The position numbers and the translations under genes are program-made. Below are positions 1 to 64,000 of a stretch of 64,000 nt of DNA, in pieces; within the stretch, counting starts at the first letter, position 1; every line of letters starts with the position of its first letter. The stretch is from an uncultured Candidatus Saccharibacteria bacterium. Lineage in GTDB: Bacteria; Patescibacteriota; Minisyncoccia; Phycocordibacterales; WO2-35-19. The stretch spans positions 33,760 to 97,759 of the forward strand of contig CAZVUY010000002.1 in NCBI GenBank assembly GCA_964630525.1, read 5' to 3'. The notes under the pieces are model-generated. The model was given only the letters and a program-made list of their open reading frames with translations. It was not told the origin of the DNA and made no database searches.

Positions 1-741
1 TTCCTGTCCAATTCAATATTTAAATCGCGCGCCTTTTCTGCCAAAGCCGATATTTGGGGGCCGCCCGGATATGGCAAATCAAGCATTCGAGCTACTTTGT
101 CGTAGGCTTCACCGACTGCATCGTCCAAAGTTTCGCCGATCTTTGTTTTGTTCAACCAGTTTTCAAGTAGGACGAGTTCGGTATGCCCACCACTGATCAG
201 GAGAGCAATCGCTGGAAATTTTATTTCTCTGTTTGAAAATTCCTCCGTTTTGTTAAACAAGACAGAGGCAATGTGTCCTTCCATGTGGTTTGTGCCGTGT
301 ACTGGAATTTGCCACTTTTGGCCTAGTATTTTGGCGAAAGTGATGCCGGTCCAAAGAGCTGGTTCGAGGCCGGGCCCTACCGTGACAGCTATGAGGTCAA
401 TGCTCGGGTTAGCCACACGTTCAAATGTTTTTTGCCAAATACGATCTATCTCTTCCTGGCGATCGGTATCAGCTATCAAGTTTTCATTTAAAATTTTCAA
501 GGTTTCTTCTGAGATCAGTCCAGCCTTAAAAAGACTTTCAGCCAATACTGGCAATAAGTTTCGCTGGTGCTCTCTTTTGGCTAGCCCGGGCACCACTCCA
601 CCAAAAGCACGGTGCAAATCTATTTGGCTTTGGATAGCGCTACCAAGTACGCGAAAATTGGGCGCTTCTAAACTCCCGTTTCCCTCGACAACGCTCACCG
701 CCGTCTCATCGCAACTTGTCTCAATACCCAGAATAATCATG
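1..741 (-). CDS. tsaD: tRNA N6-adenosine threonylcarbamoyltransferase TsaD (Kae1/Gcp family), 3' end cut by window edge
   Basis: Minus-strand translation from ATG (739-741) reads MIILGIETSCDETAVSVVEG...LAKREHQRN...VHGTNHMEGHIASV...GGHTELV, the Kae1/TsaD N-terminus and HxxxH metal motif; the + ORF 148..756 in the track is its antisense shadow. Confidence 0.85.
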
Positions 742-827
742 GTGACCAAAGTATAGCGATTTCTGGCAAAAAATCATCTCGAGCGCGTTTCTGTTTGCTT
801 TTTAATTATTTTAATTGTATAAAGTAG

Positions 828-1238
828 TTGGAGGTATTGTCGGTGAAAATCAGAAGAAATGGTTTGACCGCTCTCAGACTTTGGCTCAGGAACCTGAAGC
901 GGGATATTTTTCCGACCGAGAAAGATGATCGGATTAGGATCAACAAAGCCAAAGGAAGAGCCAAGTTGGTGAATCATCACGAATTGTCCGTGGTTCGTTG
1001 TATTCCAACGATTGACGGTTGTTATCTTACGTTGCTTTGTATGCAGAATCCGGCAGAGGATTACTCGGTGACCGTTTTTTTTCCCGGCGTAGCCGATTGT
1101 AATGCTAATTCCCTAGCGCGGGTGGAGTTTTCAGAAACTCCGCACGCCAAACTTTTTTCTGTGTATAAATCTGGTTACGTTTGGAAGGTTGGAACGTATC
1201 TCAACGTAACCAGTGTGAGAACCAGAGTAGTTTGTTGA
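828..1238 (+). CDS. hypothetical protein (weak)
   Basis: 136-aa ORF between tsaD and TspO; no recognizable motif, no clear RBS. Confidence 0.25.
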   Translation: MEVLSVKIRRNGLTALRLWLRNLKRDIFPTEKDDRIRINKAKGRAKLVNHHELSVVRCIPTIDGCYLTLLCMQNPAEDYSVTVFFPGVADCNANSLARVEFSETPHAKLFSVYKSGYVWKVGTYLNVTSVRTRVVC

Positions 1239-1300
1239 TCGATTCAATTTTAAACCCCCCTCGGCTGGTCCGGGCGGGGTTTTGTCTTTACTGACTGACC

Positions 1301-1705
1301 TTATCTATTTAAATAAGTTATTGTCAGTTGCAGGCAAGTGGCAAAGGTCACCCAAAGGAAGTAGGGCACATTGGCATAAGCGACCCAACGAAGCTCCGGT
1401 GCGGACTGCCAAATGGCGTAGAGAGCCAAGCCGAGAGTGATCAAAACAAGCACAATATCGATCGAAGCTAGCAGATTATTTTTTAGTCCAAATTGCAGGG
1501 GAGTGAAAGCGAAGTTGAAAATGAGATTGAGCACGAAAGGCAAGGCGGTCATTGGCGGAATCTGCCTGGTCAGAGCTTTATAAAAAACGGTGCCAAATGA
1601 GACGGCGATGATCGTATACAAAACTGTCCAGACTGGTCCAAAAAGCCAGCTCGGCGGCGCCCATGAAGGTTTTATAATTTGTGAGTACCAATTGTAGGTG
1701 GACAT
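1301..1705 (-). CDS. TspO/MBR family tryptophan-rich sensory membrane protein
   Basis: 134 aa, five hydrophobic segments, KPSWAPPSWLFGPVWTVLY and W/P-rich pattern typical of TspO/MBR. Confidence 0.8.
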   Translation of the reverse strand: MSTYNWYSQIIKPSWAPPSWLFGPVWTVLYTIIAVSFGTVFYKALTRQIPPMTALPFVLNLIFNFAFTPLQFGLKNNLLASIDIVLVLITLGLALYAIWQSAPELRWVAYANVPYFLWVTFATCLQLTITYLNR

Positions 1706-1716
1706 GGGTGATGCAA

Positions 1717-1788
1717 TGACCCTACGCGGAATCGAACCGCGCTTTTCGCCTTGAAAAGGCGACGTCCTAACCGATAGACGATAGGGCC
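1717..1788 (-). tRNA. tRNA-Glu (anticodon TTC)
   Basis: Minus-strand sequence GGCCCTATCGTCTATCGGTTAGGACGTCGCCTTTTCAAGGCGAAAAGCGCGGTTCGATTCCGCGTAGGGTCA folds as cloverleaf; 7-bp acceptor, T-loop TTCGATT, anticodon loop TTTTCAA. Confidence 0.8.
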
Positions 1789-1967
1789 CCCACTACGCTA
1801 AAGCTTCGCGGGGCAAGCCCTTAGAAACTAGTAGGTAGAGACGGGAAAATCATAACATTTTTTGAGAAGATTGCAAAAAGGTGATACCTTTGTATGAAAG
1901 GCTGTCTGAGCTATCTAAAAAGCTAGGGCAACCAACGGCCTCCTTTGTGAAAACTATGGCGGCCGAG

Positions 1968-2057
1968 GGAAGGGTGGCTGAGTGGTTTAAGGCACCGGTT
2001 TCGAAAACCGGCGTAGGGGAAACTCTACCGTGGGTTCAAATCCCACCCCTTCCGCCA
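1968..2057 (+). tRNA. tRNA-Ser (anticodon CGA), CCA encoded
   Basis: GGAAGGGTGGCTGAGTGGTTTAAGGCACCGGTTTCGAAAACCGG...long variable arm...GTGGGTTCAAATCCCACCCCTTCCGCCA; acceptor GGAAGGG/CCCTTCC; ORF 1881..2075 in the track overlaps it and is spurious. Confidence 0.85.
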
Positions 2058-2084
2058 AATGTATTTTTCTGCTAAGATACAGGC

Positions 2085-2753
2085 ATGATCATCTCATATC
2101 AGGGGGCGCAGTCTTTCAAAGTACAGTTTGGGGATACGGTATTGGCTTTTGATCCGATTTCCAAAGATTCCCGCCTCATCGGTGGGCAAGCGAAGCTCAA
2201 GGCGAGCAGTTTTGGTGCAGATGTGGCCCTGATCTCTCTCAATCATCCAGATATGAACGGTGCGGCGCAAGCAAGCCGAGGCGAGAAAGAAGCTTTCGTA
2301 GTGAGCGGTCCTGGCGAGTATGAGATCAAAGGTATTTTTATAAAAGGGTTGCCCTCAGTTTCGCATTATGGTGGCGAGGAGAGAATCAATACCATCTACA
2401 CTGTCAATTTGGAAAATATCAATCTTTGTTTTTTGGGGGCGCTCAGCGATATCAATCTTTCCAGCGCGACCAAAGAAGCGATCGATGGAGTGGATATTTT
2501 GTTTGTGCCAGTCGGCAGTGCTTCGAGTGACGAGAAATCAAATCAGGGGACTTTAAGTGCGGGTGAGGCTTACAAATTTGCAGTGTCGCTCGAACCCTCT
2601 ATAATTATTCCTATGAACTACACTGACGCTTCCCTCAAAGCGTTTATGAAGGAGGGAGGTGCAGAAGACGTGAAGCCGGTAGACAAGCTAACCATCAAGA
2701 AAAAAGATTTGGAAGGCAAAGAGAGTGAGATCGTAGTTTTGGATGCTCAATAA
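2085..2753 (+). CDS. putative MBL-fold (beta-lactamase-like) metal-dependent hydrolase
   Basis: 222-aa ORF with good coding periodicity; alternating beta-strand pattern and D/H-rich segments reminiscent of UlaG/MBL-fold hydrolases; canonical HxHxDH not clearly seen. Confidence 0.45.
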   Translation: MIISYQGAQSFKVQFGDTVLAFDPISKDSRLIGGQAKLKASSFGADVALISLNHPDMNGAAQASRGEKEAFVVSGPGEYEIKGIFIKGLPSVSHYGGEERINTIYTVNLENINLCFLGALSDINLSSATKEAIDGVDILFVPVGSASSDEKSNQGTLSAGEAYKFAVSLEPSIIIPMNYTDASLKAFMKEGGAEDVKPVDKLTIKKKDLEGKESEIVVLDAQ

Positions 2754-2762
2754 TCAATCCAA

Positions 2763-3107
2763 ATGATTGTCAAAAAATATAGGCAAATAATGGCACAAGA
2801 AGAGTCCTATCGTCAGAAATGGGCGACCGGGCTTGCAGTCAGTTTGTCTCTGGTTATTTTTGTCGGCTTCGCTTTTTATAAAGGCTATCTCGGTTTTGAA
2901 AATTCAAAATCAGTTGCCCAAAAGCCAACTTTGGAGCTCGCGAGCGTAGTTTCAGCCGAAAAAGCCCCTTCACCGATTGATGGTTCCAAACAAAATCTCA
3001 AGTCTCTTTTTTACGAAATCGACAATCAATACCAATCTTTCAAAGATTCACTTGCCAATGTGCTCGTGCCGTTTATTACCGGGATTGAAGTTTACGAGAG
3101 GGAATGA
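2763..3107 (+). CDS. hypothetical single-pass membrane protein
   Basis: 114 aa, one TM (LAVSLSLVIFVGFAFY). Confidence 0.4.
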   Translation: MIVKKYRQIMAQEESYRQKWATGLAVSLSLVIFVGFAFYKGYLGFENSKSVAQKPTLELASVVSAEKAPSPIDGSKQNLKSLFYEIDNQYQSFKDSLANVLVPFITGIEVYERE

Positions 3108-3220
3108 CTCGACACTAATTACGAATTGGCACGAATTTACAAATGGAATATTCGTGTTATTCGTATGAATTCGTGGATTGGTGTCGCATTGATTTTTGTT
3201 TGCTTTTTTGCTATTATTGA

Positions 3221-5695
3221 ATGGCTAAAATGGCTAAAAAAGAGGAAAAAAACGATGAAATTCTAAATACTGGGTCTAGTGTGGTGTCGCGCTCGATCGT
3301 GACCGAGATGAAAAAATCCTTCATCGACTATGCCATGTCGGTGATCACTGATCGAGCTTTGCCGGATGTGCGCGATGGCCTAAAGCCGGTTCACCGCCGC
3401 ATTCTCTATGCCATGCATACCATGGGCCTCACCGCTTCGGCTAAGTCTCGAAAGTCGGCCACAGTGGTGGGAGAAGTTTTGGGTAACTACCACCCGCACG
3501 GCGATGTCGCTGCTTATGATGCGATGGTCAAGATGGCTCAAGATTTCGGCTATCGTTACCCACTGATCGTCGGTCAGGGAAACTTTGGTTCAATTGACGG
3601 AGATTCACCAGCGGCGATGCGTTACACCGAAGCCAAGATGAGTCGGATCGCCGGCGAACTTTTGCGTGATATAGGCAAGGAGACGGTCAATTGGGTACCC
3701 AACTACGATGCCACCAAAAAAGAGCCGGCAGTTTTGCCGAGCGCAGCTCCGCAGCTTTTGCTCAACGGCACCTTGGGTATTGCGGTTGGTATGGCGACCA
3801 ATGTGCCACCCCACAATCTAAGAGAAGTGGTAGATGCGACTGTTTATTTGATAGACAACAAAGAGGCGACAACTGAAGATTTGCTGGAATTTGTCCAAGG
3901 TCCGGATTTCCCACTGGGTGGTGTTATTTTCAATGCCAAAGATATCCAACATGCCTATTCGACTGGTCGCGGCGGGGTGGTTTGCCGAGGAGTGGCTGAG
4001 ATCGTGGAAGATAAAAATATTTCCCAAATAGTCATCACTTCTCTACCTTATCGAGTCAATAAACAGTCTCTTGTTGAAAAAATAGCAGAGTTGGTTCGTG
4101 ATAAAAAACTTGAAGGCATCAAGGGTTTGCGTGACGAATCGACCAAGGACATTCGAGTGGTGATCGATCTCAAAAACGGTAGTTATCCGCAAAAAGTACT
4201 CAACTTTCTCTATAAACACACTCAACTTGAGGAAACTTTCCATTTCAACTTGGTGGCGCTCGTAGACGGCGTACCTCAGACCCTTTCGCTCAAAGGTATT
4301 TTGGAGGAGTTTATCAAACATCGACAGATAGTGGTGCGTCGGCGCACCGAATTTGACTTGCGCGAAGCCGAAGCGAGAGAGCATATCTTGCTCGGTCTCA
4401 AAAAGGCACTTGATCATATCGACGAGATCATCAAATTGATCAAGAAGAGCAAGGACGTGGATACCGCTAGAGCAAACTTGATGAAGGAGTTCAAATTCTC
4501 CGAGATTCAAGCCAACGCTATTTTGGAAATGCGACTCCAGAAACTCGCCGGTCTTGAAAGGCAGAAGATCGAAGATGAACTCAATGCGGTGCAGGCTCTG
4601 ATCAAAGAACTCAAAGATATTCTAAGCAATCCCAAAAAGATCCTCTCTATTATCAAGAAGGAACTTTCTGAAATCAGTCAAAAATATGGCGATGATCGTC
4701 GTACCAAGGTGATCAAAGGCGGTGTCAAAGTGCTTTCGATCGAAGATTTGATCGCTGACGAAGACAACACCCTTATTCTGACTGCTGGTGGCTACGTGAA
4801 GCGCACTCACCCAGACGAATATCGCAAACAAAAACGCGGCGGGGTGGGAGTGGTTGATTTGGATACCAAGGAAGAAGATTTTGTAACCAACTTTTTAACA
4901 GCCAGCACTCATTCAGACCTCTTATTCTTCACGGATCGAGGTAAGGCTTACCAAATCAAGATGCACGAATTGCCGGAAGGCAAGCGAGCGACGCGCGGCA
5001 AGTCGATCATGAATTTCCTCTCGCTTTCGGAAGGGGAGAAGGTGACCTCAATCTTACCAATGCCTAAAAATTTGAAAGAAAATAAAGATTTGTCGCTACT
5101 TATGGTGACCAGCGATGGTACCGGCAAAAAAGTTTCAGCTGCCAGTTTCCATGATGTGCGAGCGAGCGGTATTATCGCGATCAGACTTTCTGATGGGGAT
5201 CGGTTGGTATCGGTTTCGGCGGTTACCAAGGGAGATACCTGTGTGGTAGTGACTGCCAAGGGCCAATCAATCCGGTTTAAGGAAAATGATGTTAGGGAAA
5301 TGGGTCGGACTGCCGGTGGAGTGAGAGTGATTAAGTTGAGCAAAAATGACCGGGTGGTTGGCGCTCATCCAGTACCGAAAGAAAAAGAGAAAGACGCTGC
5401 TCTTTTGACCATGGGTGCAGGTGGTTATGGCAAGAAGACTCCGATTGGTGAATACAAAATACAAAATCGTGGTGGCAGCGGTATCAAGACCAGCAATGTG
5501 ACAGCGAAGACTGGCGAGATTATCGCTTCAGCGGTGGTTACCGGTGAAGAGGAGGAGGCAGTGGCTATGTCTAAAAAGAGCCAAGTGATCCGCCTCGGCC
5601 TCTCTGAAATACCGTCATTGGGCCGCTCTACTCAAGGAGTCCGTATCATGAAGCTCTACCCTGGTGACTCCATCGCTTCTTTCATTTGTCTATAG
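3221..5695 (+). CDS. gyrA: DNA gyrase subunit A
   Basis: 824 aa; N-terminal [28 protein letters not shown] and HPHGD motif, active-site region [11 protein letters not shown]-terminal beta-pinwheel repeats. Confidence 0.95.
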
Positions 5696-6340
5696 TTCCT
5701 CCCAGTCAGTACAAAGGGTGCCCCTTTGCATGTAAATTCCCTTCGTTTCTTTTTCAAATCCTTCCTTGTTGCCAAAAATATTCGGAAAAATATCTTTTGA
5801 TATTATTGGCAAACTCACATTTCTTAAATTGGTAAAATCTGTAAAACTACTCCATTTATAGTTAATTGGACTATTAGTTAAGCCGTCTTTTACTGGGTTC
5901 ATATGTATATATGAAGATATCCACCTCAGCTGTTGATCTGTTTCAATCCTGACAGCCTTAAATTGATCCTGAAAAACATGACCCACTCTATTGTACTTTT
6001 TATTTATATACATTGAAAAACTGGTACACAATCTTAACATCAAACTCGAGATTGGTTGATTTTTTAATTGCTCTATAAGCAAATGAAAATGATTTGGCAT
6101 TAGACAAAATGCATGTATTTTAAATGAATTTTTATCTGCCGTGAATTTAATTCTTGATTTGGGGAAAAACAACAAATCATGATCCAGTTCTTTTTTATCA
6201 AAACCCAATGCCAAGCCTAATCTAAATAAAAAAGCTCTATTATCGTCATTATCAAGAAAAACTTTTTCTCGGTTATTACCTCTATTATAAACATGATAAA
6301 TAGAGTTCGGTTGAAAATTTTTATAATCTCTTTTTCTCAC
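5690..6340 (-). CDS. REP-associated tyrosine transposase (RayT / IS200-like Y1 HUH transposase)
   Basis: 216 aa with [10 protein letters not shown]...[13 protein letters not shown] (HUH motif) and a downstream Tyr region; flanked by inverted REP palindromes; its stop codon overlaps the gyrA stop by 6 nt. Confidence 0.8.
5712..5728. repeat. REP palindrome copy 1 (CAAAGGG-TGC-CCCTTTG)
   Basis: exact 17-mer; lies inside the RayT C-terminal coding region. Confidence 0.8.
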
Positions 6341-6353
6341 ACTTCAATTATAA

Positions 6354-6370
6354 CAAAGGGTGCCCCTTTG
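6354..6370. repeat. REP palindrome copy 2
   Basis: exact 17-mer ACAAAGGGTGCCCCTTTGT upstream of the RayT start. Confidence 0.8.
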
Positions 6371-6397
6371 TGCTACGTATTCAACAGTTTTTAGGGA

Positions 6398-7708
6398 TTG
6401 GGATTTTGGATTTGCTATAATATAACCATGACAAAATTTCAGTTGATCGTCACTGGCATTTTCGGTGCTTTCTTGGTGATCGGGATTATTATTTTCTCAG
6501 CTTACCGAGGTTCCTCGGAAGACGCAGCCAAGATAGTTGTCTGGGGCACCATCTCTAACCTGGCTTTCAATGACATCATCCAATCCACCTCACTCTACCA
6601 AAACAAACTTTTTGATATCACTTATGTACAAAAATCAGAAGCTAGTTTCGACGCTGACTTTATAGACGCACTGGCTTCTGGTACCGGGCCAGACCTTTTC
6701 ATTCTACCGAGTAACAAAATTCTCAAGCATTACAACAAAATTTTCCTGATCCCTTACAATGTTTTCACCGAGCGACAATTCAAAGATTCTTTTATTGAAG
6801 GAGCAGAAATCTACATGGCCCCCGATGGTATTGTTGGGCTACCTATCTACACCGACCCCTTGGTAATGTATTGGAATCGGGCGATCTTTCGCGACGCCAA
6901 ACTTACAGAGCCACCCAAATATTGGGATGAGTTTTACAATCTCGCCAACCTTATCTCGGTCAAAGATGGGGCGCTCAATATTTTGAAAAGCGCGGTTGCT
7001 TTCGGTGAGTTTGCCAACGTCACCAACGCCAAAGAGATAATTGTCAATTTGGCGATGCAGGCCGGTACCCCAGTCACTCTCTGGAATGCGGGTAAGGTGC
7101 AAAGTGTTTTCAATTTTACTTTTGATAAGCCGACTGTTCCAGCCGAAGCGGCGGTCAATTTTTACACCGAATTTGGCAACCCAACCAAACCCTCATACTC
7201 TTGGAACCGTTCTCTACCGAGTTCAGCCAACTACTTTTTAGGCGGAGATTTAGCTTTGTACTTTGGTTTTGCGAGCGAGGTGACTAATCTACAAGTCAAA
7301 AATCCTAACTTGAATTTCGATGTGGCGAGGGTCCCTGTCTCCCGGGAAGGAGGTACTCTGGTTTCTTATGCTGATTTTGGTGCCCTCGCTATCACCAAAT
7401 CTTCTAAAAATCCAAACGCCGCTTTCCAGGTAGCCTCCATCCTCTCCGGTAGCGAGGGGGCCAGTGCCTTTAGCGCTGCTCTAAGATTGCCTTCGGCTCG
7501 GCGTGACCTGCTCAACAAGAGGCCGGAAAATGCTTATCAAAGTGTCTTCCGGGACAGTGCGATCAGGGCCAAGAGTTGGCTTGATCCAGACCAGGCGATG
7601 AGCGATCAGATTTTCAAAAACATGATTGAGTCGATCACAAGCGGTCGAGCGAGGACTACCGCCGCCGTCTCCCGTGCTCACCAAGAACTTTCTAACCTTT
7701 TAAAATAA
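6398..7708 (+). CDS. extracellular solute-binding protein (ABC transporter SBP family 1-like), N-terminal membrane anchor; likely start MTKFQL at 6428
   Basis: 436 aa; signal-anchor TM, then a YWDEF and W/Y-rich sugar-SBP-like fold; stop is 1 nt before the first pilin gene. Confidence 0.6.
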   Translation: MGFWICYNITMTKFQLIVTGIFGAFLVIGIIIFSAYRGSSEDAAKIVVWGTISNLAFNDIIQSTSLYQNKLFDITYVQKSEASFDADFIDALASGTGPDLFILPSNKILKHYNKIFLIPYNVFTERQFKDSFIEGAEIYMAPDGIVGLPIYTDPLVMYWNRAIFRDAKLTEPPKYWDEFYNLANLISVKDGALNILKSAVAFGEFANVTNAKEIIVNLAMQAGTPVTLWNAGKVQSVFNFTFDKPTVPAEAAVNFYTEFGNPTKPSYSWNRSLPSSANYFLGGDLALYFGFASEVTNLQVKNPNLNFDVARVPVSREGGTLVSYADFGALAITKSSKNPNAAFQVASILSGSEGASAFSAALRLPSARRDLLNKRPENAYQSVFRDSAIRAKSWLDPDQAMSDQIFKNMIESITSGRARTTAAVSRAHQELSNLLK

Positions 7709-7709
7709 T

Positions 7710-8108
7710 ATGAGGAAAGTTATATTCAGTATCATTTTGACGATCATATTGCTGGTGCCGGTTGTACCGGTTTTGGCTCAGGGTAGTTTTATACCTTGTG
7801 GTGGTTACGACGAGGCCGGCAAGCAACAACCGGAATGCGGCTACTATGATCTGCTCAAGATGATAAATACTATTATCAAGTGGATCATCATTGTCTCTGC
7901 GCCAGTCGCGGCTGGGGTGATGGCTTGGGCGGGTTTTATGTACATGACAAGCGGGGTAGTCGATCAGAAAGCGGCGGCTAAAAAAATGATGTGGAAAGTT
8001 TTGATCGGCTTTGCTTTTATTCTCGGTGCCTGGCTCATAGTTTCCACTTTGCTCGATGCACTGCTTGCTGACAGTTTTAGAGATGCGGTGCCTGTTAATT
8101 TCAAGTAA
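7710..8108 (+). CDS. TrbC/VirB2-like (T4SS-type) pilin paralogue 1
   Basis: 132 aa; signal peptide, Cys-containing segment, two C-terminal TM helices with MWKVLIGFAFILGAW, like the other six paralogues. Confidence 0.7.
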   Translation: MRKVIFSIILTIILLVPVVPVLAQGSFIPCGGYDEAGKQQPECGYYDLLKMINTIIKWIIIVSAPVAAGVMAWAGFMYMTSGVVDQKAAAKKMMWKVLIGFAFILGAWLIVSTLLDALLADSFRDAVPVNFK

Positions 8109-8117
8109 AATAAAGAC

Positions 8118-8573
8118 ATGTCAAAATTTTTGAAAACAATTGCTCCATTCCTTGCTAATTTTATACTGATGTTTGTTCTGGTGATGCCTCTACTCTCTCG
8201 TTCTCAAGGAGTTAACAACCCGCCTCCTGGTGGAGTTAACAATCCGCCTCCTGGCGGCAGCGGTAAGGTAATAAATATCGAGAATCCATTCAAGTGTCCT
8301 TCTGGTAGTGGTGCTAACAACAAATGCACTATTCCAGATTTTATAGAGGTCATTATCAGAAAAATTTTGATGCCGATCGGCGGGGTGGTAGCGGTTCTCA
8401 TGGTCATGTGGGCGGGCTTTCTTTATGTGACAGCGGGTGGTAATGAGACCCAGATCAAAAAAGCGCACGATGCTCTGCTATCGGCGGTGATCGGTGCCGC
8501 CATCCTACTTGGTGCTTGGGCGATAGCCTCTGCCATCCAGGCCACCATCAATGAGCTGAGCGCGACAAGTTAA
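8118..8573 (+). CDS. TrbC/VirB2-like pilin paralogue 2 (contains tandem VNNPPPGG repeat)
   Basis: 151 aa; signal peptide, GVNNPPPGG duplicated (nt ~8208-8258), TM hairpin MVMWAGFLYV...AILLGAWAIAS. Confidence 0.7.
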   Translation: MSKFLKTIAPFLANFILMFVLVMPLLSRSQGVNNPPPGGVNNPPPGGSGKVINIENPFKCPSGSGANNKCTIPDFIEVIIRKILMPIGGVVAVLMVMWAGFLYVTAGGNETQIKKAHDALLSAVIGAAILLGAWAIASAIQATINELSATS

Positions 8574-8582
8574 TAAGCGGCA

Positions 8583-8939
8583 ATGAAAAAACCAATCTAC
8601 CTCAAAATATTTATAACCTCCATTCTGGCTACACCGCTGTTTGCCTGGGCCTTCCCTCGAGATTTGACTGGGATTATAAACATGTTTATCGACATTGGTT
8701 TGCGAGTCATCCCGTTCCTCGGCACGGGCGCCTTCCTAGTATTCGTGCTCGGAGTTGCCAAGTTTATCCGATCAGCCGGTAGCGAAAAGGAGATCAAAGA
8801 TAGCAAAAATCTGCTGATCTGGGGTGTCGTCGGCCTTTTTGTGCTGGTCACAGTCTGGGGGATTGTCTCTTTTCTACGAAGCGAGTTTGGTTTTGAGGGT
8901 GGGGTAGGGATACCGCAGGTCAGATTGAAATCAAATTAA
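8583..8939 (+). CDS. TrbC/VirB2-like pilin paralogue 3
   Basis: 118 aa; signal peptide, TM1, K/E-rich loop (SEKEIKDSKN), TM2 LLIWGVVGLFVLVTVWGIVSF. Confidence 0.7.
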   Translation: MKKPIYLKIFITSILATPLFAWAFPRDLTGIINMFIDIGLRVIPFLGTGAFLVFVLGVAKFIRSAGSEKEIKDSKNLLIWGVVGLFVLVTVWGIVSFLRSEFGFEGGVGIPQVRLKSN

Positions 8940-8949
8940 TTTAAAAGTT

Positions 8950-9258
8950 ATGGGAATAGTTGGTATTATTGATTCGGCTACAAGTATAATCAAAAATGTG
9001 CTAATACCATTAGCTTTCGCTTTATGTTTGTTATATTTCTTTTGGGGTGTGGTGATATACATAAGGAAAGGGGTGGGTAGCGAAGAGGCCGCCAAAGAGG
9101 GCAAGAGGGTGATGGTATTCGGTATCATAGGTCTTTTTGTGGCGGTAGCGGTCTGGGGTATTGTATCTTTTATCCAAAGTGAGCTTGGTATTTTACCAAT
9201 TGAAAATATAGAAAGACCAGGATCAGAATATACCACCGAGAATATTATATACCAGTAA
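8950..9258 (+). CDS. TrbC/VirB2-like pilin paralogue 4
   Basis: 102 aa; same topology, VMVFGIIGLFVAVAVWGIVSFI. Confidence 0.7.
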   Translation: MGIVGIIDSATSIIKNVLIPLAFALCLLYFFWGVVIYIRKGVGSEEAAKEGKRVMVFGIIGLFVAVAVWGIVSFIQSELGILPIENIERPGSEYTTENIIYQ

Positions 9259-9278
9259 TAATTTATCAGACTTAGAAA

Positions 9279-9701
9279 ATGAAAATGCCAAATAAAAATT
9301 ATAGTTATCTTGCTTTAGTAATATTTTGTTGGCCTGTTTTTGCTGGTGCAGAAGTATTTGGTAAAACCAGAGGTATTTTGGAAAGTTTGGCTAGTATAGT
9401 AGGCAGAGTTTTGATACCACTCGTCTTTTCTTTGGCCGTACTCTTCTTTTTATATGGGGTGACCAAGTATATTTGGTCAGAAGGCGATAAGAAAGAAGAT
9501 GGAAAGAAGGTGATGGTCTGGGGGGTGGTCGCTTTATTTGTCATGTCCTCAGTGTGGGGCTTGGTGGCTTTTATTGAAAAGGAGCTTTTGGGTAGTTCTT
9601 CTCCTAAAAATGTTAAGATACCGACTATTGGAGGTTCTGCCAATGGTGGTGGTGATCCAGAGTGTGTACCGGATCCGATCAGTGGTAATCCTTGTCCGTA
9701 A
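9279..9701 (+). CDS. TrbC/VirB2-like pilin paralogue 5
   Basis: 140 aa; signal peptide, VMVWGVVALFVMSSVWGLVAFI, Gly/Cys-rich tail. Confidence 0.7.
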   Translation: MKMPNKNYSYLALVIFCWPVFAGAEVFGKTRGILESLASIVGRVLIPLVFSLAVLFFLYGVTKYIWSEGDKKEDGKKVMVWGVVALFVMSSVWGLVAFIEKELLGSSSPKNVKIPTIGGSANGGGDPECVPDPISGNPCP

Positions 9702-9799
9702 ATGTCCTGTGGATATTGTTTGATGTTTTATAAATAAAGTTATATACTGTTTAGGAAATTAAAATGGTCGTTCATTTTATTATTATTTTATAAAATTGT

Positions 9800-10153
9800 A
9801 TGAGTACAAAAATCAAAATCGGAACATTGGTGGCGAGCGCATTCTTTTTGCCTCTAGTTTCTTTTGCTGCTCTTGAGAATATTACTGAATTAGTTGGCGA
9901 TATCGGAGAGATCATCAACACTATTATTCCGATAATGTTTGCCATTGCTCTGATCGGTTTCTTCTATGGTTTGATCAAATACATCTTTGGTGCCGAGCAC
10001 GACAAAGAGGCAGCCAAGAAGACTATGATCTGGGGTATAGTAGCTCTTTTTGTTATGAGCGCTGTCTGGGGTCTTGTCAATTTCTTAGGAACCGCTGTAG
10101 GTGTTGATCCAACGGATGCACCGGATGTTAGTGGCTTGATTCCTAATAACTAG
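9800..10153 (+). CDS. TrbC/VirB2-like pilin paralogue 6
   Basis: 117 aa; TMIWGIVALFVMSAVWGLVNFL. Confidence 0.7.
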   Translation: MSTKIKIGTLVASAFFLPLVSFAALENITELVGDIGEIINTIIPIMFAIALIGFFYGLIKYIFGAEHDKEAAKKTMIWGIVALFVMSAVWGLVNFLGTAVGVDPTDAPDVSGLIPNN

Positions 10154-10171
10154 TTCGTAAATAGTTGTTCA

Positions 10172-10199
10172 CAAAAAACAGGACATAGTCCTGTTTTTT
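10172..10199. terminator. intrinsic terminator hairpin (bidirectional) after pilin 6
   Basis: AAAAAACAGGAC-ATA-GTCCTGTTTTTT, 7-bp stem flanked by A6 and T6. Confidence 0.6.
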
Positions 10200-10232
10200 G
10201 ATTTTATAGAAACATTCGTATAAAATATTGTT

Positions 10233-10496
10233 ATGACTTCTTTGACCACTCTGATTAGCAAAATTGTCGCTCTCATCATCAATCCGCTTATCGTACTGGG
10301 TTTTGTGGTGGCGACCATTGTCTTCTTTTATGGGATTGTCCAATTGATCAGGGGGGCGGATGGTTCTGACTTAGAACAGCGGAAGCGCAATGTAGTCTAT
10401 GGTTTGGTCGGTCTTTTCGTCATGTTTTCTGTCTATGGTATCTTGCGCCTAGTGCTCAATACTTTTGGTATCGAGTGGCCTTCATTTTTCGGGTAA
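10233..10496 (+). CDS. TrbC/VirB2-like pilin paralogue 7 (short)
   Basis: 87 aa; VVYGLVGLFVMFSVYGILRL; preceded by its own terminator/promoter spacing. Confidence 0.65.
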   Translation: MTSLTTLISKIVALIINPLIVLGFVVATIVFFYGIVQLIRGADGSDLEQRKRNVVYGLVGLFVMFSVYGILRLVLNTFGIEWPSFFG

Positions 10497-10529
10497 AAAT
10501 GAAGGGCGCGAATCTCTTCGCGCCCTATG

Positions 10530-11495
10530 TTACCGGGTGAATGGGTCGGTGAACCGGACCTCTACGGTCATCGGTTCCTTTTCCTTATGCCGGAAGCTGA
10601 ATGTTCTTGGCACAACGTCCAAGTTTAGCACCTCGCCACACCCGAAGACCTTCTGGTCGTCTTCGTCGGCTCGGATTTCGCAACCTTCCTGCTTGTTCGG
10701 GTACCAACGAACCTTCTCAAACCGCCGGTCGTTGTTGACGACCGGGCTCCACTCTCCGTCTTTCGAAGCCACCTCTTCTTTTCTAGAGGAGGGTGGCACC
10801 TTCGTGTCTGGACTATAACCGAGAGCCATAAGTTTTGGCCCCCAGCAGGCCCGGCCGCCGCCAAACTGCTCGTCGTGGTCCCAGGGACCAAAATCTTCTT
10901 TCTCGTACAAGTACGAGAAGTATCGATCCTGTCCCTCCTCAGTATTCAGGTCGAAACCGAGATCGAGAGCGGGCTTGCGATGCATTTCCCGGAATTGGTA
11001 CTTCCCGAAAGCATCGGAAGGTTTGATTCCCTTGGAGGGAATGCCTTTGTTCCGAGTTGGGATTTTGTTTCCCTTGTCATCTAGGACAAAGTTCCCATCC
11101 TTACCCTTCTCGAATTGTTGGCAGTTGGTCTCACACTCACAGACCACTCGCCGCGCCACTTCAAGAGGAACGCGAGTGGCCTGTGCTACTACTGGTCTTT
11201 GTAGGTACTGCTTATTGTCCCTGGTCCAGAAGTAATAACCCGCGAATGCGAGGCAAATTACTACCGGCGTTGCTACCAACCATTTGACTGGTAAATTTTT
11301 GGACGACCCCCCACTTTTTGCTTGTTGTGGTGGTAGGGTAGTTCGCGGTTGTTGTTGAGGGGGTTCTTGAGCAGGAGTCTGCTTTTTGTAAGGATCAATC
11401 TTCCTGTCTCCGCCCCCAAAAAACTCTTCTCTTTTGTACATAAAACCAAATACAAAGAGAAGAAAGATGAAACCTAAGGCTCCCCAGAATTCCAT
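10530..11495 (-). CDS. hypothetical membrane-anchored protein (GC-rich, foreign-looking)
   Basis: 321 aa; N-terminal TM, Pro/Gln-rich linker, second TM, Cys-containing globular part; local GC clearly above the surrounding genome. Confidence 0.5.
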   Translation of the reverse strand: MEFWGALGFIFLLFVFGFMYKREEFFGGGDRKIDPYKKQTPAQEPPQQQPRTTLPPQQAKSGGSSKNLPVKWLVATPVVICLAFAGYYFWTRDNKQYLQRPVVAQATRVPLEVARRVVCECETNCQQFEKGKDGNFVLDDKGNKIPTRNKGIPSKGIKPSDAFGKYQFREMHRKPALDLGFDLNTEEGQDRYFSYLYEKEDFGPWDHDEQFGGGRACWGPKLMALGYSPDTKVPPSSRKEEVASKDGEWSPVVNNDRRFEKVRWYPNKQEGCEIRADEDDQKVFGCGEVLNLDVVPRTFSFRHKEKEPMTVEVRFTDPFTR

Positions 11496-11588
11496 TGTAA
11501 AGTTCTCCTACTCTTAACTATAGCATATTTAAATAAAAAATCAAGCCGCTCCCAGTTGGTCTGGTGCGGCTTGTTAACATGGCAAAGC

Positions 11589-12890
11589 TTAGTTTGAACC
11601 CGGAGGCTTGGTTGCCATCAAAGTTTCTTTTAAGCTCAAGACAGATGTTAGTATAGATTGGTCTATGGGAAGGATGGTCACGTTACCTTCCTTTACCGCT
11701 CTCTCAAAGGCCTCAAGTCTCAATAATAGGGCTGCAGTCTCAGGGTTTGAAGCGTCTGCTAGATGTCTAAACCCAAGCGCTTGGGCTATCCGTTGCAGTT
11801 CCAAAGCCTCTGCCACACCAGCACCTTCTTGTGTTAAGCGATGCCGTTCTGCATCAGCTTTTGTACGAGTAGCCGATGCTTGGCCTTGACCCTCCTCCTC
11901 GAGCTTTATTCGGCTTGCTTGTGCTGTGCGAATTGTAGCTTGGGCATCGCCGTCTGCTTTTGCTATGGCTGCACCTCTCAGTGCAGTTGCTTTATTGGTG
12001 TCGTAAGGCGTCCCAACATCTTTAATGCCAACTTCCTCAATGTCGAGTCCCCAAGAGCGGGGAATGCGTTTGCCTGAAACTCGTGCTCTGGATACAGCCT
12101 CTGGGTCACCAACAAGATCCTCCACTCTTTCCTTCATTTTCTCACTAAGCGAGGCAAGTTCTTTCCTTGCTTTAGCGACAAAGGTTTGACCCGCATATTC
12201 AGAGAGAGTACGGATGCATACATCCTTTATACGCTCCATCGCTTCATCTAATCCACCAATCTCCTCAATCAGAGTTTGAAGGTTAGAAATTCTGACCCTG
12301 AAGTATAAGTGTGGATCGGTGGTTAGGGTGAGGGCGTACGGGTCATTCGCATAAGCTTTACACTCATCATCGGGAAGCCCGAGGGAACGCATATCCCCCC
12401 AGTTTATCCGCACCGGTTCTTCCATGACGTACCAGGAAACAGAGAGCTCTGCTTTTTTGGCACGCTCAATATCTCCTTTGCTTTTTTCGTCTATGGTTCC
12501 AAAATCGACTTGTACGGAGTTTCTTGTTGCTCTGCGTACGTAATAGAATGGCCACAAAGCAAAGTGAGGACCGGAGCCCCATTCTTTCAGAATGAGTCCA
12601 AAGAAAACCAGAACGGCTCTCTCGTACTCTCTGATTACGTGGATGCTCATAATCCCAAAATGCCATGTAGCCACACCAACGACGACTACCCACCAGTGAA
12701 TGCCTCCAATCGCCAGTTGCTTTATCAGCGAGACTAGCAAAAGGAGAACATACAAAATGGAAAACCCTATAGGTAGTTGTTTTCCTAAAGTCCCCCATTT
12801 ATTTTGTGGAGGGGTCGGATCTCCGTTTCCATTTGGTAACGGAGGAGGTGGATCGGACAAATCATATATACTCATCTTACCTCTTTTCAA
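11589..12890 (-). CDS. SPFH/band-7 (stomatin/prohibitin/HflKC-like) membrane protein
   Basis: 433 aa; N-terminal TMs, then VIREYERAVLVFFGLI... SPFH core and a C-terminal Ala/Glu-rich coiled coil; GC-rich like its neighbour. Confidence 0.8.
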   Translation of the reverse strand: MKRGKMSIYDLSDPPPPLPNGNGDPTPPQNKWGTLGKQLPIGFSILYVLLLLVSLIKQLAIGGIHWWVVVVGVATWHFGIMSIHVIREYERAVLVFFGLILKEWGSGPHFALWPFYYVRRATRNSVQVDFGTIDEKSKGDIERAKKAELSVSWYVMEEPVRINWGDMRSLGLPDDECKAYANDPYALTLTTDPHLYFRVRISNLQTLIEEIGGLDEAMERIKDVCIRTLSEYAGQTFVAKARKELASLSEKMKERVEDLVGDPEAVSRARVSGKRIPRSWGLDIEEVGIKDVGTPYDTNKATALRGAAIAKADGDAQATIRTAQASRIKLEEEGQGQASATRTKADAERHRLTQEGAGVAEALELQRIAQALGFRHLADASNPETAALLLRLEAFERAVKEGNVTILPIDQSILTSVLSLKETLMATKPPGSN

Positions 12891-12961
12891 ATTTCTATTT
12901 CGGCTAAAGCCGATTCCGAACGAATTATATCACACTTGCAAAGTAAAAGTCAATAGAATAT

Positions 12962-13352
12962 AATGGGAGTAGATCGTCGTTCCGAACAATTACTCCGACG
13001 TTTATAGTCGGAGAGGAAAGTCCGAACATCGACCAATTTTGTTCGCTTCGGTGGGCAAAATTGGAAAGGGTAGTGGGTAACACCCATCCGCCGTGAGGCG
13101 CGAGATGCGAGCAGAGACGTCTCTTTTCGAAAGGGGAGAGAAATCCGCAAGGATTAGTTCTATCGAAAGGTAGAAGTGAAACGGCTAAACTCTTACCTCG
13201 ATGCAAGTCCGTGCCCGGCAGAAATTGCCGAGGAGTGACGCTTGATCCGTCTGGTAACAGACGAGACAGATAAATTATTGTTACTGAGAGTATCGAAACC
13301 CTTCGATAAACTCAGGGTAAACAGAATTCGGCTTATGAGAACGAAGGTCTCT
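12962..13352 (+). ncRNA. rnpB: RNase P RNA (bacterial type A)
   Basis: GGAAAGTCCGAAC (CR-I), GGGTAGTGGGTAACACCCATCC (cf. E. coli AGGGCAGGTAACGCCTGGG), ACAGAATTCGGCTTAT (CR-IV), GCAAGTCCG; 5' and 3' ends can pair as P1; track ORFs 12925..13206 and 12950..13150 are spurious. Confidence 0.85.
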
Positions 13353-13379
13353 CGGCACTTTATTGTGCCGCGATAAAAT

Positions 13380-13410
13380 GCAAAATCCGCCCCAAAAAGG
13401 CGGATTTTGC
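13380..13410. terminator. terminator hairpin downstream of rnpB
   Basis: GCAAAATCCGCC-CCAAAAA-GGCGGATTTTGC, 12-bp stem. Confidence 0.6.
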
Positions 13411-13437
13411 ATTTGGTTTACACTGAGCTTGTCGAAG

Positions 13438-13457
13438 TGTGCTGGGGAGGAGACTTG
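13438..13457. repeat. 20-nt direct repeat of the tRNA-Leu(TAG) 3' end (TGTGCTGGGGAGGAGACTTG)
   Basis: identical to 13595-13614 (T-arm 3' half plus acceptor 3' strand of the minus-strand tRNA-Leu); the two copies bracket 136 bp. Confidence 0.8.
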
Positions 13458-13596
13458 GTCACGCATAAAATTTTGCTAAATTTTTGCTCGACCCCGGCTC
13501 GGCTCGTCAGCCTCCGCCTTTCAAGTCAGTCTTACGCTTTTTTAAATTAAAAAAGCTAGACCCTCCCTAGCATAAAAATTCGCTAGGCTCATTTTG

Positions 13597-13679
13597 TGCT
13601 GGGGAGGAGACTTGAACTCCTAATCCACAAGGGAACTAGTTCCTAAGACTAGCGCGTATACCAATTCCGCCACCCCAGC
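13597..13679 (-). tRNA. tRNA-Leu (anticodon TAG)
   Basis: GCTGGGGTGGCGGAATTGGTATACGCGCTAGTCTTAGGAACTAG + long variable arm + GGAGTTCAAGTCTCCTCCCCAGCA. Confidence 0.85.
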
Positions 13680-13714
13680 TTTAAGTCCGAAAAATTAATT
13701 TATTTTTTGACTTG

Positions 13715-13787
13715 TCCGCCCGGTAGGAGTCGAACCTACGACAATCTCCTTAAGAGGGAGCCGCTCTACCAACTGAGCTACGGGCGG
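13715..13787 (-). tRNA. tRNA-Lys (anticodon CTT)
   Basis: CCGCCCGTAGCTCAGTTGGTAGAGCGGCTCCCTCTTAAGGAG...GTAGGTTCGACTCCTACCGGGCGGA; perfect 7-bp acceptor. Confidence 0.8.
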
Positions 13788-13844
13788 GTATTTATGAATA
13801 AGAATATACCATATAACAATTTTTATGGTAAGCTAAATTTGTTT

Positions 13845-13919
13845 GACCTAGTCGCCAAGTGGTAAGGCAAGAGTCTGCAAAACTCTTATACGGCGGTTCG
13901 ATTCCGCCCTAGGTCTCCA
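13845..13919 (+). tRNA. tRNA-Cys (anticodon GCA), CCA encoded
   Basis: GACCTAGTCGCCAAGTGGTAAGGCAAGAGTCTGCAAAACTCTTATACGGCGGTTCGATTCCGCCCTAGGTCTCCA. Confidence 0.85.
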
Positions 13920-13952
13920 TCGTCTCAAACTGATTTTTAGGGGCGATAAATT

Positions 13953-14034
13953 GCCCGGGTGGCGGAATCGGTATACGCAGTCGACTTAAAATCGGCGGCC
14001 TCACGGCTTGTGGGTTCAAGTCCCACCCCGGGCA
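13953..14034 (+). tRNA. tRNA-Leu (anticodon TAA)
   Basis: GCCCGGGTGGCGGAATCGGTATACGCAGTCGACTTAAAATCGGCGG + long variable arm + GTGGGTTCAAGTCCCACCCCGGGCA. Confidence 0.85.
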
Positions 14035-14041
14035 CAAAAAA

Positions 14042-14383
14042 TTAAAGACCAGCTTCGTTTAGGAGCTCATCTATGCGTTGACGGTTGTGTTCGCCGAGGT
14101 CGATGGCGAAGTTGATCTTTGGTACAAAGCCGATAGATTTTTTGTCCATCACATAACGGCGGAAGTCTCTGGTGCGACGTTTGGCAAATTCCAAGGCAGC
14201 CTGTTCTTTTTCTTGCGGTAAGGCAGTGAAAAAAATCGTAGCGTACTTGCCTCTGTTGCCGACTTCAACTTTGGTGATAGTTATCAGTGAATCCTTGTTT
14301 GCTTCAACTAAGAAATATTGGGCAGCAAATTGACCAAGTAGGGAAGCTAGTTTCTCATCTTTGTATTTAGTTGGTTGGCGCAT
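14042..14383 (-). CDS. rbfA: ribosome-binding factor A (start taken at MRQPTKYK; track ORF extends to 14404)
   Basis: ~113 aa, KH-like RbfA pattern; canonical position immediately downstream of infB. Confidence 0.75.
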   Translation of the reverse strand: MRQPTKYKDEKLASLLGQFAAQYFLVEANKDSLITITKVEVGNRGKYATIFFTALPQEKEQAALEFAKRRTRDFRRYVMDKKSIGFVPKINFAIDLGEHNRQRIDELLNEAGL

Positions 14384-14421
14384 ATTGTTTGGGAGACTAC
14401 ACAAAAATAGTTCTAAGCGAG

Positions 14422-15921
14422 TTATTTTTGTTCAACCAGGGAAATTGCTTTTAAGTAGTCGCCTGGTACGATCTCGATTTTTGACTCAATCAACATTCCA
14501 AACTCATCACCTTCTTTTACTGAGCTGGTCTTGATTTTTTGGCTTTGGATTTCTTTGATTTTGCCTTCACCAAGCATGGCGTCTCGTCGGAAAACTTGGA
14601 CAGTGTTGCCCGATTTTATTTCTCCTGTTTCGGTTTTGCCGCCGATCACTTGCTTGTCTTTATTTTTACTGAAGGTGCGGATTATTTTGGCCGAGCCGGT
14701 CATGGTCTCAACTTTGGTTAGCGGAGTCGCTTCCTCGATCCTTGTTTTTAGGTAATCAATCAGTTCGTAAATGATATTGAAGTTTTTGATCTCAATGTTT
14801 TCTCGGAGAGCGAGTTGATCTGTCCCTTTGGCGGTAGCGACATTAAAACCAATTATCAAACTTTTCTTTATATTAGCTGTTTTGATGTCACTTTCGCTGA
14901 CCGCTCCGATTCCTTTGCTGACTATCCTAACCATGACCTTATCGGAGTCGAGTTTTTTCAGTTCGTGCTCTACGGCTTCTAGAGAACCCATGGTATCGGC
15001 CTTGAGGATAAGGGTGATACAGGTGCAGCCTTCTGGCACATTGCCGCCCCAGCCACTTGCCACTTTGACTGTGTTGGTTTTGGTGTATTCGATCGCCGAC
15101 TCTTTTGTGGCAAAAGTTTGGAATGGATTGCCGACTATCGGTATTTGATCCCAGCCCGCTATTTTCACTGGGCTTGAAAAAGTAGCTTCTGTTATATTTT
15201 CTCCCTGAAAATCTTGGATAGAACGGACAGGTGTGTAAGCGCCGGCGCTCGCAATGAAATCACCGATATTCAAGGTGCCGTTTTTGATGATCAGGGTAGC
15301 GGCAATACCTTGTTTTGGACTCAGGTTACTCTCAATCACGAAACCCTCGGCTTTTGCTTCCGGATCACCTTTTAGTTCTTCCATGTCTACCTGTAGAGCG
15401 ATCATTTCGATCAGTTCGATTACTCCCTCTCCGGTTTTAGCTGAGATCGGTACAAAAGGTATGGTCCCACCCCAACCTTCAAGCAAGACACCATGCTCGG
15501 CTAAACTCTGTTTGACCTTGTCTATGTTTTGGCCAGCTTTGTCGATTTTGTTGATTGCTACGATAAATGGTAAATGGTCCATCTCAATACATTTCAAAGC
15601 TTCTACTGTTTGCGGTTTGACACCGTCGTCGGCGGCTACCACCAGTACCGCCATGTCTGCGATCCGAGCCCCCCTTTCGCGGATGGTACAAAAAGCCTCG
15701 TGACCTGGAGTGTCGAGGAAAGTCATTTTCCTTTTTTCTTGCTTGTCACCAAACTCCAACTGGACTTCATAGGCACTTACGTGTTGGGTGATACCACCCG
15801 CTTCTTTGGCAGTAATGTTGGTTTTGCGGATATAGTCGAGCAGGGTGGATTTGCCATGGTCTATATGTCCCATGACGACTATTACGGGCGGACGGGGGAT
15901 GGTGGTACTTTGAGTTGACAT
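14422..15921 (-). CDS. infB: translation initiation factor IF-2 (short form without N-terminal extension)
   Basis: 499 aa; PPVIVVMGHIDHGKSTLLD (G1), DTPGHEAF (G3), NKIDK (G4), then beta-barrel domains II/C2. Confidence 0.95.
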   Translation of the reverse strand: MSTQSTTIPRPPVIVVMGHIDHGKSTLLDYIRKTNITAKEAGGITQHVSAYEVQLEFGDKQEKRKMTFLDTPGHEAFCTIRERGARIADMAVLVVAADDGVKPQTVEALKCIEMDHLPFIVAINKIDKAGQNIDKVKQSLAEHGVLLEGWGGTIPFVPISAKTGEGVIELIEMIALQVDMEELKGDPEAKAEGFVIESNLSPKQGIAATLIIKNGTLNIGDFIASAGAYTPVRSIQDFQGENITEATFSSPVKIAGWDQIPIVGNPFQTFATKESAIEYTKTNTVKVASGWGGNVPEGCTCITLILKADTMGSLEAVEHELKKLDSDKVMVRIVSKGIGAVSESDIKTANIKKSLIIGFNVATAKGTDQLALRENIEIKNFNIIYELIDYLKTRIEEATPLTKVETMTGSAKIIRTFSKNKDKQVIGGKTETGEIKSGNTVQVFRRDAMLGEGKIKEIQSQKIKTSSVKEGDEFGMLIESKIEIVPGDYLKAISLVEQK

Positions 15922-15961
15922 TGTCGCATATTATACACTAAATTGTGTTATTATCCAGAGG

Positions 15962-17167
15962 ATGAAAGAAAAAAAGAAAAAGTCTAAAAAAAGAGTGTTT
16001 TTGGATTACGCTTCTACCACTCCTATTGATGGGGCGGTTTTGAAGACAGTAGTAAAAGCCGAGGAGTATTTTTGGGCCAATCCATCGTCCTTACACCAAT
16101 TTGGCGATGAGGCCAAAGAGGCGCAGAGAGAGGCCAGATTCAAAATAGCCCAGATTTTGCATTGCCGAGCCAGTGAAATTTTTTTTACCAGCGGCGGTAC
16201 TGAGGCTTTAAATCTGGCAATTTTTGGGGTTGTGCAGACTGCAGAAAAACAAAAGGTATTCTCTGGCGACTTGCCACACATCATCACTTCTACGATCGAA
16301 CACCCGGCAGTTTTGGAGCCGATCAAGTTTTTGTTGAAAGAGGGGAGAATAGAAGTTAGTTTTCTCACACCAGACAAAGAAGGTTTTATCAATCCTGATT
16401 CGGTGAAAAAAGAACTAAAAACCAACACTGTCTTAGTTGCTATCCAGCATGCTAACAATGAATTGGGAGTGATCGAGCCAATTTTGAAAATCGCCAGAGT
16501 ACTGAGGGAATTTAAAAAATCTTCAAATTTGTCTGTAGCGACCTATCCGTATCTGCTTGTCGATGCAAGCCAGAGCGTGCTTTTTGAGGATGTGTCGGTA
16601 GAAAGACTAAAAGCTGACCTCTTGGTGATTGATGGTATCAAAATGCACGGTCCTAGGGGGGCAGGGGTATTGGTGGTAAAGCACGGGACCGAACTTTCCC
16701 CAATTATTTTTGGTGGTGGCCAAGAAGGGGGGTTGCGACCTGGTACTGAAAATGTGCCGGCTGTTTGCGGCCTGGCGAAAGCACTTGAAATAGCAGTTGG
16801 AAAAAGAAAAACAGAAACTACCAGACTAAAAAAGTTGCGTGACTATGCAATCAAAAAAATTTTAGACGAATGGCCAGAGGTGTCGCTCAACGGTTCGGTC
16901 GCTGATCGTTTGCCTAATAACCTAAACCTTTGTTTCCCTGGGCAAGATTCGGAATTTTTGGTGATCAAGCTTGATCTCGCCGGCTTCGCTGTCTCGGCGG
17001 CGTCAGCCTGCCATTCCTTGAATCTGGAGAACGGTTCTTATGTGGTCGAATCATTGGGCAAACCAGAATGCAAGAACAGTTCTCTCCGTATTACATTGGG
17101 GCGTTCAACTACTAAAGCTGAGTTAGATCGTTTTATCTCTGCTCTCAAAAAAATTTTAAATAAATAA
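15962..17167 (+). CDS. cysteine desulfurase (NifS/IscS-type class V aminotransferase)
   Basis: 401 aa; LDYASTTP N-terminus, PLP-lysine region (KMHGP), C-terminal SACHS-like active-site Cys loop. Confidence 0.85.
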   Translation: MKEKKKKSKKRVFLDYASTTPIDGAVLKTVVKAEEYFWANPSSLHQFGDEAKEAQREARFKIAQILHCRASEIFFTSGGTEALNLAIFGVVQTAEKQKVFSGDLPHIITSTIEHPAVLEPIKFLLKEGRIEVSFLTPDKEGFINPDSVKKELKTNTVLVAIQHANNELGVIEPILKIARVLREFKKSSNLSVATYPYLLVDASQSVLFEDVSVERLKADLLVIDGIKMHGPRGAGVLVVKHGTELSPIIFGGGQEGGLRPGTENVPAVCGLAKALEIAVGKRKTETTRLKKLRDYAIKKILDEWPEVSLNGSVADRLPNNLNLCFPGQDSEFLVIKLDLAGFAVSAASACHSLNLENGSYVVESLGKPECKNSSLRITLGRSTTKAELDRFISALKKILNK

Positions 17168-17195
17168 GAAACAAGGGGAAATAAAATTTTCAACA

Positions 17196-17222
17196 AGCGG
17201 GATTTATCTGCCGCTTTTGAAA
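17196..17222 (+). terminator. putative terminator after the cysteine desulfurase gene
   Basis: AAGCGG-GATTTATCT-GCCGCTT followed by TTGAAAATTTTATTTG. Confidence 0.4.
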
Positions 17223-17296
17223 ATTTTATTTGTTTTTTGCTTCTAAACTATAGATTGCTTGTTTACAAATATTTTTTTTGTTAATATTTAGAGCAA

Positions 17297-18115
17297 ATGG
17301 AAGATCTCACCAAACATCAACTTTTGCTGCTCACGCTGCTGGTCTCGTTTATCACCTCGATCGGTACTGGGATCATCACTTTTACTTTGCTTCAGGAAGC
17401 ACCAGTCGAGGTGACCCAAACCATCAATCGGGTAGTGGAAAAAACCATCGAGCGGGTAGTCACTGAGCCGGGCCAACCAGAGAAAGTGGTCACTACTGTT
17501 GTGGTGAATGAGGAGGATCGAGTACTCGATTCTATTGCTAAGAACGAAAAATCAATCGTTCGACTCAAGACCTCAGCCGCCGACGGTAGTCAGCTATTCG
17601 TTGCTATGGGTCTTGTTGTTTCTCAAGATGGTACTGTGGTCTTCGACCTCGGTAGTTACAGCTCGACAGTCTTCTATGAAATGGTCTTCCATGATGGCAA
17701 GATTTACCCGATCGGCAAAGTCTACAAAGACGAAACTAACGGCCTTATTTTCATAAAGACGAGTATCCCCAAGAATGACAACTCAAAATATGTATTTTAT
17801 CCCGCTGTTTTTGGCAATTCTGACACTCTCAAAATCGGTCAAACCCTCATCGCTGTTAACGGGCGGGAATCCAATGCGGTTTCGATCGGTCGGGTTAGGC
17901 AGCTCAATATTGCACCTGACAAGAAGACGGTTTCTCTCATCGATTCTGACATTGCGATATTGCGCGATTATGCCGGTAGCCCAGCCCTCAATCTCTCCGG
18001 TGAAATAGTAGGCCTGCAGTTGGGAATCAAAGAAGGGGATAAAACCTACTCCTATGCACCGTCAAATATTGTTAAAAACGCCATACCCAAAGCCCTCCCT
18101 GAGCTAGTTAATTAG
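17297..18115 (+). CDS. membrane-anchored trypsin-like serine protease (S1/HtrA-like fold, no PDZ)
   Basis: 272 aa; N-terminal TM, two beta-barrel-like halves with GDSG-like motif (GYAGSPA) and Asp/His candidates. Confidence 0.5.
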   Translation: MEDLTKHQLLLLTLLVSFITSIGTGIITFTLLQEAPVEVTQTINRVVEKTIERVVTEPGQPEKVVTTVVVNEEDRVLDSIAKNEKSIVRLKTSAADGSQLFVAMGLVVSQDGTVVFDLGSYSSTVFYEMVFHDGKIYPIGKVYKDETNGLIFIKTSIPKNDNSKYVFYPAVFGNSDTLKIGQTLIAVNGRESNAVSIGRVRQLNIAPDKKTVSLIDSDIAILRDYAGSPALNLSGEIVGLQLGIKEGDKTYSYAPSNIVKNAIPKALPELVN

Positions 18116-18168
18116 TTTCTAAATGTTTGGTAAAGCGTGCTTTTTATCAAAAATCATGCTATAATTAA

Positions 18169-20889
18169 GTGTCTATGACGCCATTTAACCATTTTACAAC
18201 CAAAGCCAAAGAGGTGATCCGTAAGGCTCACGAACTTGTTATCGAAAGAGGTCAAAATCATGTTGGCCCGCTTCATCTTTTGACGGCTCTTATCATGCAG
18301 GAGGAGAGCATGGTTCTTTCTATTCTTGAAAGGATGGATGTGGATACTATTCTGCTCACTGACTCTTTGCTCGAGGCTATTGAAAGCGGGGTCACTGGAA
18401 ATACCGCTACCCCTTCTTACCAGATTTATCTGACCCCTGAGCTCGCTCATATTATCGAATATTCTTCCAAGGTGGCGGCCAATATGGGCGATGAATTCGT
18501 CTCAACCGAACACCTTTTTATTTCCTGCTTAGATGTAGCAAGTCCAGCCAAAGATATGCTATCCCGTTTCAAGATTGAAAAAGAGAAAGTTCTTTTCTTA
18601 ATCCAAGAAATTAGACAAGGCAAAGGAACCGATCACAAAGTAGCTCAAAAAAATAAAAATCTCGTCAAATATACGCGCTCACTCACTAAGATGGCGCGCG
18701 AAAACAAACTTGACCCGGTGATTGGTCGCGATGAGGAGATCTCACGCATTATCCAGATCCTTTCGCGCCGCACCAAGAACAATCCGATCCTGATCGGTGA
18801 AGCTGGTGTTGGTAAGACGGCGATCGCTGAGGGTCTGGCTTTGCGGATGGTGTCTCAGAATGCTCCTGAGTCGCTGAAAGACAAAGAAGTGGTTTCTCTC
18901 GACCTCGGTCTTTTGGTGGCAGGTACCAAGTATCGCGGTGAATTTGAAGAAAGATTGAAAAACATAATAAAGGAGATTGAAAAATCAGAAGGCAAGATCA
19001 TTCTCTTCATCGACGAAATACACACTATCGTTGGAGCTGGCAGTGCCGAAGGTTCGCTCGATGCTTCCAATATTTTGAAACCACCACTAGCGCGTGGTGA
19101 ATTACGAGCGATCGGAGCCACTACTCTCAAAGAGTATCAAAAACATATCGAAAAAGATCCGGCCCTGACTAGGCGCTTCCAACCGGTTTATGTGAATGAG
19201 CCATCGACCGATGATGCGATCACTATTTTGCGTGGGCTCAAAGAAAAGTATGAGCTCTATCATGGTGTCCACATCACTGACGACGCGATCAAGGCAGCGG
19301 TCAACCTCTCCTCTCGCTATATTGCCGATCGATTTTTGCCTGATAAGGCAGTAGATCTGATCGATGAGGCGGCTAGTCACTTGAAAATTTCGCTTGAAAA
19401 TATGCCAACTGTTTTGCAAGAGACCAATTCAAAAATTGTAAAGCTTGAAATAGAACGCGAAGCTCTCAAGAAAGAAAAACAGGCTGAAACCAAAAACAGC
19501 AAGGTTAAAACTAGGCTTCAAGAGATAGAGAAAGAGATCGCTGATTTGAAAGAAAAAACTGCCGAAATAGATCTCAAATGGAAAAATGAAAAAGAAGCGG
19601 TGGGTGAGATCAAACGAATCAAAAAAGAACTAGAATCTGCTCGCTTGGAAGCTGAGTCAGCTGAGGCACAGGTAGATTTGGGTAAGGCGGCAGAGATCCG
19701 TTATGGCAGAATTCCCGGTTTGGAGAAAGAGCTTGAAACTAACATGAAAAAACTCAAGAAGCTTCAAAGCTCGCGCCGTATTCTAAAAGAAGAAATCACC
19801 GAAAATGATATTGCGGGTATCGTAGCCAAGTGGACCGGTATTCCAGTATCCAGAATGCTGGAAGAAGAGGCGGAGAAGCTCAATCGGATGGAAGATGAGC
19901 TCCGCAAACGAGTGGTTGGTCAGGACGAAGCGGTCAAAAAGATTTCTGACACGATCAAGCGTTCCCGAGCTGGTATTTCTGATCCAAACAAACCGATCGG
20001 CTCATTTATTTTCCTGGGTCCGACTGGGGTGGGCAAAACCGAGCTGACCAAAGCTTTGGCCGAATTTATGTTCAACGACGAAAAAGCGCTGATCCGAGTC
20101 GATATGTCGGAGTTTATGGAGAAACATGCAATCTCCAAACTGATCGGGGCGCCACCGGGCTATGTAGGGTTTGATGAAGGTGGAGGACTTACCGAAATGG
20201 TGCGCCACCGACCGTATTCGATCGTTCTCTTTGACGAGATTGAAAAAGCGCATCCGGAAGTTTTCAACGTGCTCCTGCAAGTCTTGGACAATGGTCGCCT
20301 GACGGACTCAAAGGGTCGGACGGTCAACTTTAAAAATACCATTATCGTCATGACTTCCAACATTGGGGCGCAATATATCGACAAAATGGAGAAGCTTGGT
20401 TTCGGTGATCGTAGCGAGGATGGCCATGCTTACAATGACATCAAGTCGAAAGTGCTCGAAACAATGAAGGATTATTTTAGTCCCGAATTTCTCAATCGTC
20501 TTGACGACATTATCATCTTCGACGTTTTGCCGTTCGAAGCGATCAGGGAGATTGTAAGGATTCAGGTGGAGCTAGTGAAGGAACGTCTCTCGGTCAAAGA
20601 AATCGCTCTCGAGCTGACCGATGAGGCTTATGAATATTTGGCCAAAGAAGGTTATTCACCACAATACGGCGCTCGACCACTCAAACGCTTGATCCAGAAT
20701 AAAATATTGAATCCGATTGCTTCGCTCATCATCAGCAAAGGTATTTTGAAGGGTGGTACAGTTTCGGTATCAATGAAAAATAACTCGTCTAAAGCTGAAG
20801 CTCGCGAGCTTGTGTTTGATGTGAAGAAAGGCCGCCGTGGCGCGATCATCGAAGCTTCTCTTCTCGAGACTCCGGTTGGGGTTGAGTAA
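18169..20889 (+). CDS. clpB: ATP-dependent chaperone ClpB (class I AAA+, two NBDs plus coiled-coil M domain)
   Basis: 906 aa; Clp_N repeats, D1 [19 protein letters not shown], long coiled coil, D2 [19 protein letters not shown], sensor-2 GARPLKR. Confidence 0.9.
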
Positions 20890-20914
20890 AAATAAAAAGT
20901 TGGAATAAAAAGAG

Positions 20915-20947
20915 ATCCGCCCCCATAGTTATTCACTGGGGCGGATC
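20915..20947 (+). terminator. terminator hairpin after clpB
   Basis: GATCCGCCCC-ATAGTTATTCACT-GGGGCGGATC, 10-bp stem. Confidence 0.5.
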
Positions 20948-21261
20948 GGGTTGAATTTGGGCGCAACGTTGCTTCTTGCGACCCAAGTTTTTCGGTCGTT
21001 TGCAAATCGCGTATCGCACCTGATTCCAAAAGTACTGTCAGCGGATCTTACCTGTTCATAAGTCCCCTGGTCCACTTTTTCAGTGTAAGGATCTCCATAG
21101 GGCATAGAGTACTCTCGTGGAAGTATTGCTGGCAGGCTTTGTCTGTGACGCTGGGCAAAATAATTGGCGTGTTTCTCTGTTTCGTGAAGGGAGAATCCAT
21201 CTTCTTCTGTTTCTGTTGCACTCACCCATCTTATCCAACGCAGGATCCAAACTGTAGGCAT
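20929..21261 (-). CDS. hypothetical protein (moderately GC-rich)
   Basis: 110-aa ORF; no recognizable motif. Confidence 0.3.
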   Translation of the reverse strand: MPTVWILRWIRWVSATETEEDGFSLHETEKHANYFAQRHRQSLPAILPREYSMPYGDPYTEKVDQGTYEQVRSADSTFGIRCDTRFANDRKTWVARSNVAPKFNPIRPSE

Positions 21262-21689
21262 CAGAACTCCTCTCTGTTTCGTAAAATAGCATTATTTAAA
21301 CTTTTTTCAAACTTTGATGCGCCGTCTGGTACGATGTTGGAACTTACTTAATACAAATAGCTTGACCTCAAAAAATCTGTATGATAGTTTACCGTTGGTT
21401 CAATTAACATGTCTTGGTGCCAAAACAAGGGCGAGCCTTGCTAGGGACTCAGCTTTTCGCGAGGGAAGTTTGGGTGAACGGTTCGACTCCGTTTGCGTGG
21501 GTTGAAAGCTTACTTGGTGATGCGCAGAATAGGTGGGAGATTTGGATTTCAAGGTTTCGGTCTTGAGGGAGTCGACAATGAGATACCACCCTTACCGAGG
21601 ACAAGTCTTTCTCTTGAAAAAGAAAGATGCCGGAAACTTTTTGAACCACTGGGCTTTCCTAACGGACGGCCCTTTACTTTTATCTAAAA

Positions 21690-21845
21690 TGGTGCGCCGG
21701 GAGGGAATTTCTCCCTCGACTCAAAATTTTTTCAGTCAAAAAATTTTGGTCTGGGCACCGGCTCATGGAAATTTTTTGCTAAAAATTTCACATTCCGCCG
21801 TTCGAATCCCTCACGCAAAGCAAGCAGTTGCTTTGCTCCGGCGCA
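21690..21845. repeat. structured repeat element A (~155 nt), homologous to element B at 60893-61050; ends form a 7-bp closing stem
   Basis: ~80% identity to 60893-61050 with compensatory changes in three hairpins; contains core GGAAATTTTTTGCTAAAAATTTC; 5' end TGCGCCGGGAGGGA repeats the tRNA-Tyr 3' end; on the minus strand it ends GAGGGAGAAATTCCCTCCCGGCGCACCA. Confidence 0.6.
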
Positions 21846-21878
21846 CAAAATGAAAACCCCTTTCGGGGATTCATTTTG

Positions 21879-21962
21879 TGCGCCGGGAGGGATTCGAACC
21901 CCCGTAGCCCGATGGGCGACAGATTTACAGTCTGTTGTAATTGACCACTCTACCACCGACGC
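21879..21962 (-). tRNA. tRNA-Tyr (anticodon GTA), long variable arm
   Basis: GCGTCGGTGGTAGAGTGGTCAATTACAACAGACTGTAAATCTGTCGCCCATCGGGCTACGGGGGTTCGAATCCCTCCCGGCGCA; followed by a 24-bp trailer hairpin (21831-21890) that includes the tRNA 3' end. Confidence 0.85.
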
Positions 21963-22030
21963 AATATTTTACAGAAGGAGTTTAGCAGATTATTTGGTTT
22001 TTTTCTACCTGTCTAAAACTTTTGTTTCAA

Positions 22031-22255
22031 ATCATAAAAAGTGCCCGCCCCTGTTCACAGAGGCGGGCTACGAGAGGGAGAATCCACAGCAACACAGCCA
22101 ACCAAAATCGCGGGAGGGGACAATAAGTTAACAAGGGGGATTGCGCGTCCTCCCAAGCTTCTCCTTATTGTCCCCGGTCTTTCGGGCAACCGGTCCGGTC
22201 TTGCCCGTCTGACCTCCTAAAAACAATAATACACCAATTATTAAAAAACAAAAGC
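22031..22255 (-). ncRNA. candidate small structured RNA (~205 nt) with own promoter and terminator; identity unknown
   Basis: minus-strand terminator GCCCGCC-loop-GGCGGGC + U-tract (22031-22068); GC-rich stems (GGGGACAATAAG...CTTATTGTCCCC, CGGGCAA...TTGCCCG); candidate -35/-10 TTGCCA-N18-TATAGA on the minus strand near 22255-22285. Confidence 0.3.
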
Positions 22256-22440
22256 TCTATAGTTGCCTTTTTGGTTTTTTGGCAATACACTAAATCCAGA
22301 TATGCTTTGGGAAAAAATAAGCAAAAATCCAGCGTTCCTCGTTGGGTTGGTGGTGGTCGGGATAGCTATCATTGGATTGTTTTTTTCGATGATAGGGGGT
22401 CCCCAACCGCGGGAAAGGAAAAAATGATAAGGAAGAGGAA

Positions 22441-22465
22441 GGGCTCCTTTAGTGGAGCCCTTTTT
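22441..22465. terminator. hairpin terminator downstream of the minus-strand gene 22472..22921
   Basis: GGGCTCC-TTTAGT-GGAGCCC followed by TTTTT. Confidence 0.5.
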
Positions 22466-22471
22466 GTATTT

Positions 22472-22921
22472 CTATGATTCCAGTTTGGGATGCCAAAAAA
22501 TTTTTTCGATCTGCCGACTGCCATCAAAAAGGTAACCATGTTCTCTGGGGCAACCTTCTTTGGAGTCGTTGCTGACTGCTCTGTTGTTTCCGACATAAAA
22601 TCCGATATGCCTGTGCTCACCCAAGTTTTCTCTAAAGTCTATTTTGGCCCAGACCAAAATACAACCAACTCTTGGCTCCTTGATTTCCTGCCAACCAGTT
22701 TCTGCCAAATCTCTCAAAGTTCCATCGACAGTGGCGTGCGGCTCCTTGATTAATTTGAATATCCCAAGTAGGGAAGAGACAAACAAAGCACAGGAGAGAT
22801 TGCCGTCCTCGGTCAGGTCCTTTTTGATTCCATCAACCTCGGCCCATAGGTTTCTAAACATCTGGGTGTCGAGACTGTTTCTAATAAAGGCTAAATAATT
22901 TTCGAAAAACAACAATTTCAT
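22472..22921 (-). CDS. hypothetical protein, possible papain-like (NlpC/P60-type Cys/His) enzyme
   Basis: 149 aa; conserved-looking Cys (SCALFVSS) and His (HIGFYVG) spacing; assignment tentative. Confidence 0.45.
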   Translation of the reverse strand: MKLLFFENYLAFIRNSLDTQMFRNLWAEVDGIKKDLTEDGNLSCALFVSSLLGIFKLIKEPHATVDGTLRDLAETGWQEIKEPRVGCILVWAKIDFRENLGEHRHIGFYVGNNRAVSNDSKEGCPREHGYLFDGSRQIEKIFWHPKLES

Positions 22922-22924
22922 CCA

Positions 22925-24193
22925 CTATTCATTATTGAGTAATTGTTCCGTCCATTTGTAAATGTTGCCAGCACCCATAAGTACGACACAGAGTTTTTGA
23001 TGTGCGATTATTGTTTCCAGTTCTTTTTTTAATTCCCCCACATTATCAACTGCTTTAGTTGGTATATATTTATTGATAGTCTCTGCCAAACTTTGATTGG
23101 TTGTCTTTCCGTCATCAATCTCTCTAGTGATAAATATTGGGGCTATGAAAGCTTGGTCAGCTATTTTGAGCGAATCTACAAAATCGTTAAACATTAGCTT
23201 GGTTCTGCTTTGTTGATGTGGTTCAAATATCGCTACAATTTTTTTGTCCGGATGCTTTTCTTTCAAAGCACTAAGAGTGGCCCTGATTTCTGTCGGATGA
23301 TGAGCATAGTCGTCATAATAAACATTCCCGTTTTTTTCTCCCTTATACTCCTGCCTTCTCCAGGTGCCTTTAAAATCCTTCAAAAATTCTTTGGCTTTTT
23401 CGTTTGGGATCCCAAGTTTCTCGACTGTTTTTATAGCTGCTTGGGCGTTTAAAATATTATGCTTGCCGGGTACCAGTAAACTAAAATCTGCTATTACATT
23501 TTTATACTCGCTTTCTTTTATAACAAAGCCGTCTTTAGGTACTTTTGCTTCGATTTCCTGAAAAGCACTTTTGATATCTTCCAAATCTTTATAATAGTCC
23601 AAGTGATCGGCTTCGATATTGGTGATAACCAAAATTGACGGGTGCAGATTTAGAAAAGATCTCTTATACTCACACGCCTCGACCACCAGATACTGGCTTT
23701 TGCCCGCATGGAAATTGCTGTATTTGCCATCTTCGCCCAGCATTTTTGAGCCAACAATGATGGTCGGGTCAAGCCGAGCTTTTTCCATGATGTGGCCGAT
23801 CATGGCTGTGGTGGTCGTCTTGCCGTGAGTGCCGGATACGGCGATCGTAAACATGTTTTTAGAAAGCTCGCCTAAAAATTGGGGGTAGGAGATACAAATA
23901 TTTTTCCCGTTTTGTTCTCTAGTCCTTGCTCCTTGCATTTCTGGATTATCCTCTGGTATTGCGACTGTATAAACTACCACTTCAGTGTCTGCAGGTATGT
24001 TTTCTGCTTGTTGGCCGATTTTTATCTCAATCCCTAAATTTTTAAGATCATCAGTTATTTCCGACTGCGAATTGTCCGAACCGCTGACCTTTTTTCCTCG
24101 CATCTGCATCATCCTGGCAATCGCCGATACCCCGATCCCTCCGATGCCGATGAAGTGGTAACTTTTTTTATTTAAGACGTCCATAAGAATCAT
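22925..24193 (-). CDS. murC: UDP-N-acetylmuramate--L-alanine ligase (start taken at the ATG preceded by TGGTGG, M20 of the track ORF MVPRTTS...SMILMDVLNK; track ORF extends to 24250)
   Basis: HFIGIGGIGVSAIARMM, Rossmann N-domain, IAVSGTHGKTTTTAM P-loop, Mur ligase C-domain. Confidence 0.9.
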   Translation of the reverse strand: MILMDVLNKKSYHFIGIGGIGVSAIARMMQMRGKKVSGSDNSQSEITDDLKNLGIEIKIGQQAENIPADTEVVVYTVAIPEDNPEMQGARTREQNGKNICISYPQFLGELSKNMFTIAVSGTHGKTTTTAMIGHIMEKARLDPTIIVGSKMLGEDGKYSNFHAGKSQYLVVEACEYKRSFLNLHPSILVITNIEADHLDYYKDLEDIKSAFQEIEAKVPKDGFVIKESEYKNVIADFSLLVPGKHNILNAQAAIKTVEKLGIPNEKAKEFLKDFKGTWRRQEYKGEKNGNVYYDDYAHHPTEIRATLSALKEKHPDKKIVAIFEPHQQSRTKLMFNDFVDSLKIADQAFIAPIFITREIDDGKTTNQSLAETINKYIPTKAVDNVGELKKELETIIAHQKLCVVLMGAGNIYKWTEQLLNNE

Positions 24194-25035
24194 TGATATT
24201 ACCACCAAATACTGATATAAACAAAGATAGGAGGTGGTTCGTGGAACCAACTATAACCTTTCGACCATTTGGTCTTGAAGGCCCAAGAGTCTTGCTCTTT
24301 GGAAAGAAAACAGGAGACTGGAATCCGAGCCGTCTTCGAAATGGGTATAACGCTGATCAGGGGCTACATTTCGCACTCAGTAGATTGGGGGAGAAGTATG
24401 GGTTTACAAAACTTTTTTTTCCTAAACCAACTGAGTGTAATGCTAGGCTGGTTACAGAAACTGGTTTTACAGAGTCAGTAATGAATGGAGCCTGTGGTCT
24501 ACAAGTGATGATGGGAGTTTGCGCAGATGCTATGGTGTTATCACGTGGCTCGGCAGGTGCGATCGCAAGTGCAGATTGCCCGACCATTATTACCTACTGT
24601 CCGACTACGAAGAACGTGATAATGGCTCATGCTGGAGCAAAGTCGCTTGTCGACCTATCCCATTTTATCGAAGGGCAACCCGCAAGGAATCCTGGCACCG
24701 TTGTAGATTCTATAGTTAAGGAAATGATGGTTCGTCGCTGTTCTTGGTCACAGATTTTTGTAACATGTGGGATTGAACGGTACTATCATCCTGCTCTAGC
24801 CAAGCATATTTTCACTGATGTACCGAACTGTTCAGCGGTGCATGGTGATGTTGTTTATTTAAAGCACCTGATTGCTGAGCAATTCAGGAACCGAGGTTTT
24901 GGTGGAGTTGTAACTGACTTCATCGACACTTTAACAGACAGAGACAAAAAAGATTATCTCTGGCATAGCTATCGGCGAGGTAAAACACCAGAGGAAAAAG
25001 CTGGTCGCAACCTTGTTCTTGTAGTGAATCGGTGA
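24193..25035 (+). CDS. YfiH/PgeF-family (DUF152, laccase-domain) peptidoglycan-editing-factor-like protein; start uncertain
   Basis: 280 aa; SADCPTII and IMAHAGAKS resemble the YfiH TADC(L/V)P and AHAGW(R)G motifs; sits between murC and murD. Confidence 0.55.
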   Translation: MILPPNTDINKDRRWFVEPTITFRPFGLEGPRVLLFGKKTGDWNPSRLRNGYNADQGLHFALSRLGEKYGFTKLFFPKPTECNARLVTETGFTESVMNGACGLQVMMGVCADAMVLSRGSAGAIASADCPTIITYCPTTKNVIMAHAGAKSLVDLSHFIEGQPARNPGTVVDSIVKEMMVRRCSWSQIFVTCGIERYYHPALAKHIFTDVPNCSAVHGDVVYLKHLIAEQFRNRGFGGVVTDFIDTLTDRDKKDYLWHSYRRGKTPEEKAGRNLVLVVNR

Positions 25036-25103
25036 TCGTGATGGGCTCCAGAGATGGTGCCCATCCTTTTTTTATGCCTATTTTTATGTATCATATTTAT
25101 GGT

Positions 25104-26429
25104 ATGAATCTAAAAGACAAAAAAATTTTGTTGATGGGGCTAGGGATTTTAGGGGGCGGGGTGGCTACTGCCAGGTTTTTGGTTGATAGGGGTGCGCGAC
25201 TTACGATTACAGATATGAAGTCAGCTGAGTATTTGAGTATTTCGCTCGAAAAATTGGCTGATCTCAAAAACAGAATTAATTTTGTTTTAGGCGAACATAG
25301 AGAAGCAGATTTTCTGAACACTGATATTTTGGTTATAAATCCTGATGTACCAGCCGATAACAAATTTGTACAAATTGCGCGAGAGGCAGGCAAGCCGATA
25401 GAGAATGAACTTACTCTGTTTTATAAATTTACTTCTTGTAAAACGACAGTTGGTATCACGGGCACTAGAGGTAAGACGACGACTACAAATTGGATCGCGC
25501 ATATATTAAATGGCGCTGGCGAGAGGGCGAGAGTGGTGGGTAATGATCCGGAAAAACCATTTCTCTCTGAAATAGCAAATTGTGACAAAGAAACTATTGC
25601 AGTTGTAGAGACACCTTCTTTCCAGCTCGAAATATTCGGCGATTCGAGCATGGCTCCGCATGTGGCGGTCATTACCAATCTTTACCAAGACCACCTTGCG
25701 AGACACAAAACAATGGAGGGCTATGCCTTAGCTAAGGCAAATATTTTTAAAAATCAAAAAGAAAGCGACTTTCTTGTGTTAAACAAAGAAAACAGTTGGA
25801 CAGATTTTTTCTTAGACCAAAAACCGAAATCAAAAGTACTTTTTTCTTCCGATTTAAATATCTTAGGATTTGACAAAGAAGCGTTTTCTTTGAAATTTGG
25901 TGAGCATAATCTTAAAAATTTTATGATGGCGGGAGTAGCTTGCCTGGCTCTTGGTATCAAACCAGAGCAGATACTTTCTGCAGCAGAAAATTTACCTGGG
26001 ATAAAGTGGCGACAGGAGCTTGTTTATGATAGGGGTGGGCTAAAGATCTACAACGATACCGCTTCGACTTCACCCGAAGCTTTCATTTCGGCCGCTCAAA
26101 GGTTTAAGAGTCAGGATACCTTTTTCATCGTCGGGGGCACTGACAAAGAACTCGACTTTAAAGATTGGGCTGAATTTGTAAAATCAAATTTGGGTTCGGA
26201 AAATTTGGTTTTTCTCTCTGGTAGCGCTACGGAAAAAATGAAATCAGGCTTAGGGTGGGACAAGTTTAATGAGTTTCAAAACCTTGAAGAGTGTTTTGAT
26301 TTTGCTCTTGAAAAAATGGGGCGAGTTGGGACACTGGTATTTTCTCCAGGAGCCAAAAGTTTTGAGAAGTTCAAAAACGAGTTTGACAGAGGAGAGAAGT
26401 TTAATGGTATAGTTAAAAGACTATTATGA
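25104..26429 (+). CDS. murD: UDP-N-acetylmuramoyl-L-alanine--D-glutamate ligase (start at MNLKDKKILL; track ORF begins 25032)
   Basis: ILLMGLGILGGGVATARFL Rossmann N-domain, VGITGTRGKTTTT P-loop, Mur ligase C-domain. Confidence 0.9.
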   Translation: MNLKDKKILLMGLGILGGGVATARFLVDRGARLTITDMKSAEYLSISLEKLADLKNRINFVLGEHREADFLNTDILVINPDVPADNKFVQIAREAGKPIENELTLFYKFTSCKTTVGITGTRGKTTTTNWIAHILNGAGERARVVGNDPEKPFLSEIANCDKETIAVVETPSFQLEIFGDSSMAPHVAVITNLYQDHLARHKTMEGYALAKANIFKNQKESDFLVLNKENSWTDFFLDQKPKSKVLFSSDLNILGFDKEAFSLKFGEHNLKNFMMAGVACLALGIKPEQILSAAENLPGIKWRQELVYDRGGLKIYNDTASTSPEAFISAAQRFKSQDTFFIVGGTDKELDFKDWAEFVKSNLGSENLVFLSGSATEKMKSGLGWDKFNEFQNLEECFDFALEKMGRVGTLVFSPGAKSFEKFKNEFDRGEKFNGIVKRLL

Positions 26430-27259
26430 CCCAGTATTGCTTTCTAAATGGACAGGTGGTACCGCTCGAAGAGGCTAAGGTGAGCGTTTTGGATATCGGC
26501 CTCTTGAGAGGTTATGGTATTTATGATGGACTCGCCGCCTTAAACGGTCAGCCGTTTCGCTTTGCCGATCATTGGGCCAGGTTTAGCGACGGGGCTCATG
26601 CACTTGATCTCAATATCCCGATCACCGAAGAGACTTGTGAAAAAAAGATCAAAGATATTTTGGAGAGGTCTAATCTCAAAGAGCGAGCCAACGTGCGTCT
26701 GATTTTGACCGGTGGTTCTACTGTCGGAGGTATTGAATATGTTTTTGAAACTCCTACTTTTTACATTACAGCTGAAAAATGGGAATCTTTACCAAAGGAA
26801 TATTATGAAGACGGGGCCAAGCTACTCACTTACAATCATTTGCGCGAAATGCCAGAGCACAAGACCACCAATTATATAAGAGCGGTCAGTCTCCAAAATT
26901 GGCGCAAAGAAGAAAAAGCGGTTGAGGTACTCTATGTCAATGACGGGGAAGTTTTGGAGTGCGCCACCAGCAACATTTGTCTGGTCAAGGATGGTGCGAT
27001 CATTACTCCAGCTGAAAATGTATTGAAGGGTATCACTCTCAAAGTGGTTGGTGAGTTAGCTGAGCAGGCCGGCTACACGTTTGAAAGACGCTTGGTTTAT
27101 CAAGATGAATTGAAGACAGCGGATGAAGTTTTCATCACCTCTTCGTTCAAAGATATCGTGCCGATTGTTAAAATCGATGATTTTTCTGTTGGAAATGGAG
27201 CGGTTGGTCCGGTCACCAAAGACTTGATGGCTAGATTTGCAAAAACCATTAATACCTGA
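26426..27259 (+). CDS. class IV aminotransferase (D-amino-acid / branched-chain aminotransferase family)
   Basis: 277 aa; fold-type IV pattern (GYGIYDGL..., EVFITSS, PLP-Lys region); 4-nt overlap with murD. Confidence 0.75.
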   Translation: MTQYCFLNGQVVPLEEAKVSVLDIGLLRGYGIYDGLAALNGQPFRFADHWARFSDGAHALDLNIPITEETCEKKIKDILERSNLKERANVRLILTGGSTVGGIEYVFETPTFYITAEKWESLPKEYYEDGAKLLTYNHLREMPEHKTTNYIRAVSLQNWRKEEKAVEVLYVNDGEVLECATSNICLVKDGAIITPAENVLKGITLKVVGELAEQAGYTFERRLVYQDELKTADEVFITSSFKDIVPIVKIDDFSVGNGAVGPVTKDLMARFAKTINT

Positions 27260-27297
27260 TATTATTCGCCCTACTGTTATTATATTCATTATTTCGT

Positions 27298-27453
27298 ATG
27301 AGCCAGGATCAACTAATCAAATTGGTAAACAAAGACACCGGAGAGGTGTATTGGACTCGCAAAAATAAGCGAAAAGTGGAGCGCAAAATCGAGCTCAAAA
27401 AATACTCCAAAAAACTCCGCAAAAGGGTCACTTTCAAGGAGTCAAAGAAATAA
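27298..27453 (+). CDS. rpmG: 50S ribosomal protein L33 (bL33), Cys-less variant; not in ORF track (<60 aa)
   Basis: 51 aa MSQDQLIKLVNKDTGEVYWTRKNKRKVERKIELKKYSKKLRKRVTFKESKK; matches the bL33 TTKNKRNTPDRLELKKY...KHT.H.E.K pattern. Confidence 0.55.
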   Translation: MSQDQLIKLVNKDTGEVYWTRKNKRKVERKIELKKYSKKLRKRVTFKESKK

Positions 27454-27522
27454 ACACTTTCTCTCTTTACCTAACTGTCATCGGGTAATAGTATTTAATA
27501 TATATTAAATAGCCTGGTTTGC

Positions 27523-30500
27523 GTGAGAAAAATAACGCAAAAATTTTTGACCTGCCTGCTCGTTCTGTTTTTGCTATGCCTAAATTCTATAGGTAGTCTT
27601 GTTGTGGCAGAGGAAATTACTGAGCAAGAAATCTTGCCTCAGGCTGCCAACCTCCCTTCCGAGATAGTACAAACTGAAGATCAAGAGACATTTTTGGAAA
27701 CTAACACAGATGTAAAAACTGATATCGAAAATACAAGCGAAGCAGAAACTCCAAGTGATCAGAACGTTCCGGGTGATAATGATCAAAACAAAAGCATACA
27801 GCCGATCCTCGATATTTTGGCGACAACCACGGCTATATCTGTTACCGATCAGGGTGTTGTCGGTTTCCACGATTCTCTTCAACCAGCTGCTATCGGCGAC
27901 CAGGATATACCAACCAAAGAAGAGTCTATAGAAAATATTGATATTGAAGAGTTAACTGACCTTGAACCAGCAGGAGAAGTTCTTGCGGCCATTGCTACTT
28001 CTAGCGCGGCTTCTGCTTCCACTTCCACTTTGACTACCACTCCAGCTGATGATTTTGATGGAGTATCCTTTTTTCAAAAAAGAATGGATATGACCTTTTC
28101 CAAAAACCCGACCAATTTTCTTACTCTCAGAAGTGTAAATCATGATGAAAGATTGCGCTTTGGTATAAGTGGAAGTGTAGCAGAGCTAGATATGATTGTT
28201 GCTAGCAACACGGTTTCTTATAAAAATGCTTTTGAATCTTCCGACTTCACTTATAACATTGGAGAGAAAAGTCTAAAAGAATCTATTATTCTAACAGACA
28301 AAAATCATCCGAGCAGTTTCCTGTTTAGTGTCAATTTGTCTGACTTTGATTACAAGTTTGTAGATAAGGAAATAGTTCTTTATAAAAAGGGGCAGTCAGG
28401 GAACGCTTTTTTTAAGCTGTTTACGATCAGGGCGCCGTTTATGGTCGACGCTCAAGGTGAACGGAATGATATGATGTATGAAGTAGACGGGGACAGTATA
28501 AGGCTTGTGTTGGATGGTGGGTGGCTTAAGCAAGCATCTTATCCGGTGGTGGTCGATCCAACCATAGATATCGAGGTTTTAACAGTGCACTCACATCCTG
28601 CTCAAGGCGAGTATTGGAACGTCGATTTTATTACGGTAGGGACTTCTGATCTGACCATCACACCAGCTGATAAAGCAACAATAGAAGACGACGAGTTCTC
28701 TTCTCTTAAGTGTGGCGATGAAGATAGGACAACGGGCGTCCAGGTGCTATCTGGAGATGTTATTTTTTATCCGAACTGGAATTGTGAGGAGATAGCTACG
28801 GTTAGTCACTTGACTCTAAAGGCTGGCAACCACCATTTAATTTTTGATTTCGGGGGTGAAACTGCAGAAGCATTCAATGCGGCTTTGGTATGGACAGGTC
28901 TTGCTGGTGATGGTCTCTACAGCACGGCTGGCAACTGGTCTACTTCTAAAGTTCCCTCTGCTGCGGATACAGTTTCTTTTGATAATACTTGTACAAACTG
29001 TGATATGACTTTAGACGTTTCGACTACCACCGCTTCCTTCACCATGGCGTCAACTTATTCGGGAACCATTACTCAGGCAAACGGTACGGATTTTATTGTC
29101 ACCGGTGCTTTTTCTCAGTCAGCTGGAACTTTTAGAGGAGGAAATGGCTCAAATACATATCAGGGAAATTTTACGGTAAGTGGAGGGAGTTATGTGTCCG
29201 CTACTACAACCACTTTTACGAGTGGAAACAACACAATAAACATAAATACTACTCAAACATTCTATAACCTTACTTTCAATGGTGCGGGCACCTTCAAAAC
29301 CATCAGTTCTGGAGATACTCTAATTGTTGATAACACACTTACCTTAACTGATGGAGGGGTAAACACTGGTACTATAGAAGCAAGGGGTGACATAAGTACC
29401 GCCTCAACATTTGATGGGGGAACGGCAGTTATAGATTTCGCCAACGATTCTCTTGCTCAGACTTGGACGGTTTCTGGAGGTGTCTCGCCGGTAGTGAGAT
29501 TTAACAGTGCCTCGGACGCTTCGGACTCTGTTGTTATTAATGCGGCTGCAACATTCTATGGAGCTACTACCACCTCTTCTTTTTCTGGAATAATCCCTTT
29601 TTCAAATCCGAGTGCTTATGATTTGACGTTTGGAACGGTCGGCTCATCTTTTACTTGGCATCAAGCCGCCGGAACATTCAATGGTAGTACGGGCACAGTC
29701 ACGATTGCTCAGGGTAGTACTTTTACCATATCCGGTGGAACTTACAATGCCGCCAGCAGCACGGTTTTTGGTACTGGCAACATAACAGTCAACGTAAATA
29801 GTACCCAATCATTTCACGACCTTACTTTTAATGGTGGAGGTACTTATAAAACTATTAGCACAGGAGACACTTTGGTTGTAAATGGGACTTTGTATCTGAC
29901 CGATGGAGGTATCCATAGTCCGGGAAGTTTACAAGCCAATGGGGATATAGTTCAAACCGCAAATTTTGACGGAGGCAGTGTTTATATCGATTTTGCCAAT
30001 GATTCTCTCGCTCAAACCTGGACAGTGGCCGGGGGTACCGGTCCCGGTTTTAGACTGGACAGTGCAGCTGACGCTTCTGATAGCATTGTTATAAATGCCG
30101 CCGCTACATTTTCTGGAGCAAGCACCACGGCTAATTTTGTTGGGACTATTCCTATATCAAATTCAAGTAATTTCGATCTTACTTTTGGATCGACCGCTGG
30201 AGGGCTTGATGCTTGGCAACAAGCCGCCGGAACATTTAATGGTGGTACAGGCACCGTGACATTTACTTGGACTAACAATGTGGTTATATCCGGCGGTACT
30301 TACAATGCGGCCAGCACTACGGTGTTTAACGTCGGCAATATGACGATCAATGTAAATAGCAGTCAAACATTCCATAATTTAACTTTAAGCGGCGCGGGTA
30401 CTTTCAAGACAATAAGCGCCGGAGATACGTTGGTGGTTACTGGCGATCTAAATTTAACTGATGGGGGTCTCAACGGTACTGGAATAATGGAAGCCCAAGG

Positions 30501-33486
30501 AGACGTGACAGTAGCTTCAACCTTTGATGGCGGGACTGGTCAACTAACTTTTTCTGGTTCTGCCAATCAAGATTTTGATCTTACGGGGGCGACATCTTTG
30601 TTTAATGCTGATATTGTTGTAAACAAAAGCAGTGGCGAAGTGAATCTATTATCTGCCTTGGTCATGGATGCGGCGAGTCAGGACTTTACCATAACTTCTG
30701 GTACATTTGATCTAAATGGCAACAATCTTACCGTGAATGGTTCGTCCGGGACACTGGTTGTTCAAAATGGTGGCACATTAAAACTTGACGGAAATGAGAC
30801 AGTCACAGCAAACACTAGCTATCCTCAACTTCAATCTGGATCAACTGTAGAATATGGGGGTACCTCGAGCTACACAATCAAAGGGTATTCGTATTCAAAC
30901 ATGAGTATTAGTGGTTCCGGATCTTTTTCGGCCACTTCTGGCCCACTTACTATTGGTAATAATTTTACTCAATCAGCCGGAACATTTACGGCAGCGGGGG
31001 CGACAACGACTATTGGCGGCAATATCACGCGAACCGGAGGTGCTTTTAACCACAATTCCGGGACAGTACATTTGAACGGATCAAGCCAGACTGTAAACGA
31101 TTCAACTACTTTCAACAATCTTTATAAAGTTGTTTCTTCAGCTGACACTCTGATTTTTGAGGCTGGTGCTACAACTACAGTTGAGGGCACCTTAACTTTG
31201 CGAGGAGCTTCTGGGAACGTTTTAACTTTGGAGAGTTCGATCAGTGATTCCCCGTGGTACATTGACCCACAAAGTACTCGTAGCATAGGCTATCTTGCGG
31301 TTAATGATTCCTATAACTCCAACGCCACAGTGATTGAAGCGGCTGGTACCAATTCTACTGATGGGGGAGGCAACACTAACTGGAGATTTGAGAACAATGC
31401 ACCTACCGCAGGTAGTGCGGCAGTGGCCGATACCGGTACCAACACCATGACCATAAGTATTTCTGGGGCTTCAGATGATACCGCGCTCGCTAGTCTCCCT
31501 TATGTTTTTCATAATATAACGACCGATTATTACTTTGCCGCCACTTCTTCTACTTCAGCGATCTTCACTGGACTTACCGAATCAACTTCCTACACATTTG
31601 AAGTTGGTGTGTATGATATTTATGGTAATAGTGCGACTACTAGTCCGGTTTCTGGTACAACCGATAGTGCTCCCGCACCTGGATCGTCGGAGGCACCAAC
31701 TGCTCCGCCTTCAGGTAGACGCAATAACACAAACATAAGTACAAGTACCCCACCCCAAACTAACCCAAACCAGATTGAACCAGTGACCCCAGAGACCCCA
31801 AAGAATACGAACAAAAAGCCAGAAGAAACCCCACCTCAAGCTCAAAACGAACCAAAAAGCAATCCGAATACTCCGGTGGCCAATCCGGGCCACGGAACTG
31901 CCTCGTCTACACCTGAATCAACCAATCAATCATTCTCGGTTTCAATTTTAGGTTCCCTGAGCAGAAAAATCTGGCTACCAGTTTTGGAAGTACCAATCAA
32001 CTCAAAAGTGAGTCTTCGGTTTGAATCAACAACTAATGTTGCTGGTCGGTATACTCACATTGTTGACTGTGACTCCGATGGTGTTCCGGAGAGAACCTAT
32101 AGAAACAGCAGAAGAAATATATACATTGCCAGAAACACCTGCTTGTTTTCTGAGGCGGGTGTTTACAAGATAAGCTTGGAAACACTGCATTCTGGTCTTA
32201 CTGCAAAAGCTAGCATGATGGTTGTGGTTGGTTCGCCGGTCGTTACGCCACCGCCGGTGGTGGTGGAGCCAGTTGAACCGCCGCCTGTTACCGAGTCCAC
32301 TTCTACTACCCCAGTGTTTGGAGGTGAAAATCAACCTATAATAGAGGTTGTCGTTGAAAACAGGGATACATCATCCCGGTCTGGTGGCGCTGTTAATGGG
32401 GAAACCAGAATAGACAAAGTTTATGCAGATGTTTTCGTGCCTTTTGTTGATTATGCAAATTTGGCTGTTGCTTATCTGACCGCAAGTTTGGGGCTTGGGG
32501 TTTTGTTGGGAATTATTGCCCAGCTTATTTCTGAGATTAAAAATACTCTAGGTTTGGTGTCGGAAAATTATCTCGGGCCGGTTATTACAACTGTATCTAC
32601 GTTGGCAGTTGTAACTTTAAGGTCGTCACTTACACCAGGCCTGAGTAACTTTACGGATGTTATAGCCTTCTTTTCTGGGTTGTTGCGCAACCTGTTTGTC
32701 TGGCTGCACTTGAGAACAAAAAGAAGGTATTGGGGAACAGTTTATGATAGTGAGAGCAAACAGCCTATAGATCCGGCCATAGTTAATCTTGTCGATATTA
32801 CAGAGAATAAGGTTGTGGAGGAAGCGATAACTGATCTTTATGGCCGTTTCGGATTTTTGGATCGCTTAGGAAAGTTTAAAATTACCGCGGCCAAAACCCA
32901 CTATTCATTTCCATCAAGAAATATTTCTGGCAACGATGATGGGATTTACCAAAATATATATCGAGGCGAGGAATTTGAAATAAAAGAAATCGATAATGTT
33001 ATAACTCCCAACATTCCGATGGACCCAGAACAATTTGATTGGAATCAGCAGGCTAAGCAGAAGTATGTAAAGTTTCATCCAGTTTTTGATTTATTTATCA
33101 TGCGAACTTTAGATTTCCTCTCATTCGTGTCAGTGTTAGTTGTTGGTTTTCTGTTGCTTTACAACCCATCTGTATTAACCTCCGTTTCCTTCGTAATCTC
33201 CTTTGCTGTTGTTGTTTTGAGTTTGTTTTTACCACCTACCAGGCTCTGGGGAAAGTTAAATGGCTTACCGTCAGGTATGAAGGTGATGATCTATCTGTAC
33301 CCAAAAGCTCTTCCTACAGTTGTTGTGGGTAAGGCTCATGTTGATGTTGATGGTAGGTATTTTCTAAAATCATCACCAGGCAACTTTATCCTAAAGATAA
33401 TAAATTTGGAGACTGGAGCCGAACTCCATGTCTCTGAGGTAAAGATTAGTGGGAACGGGGTTTTGAATCAAATAATCGATTTGTAA
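27523..33486 (+). CDS. giant (1987 aa) secreted/surface protein with tandem ~185-aa beta-helix-like repeats, Pro/Thr-rich linker, C-terminal multi-TM region and carboxypeptidase-regulatory-like domain; GTG start
   Basis: signal peptide, acidic region, three near-identical repeats (TFYNLTFNGAGTFKTISSGDTL...; period ~555 nt, ~29.1-30.6 kb), an additional repeated Thr-rich beta-strand module (NAPTAGSAAVADTGTNTMTIS), TPPQTNPNQIEPVTPETPKNT linker, hydrophobic helices near the C-terminus. Confidence 0.85.
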   Translation: MRKITQKFLTCLLVLFLLCLNSIGSLVVAEEITEQEILPQAANLPSEIVQTEDQETFLETNTDVKTDIENTSEAETPSDQNVPGDNDQNKSIQPILDILATTTAISVTDQGVVGFHDSLQPAAIGDQDIPTKEESIENIDIEELTDLEPAGEVLAAIATSSAASASTSTLTTTPADDFDGVSFFQKRMDMTFSKNPTNFLTLRSVNHDERLRFGISGSVAELDMIVASNTVSYKNAFESSDFTYNIGEKSLKESIILTDKNHPSSFLFSVNLSDFDYKFVDKEIVLYKKGQSGNAFFKLFTIRAPFMVDAQGERNDMMYEVDGDSIRLVLDGGWLKQASYPVVVDPTIDIEVLTVHSHPAQGEYWNVDFITVGTSDLTITPADKATIEDDEFSSLKCGDEDRTTGVQVLSGDVIFYPNWNCEEIATVSHLTLKAGNHHLIFDFGGETAEAFNAALVWTGLAGDGLYSTAGNWSTSKVPSAADTVSFDNTCTNCDMTLDVSTTTASFTMASTYSGTITQANGTDFIVTGAFSQSAGTFRGGNGSNTYQGNFTVSGGSYVSATTTTFTSGNNTININTTQTFYNLTFNGAGTFKTISSGDTLIVDNTLTLTDGGVNTGTIEARGDISTASTFDGGTAVIDFANDSLAQTWTVSGGVSPVVRFNSASDASDSVVINAAATFYGATTTSSFSGIIPFSNPSAYDLTFGTVGSSFTWHQAAGTFNGSTGTVTIAQGSTFTISGGTYNAASSTVFGTGNITVNVNSTQSFHDLTFNGGGTYKTISTGDTLVVNGTLYLTDGGIHSPGSLQANGDIVQTANFDGGSVYIDFANDSLAQTWTVAGGTGPGFRLDSAADASDSIVINAAATFSGASTTANFVGTIPISNSSNFDLTFGSTAGGLDAWQQAAGTFNGGTGTVTFTWTNNVVISGGTYNAASTTVFNVGNMTINVNSSQTFHNLTLSGAGTFKTISAGDTLVVTGDLNLTDGGLNGTGIMEAQGDVTVASTFDGGTGQLTFSGSANQDFDLTGATSLFNADIVVNKSSGEVNLLSALVMDAASQDFTITSGTFDLNGNNLTVNGSSGTLVVQNGGTLKLDGNETVTANTSYPQLQSGSTVEYGGTSSYTIKGYSYSNMSISGSGSFSATSGPLTIGNNFTQSAGTFTAAGATTTIGGNITRTGGAFNHNSGTVHLNGSSQTVNDSTTFNNLYKVVSSADTLIFEAGATTTVEGTLTLRGASGNVLTLESSISDSPWYIDPQSTRSIGYLAVNDSYNSNATVIEAAGTNSTDGGGNTNWRFENNAPTAGSAAVADTGTNTMTISISGASDDTALASLPYVFHNITTDYYFAATSSTSAIFTGLTESTSYTFEVGVYDIYGNSATTSPVSGTTDSAPAPGSSEAPTAPPSGRRNNTNISTSTPPQTNPNQIEPVTPETPKNTNKKPEETPPQAQNEPKSNPNTPVANPGHGTASSTPESTNQSFSVSILGSLSRKIWLPVLEVPINSKVSLRFESTTNVAGRYTHIVDCDSDGVPERTYRNSRRNIYIARNTCLFSEAGVYKISLETLHSGLTAKASMMVVVGSPVVTPPPVVVEPVEPPPVTESTSTTPVFGGENQPIIEVVVENRDTSSRSGGAVNGETRIDKVYADVFVPFVDYANLAVAYLTASLGLGVLLGIIAQLISEIKNTLGLVSENYLGPVITTVSTLAVVTLRSSLTPGLSNFTDVIAFFSGLLRNLFVWLHLRTKRRYWGTVYDSESKQPIDPAIVNLVDITENKVVEEAITDLYGRFGFLDRLGKFKITAAKTHYSFPSRNISGNDDGIYQNIYRGEEFEIKEIDNVITPNIPMDPEQFDWNQQAKQKYVKFHPVFDLFIMRTLDFLSFVSVLVVGFLLLYNPSVLTSVSFVISFAVVVLSLFLPPTRLWGKLNGLPSGMKVMIYLYPKALPTVVVGKAHVDVDGRYFLKSSPGNFILKIINLETGAELHVSEVKISGNGVLNQIIDL

Positions 33487-33601
33487 AAATATTAGGAAGT
33501 AATTTTCAAGGAACCTAAGAAATAGCTTAGAGCTTTAAGCTAAAAGCTTAGAGTTTCAAAAATTCGCCGAAAAAGGGAATTTTTGCTAGTATTCCAGTTA
33601 T

Positions 33602-33673
33602 GGGTCTATAGTTTCAATGGTAAAACATCGGTCTCCAAAACCGAGGTTGCAGGTTCGAGTCCTGCTGGACCCG
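33602..33673 (+). tRNA. tRNA-Trp (anticodon CCA)
   Basis: GGGTCTATAGTTTCAATGGTAAAACATCGGTCTCCAAAACCGAGGTTGCAGGTTCGAGTCCTGCTGGACCCG; ORF 33583..33792 is spurious. Confidence 0.85.
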
Positions 33674-33687
33674 CTAAAAATGGGATG

Positions 33688-33715
33688 GCCATGCGGTTAG
33701 CATGGCCATTTCTCC
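33688..33715 (+). terminator. terminator hairpin after tRNA-Trp
   Basis: ATGGCCATGC-GGTTA-GCATGGCCAT, perfect 10-bp stem. Confidence 0.5.
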
Positions 33716-33874
33716 CGCCCTCTCCAAGAGATGTTGTGGCGTTTAAATTTCGATATTGTTGGCAGCATCACCATTACGCCAAGCGCTATTAGGCAAATGG
33801 TGGGGTACAACCAAAGACGAACAGCAATGTTTTTGATGATGTTCATCTAGAACTTCTCCCTAATTCAATATACA

Positions 33875-34777
33875 CTAATTCCCTAAAAATTTCTTTACTT
33901 CTTTTTGGGCAGATTTTATTTCGGCCGGTTTAATCCAAACAATTTTTTTATCTTTTTTAAACCATGTCATTTGGCGTTTTGCGTATTGCCAGATTTCTTT
34001 TTCTAAAAGGGCGGTAAGTTCCTTTTTAGAAATTTCGCCTTCCAAAAAATCTGCCAAGCGGCGGTATTCGAGCCCCAATTCTCTCAGGCGCTTATAAGAA
34101 ACACCTTTTTGGTAGAGCCACTTAGCTTCTCTGACCATACCCTTTTTAAGCCTTTTTGCTAATCTCAGATTTATTCTTTGTTTTAATTCCTCATTCTCTA
34201 TTTTGATTCCGATTTTACATACTTCATAATTCGTACTTCTTGATTCAAATTTTGGTACTTTGCCCAAAGCTTTGCAGATCTCGATCGCTCTCACGAGTCG
34301 TCTTGGATTTTTGGAGTCAATATTTTTGGCTCTTTCCGGGTCGAGTTTCTGGAGTATGGCGAAAAGTTTTTCGGTCGATTCTGGCTCCAGTTTCTGGCGT
34401 AACTCCAGGTTTGGTGGTGCTGCTGGTATTTGTTTTGCACCCAATAGAGCGTCTATATAAAAGCCGGTCCCGCCGCAGATAATAGGTAATTTATTTTTCT
34501 GGATAATATTTTCAATTGCTCGATGAGCCAACTGGGTATAATCGGCGGCGGTAAATTTTTGGCGAGGATTGGCCACATCGAGTAGGTGATGAGGCACTCC
34601 CCGCATTTCTTTTTTGGTTATTTTGCCGGTACCAATATTTAAATTTTTATAAACTTGTCTTGAATCAGCCGAGACCACCTCGCCATTAAATTTTAAGGCC
34701 AAGTCAACTGCCAAGTCGCTCTTGCCGCTCGCCGTCGGCCCCAAGATAATCAAAATTTTTAGCTTACCCGTTTTCAT
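33875..34777 (-). CDS. miaA: tRNA dimethylallyltransferase (start at MKTGKLKIL; track ORF opens with GTG at 34870)
   Basis: ILIILGPTASGKSDLA P-loop, SADSRQVYK, GGTGFY motifs. Confidence 0.9.
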   Translation of the reverse strand: MKTGKLKILIILGPTASGKSDLAVDLALKFNGEVVSADSRQVYKNLNIGTGKITKKEMRGVPHHLLDVANPRQKFTAADYTQLAHRAIENIIQKNKLPIICGGTGFYIDALLGAKQIPAAPPNLELRQKLEPESTEKLFAILQKLDPERAKNIDSKNPRRLVRAIEICKALGKVPKFESRSTNYEVCKIGIKIENEELKQRINLRLAKRLKKGMVREAKWLYQKGVSYKRLRELGLEYRRLADFLEGEISKKELTALLEKEIWQYAKRQMTWFKKDKKIVWIKPAEIKSAQKEVKKFLGN

Positions 34778-34915
34778 GAAAATAAAGAAAGGGAGAGAAG
34801 CCCCACGTAAAAGCTTACTCTCCCCTGGGAGTGAATTGTGGTTGGCGGAACGAGGGTGAGTGCCAACCACTTCTTCGCTTGCCCCATCCTCATAATACCA
34901 GCATTGTAATTTTTG

Positions 34916-35140
34916 TCAATCGTTAGGTTTGACTAGAGTAAAACGTGGTCCTTTATAACCAATCTCGGGTTTGTCTATCTTCTCTAGAAACATCTTGATT
35001 GGTCTGATCCAGATTTTCCTCTCTCCATAAAGCGCTTGATAGACTACGAACTCTTCTTTTGTTTCAGAATGTAGACCTACACCAAAAACCTGGTATTCGT
35101 TGCCCTTGAAATGTCTATAAATACCCTTTTTGATTTGCAT
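34916..35140 (-). CDS. DUF1653-like small protein
   Basis: 74 aa; YRHFKGNEYQV...ALYGE pattern typical of DUF1653. Confidence 0.5.
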   Translation of the reverse strand: MQIKKGIYRHFKGNEYQVFGVGLHSETKEEFVVYQALYGERKIWIRPIKMFLEKIDKPEIGYKGPRFTLVKPND

Positions 35141-35190
35141 ATGCTAATTATGATTGATTTTTCGTTTATTTTCAATATAATAAAACAATT

Positions 35191-35273
35191 GCCGCGGTGG
35201 CGGAATGGCAGACGCGATAGACTCAAAATCTATTGATGGCAACATCGTGTGGGTTCAAGTCCCACCCGCGGCA
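35191..35273 (+). tRNA. tRNA-Leu (anticodon CAA)
   Basis: GCCGCGGTGGCGGAATGGCAGACGCGATAGACTCAAAATCTAT + variable arm + GTGGGTTCAAGTCCCACCCGCGGCA. Confidence 0.85.
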
Positions 35274-35275
35274 CA

Positions 35276-35860
35276 ATGAAAAAGCGTGTAAGTAGTGATA
35301 AAAAACTTCATGCGTATATCGTCGGTCTGGCTCTCGGTGACGGAAATCTGTCAAATTCGAATGGGAGAGCTGTTAAGTTAAGGGTTACTTGCGACGCAAA
35401 GTATCAAAAACTGAATAAACACATTTTTGAATCTTTACAGAAATTTCTACCTGATAATAAGGTTTTTGTTTGTAATTCCATTAAAAAGACTTCTGTTGAT
35501 ATTGTTTGTTACTCTAATTATTTAGAAAATTTATTAGGTTGGAAAGCTAAAGGAGGTTCAAAATACTACCAAAAAGTTGAAATACCAGATTGGATCTTAA
35601 GAGATAAAGACTTTATAAGGGAATGTTTGAGAGGTTTGGTTCAGACAGACGGATCGATTTATATAGATAGAGGGTATAAAATGGTAAATATGGTAAGTAA
35701 CATAGAATCTTTAGCTAAATCAACCATAGGGGCAATAATCTCTTTGGGGTACAAACCTAATACACAGGTGCATAACGATCCAAAAACAAGAAAATATACA
35801 ATAAGAATTTCAAAAGATGTAAATAAGTTTATTAAGGATATAAAACTATGGAAGAAATAG
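35276..35860 (+). CDS. LAGLIDADG-family homing endonuclease (two-motif, single-chain)
   Basis: ~195 aa; motif 1 LHAYIVGLALGDGNLS, motif 2 LRGLVQTDGSIY; AT-rich codon usage; ATG lies 3 nt after the tRNA-Leu(CAA) 3' end (track ORF begins 35249 inside the tRNA). Confidence 0.8.
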   Translation: MKKRVSSDKKLHAYIVGLALGDGNLSNSNGRAVKLRVTCDAKYQKLNKHIFESLQKFLPDNKVFVCNSIKKTSVDIVCYSNYLENLLGWKAKGGSKYYQKVEIPDWILRDKDFIRECLRGLVQTDGSIYIDRGYKMVNMVSNIESLAKSTIGAIISLGYKPNTQVHNDPKTRKYTIRISKDVNKFIKDIKLWKK

Positions 35861-35893
35861 AAAAAACATTAATTATGTTAAAATACCAACATT

Positions 35894-36886
35894 ATGAACA
35901 GTAATTCCAATTTTTATCAAGATTCAATCTTTTGGGTTGAAGTCGACAAGATAAAACCCAACCCATTTCAACCTCGCCGCGAGTTTGATGAGACGGCACT
36001 TCGCGCCTTGGCTGATTCGATCAAGCAATACGGTGTTTTGCAGGCATTGGTGGTGACTCGCAAAGAAGTGATCAGAGATGATGGTTTGGGGGTGGAGTAT
36101 GAGCTAATCGCTGGCGAAAGAAGGTTGCGAGCTTCCAAGATGGCTGGTCTTGTTCAGGTGCCAGTTATCATCAGAATGGCCGAAGAACAGTCGGCCAAAA
36201 ATGACCTGATGAAGCTCGAGCTTGCTATCATTGAAAATGTGCAACGTGAAGATTTGAACCCAGTCGAGAGAGCTAAAGCTTTCAAGAAATTGGTTGATGA
36301 ATTTGGTTTTAGGCATCATCAGATTGCTCACAAGATCGGTAAGAGCCGAGTTTATGTGACCAACAGTATGCGCATTCTCGATCTGCCGGAAGAAATACTC
36401 CAAGCCCTTTCGGAGGGTAAGATCAATGAAGGTCATACCAGGCCATTACTGATGCTCATCGATCGTCCGGAAGAACAAAAGGTTCTTTTTCAAGATATTA
36501 TTTTGCGGAAGATGAATGTGAGGGACGCTGAGCAGGCAGCAAGGCAGATCGCTATTGAAAGAGTGAGGAAAATCAATTCGGTGCTTAGTCCTGATTTGGC
36601 AGAGATGGAAGAGAAATTTATGGAATCGTTGCGCACAAGAGTGAAGATCGAAAAAAGAGATCGGGATCGGGGTGGCAAATTGCTCATCGAATTTTTCTCA
36701 GACGAAGACCTGATGTTGCTGCTCAATATGATCACTCGCAACAGGGGGGTGGGGACAACTGATCCTAATCAAGGCGAAGTTGTCATTGGCGAAGGTGTCG
36801 ATGATCGGACGGGTGAAGAGATAAAGCAAGCCGAAGATCGGCCGATCGAAGACGACCTTTATTCAATCAAAAATTTTAGTATTTAA
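35894..36886 (+). CDS. parB: ParB/Spo0J-family partition protein
   Basis: ParB N-domain GERRLRASKMAG...VPVII, HTH region HQIAHKIGKSRVYVTNSMRIL. Confidence 0.85.
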   Translation: MNSNSNFYQDSIFWVEVDKIKPNPFQPRREFDETALRALADSIKQYGVLQALVVTRKEVIRDDGLGVEYELIAGERRLRASKMAGLVQVPVIIRMAEEQSAKNDLMKLELAIIENVQREDLNPVERAKAFKKLVDEFGFRHHQIAHKIGKSRVYVTNSMRILDLPEEILQALSEGKINEGHTRPLLMLIDRPEEQKVLFQDIILRKMNVRDAEQAARQIAIERVRKINSVLSPDLAEMEEKFMESLRTRVKIEKRDRDRGGKLLIEFFSDEDLMLLLNMITRNRGVGTTDPNQGEVVIGEGVDDRTGEEIKQAEDRPIEDDLYSIKNFSI

Positions 36887-38273
36887 AATTTTTGATATGT
36901 TTTTTGGCAAAAGTGGTTTTGGTTGCCTCGAGCCACTTTCTGTTTGGTTTGGCGTTTTTGCTTGTTATTATCTCAACAATCTCACCTCCTTTTAAAATAC
37001 TATCGATCGCTGAAAGTTTGCCGTTTATCTTTACGCCGGACATTTTGTTGCCTATATCCGAGTGGATTAGGTAGGCGAAGTCGATAGCGGAGGCGCCGAC
37101 CGGTAGGTCGATGACGTCACCTTTGGGAGTGAATACGAATATTCGTTCACTCAAGAAATCGGTTTTGATTTCGTCTGGATTTTTGCCGCTGATATTTTTG
37201 ATCCAGTTTTCTATTTCCTTTTTGTTGGTATTTTTATCACCCTCTGTTTTGTAGCTAGCATGAGAGGCGACACCATACTCCGCTTCTCGGTGCATTTCTT
37301 CAGTTCGGATTTGGATTTCGACTAAGTCTCCATCGCCGGTGAAAACGGTGGTGTGCAGACTCTGATAGCCATTTTGTTTTGGAAAAGCGATATAGTCTTT
37401 GATCTTGCCGGGTACTGGTCGCCAAGTCGAATGGATGATCCCTAATATTTTGTAACAATCTTCAGTTTTGCTTACCAAAATCCTCATTGCCAAAAAATCG
37501 TAGATCTTGTCGATATCCTTTTTGTATTTCAAATATTTTTTGTAAGCACTGTAGAGTCCCTTGACTCGATAATCAGAATGGAAGTCGGTAAAGCCAGATT
37601 TGACTATCTCTTTGGTGACTGATTTTCTAAACTTTTCCAATTTTTGCACTCGTTCCTCGTAATCTTTTTTTATGAGGTTAGAAATTTCAAGATACCCCAC
37701 TTTATTGGCGTAGGGAAAAGAAGAATCCTCCAAATCTCTCGAGAGTTTGCGGATACCCAAGCGGTAAGCGATCGGCGCATAAATCTCGATTGTTTCTTTG
37801 GCGATACGTTCTTGTTTCTCCTTGGCTACAAATTGAAGGGTTTTTACATTGTGCAGTCGGTCACAAAGTTTAACCAGGATCACCCTGATATCTTTTGAGG
37901 TGGCGATCAGGAGTTTGCGCAAAGATTCGTTGTGGCGGTCGGTGCCGTGATATCTTAAGTTGCCAAGCTTAGTCACTCCTTCGACGATAAAACGTACTTC
38001 TTTGCCAAAATTTTTTTCTAAAGTTTCGGCATTTACCTCGGTATCTTCTAAGACGTCATGCAGCAATCCAGCGACGACCGTGGTTGCGTCGGCTCCAATC
38101 GAAGCAATATTTTTAGCCGTTTCCACCACGTGATAAAAATAAGGTTCGCCGCTGTTTCTCTTTTGCCCCGCATGAGCTCTTTCGGCAAATTCGTAAGCTT
38201 TTTTTATTAGATCAATTTCAGTTTCAGTGTGTCGCTGAAGCAAAGAGAGGAGGTTGTTTATATCTGTCCCCAT
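36876..38273 (-). CDS. short RelA/SpoT-homologue (HD hydrolase + (p)ppGpp synthetase + TGS; no ACT domain)
   Basis: 465 aa; HD motif HAGQKRNSGEPYFYHVVETA...LLHDVLEDT, synthetase core (DYIAFPKQNGYQSLHTTV), C-terminal TGS-like beta-grasp. Confidence 0.85.
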   Translation of the reverse strand: MGTDINNLLSLLQRHTETEIDLIKKAYEFAERAHAGQKRNSGEPYFYHVVETAKNIASIGADATTVVAGLLHDVLEDTEVNAETLEKNFGKEVRFIVEGVTKLGNLRYHGTDRHNESLRKLLIATSKDIRVILVKLCDRLHNVKTLQFVAKEKQERIAKETIEIYAPIAYRLGIRKLSRDLEDSSFPYANKVGYLEISNLIKKDYEERVQKLEKFRKSVTKEIVKSGFTDFHSDYRVKGLYSAYKKYLKYKKDIDKIYDFLAMRILVSKTEDCYKILGIIHSTWRPVPGKIKDYIAFPKQNGYQSLHTTVFTGDGDLVEIQIRTEEMHREAEYGVASHASYKTEGDKNTNKKEIENWIKNISGKNPDEIKTDFLSERIFVFTPKGDVIDLPVGASAIDFAYLIHSDIGNKMSGVKINGKLSAIDSILKGGEIVEIITSKNAKPNRKWLEATKTTFAKKHIKNFKY

Positions 38274-38305
38274 GCTTCATTATACGCATTTTTATAAATA
38301 TTTTG

Positions 38306-40549
38306 TCAAGCTTTTTTGGTTTTGCGCCGACCAAATTTTTTAGGTTCCTTCAGTATTTCTAGGGCGCGAGGAAGGTCGATGCTGTAGACGTTATCTGTTT
38401 TCAGTGAGCGAAAATCTTTTTGGTGGACAATGTAAGGTCCAAATCTGCCAATGTTTGCGCTAATCATCTCGCCAGTTTCCGGGTGTACTCCAAGTTCTCT
38501 CGGTAAACTTAGATAGTGCAAGGCGTCTTCCAGTGTCACCATCTTTGGGTCTTTGTCTTTTGGTATACTAGCTCTTCTTGGCTTCTCTCTCTTTACCTTT
38601 TTGGGCTTTTTTTCTTTTTTATCCGCACTATCAGCTTTTAGCTCTAAGCTCTCAGCTTCTTTGCCACCCAATTGTACATACGGTCCAAACCTGCCATCCA
38701 TCACAAAAACTGGCAAACCACTTTTTGGGTCGATGCCCAAACTTTCGGCCTCTTTAATTTCACTGCCGTCAATATTGCGCATACCCTTACAATCAGGAAA
38801 TCTTTCGCAGCTTAGGAATTTGCCGCTTTTGCCAAGCTTGACTACCATTCTAGAGTCGCAAATTGGACACTTTAGTTTTGGATCAGCTTCACCTAGAGTT
38901 GTGAGCTTGGCGGTTTTTTCTTTCTCTTTTACTTCTTTAATAAATGGTTTGTAAAAATCTCTCAAGGTTGGCTCGTATTCTCGCTTGCCTTCTGCGATCT
39001 CGTCGAGCTCGTCTTCCATCTCAGCGGTGAAGGTGTCGCTGATATATTTTTCAAAATTATCTTCTAGGAAGGTAGAGACCACGTCGCCAGTATCAGTCGG
39101 CTTCAAAGTGCGCCCATCTTTCTCCACATAACCTCTCTCCACAATGGTATTGATGATTGAAGCATAAGTGGATGGTCGGCCGATACCCCTCTTTTCCAGT
39201 TCTTTGATCAAACCAGCCTCGCTGTATCTGTTTGGTGGCTCGGTTTGTTTTTGGGTGCTCTCGATGTTTAGAAGAGAGAGATTGTCCGCCACTTTGACTT
39301 GAGGCAATATGGTGTCTTCACCTTTGGCTTGCGGATCGGCGAGCAGCCAACCTTCTCTTATGACTCTTGAACCGGTAGCAGCAAAGTCAGGTGTCGGCCC
39401 ATTTGTACTTGTTACTTTGGCAGTGATCTTGGTCCGCATCGTGAGAGCATCCTGCATTTGACTGCTCACCGTCCTCTGCCAAATGAGGCGGTAAAGTTTT
39501 TTCTGATCGTCGGTGGTACCGGCTACTTCTTTTTCAAAGTGAGTTGGTCGGATTGCCTCATGAGCTTCTTGAGCGTTTTTGGATTTGTTTTTATAAACTC
39601 TGGTCTGATGTAAATCGGTGGAGAATTTTTTGGTCACTACATTTTTTATTTGAGCGAGAGCGACCTTAGCTAGGCTCAAGCTGTCGGTACGCATGTAGGT
39701 GATATGGCCAGCTTCATAAAGTTTCTGAGCAGCCATCATAGTCCTTTTTGGAGAAAAGCCGAGGCGAGTTGAAGCCGCTTGTTGCAAAGTGGAAGTGGTG
39801 AAGGGTGGTCGAGGTTGGCGTTTGACTTCCGATTCGACCACCTCTTTAACTGACCAACTACCATTTTTAGCAGACTCATAAATCCGATCCGCTTCTTCTT
39901 TGGTTTTTGGCTGTAATTCGCATTCTGTTTCAAAATCCTCTCCTTTGTTGGTGCGAAGTTTGGCACCGATTACAAAAAAAGTTTCCGGCTTGAAAGCTCG
40001 GATTTCTCTTTCTCGTTCCATAAGTATTCGCAAAGCAGGGGATTGGACTCGACCTGCCGAAAGGCCGTAACGCACTTTTTTCCAGATCAGACCAGAGAGG
40101 TCGTAGCCGACTAGTCGGTCAAGGACTCGGCGCGCTTCTTGGGCTTTGCGCAAATTTTGATCAATCGACCGCGGATGTTTGAGAGCCTCCTCGATCGCCT
40201 CTTTGGTGATCTCATGATAAGTCACCCTTTTAATCTTGGAGCCGTTCAAATCACCTTTGATGATTTGGGCAAGATGCCAAGCGATCGCCTCTCCTTCACG
40301 GTCGGGGTCGGTGGCGAGCAGAATCTCATTTGATTTTTGGGCCAACTTCTTTATCTCTTCCACTACTCGTTCTTTGCCTTTGGAAATCTCGTAGTGGGGA
40401 ATGAAGCCGCCTTCGATATCGATCGCCTTTTTGTTGGATTTTGGCAAGTCGCGCACATGACCAACACTTGCGACCACGTTGAAATCAGGACCGACATATT
40501 TGCCGATTGTTTTGGCTTTGGCGGGCGATTCGACGATTAAAAGTTTCAT
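38306..40549 (-). CDS. topA: DNA topoisomerase I
   Basis: 747 aa; TOPRIM MKLLIVESPAKAKTI, active-site Tyr region, C-terminal zinc ribbons (CPICDS...C). Confidence 0.95.
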   Translation of the reverse strand: MKLLIVESPAKAKTIGKYVGPDFNVVASVGHVRDLPKSNKKAIDIEGGFIPHYEISKGKERVVEEIKKLAQKSNEILLATDPDREGEAIAWHLAQIIKGDLNGSKIKRVTYHEITKEAIEEALKHPRSIDQNLRKAQEARRVLDRLVGYDLSGLIWKKVRYGLSAGRVQSPALRILMEREREIRAFKPETFFVIGAKLRTNKGEDFETECELQPKTKEEADRIYESAKNGSWSVKEVVESEVKRQPRPPFTTSTLQQAASTRLGFSPKRTMMAAQKLYEAGHITYMRTDSLSLAKVALAQIKNVVTKKFSTDLHQTRVYKNKSKNAQEAHEAIRPTHFEKEVAGTTDDQKKLYRLIWQRTVSSQMQDALTMRTKITAKVTSTNGPTPDFAATGSRVIREGWLLADPQAKGEDTILPQVKVADNLSLLNIESTQKQTEPPNRYSEAGLIKELEKRGIGRPSTYASIINTIVERGYVEKDGRTLKPTDTGDVVSTFLEDNFEKYISDTFTAEMEDELDEIAEGKREYEPTLRDFYKPFIKEVKEKEKTAKLTTLGEADPKLKCPICDSRMVVKLGKSGKFLSCERFPDCKGMRNIDGSEIKEAESLGIDPKSGLPVFVMDGRFGPYVQLGGKEAESLELKADSADKKEKKPKKVKREKPRRASIPKDKDPKMVTLEDALHYLSLPRELGVHPETGEMISANIGRFGPYIVHQKDFRSLKTDNVYSIDLPRALEILKEPKKFGRRKTKKA

Positions 40550-40799
40550 CCTGTTAGTGAAAAAATGGCATTGCTTTTTGAAAAGCCACCATCTTGTTTT
40601 TTTAACTTGTAATAAACGATATAATCAACATTTTAATTTAACCCTAATGAAAAAGCTTTTCCATGCCATTTTCTACTACAGGATTCATGTTTAGTTAAGA
40701 ATAAAGAAAAATAAAATAAAAAGCAAAAAATGCAAAAGAAAAAGCGTCCAACTCCTCTCGCTTGCGCGTAGAGTCGTTGGACGCTCGGCCGTATTGTTG

Positions 40800-41333
40800 T
40801 TAGTAATACGGCCGTCCATTTGTGCCGATGATGTCACGGTTCTGGAACACGAAGTCCCGAGAGCCGTAGCGACTTCGGAAGTTTGAGGACACTGATACCG
40901 TCCGGGGACGGCTGATCCCCATATACTGCCCCGGCCTACAGGAGACATTCTCCTGGTTGCGAGTCCGAGAGGTCCGACCGCTCGTGATACTGCCGCTTGG
41001 CGGGCAGTACGCTTTTACTACTAGTGACACTGTCCGCCGATTGTGCCACTGGAAGTAACTTAGTGGCACCGAGTCTCCGGTCTGGAGTTGCAGGTGTGCA
41101 AATACAGGCCGGTTTTTCTCACCGGTTGCCAATTGAAGCTCAACTGGCAAGCCGTCCTCCTGGGGTACCAGTAGGAAATCGGAGTTGTTGTGTATTGATC
41201 GTGTTTCGGTCGATATGCTCACGCGTGTCCGTGAGTGGACCGGCGGGTAGGCAGCGATGCGCCGGGTGGCGCAGCCGCCCAAAAAAACAACGAAAATCAA
41301 GGCCAACAAAGTGGCCGCTGTATTCTTTTTCAT
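40800..41333 (-). CDS. hypothetical lipoprotein (GC-rich singleton)
   Basis: 177 aa; lipobox LGGC after signal peptide; GC well above genome background. Confidence 0.5.
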   Translation of the reverse strand: MKKNTAATLLALIFVVFLGGCATRRIAAYPPVHSRTRVSISTETRSIHNNSDFLLVPQEDGLPVELQLATGEKNRPVFAHLQLQTGDSVPLSYFQWHNRRTVSLVVKAYCPPSGSITSGRTSRTRNQENVSCRPGQYMGISRPRTVSVSSNFRSRYGSRDFVFQNRDIIGTNGRPYY

Positions 41334-41409
41334 GGTACTCTCCTCTACCTCTAATTATAGCATAGTATAAAATAAAAAGCAAGGGGGAGGGTTGGGAGGG
41401 GATTAGACA

Positions 41410-42309
41410 TTATGTAAGTCTAATTTCGCCTAGAGTTTCTTTGATAAGACCTTTGAGTTCTAGTAGTGAGAGGAGCATTTGGGTTTCGCTGGTCGGAGTC
41501 TGGTGCTCGTCTTTCATGGTGCGGAGTATTTGGTCTCTCGGTAGTGGCTCGCTCAAAATTTTGATAACTAGCATTTCTTTTTCGGAGCAGTCGAAATATT
41601 TGGTATCGTCCGCTGTGGTGTTGGTGGAAGCGGACTGATTTTCCAAATGTAGCGCTTCCAAAATATCGTCGCTCTGGCGGATCGGGGTGGCACCGAGGCG
41701 TATCAGAAGGTGCGGCCCTTCACCGGTTGTATTGAAAATACTGTGGGGGACAGTGAGCACGTCGCGGTTGTATTCGGTCGCCAGTCTGGCGGTGATCAGG
41801 GTGCCAGACTTTTTCTCTGCTTCGATCACCAAGGTGGCGTGGCTCATGCCAGCCATGATTCGGTTGCGCTGGGGGAAACTCCAATAAGTCGCTTTGAACT
41901 CCGGTTCGAATTCATTGAGCAGAGTGCCACCCTGCTCAACTATTTTTTGAGCCAGCAAGGCGTTGGATTGGGGATGCAATACTTCGAGTGCGAGGCCGGA
42001 GCCGGGTACGGCGATGGTTGGCAGGTTGTTCCTGAGGGCGGCTTCGTGAGCCAAAGCGTCGATACCAAGGGCAAGACCGGAGACGATGCTGACCGGGTAA
42101 TTCTTCAGGCCGTCGATCAAACTTGAGACCACCTCTTTGCCGTAACCAGTGTATTTTCGAGCGCCGACTACGCAGAGTAATTTGCGGCTCCAATCGGGCA
42201 ATTGCCCGGCATAAAAAAGTTTTTCCGGCAGCTGGTTGATCTCTTCAAGCAGTGGCGGCCAGTTTGAACGAGTGAGAGTTTTTATTTCGTATCGAGCAGT
42301 ATTTGCCAT
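41410..42309 (-). CDS. dprA: DNA-processing protein DprA (Smf)
   Basis: LLCVVGARKYTGYGKEVV...IVSGLALGIDALAHEAAL Rossmann-like DprA core, C-terminal winged helix. Confidence 0.85.
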   Translation of the reverse strand: MANTARYEIKTLTRSNWPPLLEEINQLPEKLFYAGQLPDWSRKLLCVVGARKYTGYGKEVVSSLIDGLKNYPVSIVSGLALGIDALAHEAALRNNLPTIAVPGSGLALEVLHPQSNALLAQKIVEQGGTLLNEFEPEFKATYWSFPQRNRIMAGMSHATLVIEAEKKSGTLITARLATEYNRDVLTVPHSIFNTTGEGPHLLIRLGATPIRQSDDILEALHLENQSASTNTTADDTKYFDCSEKEMLVIKILSEPLPRDQILRTMKDEHQTPTSETQMLLSLLELKGLIKETLGEIRLT

Positions 42310-42332
42310 TTCACATTTATCATAACATTTGA

Positions 42333-42402
42333 TAAGCTAAGAGCTAAGAGCTTTAAACTCAGAGTTTATACTCTAAGCTTTTAGCTTTAAACTCTAAGCT
42401 TC
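42333..42402. repeat. imperfect palindromic AGCTTAGAG / CTCTAAGCT repeats upstream of serS
   Basis: TAAGAGCTTTAAACTCAGAG...CTCTAAGCTTTTAGCTTTAAACTCTAAGCTT; a similar block lies at 33516-33575 upstream of tRNA-Trp. Confidence 0.5.
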
Positions 42403-43722
42403 ATGCTAGACATCAAATTTATTCGCGAAAATGCCGAGCTCGTCGAACAGGGTGCCAAGAAAAAGCACATCGATTTTGATGTTAAAAAATTGATCGAAGC
42501 CGACGATCGTCGCAAAATTCTCAGTCAACAAGTCGAAGAGAAGCGGGCTATCCAAAACAAAGTAAGCAACGAAGTCGCCAAAGCGATTCAGGCTCAAAAC
42601 TTTACCGAAAAGGAGAGATTGGTGAGAGAGATGCAGCCACTCAAGGAAGATTTGCAAAAACTTGAAGAAGAATTGAAGGTGGTGATGATAGAGTGGCAGA
42701 AGCTGATGGTCTCAGTACCCAATATTCCTGATATGTCAGTACCGGATGGTGATGATGATAGTCAAAATGTTGAAGTTAAGAGTTGGCCCGCCCGCCACGA
42801 TGGCGAATCGGGCGGGGGTGAAAGACCAAAATTTGATTTCGTACCCAAAGATCATATTGAGCTCATGGAAAAGTTGGATTTGGCTGATTTTGAAACAGGA
42901 GCTAGTGTCGCTGGGTTCAGGGGTTATTTCTTGAAAAATGAGGGAGCGGAACTGGCGTTTGCTCTTTGGCAGTTTGTTGCCGATCATTTCAGGAAAAATC
43001 ATCCCGAATATTCGGCTATGCTCGCGCCTTCTTTGGTGAGACGGGAGACACTGCTTGGCACCGGCTACTTGCCTCAGGGTGAAGATGATCTTTATAAAAC
43101 TCAGGACAATGACTACTTGGCTGGGACCGCTGAAGTGGCGACGATGAGCTACTTTGCTGATAAAGTGCTGGACAAAAAAGATTTGCCGATCAAGCAGCTC
43201 GCTTTCTCCCCGGCTTTCCGGCGAGAGGCGGGTAGTTATAACAAAGATGTGAAAGGTTTGTACCGAGTTCATGAATTTATGAAATTTGAACAGGTGATCC
43301 TCTGCGAAGCGTCGCATGAGGAGAGTGTCAAATATCACGAAGAACTTCTCAAAAATGCCGAAGAGCTCCTGCAAGCACTCGAACTCCCTTATCACGTGGT
43401 GGTCAACTGTGGTGGTGACTTGGGGTTGGGGCAGGTGAAAAAATACGACATTGAGACTTGGATTCCTTCGAAAAATAAATATGGTGAGACCCATTCCTGC
43501 TCTTATTTCCACGACTTTCAGACCAGGCGACTCAATATCAAATATCGCGATACTGACCAGAAACTCAAATTTGCTCATTCGCTCAACAATACTGCTCTGG
43601 CGACTCCGAGAGTCTTGATCCAAATCATCGAAAACAATCAACAGGCTGATGGCTCGATTTTGATCCCCAAAGTCCTGAGACCTTACTTGGGCGGCAAAGA
43701 GAAAATTTCTCCAAAACTTTAG
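42403..43722 (+). CDS. serS: seryl-tRNA synthetase
   Basis: 439 aa; N-terminal coiled-coil arm, class II motifs (FRRE, GLYRVHEF, cat. domain ending GSGLAxxRVLIAIIEN-like). Confidence 0.95.
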   Translation: MLDIKFIRENAELVEQGAKKKHIDFDVKKLIEADDRRKILSQQVEEKRAIQNKVSNEVAKAIQAQNFTEKERLVREMQPLKEDLQKLEEELKVVMIEWQKLMVSVPNIPDMSVPDGDDDSQNVEVKSWPARHDGESGGGERPKFDFVPKDHIELMEKLDLADFETGASVAGFRGYFLKNEGAELAFALWQFVADHFRKNHPEYSAMLAPSLVRRETLLGTGYLPQGEDDLYKTQDNDYLAGTAEVATMSYFADKVLDKKDLPIKQLAFSPAFRREAGSYNKDVKGLYRVHEFMKFEQVILCEASHEESVKYHEELLKNAEELLQALELPYHVVVNCGGDLGLGQVKKYDIETWIPSKNKYGETHSCSYFHDFQTRRLNIKYRDTDQKLKFAHSLNNTALATPRVLIQIIENNQQADGSILIPKVLRPYLGGKEKISPKL

Positions 43723-43735
43723 AAGTTTACGTTTT

Positions 43736-43889
43736 CCTAGCCCGCAAAATAGCTTCTCTTGCTCGATACGAAAATTTTCTGCTGAAAATTTTCTTGTCCT
43801 CAGCTTTAGAGCAGCTTCCCCGACCGAATCGCTTCGCGACTCGAAGCGGGCGGGCGGAATCTCGCTCGAGAACTATTTTGCGGGCTAGG
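43736..43889. repeat. palindromic repeat element S (154 bp) with perfect 17-bp terminal inverted repeat
   Basis: CCTAGCCCGCAAAATAG ... CTATTTTGCGGGCTAGG; interior GAAAATTTTCTGCTGAAAATTTTC core hairpin and CGCTTCGCGACTCGAAGCG hairpin; homologous to 49781-49897 (inverted) and 48960-49075. Confidence 0.75.
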
Positions 43890-43926
43890 CTACAAAATGA
43901 AAATTTTCTGAGGTATAATATTGACA

Positions 43927-44748
43927 ATGTACACCAAAAGTCGCCACAGAGGCGCTTCTGACCGGATCGCTCGCAGACGTCGGGCCAAACAAAGCGCCAC
44001 CCTTTTTTTTAAAAGCGCTGTTTTGTTATTTATTTTGGTTGGTGCTGGTTTTTTGTTGCGCGCCGATTTTCTCAAGGTGCGTGAGTTTAAAATCGAAGGC
44101 GCGCTCTCTACTCCTGTCACTGATCTCCAAAATATGGCGGCTGCATTGGCTTCCGGCACTCGCTTGGGTCTCTTGCCTAAGTCGAATATTTTGATTTTCG
44201 ATGGGGAAAATCTGACTCGTACTATATTGGAGAAATTTACTCGACTCGAAAAAGTAGAAGTAGACAAAAATATTTTTAGTCGCAAGGTGGCAGTGAAGGT
44301 GGTTGAGCGGGGAGCGGCATATCTATGGTGTTCTGAAAACGAAGAATGTTTTTTTATGAGCGGAGACGGCCTAATTTTTGAAAAAGTTTCTCCTGAGAAA
44401 TCTGCTGAAGCAGCGGGCAAAATAATTTTTAAGGGCAAGTTAGCTGGAGCACCCTTGCTCGAACATTTTGAAACTAGAGAGCGGATGAAAAATTATACCA
44501 ATCTTTTTGAAGTACTCTCGAAAAACCAGATCAATATCACCGCTGTCAATTTTGAATTGCCGGACAAAGCTGTCGCCGCTACTAACCTCGGGTCGATCAT
44601 TTTCAATCCGGAAGAGAAAGATCTCTCCGAAGTGGCTTTGAATATCGTCCTCCTGATCGAAGATTTGAAAGCCAAAAATCCTACTCCTCATTTCGAATAC
44701 ATCGACGCTCGCTTCGGCAACAAGATGTTTTATAAGGTCCAAATATAA
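43927..44748 (+). CDS. FtsQ/DivIB-like cell-division protein (TM + POTRA)
   Basis: N-terminal basic cytoplasmic tail, one TM, LKVREFKIEG POTRA-like start; -10 TATAAT at 43910-43915. Confidence 0.55.
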   Translation: MYTKSRHRGASDRIARRRRAKQSATLFFKSAVLLFILVGAGFLLRADFLKVREFKIEGALSTPVTDLQNMAAALASGTRLGLLPKSNILIFDGENLTRTILEKFTRLEKVEVDKNIFSRKVAVKVVERGAAYLWCSENEECFFMSGDGLIFEKVSPEKSAEAAGKIIFKGKLAGAPLLEHFETRERMKNYTNLFEVLSKNQINITAVNFELPDKAVAATNLGSIIFNPEEKDLSEVALNIVLLIEDLKAKNPTPHFEYIDARFGNKMFYKVQI

Positions 44749-44783
44749 AGCTCGCGGGAAAAAATTTTGCTATAATTTAAGGC

Positions 44784-45185
44784 ATGTCAGAAGCGTATGA
44801 GAGAGATTCTTTTTTGGTCGCTTATTTGAAGTGGCACTATGTGCGGGGTTTGGCTGAACTTTCGGCCGTCGCCGAAAATTTCCTTTGGTTTGTGAGCCAT
44901 TTCTTTTCTTTCAAACTACTCTCCAGAACTCTTTTCAAACCCTGGAAGCGTCTCGGCGAACATTATGGAGGAGGGTTTGATATCGAAGCTTTCGCTTCAG
45001 CGGTTTTGGTCAATTTTTTGATGCGAGTGGTCGGTCTGTTTACTAGATTGGTGGTCCTAGTGATCGGGAGCTGCTGCTACCTTGTGGTGCTACTCGCTTC
45101 TCTTTTGATGCTTGCAGTCTGGCTGTTGGCACCAGCTATTCTCTTGGGAGGAGCAGTGCTCTCAGCGACTTTTTTTGCAATTTAA
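44784..45185 (+). CDS. hypothetical polytopic membrane protein
   Basis: 133 aa, three hydrophobic helices. Confidence 0.45.
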   Translation: MSEAYERDSFLVAYLKWHYVRGLAELSAVAENFLWFVSHFFSFKLLSRTLFKPWKRLGEHYGGGFDIEAFASAVLVNFLMRVVGLFTRLVVLVIGSCCYLVVLLASLLMLAVWLLAPAILLGGAVLSATFFAI

Positions 45186-45223
45186 ATTATGTCTTATTTT
45201 CCTAAAATAGTTCTTGAGCGAGT

Positions 45224-47641
45224 ATGACATTTAGACAACTTCAAAAAATATCTTCTGCGCACCACTACCCGCTTTGGCTTGATAAATATTTCCCCAAGCT
45301 TGCCCGTAGTGTTTTGAGGAAACTATTTTCATTGGCGGCCGCTTTGGCTTTCATCTTTTCTTTTGATTCATTGCCCCTCTATTTTGGTAGCGCTGATGGA
45401 CTATTCTTCCTTTTTGCCGATCTCTACTTGATACTCTTTTTTCTCGAGATGTTTTACCGTTCGATGAAAGGTAAAGGAGTGAGGACTAGGGTCAGAGACA
45501 AACTTTCGGCGGATGGTTTGGAAGTGGATTATGCGCTTTCAAGTATTATTTTTGAAACAGACGAGATCGATGTGACCAGAGCCCTACTTGAAACAGCTAT
45601 TGGGCAACAGGTCTTGTTGCGTGCGGGGGTGGCTGAGTCGGATTGTCGGGATTTTGTTTATGGCAAGCGCTCACCGGTGCTCGCTACCTCTCTCCACTTG
45701 GAAGGCGAGGCAATAAATCTGGAGGAATACGTGGTGGCTGTCTACGAAGCGGATCGCTCGCTCCAATCTTTCCTTGCTTCTTATGGTGTCAGCAAAGAAG
45801 AGTTTAGAGGGGCGGCTCGCTGGGTGATGTCGCTTTCAGAACGTATGCGACGCGCGGAGCGTTTTTGGAGTCGAGAAAATTTGGGGTCGATTCCTTCGGT
45901 CGGCAAAAGCTGGTCTTATGGGGAAGCGGCTGATTTGGGCAAATATAGTAGCACATTCCTTTCTTCGCATGACATTTCTTTTTTGGATATTGAAAATGGT
46001 TATCGTGAGCGTGAGGTTTCTTTGCTTGAAAATATTTTGGAAAGGCAAGCTGAAGCCAATGCAGTCATTATCGATGATGATGAGGGTGTGGCGCGAGACA
46101 TTGTCGGCCGGCTCCTCAAAAAGATTAAATTAGGGTCGGCGCTACCCCCGATCGAACATAAAAATATTTTTGAACTCGAGTGGAATTTGTTGGTGGCTGA
46201 TTTCAAGAGCAAAACCGAATTAGAAAGGGAATTACTCAAGATATTGGATCAATCGGCAATGGCTGGCAATATTATTCTTTATGTTAGAGATCTGGTCGGC
46301 TTCGTGGGTAGCTGCAAAGGGCTTGGGGTGAACTTACCTTCTATTTTGGAACCATATTTGGCTTCACCAGTCCTACAGATCATCGCTTCGGTGACCAACA
46401 CTGATTTTCATTATTTTATCGAGACCAGTCCGGCTTTGTTGCAAAAATTTGAACGGGTGATTCCGGACAGGGTGGGGGCCGAGGCTTCGCTGCCAGTTTT
46501 GTTTGAACAGGTAGCCAATATAGAAAAAGAATCTTCGCTGCAGTTTTCTTATCCAGCGGTTTGGGCACTTGCCACTTCAGCGGAGCGCTTCAGTACTTAT
46601 GGCGAAATGCCAGGGAAGGCTCTCGATCTTCTTTTTGAGATCACTCCTTATGCTATTAGCAAAGGAATCAAAATACTGAGAGAAAAAGAAGTTATGATTT
46701 TTGTTTCTGAAAAGACAGGGGTAGCACAGGGTATAGTCAAAGACAGTGAGCTCGAGCAGATAGCTCATCTTGAAGAAGTTCTTCATAAGAGGGTGGTTGG
46801 TCAGGAAGAGGCGATCAATAGTATTGCAAGTGCTATGAGGCGAGCTCGTTCGGGAATCAACAATCCGAAGCGACCGCTCGCCTCGCTACTCTTTCTGGGG
46901 CCGACCGGTGTAGGCAAAACAGAAGTCACCAAAGCTCTCGCGGAAAACTTTTTTGGTGGCGAAAGCAAGATGATCCGATTCGATATGTCTGAATATAGCG
47001 GGGCTGATGCTCTCAATATTTTGACTGGTGATTTCGCAGCGAGCAAAAGTGGAGTGCTCGCCAACAAGGTGAGGGATGCGGGGACGGGGGTGCTCTTGTT
47101 AGACGAATTTGAAAAGGCTTCTCAGGAAGTTTTGGACCTATTTCTCCAGCTGCTCGATGAAGGCCTCTTCACTGATGCGCTCGGCAAGCCGGTCAACTGT
47201 CGCAATTTTATAATAATCGCTACCTCGAACGCTGGTAGTACCGATATCTGGCGAGTGGTCAGAGAAGGTGGAGAGCTTGGCGCAGAGCGCAACAATATTT
47301 TGAATAAAATTATCGAATCCAAAGTTTTCAAACCAGAACTCCTGAATCGTTTTGACGGAGTGGTGCTTTTCCGACCACTGGTGAATGATGAACTTTTGGG
47401 GGTAGCCAAGATTGGTTTGCAAAAATTGGCCGATAGGCTTAAAGAGAAGGATATCGAATTGATCATAAGCGATAGTTTGGTGAATTATCTGGTAGAAAAA
47501 GGGGCCGATCCGCAATTTGGTGCTCGAGCAATCAACCGCTTCATCCAAGAAAAAGTAGAAGACCTGATCGCCCGCAAAATGCTCAGTGGGGAAGCGGGGC
47601 CGGGGAGTGTTTTAGAAATAAAAACGAGCGAACTGGAATAA
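45224..47641 (+). CDS. membrane-anchored Clp/Hsp100-like AAA+ protein with Clp_N-like repeats, degenerate D1 and intact D2 ATPase module
   Basis: 805 aa; two N-terminal TMs; Clp_N-like repeats; D1 P-loop position reads AVIIDDDEGVARDIV (no GxxGxGKT) but keeps the IILYVRDLVGFVGS box; D2 intact: [32 protein letters not shown]. Confidence 0.8.
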   Translation: MTFRQLQKISSAHHYPLWLDKYFPKLARSVLRKLFSLAAALAFIFSFDSLPLYFGSADGLFFLFADLYLILFFLEMFYRSMKGKGVRTRVRDKLSADGLEVDYALSSIIFETDEIDVTRALLETAIGQQVLLRAGVAESDCRDFVYGKRSPVLATSLHLEGEAINLEEYVVAVYEADRSLQSFLASYGVSKEEFRGAARWVMSLSERMRRAERFWSRENLGSIPSVGKSWSYGEAADLGKYSSTFLSSHDISFLDIENGYREREVSLLENILERQAEANAVIIDDDEGVARDIVGRLLKKIKLGSALPPIEHKNIFELEWNLLVADFKSKTELERELLKILDQSAMAGNIILYVRDLVGFVGSCKGLGVNLPSILEPYLASPVLQIIASVTNTDFHYFIETSPALLQKFERVIPDRVGAEASLPVLFEQVANIEKESSLQFSYPAVWALATSAERFSTYGEMPGKALDLLFEITPYAISKGIKILREKEVMIFVSEKTGVAQGIVKDSELEQIAHLEEVLHKRVVGQEEAINSIASAMRRARSGINNPKRPLASLLFLGPTGVGKTEVTKALAENFFGGESKMIRFDMSEYSGADALNILTGDFAASKSGVLANKVRDAGTGVLLLDEFEKASQEVLDLFLQLLDEGLFTDALGKPVNCRNFIIIATSNAGSTDIWRVVREGGELGAERNNILNKIIESKVFKPELLNRFDGVVLFRPLVNDELLGVAKIGLQKLADRLKEKDIELIISDSLVNYLVEKGADPQFGARAINRFIQEKVEDLIARKMLSGEAGPGSVLEIKTSELE

Positions 47642-47741
47642 AAAATGCCCCACCCCCAACCCCTCCCCAAAGGGGAGGGGAAAAACACAAAAAATCATTT
47701 CTTTGATCGGAATAGATAAAACAAAATATTTTTTACTTTCC

Positions 47742-47769
47742 AAAAAATGGCTCAGTTGAGCCATTTTTT
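47742..47769. terminator. bidirectional intrinsic terminator
   Basis: AAAAAATGGCTC-AGTT-GAGCCATTTTTT. Confidence 0.6.
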
Positions 47770-47812
47770 GGTTACCAAACCAAACAAAATGCATTTTTCG
47801 TGTCAAAATCCT

Positions 47813-47846
47813 TGACAATATTTGTGGTTGTGCTACACTATTTCCA
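47813..47846 (+). promoter_or_regulatory. sigma-70-like promoter TTGACA-N16/17-TACACT
   Basis: near-consensus -35 and -10 hexamers upstream of a small GC-rich transcription unit. Confidence 0.45.
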
Positions 47847-47894
47847 GTTAGCTTTTTCAATTTTGTTTGAATTTTTCGTTCGCAAGGAGTCAGT

Positions 47895-47963
47895 ATGAGT
47901 CACCACGCAAACCGGGTTGGCCCGGCGACCACCGTCGCCACCAGCCATAAGATAACGGCCTGA
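47895..47963 (+). CDS. candidate 22-aa small ORF (MSHHANRVGPATTVATSHKITA) inside a hairpin-rich sRNA-like unit
   Basis: AAGGAG 5 nt upstream of ATG; the ORF body is made of GC hairpins (CCGGGTTGGCCCGG, GCGACCACCGTCGC), so an RNA function is equally likely. Confidence 0.3.
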   Translation: MSHHANRVGPATTVATSHKITA

Positions 47964-48284
47964 ACTGCCGGCGCCGGGCCGCGAGCGACCAAAAGGTCGC
48001 TCGCGGCCAGCGAAAATGAAGATGGTGTTTACCCCAAGCCCCGCCCCCAAGTCTAAATGACAAGGGAGCCGGGGCTTTTTATTTGCTATATTTTGTTTGA
48101 CACAAATTTTTATTTTGCTATTATTTTTCTCATGACCAAGAGCTTCCTCTTCGAGTCACCAGCGTCGGTTTGCTCCGGCTAAGCCACTTACGGCTTTAGG
48201 AGTAATCCGATGCCCACCCCGCCCCTCTTATGGTACCTACCCAGAGAGGGGTTTTTAATTACTCAAGTATGGTTCCGGTAGGGT

Positions 48285-49535
48285 TTGGGTGTTAGGATAT
48301 TTCAAATGAAAAATTTTTGGAACAAAATGAAAAAGTCCCACGACGCTGAAGCTTTGCGGGATAAACCAATACTTTGCCTTGCTCCCATGGCTGATGTGAC
48401 TGATGCGGCATTCCGCTACATTATCGCTAAACACAGCAAAAATGACAAAGGGTGCCCCTTTGTCATTTGGACAGAATTTGTTTCGGCTGATGGGCTTGCT
48501 TTGGCGCCGGAGGAAGGTCGAAGGAAACTTTTGAAAGATTTGGAGTACAGCGAGATCGAACGGCCGATAGTCGCTCAGTTTTTTACTTCTCGGCCGGAAA
48601 ACATGGAGAAGGTAGCTCGGCTAGCGCTTGAACTTGGGTTTGATGGGGTGGATATCAACATGGGCTGTCCGGACAAGAGTATTGAAAAGCAGGGTGCCGG
48701 TGCTGCTCTCATTAAAAATCCTAGTTTGGCCAAAGAAATCATTTTGGCAGCGAGGCGGGGAGTAAATGATGAGATACCAGTTTCGGTCAAGACCCGGATT
48801 GGATATAACAAAGACGAAATCGAAACTTGGATACCAAATTTGCTAGAAGTTTCTCCGGCTGTCATCACCATTCACGCCCGCACTCGCAAAGAAATGTCAA
48901 AGGTAGCCGCAAGGTGGGAGCATGTGAAGCGAGCAGTTGAGATCAGAGATGAAATACAAAATTTTCCTCCACCACATCCCCAGAAATGCACGGATATTTT
49001 TCTGCTGAAAAATTCCTCGTGCTCGCCTCAGTCAGGCTCGCAAGGCATTTCTGGAGATATGGTTTCAGAAAATTTAAGAAAAACCCTGATTTTCGGCAAT
49101 GGGGATGTGGCAAGTGTAGCAGATGCTTATAAAAAAGCGGAGGAAACAGGAGCAGATGGAGTGATGCTCGGCCGAGCCATTTTCGGCAACCCGTTTCTAT
49201 TTGCTGGTTATGAACCGACTTGGCAGGAGAGGTTAGCGGTACTTGTAGAACATACTTTTTTGTTTGAAAAGAAATTTGGTGGGGTAAACCCTGTAGTAGA
49301 TTTTGGCATAGCACAAAGTGCGGATAAAAGATCCAATGCCAAAATTCACTACGGGGTAAAAAGCTTCGCGGTCATGAAAAAACATTTTAAATCATATTTA
49401 TCTTATGTTTCTCACGCCAAAGAAGATCCCGCTTGGCACCAGGCTGTCAAAAATTTACGCGAAGAATTGATGCTGGCTGAGAGTGCCTTAGCTGTGTCCG
49501 AACTGGTAGAAAAATTTTTGCTCAAGTATAATTAA
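48285..49535 (+). CDS. Dus family tRNA-dihydrouridine synthase carrying two in-frame repeat-derived insertions
   Basis: LAPMADVTD...FDGVDINMGCP...SVKTRIG...HARTR Dus TIM-barrel motifs; REP palindrome encodes NDKGCPFVIW (48442-48466); a ~110-bp palindromic repeat-family element encodes an extra ~45 aa (48950-49080); 416 aa versus ~320-350 typical. Confidence 0.8.
   Translation: MGVRIFQMKNFWNKMKKSHDAEALRDKPILCLAPMADVTDAAFRYIIAKHSKNDKGCPFVIWTEFVSADGLALAPEEGRRKLLKDLEYSEIERPIVAQFFTSRPENMEKVARLALELGFDGVDINMGCPDKSIEKQGAGAALIKNPSLAKEIILAARRGVNDEIPVSVKTRIGYNKDEIETWIPNLLEVSPAVITIHARTRKEMSKVAARWEHVKRAVEIRDEIQNFPPPHPQKCTDIFLLKNSSCSPQSGSQGISGDMVSENLRKTLIFGNGDVASVADAYKKAEETGADGVMLGRAIFGNPFLFAGYEPTWQERLAVLVEHTFLFEKKFGGVNPVVDFGIAQSADKRSNAKIHYGVKSFAVMKKHFKSYLSYVSHAKEDPAWHQAVKNLREELMLAESALAVSELVEKFLLKYN
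48446..48462. repeat. REP palindrome copy 3 (in frame inside dus); extended 25-nt palindrome 48442-48466
   Basis: ATGACAAAGGG-TGC-CCCTTTGTCAT; core identical to the RayT-flanking REPs. Confidence 0.8.
48960..49075. repeat. palindromic repeat element D (in frame inside dus)
   Basis: terminal IR CAGAAATGC...GCATTTCTG; interior TTTTCTGCTGAAAA...CCTCAG homologous to element S. Confidence 0.65.
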
Positions 49536-49538
49536 ACT

Positions 49539-49763
49539 ATGGAATTTGATCTGATACCGTTTTTGAGCTTTTCTTTTTCTGCTGCCACTTTGGCCAGGTT
49601 GGTCTTTTATCTGGTGGTTTTGTTTGTCGGTGTCACTTCTGCTATTTTGTTTTTCCACTGGCGCCGCTATGGTCTGTCGAAAGGGGTGATCGCGGTGACC
49701 GAGACCATTTATTTTTCAGTCTGCGTACTGCTTGTCGGAGCCGCTTTTTTGGCACTACCTTAG
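49539..49763 (+). CDS. hypothetical two-TM small membrane protein
   Basis: 74 aa. Confidence 0.4.
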   Translation: MEFDLIPFLSFSFSAATLARLVFYLVVLFVGVTSAILFFHWRRYGLSKGVIAVTETIYFSVCVLLVGAAFLALP

Positions 49764-49780
49764 TATTTTATTATTTTTAT

Positions 49781-49897
49781 GACTTACGCAAAAATAGTTC
49801 TTGAGCGAGATTCCGGAAGCTGCCGGAAAGCTGAGGACAAGGAAATTTTTAGCAAAAAATTTCCGTATCGAGCGAAAGAAACTATTTTGGAGTAAGT
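49781..49897. repeat. palindromic repeat element C (117 bp), inverted orientation relative to S
   Basis: GACTTACGCAAAAATAGTTCTTGAGCGAG ... CTATTTTGGAGTAAGTC; reverse complement aligns with element S except for a 38-bp internal deletion; contains GGAAATTTTTAGCAAAAAATTTCC. Confidence 0.75.
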
Positions 49898-49911
49898 CTT
49901 ATTTTTTTGAA

Positions 49912-50445
49912 ATGATTAAATTTGAAGAAGGCGAACAGAATCTCAAAGTGATCCGGAGGCACTGGTTTGTGATATTACCGATCTTGATCGGTACTGTTAT
50001 TTTGGCTCTGGCCCCACTTGTTTTGTTTTATGTTTTCACTTCAGACCTTATCCAGACTGACAATTTTATAGCCAAAGAGAACATTAGCCAATTTCAATCT
50101 TTTGTTGCAGAGTGGCAAACTTTTCTTTATGCCATCTGGCTCCTGTTGCTCTGGACTTTCTTTTTCATCGAGTGGACTGATTATTATCTAGACCTTTGGG
50201 TTATCACCGATCGGCGGATTATTGACGTCGAGCAAAAAGGTTTTTTCCATCGCGAAGTGACCAGCTTTGCTTATAACCAGATTCAAGATATCACTGTCGA
50301 AACCAAGGGTTTACTCGAGACATTTTTAAAATTTGGCACCCTACATATCCAAACTGCCGGTCACAACCGAGATATCATCATCAAATCAGCTCAAAGTCCG
50401 GAAGAGGCTAGGTCTTTGATTTTGAGAATACAAGGGAAATTGTAA
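49912..50445 (+). CDS. bacterial PH-domain (YdbS/YdbT-like, DUF304) membrane protein; start moved downstream of the repeat element (track ORF begins 49801)
   Basis: two TMs then a PH-like beta-sandwich segment (VITDRRIIDVEQKG...). Confidence 0.55.
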   Translation: MIKFEEGEQNLKVIRRHWFVILPILIGTVILALAPLVLFYVFTSDLIQTDNFIAKENISQFQSFVAEWQTFLYAIWLLLLWTFFFIEWTDYYLDLWVITDRRIIDVEQKGFFHREVTSFAYNQIQDITVETKGLLETFLKFGTLHIQTAGHNRDIIIKSAQSPEEARSLILRIQGKL

Positions 50446-50929
50446 GCCAAATCGCTCCCAGTAAATAACCAGCCAAAACATCAGAAAGATAATGAACTCC
50501 AAGGTAGAGCCTACTGATACCGATGAGTAAGATCAGTATTGCTAGCAACAAAATCAACGGATTTTTAAAATGGTGTTGATCGTGCTTGTAAGCGAAGTAG
50601 AGGAGGAAGCCGTAGAGGGCGACAGCGATAGTCGCGTGTCCGCTCGGGAAAGAGTGGCTACTTTCCAAATAAAAAGCTTGAGCTGGCCTCGCTTTTCCAA
50701 AAAAATCTTTGATTAAAAATACAGTCGAGGTGCTACCTATAACCGCTAGTAAGAGGGCGGCCGCTTTTTTAAATTCACGGTGCAAAAGAAAAGAAGCGAC
50801 GGAAAAGGTGGCTACCAACGAACTTACTAAGTACCCTCCGGTGTAAGTGACAGTAAGCATCATAAAAGAGAGCCATTCAGTCTGGTAAGTTACAAAAAAG
50901 GAGAGGATGGCAGAATCTATTTGTTCCAT
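50408..50929 (-). CDS. PAP2-family phosphatase (undecaprenyl-diphosphatase / PgpB-like)
   Basis: KDFFGKARP, PSGHA, SRLYLGVHYLSD acid-phosphatase motifs; six TMs. Confidence 0.8.
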   Translation of the reverse strand: MEQIDSAILSFFVTYQTEWLSFMMLTVTYTGGYLVSSLVATFSVASFLLHREFKKAAALLLAVIGSTSTVFLIKDFFGKARPAQAFYLESSHSFPSGHATIAVALYGFLLYFAYKHDQHHFKNPLILLLAILILLIGISRLYLGVHYLSDVLAGYLLGAIWLTISLVFSKSKT

Positions 50930-51002
50930 GGCTCAATTATAAAACAATATTCAATTTTTGACTTCAAGCCGGAAAAACCATACAATGGCTATTTGTTGAC
51001 CC

Positions 51003-51281
51003 ATGGAAGAGAATAATATTGACTTGAAAAATAGTTTAGAGTTAGCCAGGAAGAAATTTTATGTTCTGGCCTTTGAAATTTTTTTGATATTCGGCTTGCC
51101 GGCGGGAGCCGCTTTTTTTCTGGGCAAATATTTGATCGAGAGTCACGGGTTTGGCAAACTAGCTCAGGTCCTGGCTCTAGTAGTTGCTTTCGTGTTGAGT
51201 TGGGTTATTTTCATTTTTAAATTTAGGGAAATTTCTAAGGAGATAGCCGATCTCAAGAACAAGATCGATAAGAAACAATAG
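51003..51281 (+). CDS. putative ATP synthase protein I (AtpZ/AtpI-like) small membrane protein
   Basis: 92 aa, two TMs, immediately upstream of atpB. Confidence 0.4.
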   Translation: MEENNIDLKNSLELARKKFYVLAFEIFLIFGLPAGAAFFLGKYLIESHGFGKLAQVLALVVAFVLSWVIFIFKFREISKEIADLKNKIDKKQ

Positions 51282-51286
51282 AACAG

Positions 51287-52072
51287 ATGAATTTTTTACA
51301 AATAAAACAAGAGATACCAACAGTAGCTCCAGAGATCGTTTTTCGGTTGGCCGATTGGCCCATCTCCAATTCTTTTTTGATGTCTGTATTTGTATTGGTA
51401 CTTTTTGTGTTGCTGTCTTTCTACACCAGTCTGGCAGTACGCAAACCTTATGGTTACTTCTTAGCGATGGTTGAGACGGTTTATGAAGTGCTCATCTCTT
51501 TTTTGCGAAAATTAAGCGGTAGCGAACGTGTTGCTAAATTTATTTTGCCCCTCTCGGCCTCGATTTTTATGTTTGTAGCTTTGTCCAATATAATATCGAT
51601 GGTGCCCGGGCTTTCAAGCATCACTTATGACGGAGTACCTATTTTCCGGACGCCCACTTCTGACTTCAACACCACTTTTGGGTTGGCGCTCGGGATGATC
51701 TTCGTCATCAATCTCTTGTCAATCAAAGATTTTGGTCTGATAGAATACATCGGAAAATTCATTCAAATTAAAAATGTAATAAATGGATTTAGAAGCGGTA
51801 TTAAAGATGGGGTCTTTGCTCTTATCAATTTTGGCATAGGCTTACTTGACATAATTTCTGAATTAGCGAAAATAATATCGCTCTCTCTGCGTTTATTTGG
51901 CAACATCTATGCCGGAGAAGTGCTAATTGTGGTTTTGTTTGGAGCCCTGGCTTACATCGTACCCAGTCTTTGGATGTCGATGTCTCTCGTTTTTGGTCTG
52001 GTGCAGGCGATTGTCTTTTCGTCCCTGATCACCGTTTATTATGTCCAATCAAGGAAGCCGGGCGATGACTAA
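51287..52072 (+). CDS. atpB: F0F1 ATP synthase subunit a
   Basis: LSLRLFGNIYAGE conserved Arg helix, five TMs. Confidence 0.85.
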   Translation: MNFLQIKQEIPTVAPEIVFRLADWPISNSFLMSVFVLVLFVLLSFYTSLAVRKPYGYFLAMVETVYEVLISFLRKLSGSERVAKFILPLSASIFMFVALSNIISMVPGLSSITYDGVPIFRTPTSDFNTTFGLALGMIFVINLLSIKDFGLIEYIGKFIQIKNVINGFRSGIKDGVFALINFGIGLLDIISELAKIISLSLRLFGNIYAGEVLIVVLFGALAYIVPSLWMSMSLVFGLVQAIVFSSLITVYYVQSRKPGDD

Positions 52073-52124
52073 CGAAAATCATCGCGAGAGCTTTTTTATT
52101 GGTTATTAATTTTTAGCAAATCTT

Positions 52125-52358
52125 ATGGAACAAGCAGCTCTTTTGTCAGTAGAAGCGGCCAAGATGATCGCCAAAGGCATCATTGCTTTCTCAATGGTGG
52201 GCACTGCGATCGGTGAAGGTTTGGTGGTGTCTAAAGCCCTTGAATCTATCGGCCGCAATCCAGCCGAGACAGATTCGATCTTTAGCAAAATGATTATCGG
52301 TGTTGCGATGTGTGAATCGACCGCGATTTACGCTTTGGTCATGTTCTTCGTTATCTAA
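52125..52358 (+). CDS. atpE: F0F1 ATP synthase subunit c
   Basis: 77-aa helical hairpin, GRNP loop, carboxylate Glu in helix 2 (CESTAIY). Confidence 0.85.
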   Translation: MEQAALLSVEAAKMIAKGIIAFSMVGTAIGEGLVVSKALESIGRNPAETDSIFSKMIIGVAMCESTAIYALVMFFVI

Positions 52359-52361
52359 CAA

Positions 52362-52859
52362 ATGATTGTCGAGATTCTTTCAAAAATAGGTTTTGATTGG
52401 CATCTTGCTCTGGCTAACACAGTCAACTTTTTGGCTATCTTTTTTGTTCTCAAAAAATATTTTTTTAGACCACTCGCGGATAGTCTGGAAAAAAGAAAAC
52501 AAATGGTTAACGACAGTCTAAGTAGTTCTAAACTAGCTGAAGCCAAACTAGCAGAAGCGCTGGAAGAGAAAGATCGTATTATTCTCGAGGCTCACCAAAA
52601 AGCTAAGCGGCTGACTGATAAGGCTGAAGCCAAGGGTGAAGAGATCTTTGCCCACTTCAAAGATGAGGGTGCGCGTGAGAAGGAGAGGCTGATTGCTCTC
52701 GGCGAGACAGAAGTTGCTCGCAAAGAACAAGAAGCCAGAATAATGATCCAAAATGAATCGGCCGAACTTATAGTCTCGGGCGCAGAGAAGCTGATTGGCG
52801 AGGATTTGGACCAAAGTGTTAGAGATGATTTTATGAGAAAAATATCCCAATCAATATGA
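52362..52859 (+). CDS. atpF: F0F1 ATP synthase subunit b
   Basis: N-terminal TM then long charged coiled coil. Confidence 0.8.
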   Translation: MIVEILSKIGFDWHLALANTVNFLAIFFVLKKYFFRPLADSLEKRKQMVNDSLSSSKLAEAKLAEALEEKDRIILEAHQKAKRLTDKAEAKGEEIFAHFKDEGAREKERLIALGETEVARKEQEARIMIQNESAELIVSGAEKLIGEDLDQSVRDDFMRKISQSI

Positions 52860-53251
52860 TTTCCCACAAAGTGATCGCTGACCTTATCAACGAAGTTGGC
52901 CAGAGTGACAAAGGTGCTGATCAAGCTCAGCAAATTTGGGATTTTCTCAGCAAATATAATTTAGAAACTTTGGTGGAAAAGTCGATCAGGGTACTTGAGC
53001 TAAGGCAAAGAGAAGATTCAAATTTTGAAACCCTCATTATTCGTAGCCATCAAGCCAAAATCGACGAGAGGGTGATCACTAATATCAAAAAAGCTTTGGT
53101 AGTTGACCCAAAAGCTCTAATAAGGATCGAGGTTGACCCACAAGTCAAAGCCGGATTCATAGCTTCTTATCGAGGTAAAATGTTTGACGCTAGACTTGAA
53201 AGTTTGGCTAGAAAAATGTCAAAAACATTAAAAGAAAATTTTGAAAATTAA
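52856..53251 (+). CDS. atpH: F0F1 ATP synthase subunit delta (short OSCP)
   Basis: 131 aa; C-terminal GFIASYRGKMFDARLE resembles the delta C-terminus; operon position. Confidence 0.65.
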   Translation: MISHKVIADLINEVGQSDKGADQAQQIWDFLSKYNLETLVEKSIRVLELRQREDSNFETLIIRSHQAKIDERVITNIKKALVVDPKALIRIEVDPQVKAGFIASYRGKMFDARLESLARKMSKTLKENFEN

Positions 53252-53254
53252 TTT

Positions 53255-54748
53255 ATGAAGACCGAATCACTAATCAAGAATTTAAAGCAACGCATTCAGG
53301 ATTTCAAATCAAATCCTGAAATTGAAGAAGTCGGTTCGGTAGTCGAGGTGTATGACTCGGTGGTGAAAATTTCTGGTCTGACCAACTGCAAAGCTTCTGA
53401 GATGCTCCAGTTTGAATCAGGAGCGGTTGGCTTGGCACTCAACCTAGAGGAAGATTTGGTTGGAGCGGTTATTTTCGATCAAGCGGCGACCATCAAAGAG
53501 GGCGATATCGTCAAAAGGACAGGGGAAGTATTAAAGGTGCCAGTGGGGGAAGCTTTTTTGGGTAGAGTAGTGGATCCACTTTTGCGACCGATCGATGGGG
53601 CGGGGAGCATTAAACCTTCTGCCGAATACTTGGTAGAACGTAGTGCGCCGGGTGTGATGGAGAGAGAGCCTGTCTCGGTATCTTTGGAAACGGGTATCAA
53701 ATCAGTCGATTCAATGATTCCGATTGGTCGGGGTCAGCGAGAACTAATCATTGGAGACCGTCAGACTGGTAAAACCGCAATCGCTCTCGATACGATCATC
53801 AACCAAAAAGGCAAGGGAGTCATTTGCATCTATGTTGCTATTGGTCAGAAAAAATCAAAAACAGCCAGAGTAGTAAATTTTCTTAAGGAGCACGGTGCTC
53901 TTGATTATACAACTGTTGTTTTGGCTGGTAGCTCAGATGGGGCACCGCTTTCTTTCGTGGCACCATATGCGGCGACGGCTCTCGCGGAGTATTTCATGGA
54001 TCAAAAAAAGGACGTTCTCATTATTTATGACGATCTTTCCAAACACGCAGTGGCTTATCGGGAAATGTCTCTCCTTCTGCGTCGACCACCGGGTCGCGAG
54101 GCTTTTCCTGGAGATGTGTTCTATCTCCACTCAAGACTTCTAGAGAGGTCTTCGAGAAGGTCAGCCGAATTTGGTGGTGGCTCGATCACCGCGCTGCCGA
54201 TCATTGAAACTCAGGCTGGTGATATCAGTGCCTATATTCCGACCAACGTTATTTCTATCACTGATGGTCAAATATTTTTGGAGAGCGCTCTCTTCAATAA
54301 AGGTGTTAGACCAGCCATCAATATCGGACTCTCAGTTTCTCGAGTCGGTAGCGCTGCTCAGATAAAGTCAATGAAAAAAACTTCTGGTCGTATGAAGCTT
54401 GATCTGGCTCAGTTTAGGGAACTAGAAAGTTTTGCTCAATTTGCTAGTGACTTGGACGAGGAGACCAAAAGGGTTATCGAAAAAGGTAAGAAAGTGACCG
54501 AACTTCTAAAGCAGAAAAATGGTGAACCTTTGCGAGTCGGTGCCCAAGTAGTTCTTTTCTTTGCGGTAAATAACGGTTATTTGGATCAAGTTCCACTAGA
54601 CCAGGTTAAGAAGTGGGAGAGCGAGCTGCTGAAACTTTTACTATCATCAGAGGAAAGTTTGTTGCTCGAGATAGAGTCTGGATGGAGTGAAGAGGTGGAG
54701 CAAAAGCTCAAAAATTTCATGGAAGATTTCACTATGCCGACCAAATAA
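53255..54748 (+). CDS. atpA: F0F1 ATP synthase subunit alpha
   Basis: [12 protein letters not shown]-loop, alpha-type signature. Confidence 0.95.
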
Positions 54749-54756
54749 TTAATGCT

Positions 54757-55677
54757 ATGGCAGAGAGTACCAAACAATTAAAACAGAAAATAAAAACAGT
54801 CCGATCATTGCAAAAGATTACCAAAGCAATGGAAATGATCGCTCGAAGTAAGATGAAAAAAGCGATCGATGGTGCTTTGGCTACTCGGGTTTATGCACTG
54901 CTGGCACTTGAAATGTTGGTCAGTATTTCTGCAGATGTTTTTCATAAAAATGTTTTTCTGAAAAAAGGATCGGGGGATCGGGTGTTGCTCGTCTATATTG
55001 CGAGCGACAAAGGTCTTTGTGGCGGCTACAATGCTCAACTGTTGAGGGCGGCCAAGAAATATTTCAGCTCACACCACTATAAAGGTGAATTGGTTGATTT
55101 TGTGGTGGTTGGCAAATATGCTTTTTTGCATAGCCAAAAGATACCAGGCAAGGTGGTCAAGTCTTTTGGGTATACCAAGAGCTTTACCCACTTTGCTGAT
55201 GGTCAAGAGATCTACAAATTTGTTCTCGATGCCTACAGGAGCGGAAATTACAAAAAGGCCATAGTGATTTATACAAATTACTTATCAGTTTTTTCGCGAG
55301 AACCGATTGTCAAAGAGCTACTCCCTATTTCTCCAAAAAGTCTCAAAAATATGATCGAGCATTTGGGTAGCACAGAAGATGATATCGTTATCAAACATTT
55401 GAGGCACCGGCAAGAATTTGAGCGTTACCTCTACGAACCATCTCGAGAAGAGGTGCTCGACAGAATAGTGCCAGAACTGGTCTCGATCCAACTTTACCAA
55501 TCAATACTCGAATCGAAGGCCAGCGAGGAGTCGAGTCGGATGGTAGCGATGAAATCGGCTAGTGAGAATGGTGAAAAGATGGGCAAGACGCTTGAGGTGG
55601 CTTACAATCGAGCTCGTCAAGCTCTAATCACCAAAGAGATCATCGAGATCGCTTCGGCGACGGAGGCGATGGTATAA
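54757..55677 (+). CDS. atpG: F0F1 ATP synthase subunit gamma
   Basis: N-terminal ITKAMEMIA(R)SKM and C-terminal ITKEIIEIASATEAM helices. Confidence 0.9.
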   Translation: MAESTKQLKQKIKTVRSLQKITKAMEMIARSKMKKAIDGALATRVYALLALEMLVSISADVFHKNVFLKKGSGDRVLLVYIASDKGLCGGYNAQLLRAAKKYFSSHHYKGELVDFVVVGKYAFLHSQKIPGKVVKSFGYTKSFTHFADGQEIYKFVLDAYRSGNYKKAIVIYTNYLSVFSREPIVKELLPISPKSLKNMIEHLGSTEDDIVIKHLRHRQEFERYLYEPSREEVLDRIVPELVSIQLYQSILESKASEESSRMVAMKSASENGEKMGKTLEVAYNRARQALITKEIIEIASATEAMV

Positions 55678-55685
55678 ATTTATAA

Positions 55686-57071
<1,386 letters not shown>

Positions 57072-57103
57072 GAAAGTCAGAAAATAAAAAGTAAAAAATA
57101 GAT

Positions 57104-57367
57104 ATGAATTTAAAAGTTGTGACACCAGACGGAGTAGTTTGGAATGCAGAAGTGGATTTCGTCAATCTCAAGACGACTCTTGGCGAGATCACTGTTTTAC
57201 CCAAACACATACCACTAATAACAACTCTAGAATTTGGGATGGTACGGGTCCGGAGCGATGGTCGCGATTTTCGAGCCGAATGTTCGGGTGGCGTGCTTGA
57301 GGTTAAAAAAGACAGTCAGGCGATAATCATAACTGAACATTGCTCCAAGTTTCTCGCTGAAGAATAA
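57104..57367 (+). CDS. atpC: F0F1 ATP synthase subunit epsilon (beta-sandwich domain only)
   Basis: 87 aa, MNLKVVTPDGVVWNAEVDFV start typical of epsilon; lacks C-terminal helical hairpin. Confidence 0.8.
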   Translation: MNLKVVTPDGVVWNAEVDFVNLKTTLGEITVLPKHIPLITTLEFGMVRVRSDGRDFRAECSGGVLEVKKDSQAIIITEHCSKFLAEE

Positions 57368-57374
57368 GAAATTT

Positions 57375-57971
57375 TTAGATTTGATTAGGCTGCGGAATAA
57401 ATTTGAAAGACTGAAGAAGCGGTTCAAAATCGCGATAAAGATTTGAGTTTGTGTCTAAGTAGGCTCCACTGATCACATACATGTTTTCTCCGTGAGCGAC
57501 CACTATGTTGTTTGACCGGTAGAGCCCGTCAGCAGAATATCTGATCGCATTTGCACCACCAAGGACCGTCTCTTCCATGTCTCCTAGTTCAAGATTGATA
57601 TTGGTCCACTCTATATTTTCGCTAGACCAAACCAGCGGCCACTGTTTTTTAGTGTTTTTGACTACGTGAATAGTGATGGTGGCCGGCCCTTCGCCGAATT
57701 CTCCATTGTTTTGCAAGCCCACCTCATCAGTTTTTTGCATCAAGACCAATGTTTTTAGTAAGTTTGGATTGGTGCTGACTGTTTGAGGGTCTTTTTCGAT
57801 CAGGGTGTAACCCTCTGGTTCGATGCGATATTGAAATTCAAAACCGAGTTCCGGGCTGGAAAAAGTTTGATAAGTAGCGACCGTTTTGTTGGCACCATTT
57901 TTAGGCTTTAGAAACCAGTATCCAGCAGACGCAACAAGCAAAACAAGAATAATGACAAATATTTTTTTCAT
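57375..57971 (-). CDS. hypothetical exported/anchored protein
   Basis: 198 aa, N-terminal signal/TM. Confidence 0.45.
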   Translation of the reverse strand: MKKIFVIILVLLVASAGYWFLKPKNGANKTVATYQTFSSPELGFEFQYRIEPEGYTLIEKDPQTVSTNPNLLKTLVLMQKTDEVGLQNNGEFGEGPATITIHVVKNTKKQWPLVWSSENIEWTNINLELGDMEETVLGGANAIRYSADGLYRSNNIVVAHGENMYVISGAYLDTNSNLYRDFEPLLQSFKFIPQPNQI

Positions 57972-58015
57972 GACCCAATATTAGCAAATTTTTATGATCT
58001 CTGACAAATAAAACC

Positions 58016-58492
58016 TTACTTCATCACTGCATAGGTGAAGAGTACGCTAAATTTTTTGCACCAAATAACGACAGTCTGATAATCCTCTGTACCCACTGGC
58101 AATTCATAATTTTGGTTGCCTTGGGTGCCTTTGAGTAGACCCAAATTAACAAAGTCGCCGAGACTTTCAATATCATTGGTTGGAGCAGAGGAATTTGATA
58201 GATATACATACAGATCCGGGCCGCTGGTCACGCTAAAATCTTCGAGCCGGATAAACTGTTTGCCATCGACTTCTACCAGCTTTGCTGTACCCGATCCCTT
58301 GTGAATAAAATCTATTTCTCCGAATGTTCCCGAAGCCAAAGTTTTCGATTCGCTCAGCGTCCCTTGCGTCTGGTTAGTTGGGGTCGGTAGAGTTTCTTGC
58401 ACTTCTGTTTTAATAAAATAAGTATAAACGCCACTCCAGTATACGAAAAATCCGATCGCCAATATCACCAAAACTAAAATAATCTTTTTCAT
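58016..58492 (-). CDS. DM13-domain-like membrane-anchored protein
   Basis: 158 aa; GTFGEIDFIHKGSGTAKLVEVDG pattern resembles DM13. Confidence 0.5.
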   Translation of the reverse strand: MKKIILVLVILAIGFFVYWSGVYTYFIKTEVQETLPTPTNQTQGTLSESKTLASGTFGEIDFIHKGSGTAKLVEVDGKQFIRLEDFSVTSGPDLYVYLSNSSAPTNDIESLGDFVNLGLLKGTQGNQNYELPVGTEDYQTVVIWCKKFSVLFTYAVMK

Positions 58493-58593
58493 TTTTTAAG
58501 GTTTGTAGTTTTTTATAAATTAAAAATCTTTTATTTCTATATTTTCCGGCAAATCTCTTTCAGAAACCTCAATCACTTCTAATTGCTATCTCT

Positions 58594-59037
58594 TTATTTT
58601 TGGTCTTTGATTAGGCTGCCAACATACTCCTCAAATTCTTTCATGTCTTCACTACAATTTTCCAAATGCTCGTAGTTATCTGATACGAGTTTAGAGTATT
58701 GAAGTAGTCTGTCCCTCACTTCATCGGACATAGGTTTAGCCCATTCTGTTTTCCAGATCTCTCCTTCCACCTCGTCAATCTCGCCTTTATCTATCCACTT
58801 GGTGTGTCTCTTATTTAGAAATTTACCATCTTTAAGTTCAATTACATCCCATTCAGCGGTTGGATTAATTTCTTCTTGGTTATCTGCAATGTAGTCTTTT
58901 TTATCAGTAAGAACTTGTTTAGTAATTCTCTGACCTTTTATAATGTAGTCAAAAGAAATTGCCTCCTTATCGTTCAAGCCAACACTGATAAAGAAAGTGT
59001 TGGAGGGACTAGGGTTGTAATCTACATCTATATACAT
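58594..59037 (-). CDS. hypothetical acidic protein
   Basis: 147 aa, AT-rich. Confidence 0.45.
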   Translation of the reverse strand: MYIDVDYNPSPSNTFFISVGLNDKEAISFDYIIKGQRITKQVLTDKKDYIADNQEEINPTAEWDVIELKDGKFLNKRHTKWIDKGEIDEVEGEIWKTEWAKPMSDEVRDRLLQYSKLVSDNYEHLENCSEDMKEFEEYVGSLIKDQK

Positions 59038-59045
59038 TCTGTTTA

Positions 59046-59375
59046 TTATTCTCTGGTTAGTTTGAAATCAACCATTTTCACAATAGTATCTGGGGTGACT
59101 TTGTCACCGTAGTACTTTCTGTATGTCTCATACATTTTTTCATCGCTTTCAAATTTTTCGTGCCCCTCAAAATCGCTTTCTTCCAAATCTTTGAGTTTCT
59201 TTTCTTCTATTTTGGTTATTACTGCTTTGGCAAATTCTTCTTTTGTTTCCCAATTCAAAAGAGATAATTCGTCTCCTTCTTTCAAATCTTTATCGTCAAA
59301 CAATCTCCATGTACAAGTTTTTTCTCCTCTCAGCACAAGTGGGATTAAATAAGGTCTAAATTTAACTGTTTTCAT
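59046..59375 (-). CDS. ASCH-domain-like small protein
   Basis: KTVKFRPYLIPLVLRGEKTCTWR N-terminus resembles ASCH/PUA-like fold. Confidence 0.5.
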   Translation of the reverse strand: MKTVKFRPYLIPLVLRGEKTCTWRLFDDKDLKEGDELSLLNWETKEEFAKAVITKIEEKKLKDLEESDFEGHEKFESDEKMYETYRKYYGDKVTPDTIVKMVDFKLTRE

Positions 59376-59479
59376 AAAACTAGTCTAAACGAATTTTTTA
59401 TAAAAGAAAACCCCCTAGAATAAAGAGGTGAGTTGGTTATCTAATTTATCACTTCAGAACTAATTTATTCAAAACAAAA

Positions 59480-59815
59480 AGCCCTCGCATTCCCCGAATG
59501 GGTACTAGCTTGGGCTGGGTGGGTTACAGACTATATTCGTGCTGTTGAGGGAGAAGTCTGGATTCCCTCGCACTAGCTCACTGGGTGAGCAAAGAACTGG
59601 TCGGGGTAAGTAATAGTTTAGGTTCCTATCACTACGACTTACCCCACGGAAGACAGAAAACGGAAAACAGCATATTGTCGGTCAACTCCTTTAGGAACCT
59701 ATCAGGAATATCACGACTCACCCCTGTCGTATCACTCTAAGACCGAAGGACGTCTTTCGAGAGCTCGATTTGCGCTTACTGCATTGCCAAGGTCTAAATC
59801 GAGATGAATAACCCT
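59480..59815 (-). ncRNA. candidate ~335-nt structured RNA with own promoter and terminators; identity unknown
   Basis: minus-strand TTGACA-N16-TATACT (plus coords 59822-59852); upstream terminator (59890-59915) ends the preceding gene; GC-rich stems (GGGGTAAGT...ACTTACCCC; AGGTTCCT/AGGAACCT); U-rich tail CTTTTTGTTTTG near 59480; no ORF >20 aa. Confidence 0.35.
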
Positions 59816-59932
59816 GGCACCATTAGTATAACAAATCGGCATTTTTTGTCAATCATAAAACACATTTTGTAAATGTCAAAAGCAGAAAAGCCTTATAAAA
59901 TAAGGGTATTTTAGGAAGTTAGAAAAAATGAG

Positions 59933-60241
59933 TTAAGATTTGGTAATCTTCCTTTTTACAGAATCAACAAACAACCTGAAAGCGGGTCGTTTTTCCTTTT
60001 CGTAAATGATTTTAACTCCAAGCAGATGACCTTTAGGACAAGATAGGTCTTTTTTCAGAATAGAAACTTTAGGCTCCATAATTCTATCTATATACATTCT
60101 CCTAAGATTCCCTGGCCCATCTTTTTGGTAGAGGCAAATATTTGCCCCACACTTCTCGCAAAACATTCTTAGTAGCCTAGAGTAGCCTCCCCTGGCTTGT
60201 TTATATTTATCTCTTTTAAAGACAACTTTGTTCATATCCAA
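59933..60241 (-). CDS. hypothetical small Cys-containing (zinc-ribbon-like) protein
   Basis: 102 aa; CEKCG...C...CPKGH spacing. Confidence 0.45.
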   Translation of the reverse strand: MDMNKVVFKRDKYKQARGGYSRLLRMFCEKCGANICLYQKDGPGNLRRMYIDRIMEPKVSILKKDLSCPKGHLLGVKIIYEKEKRPAFRLFVDSVKRKITKS

Positions 60242-60286
60242 ATCGTATTTGAATAAAGGTAAGTTGTAAAGAAAAAACTCAATTTT

Positions 60287-60796
60287 TTATTGATTGATAA
60301 TATTCATAACTAGTTCAAATGTTTCCTCGATGCTCTTTTGTGTAGTATCAATTTGTATAAAATCTAAATCCTCCTTGCTCTTAAAGAAACCAATATTTTT
60401 TCTTACCTGTTCTTCAGATGTTGGGTTATCCCAATTTTTCATCCTTTCTATTATCCTTTTGAATGCAACTTCAGGATTAGCAAACATTTGAATTTTGTAG
60501 ATTGGAACAGAATATTCTTTCGCAATATTTTCATATATATCTATTTCATTTGATCTAATTGGTTGATCTACAATTACAGAAATGTTGTTGCGGAGATATA
60601 TTTTTGTGGCTTCAATAATGATTTCTCTCCCAATATTGTTGTCTCTGTCGCCTCGTTCAAAATCATTGATAAACAGTTTAACTTTATCTAGCCCTATAGT
60701 CGCAAGTCTTGGAATTCTTCCTGCTAGTTTATTTGATACGGTAGTTTTGCCTGACCCGGTCATTCCGTCCAGCAGCAGTAGAAATGGTGTCCTCAT
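60287..60796 (-). CDS. P-loop NTPase / small-molecule kinase-like protein (AAA_33 / zeta-toxin-like fold)
   Basis: 169 aa; Walker A LLLDGMTGSGKTT, Walker B-like VIVDQ. Confidence 0.6.
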   Translation of the reverse strand: MRTPFLLLLDGMTGSGKTTVSNKLAGRIPRLATIGLDKVKLFINDFERGDRDNNIGREIIIEATKIYLRNNISVIVDQPIRSNEIDIYENIAKEYSVPIYKIQMFANPEVAFKRIIERMKNWDNPTSEEQVRKNIGFFKSKEDLDFIQIDTTQKSIEETFELVMNIINQ

Positions 60797-60892
60797 AAAT
60801 TACAGTATAACAAAAGTTCACATAATTTTTAAATATATTTTCCAGGAGCAACAACAAAAAACCGCCCTATAAGGGCGATTTTCATGTTGGCT

Positions 60893-61050
60893 GCTCCGGG
60901 AGCAGGGGGTATCTCCCTCGACTCAAAAATTTGTCGGCCACAAATTTTTGGTCTAGGCACCGGCTCGCTAAATTTTGTGCTCAAAATTTTCAGCTCCGCC
61001 GTTCGATCCCTGACGAAAGTGCAATTCAATGCACTTTCTCTCCTCGGAGC
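60893..61050. repeat. structured repeat element B (copy of element A)
   Basis: aligns with 21694-21844 at ~80% identity with compensatory hairpin changes (CAAAGCAAG..CTTGCTTTG vs GAAAGTGCA..TGCACTTTC); closing stem GCTCCG/CGGAGC. Confidence 0.6.
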
Positions 61051-61213
61051 CACAAATGACAAAACCGCTTTGCAAAAGGCAAAACGGTTTGTGTCAGTGG
61101 CTCGCACTGGCTGACGATTTTAGAACGATAGATTGGGTCAGCGAGTATCCTTATCCTACCATAGCCCTAGCCGAGATAAAGGCATTACTGGAAGAAGTTC
61201 AAACCGTCTAAAA

Positions 61214-61591
61214 ATGAAAGAGGGTAACCAGACATTTAGTAGTAAAGATGTTGTGGAGGGGTTGGTAGAACTTTTGAATGCTAAAGAATATAAAAAATCT
61301 TCACTATCTCCGAGATTTACAATTCAAGAAATAAGTTTTTTGGCTGATATTATTTTCAATAAACCTTACGAGAATATACCATTGGCATTTGTGGAATACA
61401 TAGAAAAGAGTTTTATGATGGGTGTCCGTCTTACAAGTCCCATGACATACAGACGCATCCAATTTTATAAACACTTAGTTTTGACTCGTGGTAATGCCAA
61501 GAAAGCTGCTATTTCCGCAGGCTATAGTCCAGTTGGAGCTAAACAGCAAGCGTATAGGATATTGAAAAACTTTGGGAAAGGTCTTCGGTAA
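61214..61591 (+). CDS. hypothetical HTH protein with a phage terminase small-subunit-like C-terminal helix (start at MKEGNQ; track ORF begins 61133 inside element B)
   Basis: TRGNAKKAAISAGYSPVGAKQQAYRILKN resembles the Terminase_2 GNATQAAIRAGYS...N helix. Confidence 0.4.
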   Translation: MKEGNQTFSSKDVVEGLVELLNAKEYKKSSLSPRFTIQEISFLADIIFNKPYENIPLAFVEYIEKSFMMGVRLTSPMTYRRIQFYKHLVLTRGNAKKAAISAGYSPVGAKQQAYRILKNFGKGLR

Positions 61592-61622
61592 GCAAAAGTA
61601 AACATTTTTTATAAAAGAAAGA

Positions 61623-61650
61623 GCGCCACCCGAAGATGGCGCCCTGCGAT
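61623..61650 (-). terminator. intrinsic terminator for the GC-rich minus-strand gene
   Basis: GCGCCA-CCCGAAGA-TGGCGC; on the minus strand followed by TCTTTCTTTTATAAAAAA. Confidence 0.55.
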
Positions 61651-61663
61651 CAGATTGAACTGA

Positions 61664-62986
61664 TCAATACGGCTTCAGAAAGGAACACTGGTAGTCGAGT
61701 CGGATCGGCTGGTTGGCCGCCTTGGCAATGCCGACACATTCGCGGATTTGCGTCTTGCGCTCCTCCACGAGCTGCTTGAGAGACTGCTTGCGTTCTCGAT
61801 CGTTCTTGCCCTGAGCTCGAGAAGCGAGGACCTTCTCGTTGAAACACTTGTCCTCACCAAACTGCTCTGCGATCGCAGCGGCAATGCCGAAGTTTCCGGC
61901 AATGACCGCCTTGTCGAAAGTCAGAGCAGCACACTCGTCCAGACTGACCTTCTCGTTATCACCATACTTCGGGAAGAACACCTCACCCACCAAGTAGTTG
62001 ACGTGGTAAGCGTATGCGAGCTTGCCCTCAGCCAGCTTGTCTGCAAGCCAGTTGATGAGCTTGGAACGAAGCGTCGGATCAGTGTTCATGCCGTGCTTGG
62101 CAATGACTGCCGCGATGTATGCATGACTCATGTAGCTGTCGATCACCCTGTCGGTCATCTCACACATGAGCTTCCTCAACCGAACGCTGTCGGATCCCCA
62201 CGGCAAGACCTGCGATTCGAGAACCGCGGCCATGTAGTAGAGATCGAGGCCGCCCTTCTTGAACTTCTCGATCCACTGGAAGAACGCTTCCTGCACCTCC
62301 TCTCTGCTCATACCGAGCTCTTGGAGGCGCTTTGCGAGGGCGCGATACTTCATTGCGTTGTGGTCGATATTCTCCTCGAGAGCACCGTGATCATCATGAT
62401 AAGTGTGGTACTTCTTCGGAAGAGTGAGACCGAGCCATTCGGCATAAAACTTTTCGCCGAGGTAGTCGGTGAGGTGGTTGCTCTCGTAGAAATACGCGAG
62501 CAATATCCATCGCTCGATCTGGTCCGCGAACTTCTTGTTCTTGGGCCGATACTGCTCGAAGACCTTGCGAGTGGCGCTGATTTCCCACGAGCCAACCCAA
62601 GACTCAATGACTCTCAAGTTGACCGGATTGATCTCAATCGCCTTGGCCAGAAGGCGCTCGATGAAGCTCCTCGTCTGGCGCTCCTTCCACCCGAAAAACT
62701 TTGCAATTCCCGGAATGGTGAAGAAGCAGGACTTATCGAGAGAGTAGACGACGGGGTCGCCCTTCTCACTACGATCAAACTCGGCTGAGTCGATCTGGGT
62801 GGCATCCGCACGATACGGATTCTGAAAGAAGATGCCATTGTCGACGAGAGCGTTGAGCTCCGTCAAAGCATCAATCTTGAGATTCTTCTGGAAAAGCAGT
62901 CGAAGCCGCTCTCCCGGATTCTCGATGAATGCCAACTGGCGTCTGGTCTCCTCAACGGCTGCGCCGCTGATTGTTGCGTTTCTCAT
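61664..62986 (-). CDS. hypothetical protein, GC-rich foreign-looking gene (start at MRNATISG with AAGGAG RBS; track ORF extends to 63016)
   Basis: ~441 aa; strong codon periodicity; the 346-aa plus-strand ORF 61748..62788 is its shadow; composition unlike the rest of the window. Confidence 0.6.
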   Translation of the reverse strand: MRNATISGAAVEETRRQLAFIENPGERLRLLFQKNLKIDALTELNALVDNGIFFQNPYRADATQIDSAEFDRSEKGDPVVYSLDKSCFFTIPGIAKFFGWKERQTRSFIERLLAKAIEINPVNLRVIESWVGSWEISATRKVFEQYRPKNKKFADQIERWILLAYFYESNHLTDYLGEKFYAEWLGLTLPKKYHTYHDDHGALEENIDHNAMKYRALAKRLQELGMSREEVQEAFFQWIEKFKKGGLDLYYMAAVLESQVLPWGSDSVRLRKLMCEMTDRVIDSYMSHAYIAAVIAKHGMNTDPTLRSKLINWLADKLAEGKLAYAYHVNYLVGEVFFPKYGDNEKVSLDECAALTFDKAVIAGNFGIAAAIAEQFGEDKCFNEKVLASRAQGKNDRERKQSLKQLVEERKTQIRECVGIAKAANQPIRLDYQCSFLKPY

Positions 62987-63269
62987 TTCTTGCTCCTTGT
63001 GCGTGCTCTGTCCCATTCGGGCGAGCGTGCTCTATAGGGGTTGAAGTTGTACTCACCAATTGCACAAACTCTTTCGGGAAGTCCCTACGAAGTTTGGCAA
63101 GGAAGTATGTGGCACGTGCCTGACGGCGCGGCCAACGGAACGCTGCAAGTTCTTGAGCCCGATTCGGATTGTTATCCTTGGCGAACCCAACGAGCTCTGG
63201 ATACCCGAGGGCACCCATACACTCTTTTTTCAATTCTTCGAGTTGGTTTTGAGGGCCATCTCGAGGCAT
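62952..63269 (-). CDS. hypothetical small protein, GC-rich, probably co-transcribed with 61664..62986
   Basis: 105 aa; AAAGGAG RBS 6 nt upstream; overlaps the downstream gene start by ~35 nt. Confidence 0.45.
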   Translation of the reverse strand: MPRDGPQNQLEELKKECMGALGYPELVGFAKDNNPNRAQELAAFRWPRRQARATYFLAKLRRDFPKEFVQLVSTTSTPIEHARPNGTEHAQGARNEKRNNQRRSR

Positions 63270-63343
63270 TGTTTACTCCTTTCTGACAAAGGACTTACTG
63301 GCTACAATTGTAGCACGATATAGCAAAAATTGCAATAGCGGTT

Positions 63344-64000
63344 CTATTTTCTAAAATCATTCAGATATTTACTAAAAACACGCCGAAAAAGAAGAGTTTT
63401 TTCATAAAGCCAGGTAAAATTGTTTGCAATTTCAATTTTAGAGAATAGGTCAGATATTTCTTTCTTAATTACAATACGAGAAGCTACTGCGGCATCTATC
63501 CACTCTGCTTTTACTCCAAGTTCTTTCTCAATTTCATCCATATGATCTTTCAAATAACTGAACAGGTCTTTGTTTCTGTTTATGTATATCTCACAACCAA
63601 GCAGATTTTTACGAGAATCGATTGTGAGTGCTATATGAGCGTCAGAAATCCCAATACTAATATTATACCAGTGTTGTGGGCGTGGTGAGTGACCAAAGTG
63701 AGTCTTTGGATCTTTACTTTTTACATAGTCCTTGAATCTAGTCCAAAAATCTAGTTGTTGTAACTTAGTTTCAGTAAGTTCTCCACCAGCTGGGCCAGAT
63801 TTTATTGCTTTGGCCCATTCATTAGGACTAACAATCACTTCAAACTTTGGAGCAGGATTTGAACCTTCAATTTGCCACAGTTCTACTTTGATCAGAAAGA
63901 ATCCAGTTTTTTCGTCAGTATGTTCATTGAGCCATTCTACTGCTCGCTGATGTTCATCTCTAAAATCCCGAACGATCCAAATAATTATTTCTGCGTCGTA
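63344..64000 (-). CDS. DUF4268-like protein, 5'-truncated by window edge
   Basis: reading frame stays open upstream of the track Met (63838) to the window end (...YDAEIIIWIVRDFRDEHQRAVEWLNEHTDEKTGFFLIKVELWQIEGSNPAPKFEVIVSPNEWAK...); pattern typical of DUF4268. Confidence 0.55.
   Translation of the reverse strand, partial: YDAEIIIWIVRDFRDEHQRAVEWLNEHTDEKTGFFLIKVELWQIEGSNPAPKFEVIVSPNEWAKAIKSGPAGGELTETKLQQLDFWTRFKDYVKSKDPKTHFGHSPRPQHWYNISIGISDAHIALTIDSRKNLLGCEIYINRNKDLFSYLKDHMDEIEKELGVKAEWIDAAVASRIVIKKEISDLFSKIEIANNFTWLYEKTLLFRRVFSKYLNDFRK

Follow-up and report, generated by a model that had tools for sequence, protein, structure and literature searches.

A probable REPtron-like Y1 HUH gene with few cognate palindromes in a conserved gyrA slot of CPR bacteria

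RAYTs are regarded as domesticated transposases that are retained by their hosts for some benefit, and they have usually been studied amid hundreds of REPs, a setting that obscures cause and effect. The TnpA proteins of IS200/IS605 elements recognise subterminal hairpins when the DNA is single-stranded. RAYTs have been reported from many phyla (PMC5581495, PMC6006769), their flanking sequences are over-represented genome-wide, at tens to hundreds of REPs (PMC5581495), and there is published evidence for co-evolution of TnpA_REP with its REPs (PMC6006769, PMC8266576). The class-2 TnpA_Y1 proteins are set apart by the tyrosine signature Y---NP, as opposed to the Y---Q form (PMC6006769). Subclass 2.1 (RAYT group 1, TIRYT) is marked by NH[YF]H, FQ and Y[IV]HLNP and by a conserved SS in an extension at the C-terminus (PMC6006769, Table 1), and reportedly either lacks flanking REP-like hairpins or has long terminal inverted repeats (GGGGWSAS) and HTH C-terminal domains. 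Subclass 2.4 (RAYT group 4), found in Cyanobacteria, Bacteroidetes and scattered phyla, is characterised by WQ and YIxNNP and by GT[AG]G REPs that are long or have a double foot; in-frame REPs are also inserted within the tnpA_REP gene itself (PMC6006769). REP ends are known to give stop codons to adjacent ORFs (PMC3733652), and the palindromes of intragenic REPs and of Rickettsia palindromic elements (RPE) lie in frame in housekeeping genes and are translated. Our literature searches for RAYT, TnpA_REP or IS200 in combination with Patescibacteria or Parcubacteria returned nothing.

Here we describe a Y1 gene in a 64-kb stretch of DNA (the window; features in Table 1). In our view, with a probability of roughly 70%, the gene encodes a class-2 HUH endonuclease of the RAYT/TnpA_REP-like kind, is inherited vertically as a single copy and, together with its cognate palindromes, makes up a REPtron-like system in a conserved gyrA/SBP slot of Paceibacteria-type CPR.

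Table 1. Positions of the Y1 gene, its palindromes and neighbouring or host genes in the 64-kb window.
Feature	Coordinates	Strand	Description
gyrA	3221..5695	+	Converges on Y1 gene; C-terminus conserved in relatives
Y1 HUH (RAYT/TnpA_REP-like) gene	5690..6340	-	216 aa, GTG start; profile, motif and fold evidence
3' cognate palindrome, exact 18-nt unit	5711..5728	.	Within last Y1 codons; same orientation as 5' copy
TATAAT (-10-like), perfect hexamer	6347..6352	-	6 nt upstream of GTG; 5' palindrome directly abuts
5' cognate palindrome ACAAAGGGTGCCCCTTTGT	6353..6371	.	8-bp stem, 3-nt loop; 12 nt upstream of Y1 start
SBP_bac-type solute-binding protein gene	6398..7708	+	Other side of conserved slot; context only
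dus (tRNA-dihydrouridine synthase)	48306..49535	+	Host gene of intragenic copy
Third palindrome copy	48440..48468	.	Perfect 29-nt palindrome, 13-bp stem; in frame in dus

The ORF, which the preliminary description had taken for a HUH Y1 transposase, indeed matches the Pfam profile Y1_Tnp (PF01797; 53.5 bits against a cut-off of 23, E = 3.4e-14, residues 13-147) and contains the motifs YHVYNRGNN, which includes the HVYNRG noted before, and NHFHLLIE. The HUH motif is H84-F85-H86, and the catalytic tyrosine is Y144 within YIHMNP; across an alignment of 35 homologues (mean column identity 60%), the HUH histidines and Y144-I-H-x-N-P are invariant, with Y144, I145, H146 and N148 conforming to the class-2 signature. 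The further claim that the protein is RayT stands in part. The only match among PDB sequence profiles is 4ER8, the E. coli TnpA_REP (E = 0.0012), and the same structure is the best Foldseek match (E = 2e-4) of an AF2 model of the protein (pLDDT 76.9), with ISDra2 and IS608 TnpA ranking behind; the best 19 Foldseek PDB matches are all TnpA_REP, ISDra2, IS608 or IS200 TnpA. The RayT equivalog model (NCBIfam NF047646, REP_Tyr_transpos), however, falls short of its cut-off (74.7 against 80 bits) and aligns to residues 64-164 alone, so that the N-terminal 63 residues, about a third of the protein, are left out. The IS200 model (NF033573, transpos_IS200) misses its cut-off as well (15.7 against 55 bits; E = 0.013 compared with 6.7e-21 for the RayT model). 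By sequence and predicted structure, the product is a Y1 HUH protein with a HUH/RRM-like fold, and the conserved motifs suggest that it is catalytically active. Its C-terminal ~14 residues form a low-confidence tail in the model, and the codons of this tail hold the 3' palindrome.

By both profile and fold, E. coli TnpA_REP (RAYT group 2; TnpA_Y1 subclass 2.2) is the closest solved structure, and the locus has in common with the E. coli REPtron a single-copy Y1 HUH enzyme, the Y---NP signature, bracketing cognate hairpin palindromes and vertical inheritance. In contrast to E. coli TnpA_REP, to which it is only ~16% identical, the Y1 protein lies below the NCBI equivalog cut-off and has ~25 extra residues before the HUH strand and a WSS-containing C-terminal extension. 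The palindromes differ from E. coli REPs in being perfect and short (7-13-bp stems), without a GTAG foot or a bulge, and in number, with ~3 copies in 64 kb where an E. coli-type genome has hundreds. On motifs only, the protein fits subclass 2.1 well (NHFH, VFQD, YIHMNP, KWSS), whereas both flanks here are short perfect palindromes in themselves, and the Pfam search found no HTH domain in the protein.

The RayT-REP arrangement proposed in the preliminary description, with two exact copies of a 17-bp palindrome flanking the gene and a third, longer one 42 kb away in frame in dus, proved correct as to the identity of the bracketing hairpins and as to the dus copy, which is 29 nt long. The shared exact unit is 18 nt rather than 17, ACAAAGGGTGCCCCTTTG, present at 5711-5728, 6353-6370 and 48445-48462, always on the plus strand; the gyrA-side copy is located inside the Y1 ORF, within its last 13 codons; repetitiveness comes down to one extra copy in 64 kb; and the flanks are not inverted, as they are in the classical REPtron, but form direct repeats with the same TGC loop on the plus strand. 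Searching the window for CAAAGGGTGCCCCTTTG with up to 2 mismatches yielded exactly three matches (5712, 6354 and 48446, all on the plus strand), against 0.01 expected and with none of 100 shuffles reaching three; relaxing the search to 3-4 mismatches added just two sites, both dissimilar. From hairpin to hairpin, the unit spans a compact ~660 bp, the 3' palindrome lying 16 nt downstream of the gyrA stop. Folded as single-stranded DNA, the two flanking copies reach -6.1 and -6.7 kcal/mol (z -2.4 and -3.2) and the dus copy -12.7 kcal/mol (z -4.5). No GT[AG]G guide tetranucleotide is conserved beside the palindromes in 28 aligned flanks, and an Rfam search at the palindromes gave no matches. Among these flanks, a GTAG 2 nt from the 5' palindrome occurs in the window only.

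The expectation that a RayT would be noteworthy in a CPR genome is at least overstated: such genes are by no means uncommon in CPR, with more than 2000 clusters of homologues, and RAYTs occur in many phyla. Several homologues are already auto-annotated as 'REP element-mobilizing transposase RayT'. Nearly all CPR homologues have their own matching palindromes at both ends of the Y1 gene: at 29 of 38 loci, the hairpin core found upstream of a gene is present again on its downstream side, compared with 78 of 1406 mismatched locus pairs. The palindromes are alike within a genome and different between genomes, and two paralogues in one genome (L008, L030) bear different palindromes. The flanks are inverted in 17 relatives, direct in 11 and otherwise arranged in one, and given that they are direct in the window, orientation is not constrained as it is in classical REPtrons. 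In sister CPR clades, the Y1 gene itself contains a third, in-frame cognate palindrome, as in subclass 2.4, but ahead of the HUH motif, whereas in that subclass the internal palindrome is generally found between HUH and Tyr. The more distant homologues are cyanobacterial, Chlorobi-type and Anaerolineae genes amid REP arrays, a range similar to that of subclass 2.4; the signatures here are nevertheless FQ and YIHMNP, without GTAG. REPIN-like inverted doublets are present near the Y1 loci of some relatives.

In most close homologues, [TC]ATAAT is found at a fixed distance of -12/-13 from the start codon, and in most relatives the 5' palindrome fills the 17-nt spacer between TTGnTG and this -10 box. 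Scanning the window for promoters yielded no full sigma-70 promoter at the Y1 gene and no convincing -35; the argument relies on the -10 position that relatives conserve. On these grounds, the Y1 transcript would be near-leaderless, and the 5' palindrome may act as a promoter or operator element. Expression of the copy in the window is uncertain because of its GTG start, the putatively leaderless mRNA and the lack of a good -35. At the opposite end, close homologues have the 3' palindrome in the last codons, and the TGA inside CTTTGACA is usually the Y1 stop, which resembles the REP-supplied stops of intragenic REPs and RPE.

The palindrome in dus, AAATGACAAAGGG-TGC-CCCTTTGTCATTT, is translated as NDKGCPFV, in the manner of intragenic REPs and RPE, but it is much shorter than these (17-29 nt for the palindromes here) and of very low copy number and, in distinction to CGTC/RPE repeats, has a cognate Y1 gene. 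It occupies an insertion site that is hypervariable across the Dus family and at which other lineages have related palindromes and Dus homologues have in-frame inserts, including SQGAPL, encoded by CAAGGGGCACCCTTG. A relative with 83% identical Dus (L208) has kept the palindrome, its outer stem showing a compensatory change. In the genome of the closest relative (L007 and L087), the cognate palindrome is absent from dus. A very recent insertion into dus, suggested by a 98-99% identical strain without the palindrome (L209), was rejected because L208 retains it and because the 5' dus region of L209 is a divergent recombinant allele. One Dus protein (P0121) is 100% identical to that of the window. 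Rfam gave no match in the variable tract upstream of dus.

Copies beyond the flanks are few, with one in the window, 0-2 within +-10 kb in relatives, exact cognate copies ~10 kb away in L009 and L040, and ~4-6 distant copies in ~0.5 Mb of sequence from the loci of relatives, or about one per 100 kb overall. Given a single non-flank copy in 64 kb and the few in relatives, dissemination of the REP type is weak or ancient. Scanning metagenomes for the 17-mer produced at least 120 matches, each single-copy; almost all of them belong to a conserved but unrelated context, gtgcCAAAGGGTGCCCCTTTGgaaaccc, adjoining plasmid or ICE-type genes; none of the matches listed was with Y1 or Dus, and Rfam found nothing in four of these loci.

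We suggest that, by analogy with TnpA_REP and IS200/IS605 TnpA, the Y1 enzyme would recognise the palindrome when single-stranded DNA folds it into a hairpin and would cleave and rejoin the strand beside it. In doing so, it may occasionally seed or replace copies, at the dus site, at the 3' end of gyrA and, in sister clades, within its own gene, and such mobilisation or homogenisation would keep the palindromes identical within a genome while genomes diverge. Binding at the 5' palindrome by the -10 box would probably autoregulate transcription. The 3' palindrome closes the Y1 ORF and is situated between the convergent pair of genes.

It is also conceivable, although we consider it unlikely, that the palindromes are purely cis-regulatory, serving as an operator in the promoter and as a hairpin or terminator between the convergent genes, with the Y1 gene domesticated and no longer mobilising anything, and with the dus copy and other stray ones produced by unconnected processes, for instance palindrome-prone template switching or recombination. 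The 5' copy abutting the -10 box and filling the 17-nt spacer in relatives, the 3' copy supplying a stop between convergent genes, the very low copy number and the stable slot (see below) all fit such a function, but the combination of turnover between genomes with identity of two or all three copies within a genome is hard to obtain by point mutation and selection alone. Purely local signals also sit poorly with the exact cognate copies 42 kb off in dus and ~10 kb off in L009 and L040, and with the REPIN-like doublets close to some relatives, and a mere DNA-binding repressor would have no need of strictly conserved HUH and Tyr residues.

The gyrA and Y1 ORFs share 6 bp (CTATAG, itself a palindrome), in agreement with the preliminary description, which had the two stop codons overlapping. 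The idea that the element changed the C-terminus of GyrA was rejected: the alignment with relatives runs to residue 824/824. The slot, in which gyrA converges on Y1 and the SBP gene lies upstream (lactamase_B_3, gyrA->Y1, SBP and T4SS-pilin genes), is found in L001, L002-L004, L007 and ~20 of 29 close Patescibacteria homologues. It is occupied in relatives with GyrA only 62-85% identical to that of the window, and the identities of Y1 and GyrA correlate (Mantel r = 0.55, p = 0.0002, n = 19). One exception, L042, has a Y1 of 40% identity in the same slot. Because many Patescibacteria conserve the slot and the GyrA alignment reaches the last residue, the Y1 gene did not arrive as an element landing on gyrA, and it is not a recent insertion there.

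These observations bear on the possibility of an autonomous IS of the IS200/IS605 type, with same-strand subterminal hairpins, recently inserted at the gyrA 3' end. The HUH Y1 fold, with IS200/IS605 TnpA structures among the fold matches, and the compact unit (~660 bp, or ~0.7 kb) with both hairpins on one strand in the window are common to such elements (IS608, ISDra2), but the Y1 gene is single-copy in the window, it keeps the same slot throughout a class of bacteria, and its divergence tracks that of GyrA. Together with the IS200 score far below the cut-off, the intact GyrA C-terminus and a tyrosine motif of the class-2 form rather than Y---Q (PMC6006769), this largely refutes a recent IS200/IS605 insertion, which we regard as highly improbable. 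A chance occurrence of three 17-mers around a spurious ORF, for which nothing speaks except the short length of the repeat, is refuted by the shuffles, by the conserved catalytic motifs of the more than 2000 homologue clusters and by the recurrence of the palindrome arrangement in dozens of genomes.

The system is of a known kind (RAYT/REPtron), vertically inherited and with very few REPs. In-frame REPs, REP-derived stop codons and REPs within the transposase gene have all been published, and because every single feature has a precedent, the locus extends rather than overturns known biology. What it adds is a large Y1 clade, with more than 2000 protein clusters and not described in the literature that we could search, that is held in one slot in very small, gene-poor genomes with 2-3 hairpins per ~60 kb, together with translated palindromes in CPR housekeeping proteins. 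Strict catalytic conservation in the face of so few substrates argues for a role of the enzyme other than bulk spreading of REPs, and the tidy anatomy, with one hairpin at the promoter and one at the stop, suggests simple experiments. More speculatively, and with considerable doubt on our part, the Y1 gene and its two or three hairpins could constitute a domesticated, self-regulating module for single-strand recombination, as opposed to a disseminator of REPs. Such a module would continually and concertedly rewrite the hairpins that belong to it, whether at its promoter, at its stop codon or within the Y1 gene, and would now and then seed in-frame hairpins and mark the boundaries of recombination tracts in housekeeping genes such as dus. 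If so, the module would drive the peptide inserts and the strain-level mosaicism for which CPR proteins are known and would provide a minimal, low-copy system for testing the long-debated host function of RAYTs.

The gene that converges on gyrA encodes a RAYT/TnpA_REP-like Y1 enzyme and is organised with its palindromes much like a REPtron; a third copy of the palindrome is translated within dus. This reading holds, and with it the core idea of the preliminary description is upheld by a Y1_Tnp match, the relationship to 4ER8 and three exact palindromes. The proposed RayT identity was borne out by the Pfam Y1_Tnp model (3.4e-14, 53.5 bits; cut-off 23) but not at the equivalog level, as the best NCBIfam match, the REP-associated tyrosine transposase model (6.7e-21), covers residues 64-164 only and reaches 74.7 bits, below its 80-bit equivalog cut-off; the IS200 NCBIfam model scored 15.7 bits, under its cut-off of 55. 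The translation contains YHVYNRGNN, and 35 homologues, aligned at a mean column identity of 60%, share invariant H84-F85-H86, Y144-I-H-x-N and a C-terminal Y..W-S-S motif, with P149 kept in at least 90% of the sequences. Y---NP is the signature of class 2 (TnpA_REP), that of class 1 (IS200) being Y---Q (PMC6006769). A PDB search with the profile of this alignment gave a sole match, E. coli TnpA_REP (4ER8, E=0.0012), and the same structure is the top Foldseek match of the AlphaFold model (E=2e-4, TM 0.51/0.64), followed by ISDra2, IS608 and IS200 TnpA; the model has a pLDDT of 76.9, falling below 50 in the tail (203-216).

Features of the window and of relatives' loci
Sequence	Feature	Position	Strand	Remark
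Window	Y1 ORF	5690-6340	-	216 aa, GTG start
Window	gyrA	3221-5695		convergent with Y1 ORF
Window	3' palindrome	5711-5728
Window	5' palindrome	6353-6371
Window	solute-binding protein (SBP) gene	6398-7708	+
Window	dus palindrome	48440-48468
Window	GC-rich palindrome CCCCTCCCCAAAGGGGAGGGG	47660-47680		unrelated to Y1 palindrome
Window	GC-rich palindrome GGCCGCGAGCGACCAAAAGGTCGCTCGCGGCC	47977-48008		unrelated to Y1 palindrome
L042	Y1 cassette	5290-6100		palindrome CTGCCGAGA-N9-TCTCGGCAG on both sides, unrelated to the window's; TATAAT at -13
L004	extra palindrome copy	11292		20-30 nt downstream of gyrA stop
L014	extra palindrome copy	11193		20-30 nt downstream of gyrA stop
L022	extra palindrome copy	1025		20-30 nt downstream of gyrA stop
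L031	extra palindrome copy	1155		20-30 nt downstream of gyrA stop

A pattern search with CAAAGGGTGCCCCTTTG yielded three exact matches in the window, all on the + strand (5712, 6354 and 48446), a number reached in 0 of 100 dinucleotide-preserving shuffles. Allowing up to two mismatches added nothing across the whole window, and three to four mismatches added only two sites, both dissimilar. The exact unit common to all three copies is the 18-nt ACAAAGGGTGCCCCTTTG; their ssDNA folding energies are -6.1, -6.7 and -12.7 kcal/mol (z -2.4, -3.2 and -4.5, respectively). The palindromes had been described as flanking the transposase, which is the case for the 5' copy, outside the ORF and ending 12 nt ahead of the start codon, but not for the gyrA-side copy, which is part of the coding sequence (final 13 codons). 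These two copies are in direct orientation, and the overlap of the gyrA and Y1 ORFs is itself a 6-bp palindrome, CTATAG. In dus, the palindrome is perfect over 29 nt and has a 13-bp stem; it is in frame and translated as NDKGCPFV.

Nearly all CPR homologues of the Y1 gene carry a cognate palindrome, that is, one matching within the genome, on both flanks. In the main clade, the 5' side is stereotyped, cTTGnTGTCAAAG-N5-CTTTGACATAAT-N4-6-ATG, so that the palindrome fills the 17-nt spacer between TTGnTG and a CATAAT/TATAAT hexamer, the start of which, in the majority of close homologues, lies at a constant -12 or -13 relative to the start codon. This layout suggests a near-leaderless transcript and puts the palindrome at a putative operator position. 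The window has a perfect TATAAT upstream of Y1 (6347-6352, - strand) and no good -35, and the promoter scan called none there. The 3' copy in relatives usually reads ...TGTCAAAG-N5-CTT-TGA-CA, and the stop codon is thus supplied by the palindrome, as published for REP ends (PMC3733652); the variable C-terminal tails of the proteins (DVKGSL-stop, MSRVPLD...) are translated palindrome. The window variant, CCCTTTGT, lacks the TGA, and the Y1 ORF therefore continues into the gyrA overlap.

The central 5-7 nt of the palindromes are alike within a genome and different between genomes. In an unbiased test (longest upstream hairpin, at most one mismatch, either orientation), the upstream core was found again downstream of its own gene in 29 of 38 loci, compared with 78 of 1406 mismatched locus pairs; the flanking pair varies in orientation (17 inverted, 11 direct, 1 other). 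Co-evolution of enzyme and REP is published (PMC6006769, PMC8266576). The main rival explanation holds that the palindromes serve regulation alone and that mobilisation has been lost; it would account for the anatomy and for the scarcity of copies but leaves unexplained both the concerted turnover within genomes and the exact copies tens of kilobases off. Under the RAYT-like reading, the Y1 enzyme would be catalytically active and would seed or homogenise cognate palindromes; the upstream palindrome and hexamer would form a putative operator/promoter, from which the GTG-initiated window copy may be expressed.

Beyond the flanks, cognate copies are rare: the 64-kb window has one, that in dus, and relatives have 0-2 within +-10 kb. 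Where another gene parts Y1 from gyrA, several extra copies directly follow the gyrA stop, and at these loci (L004, L014, L022, L031) the palindromes bound the intervening gene in a cassette-like manner. REPIN-like inverted doublets occur at a few loci (L017, L033, L057, L058), and dense REP arrays surround cyanobacterial relatives (L060, L077, L084, L085). More distant CPR clades have a third cognate palindrome inside the Y1 gene, in frame at about +140 nt and encoding IQGxPLDKI, usually close to the same genome's flanks (L033, L039, L040, L051, L058, L066), with a larger difference in L054. REPs within the transposase gene are published, subclass 2.4 having a REP inserted within tnpA_REP with the frame kept (PMC6006769), as are intragenic in-frame REPs (PMC3733652). 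The window's 17-mer also occurs in at least 120 unrelated metagenome contigs (L088-L207), mostly within a conserved context, gtgcCAAAGGGTGCCCCTTTGgaaaccc, beside plasmid/ICE-type genes; its neighbours include TEM beta-lactamase, sul2-like, XRE regulator and relaxase-like genes. These contigs lack a Y1 or Dus homologue, Rfam was empty in the four loci tested, and the 17-mer may there be an oriT-type hairpin.

Among 54 Dus homologues (P0121-P0174), the site corresponding to window 48420-48470, between AKYSK and YVTYTEFVSADGL, is hypervariable: the insert is absent in many lineages, and in-frame inserts (SQGAPL, VPRSFSEVG, DKLRAN, SSARLSQPAQGTLERIF, EEFSSKKISVQSE) recur across lineages. This loop of CPR Dus is an insertion hotspot, and the recurrence suggests several translated mobile-repeat families. 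In L086, SQGAPL is the translation of CAAGGGGCACCCTTG, a palindrome belonging to the family that flanks Y1 genes. L208, whose Dus is 83% identical, retains the palindrome of the window; its outer stem has changed in a compensatory way (TGAC..GTCA to TAAC..GTTA), and one inner change is uncompensated. In the genome of the closest Y1 relative (L007 and L087, a single assembly), dus carries a different insert and lacks a cognate palindrome. Contig L209 matches the window at 98-99% identity along most of its length but diverges sharply at window 47840-48470 (L209 1300-2010), a stretch that covers the intergenic sequence before dus and the gene's first ~165 nt; identity returns precisely with the 3' arm of the palindrome. 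L209 Dus has EQPFDKLRANH in place of NDKGCP, and its 5' region resembles the L087 allele. The divergence is best read as a recombination tract that stops at the insert site rather than as a sign of a fresh dus insertion in the window. Within the strain-variable tract, an island of ~65 nt (48112-48175, TTTTATTTTGCTATTATTTTTC.CATGACCAAGAGCTTCCTCTTCGAGTCACCAGCG) is conserved; it has no Rfam match and may represent a promoter, a leader or a small RNA. L209 also has an extra 405-aa ORF (3165-4382) between dus and the next gene, absent from the window, and several strong GC-rich palindromes lie between the ClpB-like gene and dus (window 47660-48008).

Searching with the Y1 protein gave 2095 homologue clusters; identity is 55-66% for the best 120, and all source names given among them are Patescibacteria (Parcubacteria, Nomurabacteria, Zambryskibacteria, Paceibacterota), some homologues already bearing a RayT auto-annotation. 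The window and the first relatives fetched share the gene order lactamase_B_3, small ORF, gyrA converging on Y1, SBP gene and several T4SS-pilin-like genes, sometimes with a methyltransferase between Y1 and the SBP gene. In the survey of 79 genome loci, gyrA lies convergent downstream and the SBP gene upstream in about 20 of the 29 close homologues. Elsewhere in the window, five of its nine tRNA genes cluster on both strands (13597-14034). Pairwise Y1 and GyrA identities are correlated (Mantel r=0.55, p=0.0002, n=19), with Y1 evolving faster (60-79% where GyrA is 87-93% identical). There are two exceptions. At locus L042, GyrA is 85% and SBP 70% identical to the window's, yet the Y1 in the gyrA-SBP slot just 40%, which suggests that the whole palindrome-to-palindrome cassette was replaced. 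In the other case, two Y1 paralogues of one genome (L008 and L030, assembly MFUU01) have different palindromes; one adjoins gyrA, the other lies elsewhere. GyrA aligns to its relatives through residue 824 of 824, so that its C-terminus is unaffected. A recent landing on gyrA is ruled out by the synteny and mostly vertical inheritance of the clade.

The window's Y1 system differs from the RAYT criteria in scoring under the NCBI cut-off and in lacking a GTAG foot and inverted flanks, and within the sequence available its copy number is not high; REPtrons are known in species without REP families (PMC3733652). In a partial coverage of the literature, which is not proof of novelty, we found no paper tying RAYTs to Patescibacteria. 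A Y1 system of this kind, thought noteworthy in a CPR genome, is not unusual there: the window's gene is a member of a very large, syntenic and mostly vertically inherited CPR clade.

What the first reader, a model, noticed from the sequence alone, without database searches (positions are those of the whole stretch)
6398..10496. Tandem array of seven TrbC/VirB2-like pilin paralogues in one operon with a solute-binding-protein gene
Seven consecutive small ORFs (87-151 aa) share signal peptide, TM1, K/E-rich loop and TM2 with the WG(V/I)V(A/G)LFV motif, which is the topology of T4SS (conjugative) pilins. They diverge strongly outside the TM hairpin; paralogue 2 carries a duplicated VNNPPPGG unit and paralogue 1 a Cys-rich insert. 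The array starts 1 nt after the stop of an SBP-like exported protein. No VirB4/VirB6/VirD4 partner is in the window, so the assembly machinery is unknown. The diversity across paralogues suggests surface variation or a multi-subunit filament.
Basis: partly seen in the sequence, partly recalled or inferred. Interest (0 to 1): 0.65.

Follow-up and report, generated by a model that had tools for sequence, protein, structure and literature searches.

The report
VirB2-like pilin array of a Patescibacterium
Seven small genes next to gyrA in an ultra-small (CPR/Patescibacteria) bacterium encode divergent copies of the conjugative-pilus subunit, a gene array already described for this phylum; the apparently undescribed detail is that each copy, and a sugar-binding-protein gene fused to the front of the array, is kept in the same order across about 80 related species.

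Summary
Seven consecutive + strand ORFs (7710-10496) are TrbC/VirB2-type two-helix proteins, and six of seven pass Pfam's curated cut-off for PF18895 T4SS_pilin. They start 1 nt after a MalE-like solute-binding-protein (SBP) gene. No VirB4, VirB6 or VirD4 gene lies in the 64 kb.

Some details are wrong. Only 5 of 7 have a signal peptide. The WG(V/I)V(A/G)LFV motif occurs only in paralogues 3-7. The "Cys-rich" insert is one Cys pair. Promoter and terminator signals point to three transcription units rather than one: SBP-p1..p5, p6 alone, p7 alone.

The organism is a Zambryskibacteria-like Paceibacterium. Tandem arrays of 2-11 VirB2-like pilins in Patescibacteria are published (Wang 2023; Quiñonero-Coronel 2025), so this is a new member of a known kind.

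What I add: the block gyrA - SBP - pilins 1..7 is syntenic in 80 species-level genomes. The SBP gene sits directly upstream in 72 of 72 informative loci, usually overlapping or within 5 nt of p1. The paralogues are positional orthologues, 52-67% identical between species against 13-41% within the array. That argues against surface variation and for a fixed multi-subunit assembly, with p6 as candidate major subunit. Function remains inferred.

The parts
6416..6421 (+). -10 box (TATAAT) of the promoter of the SBP-p1..p5 unit, ending 6 nt before the ATG. This implies a leaderless or near-leaderless mRNA.
   Evidence: Sequence read. A >=5/6 -10 box sits exactly 6 nt before the SBP ATG in 29 of 60 related loci. 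The same spacing is also common at other genes of these genomes (41 of 319), so it is a lineage habit.
6428..7708 (+). MalE-type (SBP family 1, carbohydrate class) solute-binding-like protein, 426 aa, with an N-terminal TM anchor. It is the first gene of the unit.
   Evidence: Homologues at 64-98% identity carry PF13416/PF01547. PDB sequence hits are oligosaccharide SBPs, e.g. 4r9f at E 9e-8. The AF2 model (pLDDT 64.8) matches sugar SBPs/MalE by Foldseek at E about 1e-18. TM segment at residues 16-34 of the long ORF. The gene lies directly upstream of the array in 72 of 72 informative loci.
7710..8108 (+). Pilin paralogue 1 (132 aa), subgroup A. It has a signal peptide, a conserved Cys pair in the mature N-terminus, and a helical hairpin.
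   Evidence: PF18895 30.5 bits, TrbC 17.4. The Cys pair is conserved in orthologues. Positional orthologues score 80-150 bits against about 20 bits for other paralogues.
8118..8573 (+). Pilin paralogue 2 (151 aa), subgroup A. It has a signal peptide, a variable G/P-rich linker, a conserved NPFK motif and a hairpin.
   Evidence: PF18895 38.1 bits, TrbC 27.0 bits against a cut-off of 27.9. Orthologue alignment.
8208..8254 (+). 24-nt tandem duplication inside p2, encoding GVNNPPPG twice.
   Evidence: TRF reports period 24, 2.0 copies, 95% match; also seen. The linker is hypervariable among orthologues.
8583..8939 (+). Pilin paralogue 3 (118 aa), subgroup B.
   Evidence: PF18895 30.1 bits. Orthologues are mostly 90-100 aa without a signal peptide, median 67% identity.
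8950..9258 (+). Pilin paralogue 4 (102 aa), subgroup B, without a signal peptide.
   Evidence: PF18895 33.9 bits. The ORF is maximal and starts 10 nt after the p3 stop.
9279..9701 (+). Pilin paralogue 5 (140 aa), subgroup B. It has a signal peptide and a C-terminal tail with a Cys pair. It is the last gene of the tightly packed unit.
   Evidence: PF18895 23.9 bits, below the cut-off of 26.6. It is 29-41% identical to p3, p4, p6 and p7. Positional orthologues.
9720..9748 (+). Promoter-like site of p6 (TTGATG, 17-nt spacer, TATACT) in the 98-nt p5-p6 spacer.
   Evidence: Consensus scan. The -35 and extended -10 boxes, plus an upstream CTGTGGATTA box, align in 15 species.
9763..9772 (+). Conserved leader motif AATGGTCGTT upstream of p6. 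Its function is unknown.
   Evidence: GGTCG is invariant in 15 of 15 aligned spacers. There is a single exact copy in the window.
9800..10153 (+). Pilin paralogue 6 (117 aa), subgroup B, and candidate major subunit. It looks monocistronic, with its own promoter and terminator.
   Evidence: Best PF18895 score, 41.0 bits. The AF2 model has pLDDT 77.8 with helices 4-21 (signal peptide), 25-63 and 66-99. Orthologues are 43-74% identical.
10172..10200 (+). Intrinsic-terminator-like hairpin (13-bp stem flanked by A and T runs) directly after p6.
   Evidence: A strong hairpin followed by a T run lies in the same place in nearly all close relatives, with different sequences.
10198..10226 (+). Promoter-like site of p7 (TTGATT, 17-nt spacer, TAAAAT), with the -10 box ending 6 nt before the ATG.
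   Evidence: The same TAAAAT/TATAAT-N6-ATG arrangement can be read in the p6-p7 spacers of relatives.
10233..10496 (+). Pilin paralogue 7 (87 aa), subgroup B, without a signal peptide.
   Evidence: PF18895 27.6 bits. Orthologues are 85-93 aa, and many carry a C-terminal C...FFC pair that is lost here.
10503..10526 (.). GC-rich hairpin (10 bp, 7 GC pairs) between the convergent genes p7 and the 321-aa ORF. It is a likely terminator for one or both.
10530..11495 (-). Convergent 321-aa membrane-anchored protein with a C-E-S...GKYQ...CW.PKL core. It is a tentative Rpf/transglycosylase-like cell-wall enzyme, and its membership of the system is uncertain.
   Evidence: It is present at this spot in about 20 of 80 loci. 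Two of 16 orthologues hit PF06737, best E 1e-4. The window copy has no Pfam hit, there is no PDB hit, and no homologue is annotated.

Best explanation
This is the chromosomal, vertically inherited VirB2-like pilin cluster of a Paceibacteria (Zambryskibacteria-like) member of the Patescibacteria.

Shown:
- Seven ancient paralogues of the TrbC/VirB2 two-helix pilin fold lie downstream of gyrA, behind a membrane-anchored MalE-type sugar-binding-like protein.
- The gene order SBP-p1-p2-p3-p4-p5-p6-p7 and the identity of each position are conserved across about 80 species.

Inferred from signals:
- There are three transcription units. SBP-p1..p5 is tightly or translationally coupled. p6 stands alone between its own conserved promoter and a terminator. 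p7 stands alone.

Inferred mechanism:
- The proteins insert in the membrane as N-out/C-out hairpins with a cytoplasmic K/E loop. Conserved Cys pairs lie in the outer tails.
- The VirB4-type T4SS encoded elsewhere in the genome extracts and polymerises them into a heteromeric pilus or envelope-spanning conduit at the host interface.
- p6 is the bulk subunit. p1-p5 and p7 are low-copy initiator, tip or adaptor subunits.
- The co-translated SBP-like protein acts as an extracellular partner, either an adhesin or sensor for a host glycan or a ligand-capture module.
- This layout parallels a minor-pilin-plus-adhesin operon beside a separate major-pilin gene.
For: Family:
- PF18895 is above the curated cut-off for 6 of 7 paralogues, and TrbC is near its cut-off for p2.
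- NCBIfam's pilin-like conjugal transfer model is the top hit for all seven, though sub-threshold.
- The AF2 model of p6 is a signal peptide followed by a helical hairpin.
- There are no holin hits.

Lineage:
- Homologues and 80 loci all come from Zambryski-, Taylor-, Wolfe-, Vogel- and Campbellbacteria or Paceibacterota MAGs.

Synteny and coupling:
- The order MBL - gyrA - SBP - pilins - ... - IF2 holds in all loci and in independent gene calls with Pfam labels.
- The SBP gene is present in 72 of 72 informative loci.
- The distance from the SBP stop to the p1 start is -4 nt in 21 loci and -1 to +5 nt in 26 more.

Positional orthology:
- The order 1234567 is recovered in 20 loci and 123x67 in most others.
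- Median identity between species is 52-67% per position, against SBP 68%, IF2 62% and GyrA 85%. Identity within the array is 13-41%.

Transcription units:
-.

T4SS elsewhere and function:
- 22 of 25 Zambryskibacteria assemblies are VirB4-positive in Table S1 of PMC12102498. These include the source assemblies of L004, L012, L024 and L030, which carry this array.
- The pilin gene lies near virB4 in only 1135 of 1948 assemblies.
- The six-gene pilin array of Southlakia epibionticum is essential.
- T4SS pilins are among the most highly expressed unknown genes in the Patescibacteria genomes of a methanogenic enrichment culture (PMC10936435).
Against: - No T4SS ATPase or channel gene lies in the 64-kb window, and I could not read the rest of this genome.
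- No pilus of this type has been seen in any monoderm or Patescibacterium.
- Fold and profile searches against solved conjugative pilins gave nothing significant.
- Three of the seven positions lack a signal peptide, unlike classical VirB2/TrbC.
- The major versus minor assignment rests only on promoter and terminator signals.
- The role of the SBP is pure inference. It is a normal-looking ABC-type sugar SBP by sequence and fold.
- Natural proteins with 2-3 fused hairpin modules exist in the family. These fit a membrane complex at least as well as a filament.
Confidence: 0.6

Rival explanations
1. The paralogues form a membrane-embedded hetero-oligomer rather than a filament. They stay in the cytoplasmic membrane as part of the T4SS translocon, or as a channel that works with the tethered SBP to take up host-derived glycans, a binding-protein-dependent route without a classical ABC permease.
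For: - Monoderm T4SSs are not known to make pili.
- Three of the seven positions lack signal peptides.
- The SBP gene is translationally coupled to the array in almost every species.
- No ABC permease or ATPase gene lies in the window.
- About a third of the best family hits are single polypeptides with 2-3 hairpin modules, effectively 4-6-TM proteins.
Against: - The only profile families matched are pilin families.
- SBP family 1 proteins are otherwise known only with ABC permeases, which could be encoded elsewhere.
- A monocistronic, terminator-flanked p6 suggests one subunit in large excess, which is typical of filaments.
- Nothing shows a transport function.
Confidence: 0.22
2. The paralogues are interchangeable alternative major pilins used for surface or host-range variation. 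This is the first reader's suggestion, and the analogy to Bartonella and Anaplasma is raised in PMC12102498.
For: - Paralogues are only 13-41% identical.
- The tails outside the hairpin are hypervariable, with indels and a recent 24-nt duplication in p2.
Against: - Each position has a clear orthologue in about 80 species, kept in the same order.
- Identity between species is similar to that of IF-2.
- There is no sign of gene conversion, recent duplication of whole genes, or copy-number turnover among close relatives.
- Signal-peptide status is specific to each position.
Confidence: 0.1
3. The SBP gene is only a neighbour. It serves an ordinary sugar ABC importer encoded elsewhere and shares a promoter with the pilins by accident of genome compaction.
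For: - It is a typical MalE-class SBP by sequence and fold.
- Patescibacterial genomes are compact with short spacers.
- The synteny of the whole gyrA-IF2 block is conserved, not only that of the SBP-pilin pair.
Against: - The gene is directly upstream in 72 of 72 informative loci.
- It overlaps p1 by 4 nt or lies within 5 nt of it in 47 of 72 loci. By contrast, genes such as the IS200-like ORF, a methyltransferase or a glycosyltransferase come and go between gyrA and the SBP gene.
- No permease or ATPase gene lies within 10 kb in any locus inspected.
Confidence: 0.3
4. The ORFs belong to an unrelated two-TM family such as holins or other small membrane proteins, and the pilin match is a hydrophobicity artefact.
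For: - Weak sub-threshold hits to assorted TM families (TctB, Cation_efflux, DUF350).
- Foldseek finds only generic helical hairpins.
Against: - Six of seven exceed the curated PF18895 threshold, and it is the best hit for all seven.
- There is no PHROG holin hit.
- The loop and helix-2 motifs are conserved across thousands of relatives.
- The setting is chromosomal housekeeping genes, not a prophage.
Confidence: 0.02

Closest known systems
VirB2-like pilin arrays of Patescibacteria (Quiñonero-Coronel et al. 2025, PMC12102498; the essential six-gene array of Southlakia epibionticum, Wang et al. 2023, PMC10633639)
   Same: - Same phylum and same Pfam family (PF18895/PF04956).
- Tandem arrays of 2-11 genes averaging about 25% identity.
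- Chromosomal location and no relaxase context.
- Proposed link to a MPF-FATA-like T4SS.
   Different: - This array lies far from any virB4 (none in 64 kb), whereas the Southlakia array is inside the T4SS cluster.
- The paper reports arrays as most abundant in Microgenomatia and Saccharimonadia, while this one is a Paceibacteria lineage feature.
- The papers I read do not mention the fixed SBP gene at the head of the array, the gyrA anchoring, the positional orthology or the split into three transcription units.
Conjugative pilins VirB2 (Ti plasmid), TrbC (RP4) and TraA (F) of diderm T4SSs
   Same: - Small proteins with two hydrophobic helices and a short charged loop.
- Usually a long signal peptide.
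- Profile-level homology (TrbC 27.0 bits for p2).
   Different: - Classical systems have one pilin gene inside the T4SS operon plus a VirB5 tip protein.
- Here there are seven paralogues, three without signal peptides, in a monoderm-type cell, with no adjacent machinery.
- No structural match could be demonstrated.
Type IV pilus gene organisation: a major pilin gene apart from a minor-pilin operon that includes the PilY1 adhesin. This is an analogy only, taken from general knowledge.
   Same: One monocistronic, terminator-flanked subunit gene (p6) sits beside an operon of several divergent subunits co-transcribed with a large non-pilin extracellular protein (the SBP).
   Different: - The protein families and assembly machines are unrelated.
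- The roles of p6 and of the SBP are inferred from gene layout only.
SBPs that act with T4SS or conjugation systems as sensors: ChvE with VirA in Agrobacterium, PrgZ of pCF10 (general knowledge)
   Same: A periplasmic or extracellular binding protein is functionally tied to a T4SS, and ChvE senses a sugar.
   Different: - ChvE and PrgZ act in regulation or pheromone import and are not co-translated with pilins.
- They belong to other SBP classes.
- No sensor kinase or Opp-type permease lies next to this gene.
Archaeal Ced/Ted DNA-import pili, whose subunits are VirB2-like
   Same: VirB2-type pilins are used by a cell without an outer membrane, possibly for import rather than export.
   Different: - The lineage and partner proteins (CedA/CedB) differ.
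- There are no multi-paralogue arrays and no SBP.

Membership tests
Pfam PF18895 T4SS_pilin / TrbC-VirB2 pilin superfamily | Profile match at or above the curated gathering score | tested here: met
   Six of seven score 27.6-41.0 bits against a cut-off of 26.6; p5 scores 23.9. TrbC PF04956 gives 27.0 for p2 against a cut-off of 27.9. The precomputed PF18895 label is on nearly all homologues.
Pfam PF18895 T4SS_pilin / TrbC-VirB2 pilin superfamily | Small protein with two hydrophobic helices joined by a short charged loop (helical hairpin) | tested here: met
   Hydropathy and alignment of all seven. The AF2 model of p6 has helices 25-63 and 66-99 with pLDDT 81-92.
Pfam PF18895 T4SS_pilin / TrbC-VirB2 pilin superfamily | Cleavable N-terminal signal peptide ahead of the hairpin | tested here: inconclusive
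   Present in p1, p2, p3, p5 and p6; absent in p4 and p7. Orthologues of p3, p4 and p7 mostly lack it. Cleavage itself cannot be tested here.
Pfam PF18895 T4SS_pilin / TrbC-VirB2 pilin superfamily | Structural similarity to solved conjugative pilins | tested here: inconclusive
   Foldseek against the PDB gave no hit at E<=1e-3. Profiles A1 and A3 against PDB sequences gave no pilin hit. The hairpin is too simple to discriminate.
Pfam PF18895 T4SS_pilin / TrbC-VirB2 pilin superfamily | Encoded with, or in a genome that has, VirB4-type T4SS machinery | tested here: inconclusive
   None in the 64-kb window or within 10 kb in 80 related loci. Published Table S1 marks 22 of 25 Zambryskibacteria assemblies as VirB4-positive, including four assemblies from which my syntenic loci come. 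The rest of this genome could not be read.
Pfam PF18895 T4SS_pilin / TrbC-VirB2 pilin superfamily | Polymerises into an extracellular pilus (protein-phospholipid filament) | not testable with these tools
   Needs microscopy or biochemistry. According to the reviews read, this is not shown for any Patescibacterium.
Patescibacterial VirB2 arrays (PMC12102498) | At least two VirB2-like genes in tandem, or separated by one non-pilin gene, in a Patescibacteria genome, with low identity within the array (about 25% on average) | tested here: met
   Seven genes in tandem with spacers of 9-98 nt and 13-41% pairwise identity. Patescibacterial origin is shown. The definition is quoted.
ABC-transporter solute-binding protein family 1 (MalE-like), for the upstream gene | Sequence and fold of a two-lobed type II binding protein | tested here: met
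   PDB phmmer hits are 4r9f at E 9e-8, plus 7eho, 8art and 2z8d. Foldseek gives E about 1e-18 and probability 1.0 to sugar SBPs/MalE, although the model is only moderate (pLDDT 64.8, residues 176-266 low). Homologues carry PF13416/PF01547. The window protein itself has no Pfam hit.
ABC-transporter solute-binding protein family 1 (MalE-like), for the upstream gene | Cognate permease and ATPase genes in the same operon or neighbourhood | tested here: not met
   No BPD_transp or ABC_tran ORF in the window, nor in the neighbourhoods with Pfam labels. The downstream genes are pilins.
Holins / phage two-TM proteins | Match to a holin family, in a phage lysis context | tested here: not met
   PHROGs gives no holin hit. 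The only hit is p1 to an unknown-function phrog at E 7.5e-5. The context is housekeeping genes.
VirB1 / Rpf-like lytic transglycosylase, for the convergent 321-aa ORF | Profile or fold match to a lysozyme-like domain with a catalytic Glu | tested here: inconclusive
   The C-E-S...GKYQ motif is conserved. Two of 16 orthologues hit PF06737 at best E 1e-4. The window copy and the core-domain profile hit nothing.

The most novel reading that the evidence does not exclude
The MalE-like protein is not a transporter component. It is an integral, co-assembled partner of a heteromeric VirB2-type pilus in Paceibacteria. The SBP plus p1-p5 form a priming or tip complex that recognises a host glycan. p6 builds the shaft, and p7 adapts it to the T4SS. 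This would be the first multi-subunit conjugative-type pilus, and the first with a binding-protein adhesin, in a cell without an outer membrane.
Probability: 0.2. Interest if true: 0.7.

Novelty: new member of a known kind. Interest (0 to 1): 0.38.

Why it matters
Patescibacteria make up a large share of bacterial diversity and live attached to host cells. Their T4SS and its pilin array are essential in the one genetically tractable species, yet their function is unknown.

This locus shows that in a second major class, Paceibacteria, the pilin set is a fixed, ordered, seven-member kit permanently coupled to a sugar-binding-like protein. That gives concrete, testable predictions:
- which subunit is the bulk one (p6);
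- that the paralogues are not interchangeable;
- that a glycan-binding protein takes part.

The finding does not reveal a new kind of system.

Tried and rejected
- Structure route to VirB2: the AF2 model of p6 is a clean hairpin, but Foldseek against the PDB returned only generic helical proteins at E>1. HMM profiles of the p6 group (A1) and the p1/p2 group (A3) against PDB sequences found no pilin.
- Holin or phage reading: no support from PHROGs.
- Finding the T4SS of this genome: the exact-protein look-up returned only a 10-kb Logan contig identical to the window. The cluster look-up gave no accession.
- Large unassigned ORFs in the 80 loci: none looks like VirB4 or VirD4. Pfam on ten of them gave only a near-threshold SLT_3 hit and a lipase.
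- The 321-aa neighbour as a VirB1 analogue: the motif resembles Rpf, but support is thin. Two of 16 orthologues hit PF06737, and the full-length and core-domain profiles against the PDB gave nothing relevant.
- Leaderless mRNA as a special feature of this operon: rejected, because the -10-N6-ATG spacing is also common at control genes.
- L029 as an exception lacking the SBP gene: this was an artefact of N-masking.
- Literature search for an SBP-pilin link in Patescibacteria: nothing found.

Full report
**What is in the sequence**

Between 7710 and 10496 the + strand carries seven back-to-back ORFs of 132, 151, 118, 102, 140, 117 and 87 aa. I call them p1 to p7. The spacers between them are 9, 9, 10, 20, 98 and 79 nt.

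p1 starts 1 nt after the stop of a 426-436-aa ORF (6398/6428-7708). All seven have two long hydrophobic helices joined by a short K/E-rich loop.

Pfam's PF18895 (T4SS_pilin) is the best family for every one. The scores are 30.5, 38.1, 30.1, 33.9, 23.9, 41.0 and 27.6 bits against a curated cut-off of 26.6, so six of seven pass. TrbC/VirB2 (PF04956) scores 27.0 for p2, just under its cut-off of 27.9.

NCBIfam's 'pilin-like conjugal transfer protein' model is the top hit for all seven, though below its threshold. PHROGs gives no holin match.

An AlphaFold2 model of p6 (pLDDT 77.8) is a signal-peptide helix followed by a helical hairpin. Fold and profile searches against solved structures were uninformative. 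Membership therefore rests on sequence profiles and topology.

- p4 and p7 have no signal peptide, although their ORFs are maximal. Among orthologues, positions 3, 4 and 7 usually lack one, while positions 1, 2, 5 and 6 always have one.
- The array holds two subgroups. p1 and p2 are 29% identical to each other, share a WAGF(M/L)Y motif, and have a mature N-terminal extension. p3 to p7 are 29-41% identical and carry the WG(V/I)V(A/G)LFV motif. Identity between the groups is 13-24%.
- The 'Cys-rich insert' of p1 is one Cys pair, which is conserved in orthologues. p2 and p5 also carry one pair each.
- The VNNPPPGG duplication in p2 is real. It is a 24-nt tandem repeat at 8208-8254.
- The upstream gene most likely starts at ATG 6428.

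**Whose genome**

The window is ordinary chromosome. It carries gyrA, infB, clpB, mur ligases, parB, relA, topA, dprA, serS, the ATP synthase genes and nine tRNAs.

Homologues of p6 and of the upstream gene come only from Paceibacterota, Minisyncoccia and Zambryskibacteria MAGs. A scan of one genome per species returned 80 loci, all Patescibacteria and mostly Zambryskibacteria.

Pfam scans of every long ORF found no VirB4, VirB6, VirD4, ABC permease or ABC ATPase in the window.

**The upstream gene**

It has an N-terminal TM anchor. Its sequence is related to oligosaccharide-binding proteins of ABC importers, for example 4r9f at E 9e-8, plus 7eho and 2z8d.

Homologues at 64-98% identity carry SBP_bac_1 and SBP_bac_8. 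An AF2 model of only moderate confidence (pLDDT 64.8) matches sugar SBPs and MalE at Foldseek E about 1e-18.

So it is a genuine MalE-class binding-protein fold, but it has no transporter genes nearby.

**Comparative result**

In all 80 related loci the gene order is:

metallo-beta-lactamase-fold gene - gyrA - (variable insert) - SBP - 5 to 9 pilin ORFs - ... - infB.

Independent gene calls with Pfam labels show the same order, even for relatives only 34-41% identical to p6.

The SBP gene lies directly upstream of the first pilin in 72 of 72 loci that have enough upstream DNA. The one apparent exception was an N-masking artefact.

The SBP stop overlaps the p1 start by 4 nt in 21 loci and lies within -1 to +5 nt in 26 more.

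I assigned each pilin ORF to its best-matching window paralogue and read the assignments along each locus. This gives 1-2-3-4-5-6-7 in 20 loci and 1-2-3-x-6-7 in most others. Score margins are large, for example about 120 against about 20 bits for p1.

Identity between the window and 23 close species:

| Protein | Median identity |
|---|---|
| p1 | 52% |
| p2 | 54% |
| p3 | 67% |
| p4 | 59% |
| p5 | 54% |
| p6 | 62% |
| p7 | 61% |
| SBP | 68% |
| IF-2 | 62% |
| GyrA | 85% |

Paralogues within the array share only 13-41%. The seven genes are therefore old, individually conserved and non-interchangeable. That is the opposite of a variation cassette.

**Transcription signals**

- An extended -10 box ends 6 nt before the SBP ATG (window 6416-6421). 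The same holds in 29 of 60 relatives. The spacing is also frequent at other genes of these genomes, so leaderless starts seem to be a lineage habit.
- The p5-p6 spacer holds a promoter conserved across 15 species: a CTGTGGATTA box, a TTGAnn -35 and a TATTAT/TATACT -10, at 9720-9748 in the window.
- The same spacer carries a leader motif, AAATGGTCGTT, with GGTCG invariant. It occurs once in the window.
- Directly after p6 there is a strong hairpin with a T run (10172-10200). Nearly all close relatives have a hairpin in the same place with a different sequence.
- p7 has its own -10 box 6 nt before its ATG. It ends at a GC-rich hairpin shared with the convergent downstream gene.

I infer three units: SBP-p1..p5, p6 alone, and p7 alone. 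p6 is the candidate high-copy subunit. None of this is shown by expression data for this organism.

**Comparison with what is known**

Tandem arrays of VirB2-like pilins are a described feature of Patescibacteria. Quiñonero-Coronel et al. report 441 arrays of 2-11 genes in 383 assemblies, averaging 25% identity. They find pilin genes near virB4 in only 1135 of 1948 assemblies.

The six-gene array of Southlakia epibionticum lies inside its T4SS cluster and is essential.

T4SS pilins are among the most highly expressed genes of unknown function in the Patescibacteria genomes of a methanogenic enrichment culture.

Table S1 of the 2025 paper marks 22 of 25 Zambryskibacteria assemblies as VirB4-positive. 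Four of these assemblies are the sources of my syntenic loci. A T4SS elsewhere in this genome is therefore likely, though I could not check it.

None of the papers I searched mentions an SBP gene heading the array, the gyrA anchoring, positional orthology or the split into transcription units. The 2025 paper also describes arrays as most abundant in other classes.

**Mechanism (inferred)**

The proteins insert as N-out/C-out hairpins. The conserved Cys pairs in the p1 N-terminus and in many p7 C-termini place both tails outside the cell.

The distant VirB4-type machine would extract and polymerise them into a heteromeric pilus or envelope conduit at the host contact site. p6 would be the shaft and the others low-copy initiator, tip or adaptor subunits. 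The co-translated SBP-like protein would be an extracellular glycan-binding partner.

The main rival is a membrane-resident hetero-oligomer, either part of the translocon or an SBP-linked uptake channel. Three things favour it: no pilus has been seen in monoderm T4SSs; three positions lack signal peptides; and many family members are natural fusions of two or three hairpin modules in one polypeptide.

The data disfavour the variation hypothesis. They effectively exclude a holin or other unrelated two-TM reading.

**Verdict**

The kind of element is already known, so this is a new member of it. It comes with a conserved SBP-coupled, positionally fixed architecture in Paceibacteria that appears undescribed and gives testable predictions. 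Interest is moderate.

Noticed in passing
window 5690-6340 (- strand); hairpin at 6353-6372: An IS200-like Y1 transposase ORF (PF01797, 53.5 bits) sits between gyrA and the SBP gene. Homologues occupy the same syntenic slot in at least nine other species (e.g. L003, L004, L007, L009, L012, L036, L041, L054, L069) and a different slot upstream of the MBL gene in five more. This suggests a conserved, possibly domesticated gene rather than a recent insertion. An 8-bp-stem hairpin, ACAAAGGG-TGC-CCCTTTGT, lies just upstream of its start.
   Followed up: partly
window 10530-11495 (- strand): A convergent 321-aa membrane-anchored protein has a conserved C-E-S...GKYQ(I/F)...CW.PKL core that resembles Rpf/transglycosylase-like domains. 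Two of 16 orthologues hit PF06737 (best E 1e-4). A different convergent neighbour in L073 hits SLT_3 (PF18896) at 26.4 bits against a cut-off of 27. It may be a VirB1-like wall-opening partner, but the evidence is thin.
   Followed up: partly
P0238, P0239, P0241, P0250: About a third of the 150 best p6 relatives, out of 1.84 billion representatives searched, are single polypeptides of 200-370 aa. Each holds two or three complete pilin hairpin modules joined by G/S/P-rich linkers. These are natural fusions, which hints that different modules sit side by side. The family is large: 6553 clusters at E<=1e-3.
   Followed up: partly
window 9763-9772, and the p5-p6 spacers of L002-L023: The conserved leader motif AAATGGTCGTT (GGTCG invariant in 15 of 15 species) lies about 30-45 nt upstream of the p6 start, and a conserved CTGTGGATTA box lies upstream of the -35. 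Both are unique to this spot in the window, and their function is unknown.
   Followed up: partly
L002-L081, many genes: A -10 box ending exactly 6 nt before the start codon is common in these genomes (41 of 319 control ORFs, 29 of 60 SBP genes). This suggests that leaderless mRNAs are frequent in this Paceibacteria lineage.
   Followed up: partly
window 27523-33486 (+ strand): A 1987-aa Thr/Ser/Gly-rich ORF with an N-terminal signal peptide and a C-terminal TM segment has no Pfam match. It looks like a giant surface protein.
   Followed up: no
window 35191-35860: A LAGLIDADG-type ORF (PF14528, 26.8 bits; 35249-35860) begins inside the 3' end of tRNA-Leu(caa) (35191-35274).
   Followed up: no
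window ~57000-64000: GC content falls to 0.37-0.40 and the cumulative GC skew turns over near 57-58 kb. ORFs here include a Zeta_toxin/AAA_33-like kinase, a DUF4268 protein, a DM13 protein and a borderline Terminase_2 hit (26.0 against a cut-off of 26.1). This may be an integrated element or a replication landmark.
   Followed up: no

Follow-up and report, generated by a model that had tools for sequence, protein, structure and literature searches.

Transfer RNA and tmRNA genes are targets of integrative DNA. Islands split such genes, restore them and leave a displaced gene fragment at their far end (Islander definition, PMC4383910), and for phage Ms6 the crossover was placed in the T loop (PMC1762012). 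Folded single-stranded recombination sites have been described for integron attC sites and their cassette arrays (PMC5027507) and for the CTX-phi attP(+) site that is used by XerCD (PMC3442271). Here, we have analyzed a stretch of 64,000 nucleotides (the window, to which all coordinates refer), whose ClpB protein groups with that of Zambryskibacteria-like bacteria in a search for ClpB homologues. On the best reading of the data, three structured sequences in the window, termed copies A, B and C, are members of a large family of tiny protein-less DNA insertions that extends across the Patescibacteria (CPR). Full-text literature searches yielded no account of such elements and the family is apparently undescribed so far. 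The elements are best filed as a miniature non-coding variant of the integrative elements that target tRNA and tmRNA genes, equipped with a conserved structured core.

The copies, and the hairpins that accompany copy B, are located as follows:

21690-21892, minus strand: copy A, downstream of tRNA-Tyr.
60888-61053, minus strand: copy B, type-1, an orphan with no tRNA of its own in the window (covariance model, 104.5 bits).
61062..61090, minus strand: terminator-like hairpin upstream of copy B (terminator scan).
60857..60883, minus strand: strong terminator-like hairpin just past the tail of copy B (terminator scan).
13438-13594, minus strand: copy C, a diverged type-2 element behind tRNA-Leu(UAG) at 13596-13679 (covariance model in local search, 14.6 bits, E 0.0016).

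The initial annotation had reported two similar structured copies with compensatory hairpin differences, and both statements are borne out. Aligned on the minus strand, A and B have a mean column identity of 77%, their fold energies lie far below those of shuffled sequences (z -6.4 to -8.2), and the 17-nt and 21-nt core motifs are confined to these two copies within the window (chance expectation 0.35 and 0.01). Paired changes distinguish all three hairpins of A from those of B. Elements stand behind two of the nine tRNA genes of the window, those for tRNA-Tyr and tRNA-Leu. A candidate fourth copy at 10708-10766 was rejected (4.7 bits, within a coding region).

We refer to the 3' end of a tRNA gene, from T loop to discriminator, as X and to its reverse complement as rc(X). 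A unit then consists of X, a small and usually terminator-like hairpin, rc(X) split by a hairpin hp1, the core, and a second direct X; the core holds two covarying hairpins. Read 5' to 3' on the minus strand, copy A and its target gene have these parts:

21879..21962, minus strand: tRNA-Tyr(GUA), the target gene (ARAGORN; Rfam tRNA 58.4 bits).
21878..21892, minus strand: left direct repeat X' (TCCCTCCCGGCGCAC), inside the tRNA gene, from T-loop position ~60 to discriminator +1.
21847..21877, minus strand: terminator-like hairpin between tRNA and body (terminator scan; fold).
21838..21846, minus strand: acceptor part of rc(X) (GUGCGCCGG), complementary to both X copies; makes the closing helix P1 with the tail.
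21816..21835, minus strand: hairpin hp1, with a variable stem and a loop that is often CUGC (alignment).
21794..21812, minus strand: rc(T stem + T loop) and core1 (GAGGGAUUCGAAC-GGCGGA); covariation with the adjacent tRNA is seen in the first part.
21765..21793, minus strand: hairpin hp2; the stem covaries and the tetraloop is ANNA (AGCA) (alignment, covariation).
21748..21764, minus strand: core2 (GAGCCGGUGCCCAGACC), which supplies helix P3 with its 3' strand and helix P4 with its 5' strand.
21723..21747, minus strand: hairpin hp3; the stem covaries and the loop is GACG/GRCUG (alignment, covariation).
21707..21722, minus strand: core3 (GAGUCGAGGGAGAAAU), adjoining the right repeat (alignment).
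21690..21706, minus strand: right direct repeat, X and then CA; this is where the displaced 3' end of the original tRNA-Tyr gene lies, CCA encoded, with the original flank behind it.

The tRNA-Tyr gene of the window has an intact 3' end without encoded CCA. The direct repeat of this end that had been noticed is confirmed, since a second copy of its last 15 nt (TCCCTCCCGGCGCAC) lies at 21692-21706, where the next two nucleotides, CA, complete ACCA. The hairpin between the tRNA 3' end and its trailer is also real; it is a long X'/rc(X) hairpin of 21 pairs (-39.7 kcal/mol), with the terminator-like hairpin at 21847..21877 as its loop. The segment GAGGGAUUCGAAC is the complement of the T stem 3' strand, the T loop and G53 of tRNA-Tyr. 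Other parts of the first description had to be revised. The T-arm, acceptor and CCA that were read as the designed end of a tRNA-like RNA are a displaced tRNA gene end, as an empty allele described below (L059) reveals for acceptor strand, discriminator and CCA. The local "T stem" of GAGGG and CCCTC was dropped, since GAGGGAGA is a constant core motif while T stems vary; the pairing is seen in copy A because tRNA-Tyr happens to have that T stem. The T-stem strand of the tail pairs instead with the covarying 5' segment of the element. The proposed palindromic repeat family (GGAAATTTTTnnnnAAAAATTTC) dissolved, with one other instance in the window (49842; chance expectation 0.27); in copy A this sequence is hairpin hp2, of which copy B has a covarying variant.

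In copy B the parts follow one another as in copy A. The closing helix reads GCUCCG-AGGAG / CUCC-CGGAGC, the tail is similar to a tRNA-Asn-type 3' end, and a 7-nt remnant of the left repeat (GAGCCAC) precedes the upstream hairpin. Copy C is framed by a 20-nt direct repeat (CAAGTCTCCTCCCCAGCACA) at 13595-13614 and 13438-13457, and its ACUUGAA matches the T loop UUCAAGU of the tRNA-Leu in the window.

Pattern scans and a covariance model recovered about 40 distinct relatives, all from Patescibacteria. The exact two-block pattern occurred at 22 loci in 185,579 species genomes. Fourteen of these are patescibacterial (Zambryskibacteria, Paceibacterota/Parcubacteria, Saccharibacteria) and have the whole architecture, while the other eight, which are GC-rich and come from outside the Patescibacteria, have no further part of the element. 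Another 31 loci came from a metagenome scan; about 28 of these are real. Within the collected loci the core covariance model (R1) gave 64 matches at E<=1, including diverged type-2 copies, tandem pairs and, as a weak match, copy C. Known RNA families do not cover these sequences. Across the window and six element-rich loci, Rfam 15 gave no family match for any element type, tRNA alone passing the gathering threshold, and permissive Rfam scans of the window, both regions and the six loci gave tRNAs only and nothing meaningful on the elements. Judged by a cloverleaf with anticodon arm and T loop and at least 29 bits with the RF00005 model, the elements are not tRNAs: ARAGORN and Rfam flag the neighbouring tRNAs alone, with nothing on the elements even at E<=10. 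A tmRNA or permuted tmRNA was rejected as well, as ARAGORN finds no tmRNA in the window and the tmRNA_permuted model reaches 10.5 bits against a gathering score of 47. Genuine tmRNAs at two other loci (L005 and L026) lie upstream of the elements.

The association with tRNA and tmRNA genes is close. Of the 38 covariance model matches, 30 have a tRNA or tmRNA gene on the same strand 32-250 nt upstream, and the partners are tRNAs for Tyr, Trp, Asn, Gln, Lys, Gly, Ala, Glu, Ser, Val, Leu, Arg and Pro as well as tmRNA. A direct repeat of at least 12 nt of the gene's own 3' end follows 27 of 59 distinct tRNA/tmRNA genes, tRNA-Tyr and tRNA-Leu of the window included. The repeated end measures 12-33 nt and is found mostly 105-270 nt downstream. 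It starts in the T loop, after TTCGAA| in type 1 and a few bases earlier in type 2, and ends with the discriminator plus 0-3 nt, occasionally beyond. In its 5' part, each element holds this same tRNA segment as the reverse complement, T loop included, and hp1 splits rc(X) exactly at the acceptor/T-stem junction in all copies. Occupancy is uneven: all four tRNAs are occupied at locus L018 compared with the two of nine in the window, and on some contigs one unit stands behind almost every tRNA gene.

Orthologous loci make the element visible as an insertion. ClpB homologues led to eight syntenic loci of the order Trypsin-ClpB-[gap]-MurC, with tRNA-Tyr in the gap of seven. The L059 allele is empty and reads ...CCCTCCCGGCGCACCA|ATTTAATTAC (junction ...GCGCACCA|ATTTAA), with the CCA encoded in the gene. 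The tail of copy A reads ...GCGCACCA|TTTTAGATAA, again with encoded CCA; the empty allele and the right repeat of copy A thus end alike in ...GCGCACCA. Because the empty allele encodes CCA, the CCA of the tail is the original gene end. Three further loci (L056, L057 and L058) have no element. L060 has a type-2 element as its sole element, immediately after tRNA-Tyr. L055 contains this same type-2 element with its hairpin and, on the tRNA side of it, a complete type-1 unit of ~185 nt with TCCCTCCCGGCGCAC on both flanks. From the comparison of L055 with L060 it follows that a unit of hairpin, rc(X), hp1, core and one X entered beside the tRNA at an already occupied site. The type-1 unit of the window has a different terminator-hairpin loop and a CCA-bearing "virgin" right flank, and by implication at least two independent insertions have taken place. 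The element is therefore an insertion, with empty and occupied alleles at the orthologous tRNA-Tyr locus. Tandem arrays are present at five loci (L010, L020, L029, L018 and L047), orphans adjoin decayed tRNA fragments, and one internal deletion derivative was found among the copies. Among the explanations offered at the outset, a tRNA-tied miniature mobile element is supported by these alleles and by the many different tRNA and tmRNA hosts. The idea of a remnant att site holds for the direct repeat, which is att-like, but not for the 130-nt body, which is conserved and structured and no remnant.

The body of the element is under strong selection for its single-strand fold on the tRNA-sense strand, as the initial annotation had suspected for secondary structure in general. 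RNAalifold on 28 copies gave two helices, P3+hp2 and P4+hp3, with compensatory change in 18 of 30 pairs. With 38 copies aligned by the covariance model, double changes occur in 25 of 29 pairs, which includes the "conserved" helices of diverged copies. In this alignment 95.1% of the cells are paired (shuffles 69.1%, slid partners 35-52%) and 54 cells are G.U or U.G (22 minus one conserved G.U) against 10 A.C or C.A, the paired percentage and the G.U count both being inflated by the fit of the alignment to the strand of the model. The G.U excess, in an alignment fitted to that strand, favours the tRNA-sense strand as the one that folds, and the same counts disfavour an RNA from the opposite strand. 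Loops are recurrent: CUGC is frequent in hp1, hp2 has ANNA (AGCA), and the loop of hp3 is GACG/GRCUG or, with tandem G.A, 12 nt long. The window and L047, whose ClpB proteins are 86% identical, differ in the ~150-nt body by one compensatory pair, while the tRNA variable arm and the adjacent terminator hairpin diverge much more. A kissing interaction of the hp1 and hp2 loops was dropped, as no covariation was seen in the alignments by eye, and so was an HDV-like or other small ribozyme, for which there was a short resemblance but no covariance model match.

An enzyme or a carrier was not apparent near the copies. The inserts of 110-190 bp contain no ORF and their flanks no recombinase. Among 49 proteins encoded close to copies, Pfam and PHROGs searches detected neither an integrase nor an RT, TnpB or transposase. 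Housekeeping genes surround the elements, and when 250 flanking ORFs were clustered all-against-all, the only families to recur were syntenic housekeeping genes. A prophage beside copy B was rejected, the evidence being a borderline HTH match to a small terminase subunit. Of two viral scans for phage carriers, the first was blank and the second returned one partial 21-bit match on a GC-rich phage contig, and no free, circular or autonomous form of the element was found. With respect to transcription, most loci have a good element-borne intrinsic terminator directly upstream of the body, with no promoter between this terminator and the body, and terminators follow many tails. The copies behind tRNA-Gln have no terminator between tRNA and body and are therefore probably co-transcribed.

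Compared with tDNA islands and prophages that use tyrosine integrases, the elements share the 3' end of a tRNA or tmRNA gene as target, the restored gene and the displaced direct repeat that starts in the T loop. Both have, in addition, occupied as well as empty alleles at orthologous sites, and both form tandem arrays at one tRNA. However, the elements measure 110-190 bp rather than kilobases and have no tyrosine or serine integrase of their own, nor any other gene. They contain an inverted copy of the target and a conserved, covarying multi-hairpin body, and one core family serves more than 14 different targets. The likeness to integron attC sites and CTX-phi is of another kind. Here, structure and strand outweigh the sequence of the stems, and a hairpin stem imitates a double-stranded partner site, although the use of single-stranded DNA by our elements is putative. 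Conserved hairpins and strand asymmetry are present, with hp1 interrupting one arm only. A direct repeat is followed by an adjacent inverted copy and then by the rest of the element, the newest unit stands beside the fixed site, and the enzyme is encoded elsewhere, as it would be for our elements. In contrast to attC and CTX-phi, the unpaired core is strongly conserved, the repeats are 15-20 nt long, the target is a tRNA gene rather than attI or dif, and no IntI was seen. The alignment has no RYYYAAC/GTTRRRY attC pair at the element junctions ...ATTCGAAC and GAGAAAT|X, and the elements lack attC R''/R' core sites and dif-like XerC/XerD arms.

MITEs and other non-autonomous transposons are likewise small, non-coding, structured, present in many copies and, as proposed for our elements, dependent on an enzyme in trans. 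Unlike these, the elements have no fixed terminal inverted repeats; their ends (terminator side and core3) are not inverted repeats of each other, and the sole inverted pair, X/rc(X), changes with the target. The repeat is a gene end of 15-20 nt instead of a duplication of 2-10 bp, and a related autonomous IS with transposase was seen neither in about 0.43 Mb of loci nor in the two viral scans. Finally, the tRNA-like RNAs (tmRNA domain, viral TLS, YrlA, mascRNA) have in common with the elements closing helices that agree in length and sequence with an acceptor/T-stem stack, and an end with discriminator (+CCA). Unlike these RNAs, the elements are matched by neither Rfam nor ARAGORN and have neither a T loop nor a conserved T arm; the 5' strand of the elements simply complements the 3' strand, and their tRNA-like end is derived from the host.

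The architecture, the insertion polymorphism, the tandem arrays and the selection on the tRNA-sense fold are direct observations, and we think that they probably reflect miniature non-coding integrative elements at the 3' ends of tRNA and tmRNA genes that are mobilised in trans. A unit of about 110-190 bp inserts into the 3' end of the gene, bringing with it X' (usually without CCA), a small hairpin (usually a terminator), the inverted X split by hp1 and the core with its two hairpins. Since the unit brings its own gene 3' end, X', the tRNA remains intact. Displaced downstream, the old gene end, in many cases with its CCA and a terminator of its own, forms the tail. As new units enter beside the tRNA, arrays grow with the youngest copy proximal. 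Integration would be a conservative site-specific recombination within the 15-20 bp of identity in X, and because no enzyme gene is linked to the copies, the recombinase would act in trans and be encoded elsewhere. The single-stranded fold may be needed by the recombination machinery or in the life cycle of the element; pairing of X with rc(X) could provide a mimic of the double-stranded target, closed by the structured body. The fold may act as single-stranded DNA, like integron attC or CTX-phi attP, or as a transcript. The element-borne upstream terminator and the missing promoter argue against efficient transcription of the body; the exact placement of hp1, the closing helix kept in orphans and the terminator-less tRNA-Gln copies point towards a role as RNA. 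The integrative reading has its own difficulties. A double-stranded circle of 170-190 bp is a poor substrate for a classical integrase, each element must already hold X and rc(X) of its tRNA, and one core family would have had to acquire more than 14 target specificities. The position of hp1 at the acceptor/T-stem junction and the closing helices of orphans, with two G.U pairs in one of them (L007), resemble a design at the RNA level.

These RNA-level features are the strength of another explanation, which we regard as rather unlikely, namely that the element is a structured non-coding RNA of ~150 nt, of host origin or domesticated, transcribed with or after the tRNA and active in a tRNA-related role, for instance in processing, as a decoy or by antisense control over the 3' third of the tRNA. 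Its closing helices would copy the acceptor/T-stem stack, the conserved three-way-junction core would replace the T loop, and the insertion signature would be the mode of gene spread and not the purpose. The strong covariation, the conserved CUGC, AGCA and GACG loops with tandem G.A, and the G.U bias towards the tRNA-sense strand are as expected for an RNA, and hp1 sits at the acceptor/T junction in every copy. The orphans (B, L007 and L012) have retained the closing helix, relatives differ less in the body than in the variable arm of the tRNA, and both the tRNA-Gln copies without terminator and the terminators after many tails would suit a transcript. However, at most loci the element-borne terminator directly upstream leaves no room for a promoter, and the acceptor part of the closing helix is degenerate in the high-scoring copies L038/L047 and L043. 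The 5' strand is the Watson-Crick complement of X and not a copy of the tRNA 5' strand. As G3.U70 (tmRNA) and U4.G69 (tRNA-Tyr) are lost, mimicry of the aminoacylation type is unlikely, and an aminoacylatable minihelix was dropped for these wobble identity pairs. Occupancy is patchy, with two of the nine tRNAs in the window and elements present, absent or swapped at the orthologous tRNA-Tyr site, and unrelated cores are found in the same slot.

Two further explanations appear very improbable to us. A product of a retro-element, in which reverse transcription involving a mature tRNA gave rise to the tail, with its tRNA 3' end and CCA, and to the segment complementary to tRNA, would account for the third or so of the tails that have CCA where the adjacent tRNA gene has none, and rc(X) does look like a primer-binding site. 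A retron ncRNA consists of msr-msd with an a1/a2 stem and lies beside the retron RT gene. The closing stem, the hairpins and the AG(C) after the stem recall such an RNA, but no RT gene is near any copy and no neighbour gene recurs. The empty allele L059, which encodes CCA in the gene itself, largely refutes this origin; CCA is about as frequent in the tails (about 10/28) as in element-free tRNA genes of the same loci (about 6/24), and rc(X) is complementary to the CCA-less genomic flank and not to ...CCA. The other explanation is inert scars, decaying attL/attR sites of larger prophages or islands: the similarity of A and B would then be common descent and their hairpins degenerating inverted repeats. 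The att-like direct repeats, the truncated or internally deleted copies and the partial tRNA fragments nearby would agree with this. Yet covariation and the comparison of L055 with L060 contradict it: a body of 110-130 nt is conserved across Saccharibacteria, Zambryskibacteria and Paceibacterota with compensatory changes in those 25 of 29 pairs, and a complete unit was inserted as such into an occupied site. No large-island version was seen.

More tentatively, the preferred reading of integrative elements mobilised in trans can be extended. The units might be the smallest known integrative elements, ~170-nt "naked attachment sites" that parasitise a recombinase and find their target by rc(X) in a folded single-stranded DNA or RNA with a three-way-junction core, or else the core might be a functional RNA of a new, tRNA-linked kind, spread in the form of a mobile cassette. 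In the first case, the elements would constitute a new CPR-specific class of structure- or guide-dependent protein-less mobile element.

The genomes of Patescibacteria are tiny and streamlined. If the elements are mobile as proposed, they would represent a minimal form of tRNA-gene-targeted integration and offer a handle on the question which recombinase CPR bacteria use and whether folded single strands serve in this process. The core is a new family of structured nucleic acids with excellent covariation, and as it is absent from Rfam, it would improve the annotation of CPR genomes, where at present a displaced tRNA end may be taken for a tRNA fragment and a core for a spurious ORF. The order of insertion events is preserved in the arrays, which could be used as lineage markers.

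The initial annotation had described two copies of the element in the window. Both are real, but a third copy was missing from its list. This copy C represents a diverged type 2 within the family, and 20-nt direct repeats of the tRNA-Leu(UAG) 3' end border it. A hairpin-closed structure of about 110 nt lies between the gene for the tRNA dihydrouridine synthase Dus and the next ORF. It includes GGAAATTTTTAGCAAAAAATTTCC, a hairpin with the loop AGCA that resembles hp2 of the element core, and may be another structured element.

13438-13594, minus strand: copy C, diverged type-2 family member, third in the window, behind tRNA-Leu(UAG)
49775-49900, plus strand: hairpin-closed structure, ACTTACGCAAAAATAGTT...AACTATTTTGGAGTAAGT

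From copy A, the element behind tRNA-Tyr, a stretch of some 430 nt (21262-21690) in which no ORF is convincing extends to a 110-aa ORF that has no family match. Near 21478-21494 its plus strand contains a T-arm-like sequence, AACGGTTCGACTCCGTT. Since the corresponding space is filled by more tandem elements in two relatives (L047 and L055), the stretch may be decayed element DNA. In some close relatives the tRNA-Tyr gene is inverted, together with its elements, relative to ClpB and MurC. Here, L056, L058 and L062 stand against the window, L055, L057, L059 and L060, and this difference in orientation among close relatives suggests that the inversion is recurrent.

In L029 (10826-11150) an 85-nt module, composed of the tRNA-Leu 3' end, a hairpin and the reverse complement of this 3' end, occurs in two identical copies, while the cores behind them are unrelated to each other. 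Therefore, the slot takes different core families. Locus L019 carries two copies that share a tRNA-Gln repeat.

L019 1079-1184, minus strand: copy with the tRNA-Gln repeat
L019 2373-2481, minus strand: copy with the same tRNA-Gln repeat

A distance of 1.1 kb separates these copies, and a 329-aa ORF without a Pfam match lies between them. The distal copy lacks hp2-core2-hp3 through a deletion between two AAAATTTTGAG repeats. The pair could be a cargo-carrying or a nested arrangement. Longer displaced tRNA fragments adjoin type-1 elements in L043 (5330-5440) and L016 (7880-7960). These fragments start at the anticodon stem and suggest a second class of integration events at the same genes, with crossover in the anticodon loop. 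In L007 and L050 a GC-rich region 100-400 nt upstream of the element shows long-range complementarity (GAAGCCCCACGCACTG...CAGTGCGTGGGGCTTTC) and has GGTTCGAGC at its end. This region may represent a further structured RNA, or else a tRNA/tmRNA-like gene in decay.

The 5' half of the type-1 core is partly matched, at only 21 bits with the covariance model, in an IMG/VR contig of a GC-rich phage that carries genes for a terminase and a portal protein (L054, 291-372). The match shares an identical run of 22 nt with copy A (CGAACGGCGGAATGTGAAATTT), of which 11 were not imposed by the search pattern. This run is followed by GAGCCGGTGCC, which overlaps an ORF end.

Around the orphan copy B, G+C falls to 0.37-0.40 (57000-64000). 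The genes of this region are small and accessory-like. Their products are DM13, ASCH, an AAA_33 kinase, DUF4268, a protein of 152 aa whose HTH resembles that of a terminase small subunit, and one of 450 aa without a match. The region may be an island, but prophage status could not be demonstrated. The window also contains a gene for the DNA-processing protein DprA.

41410-42309, minus strand: DprA gene

This gene would be relevant if incoming single-stranded DNA has a role in the spread of the elements.
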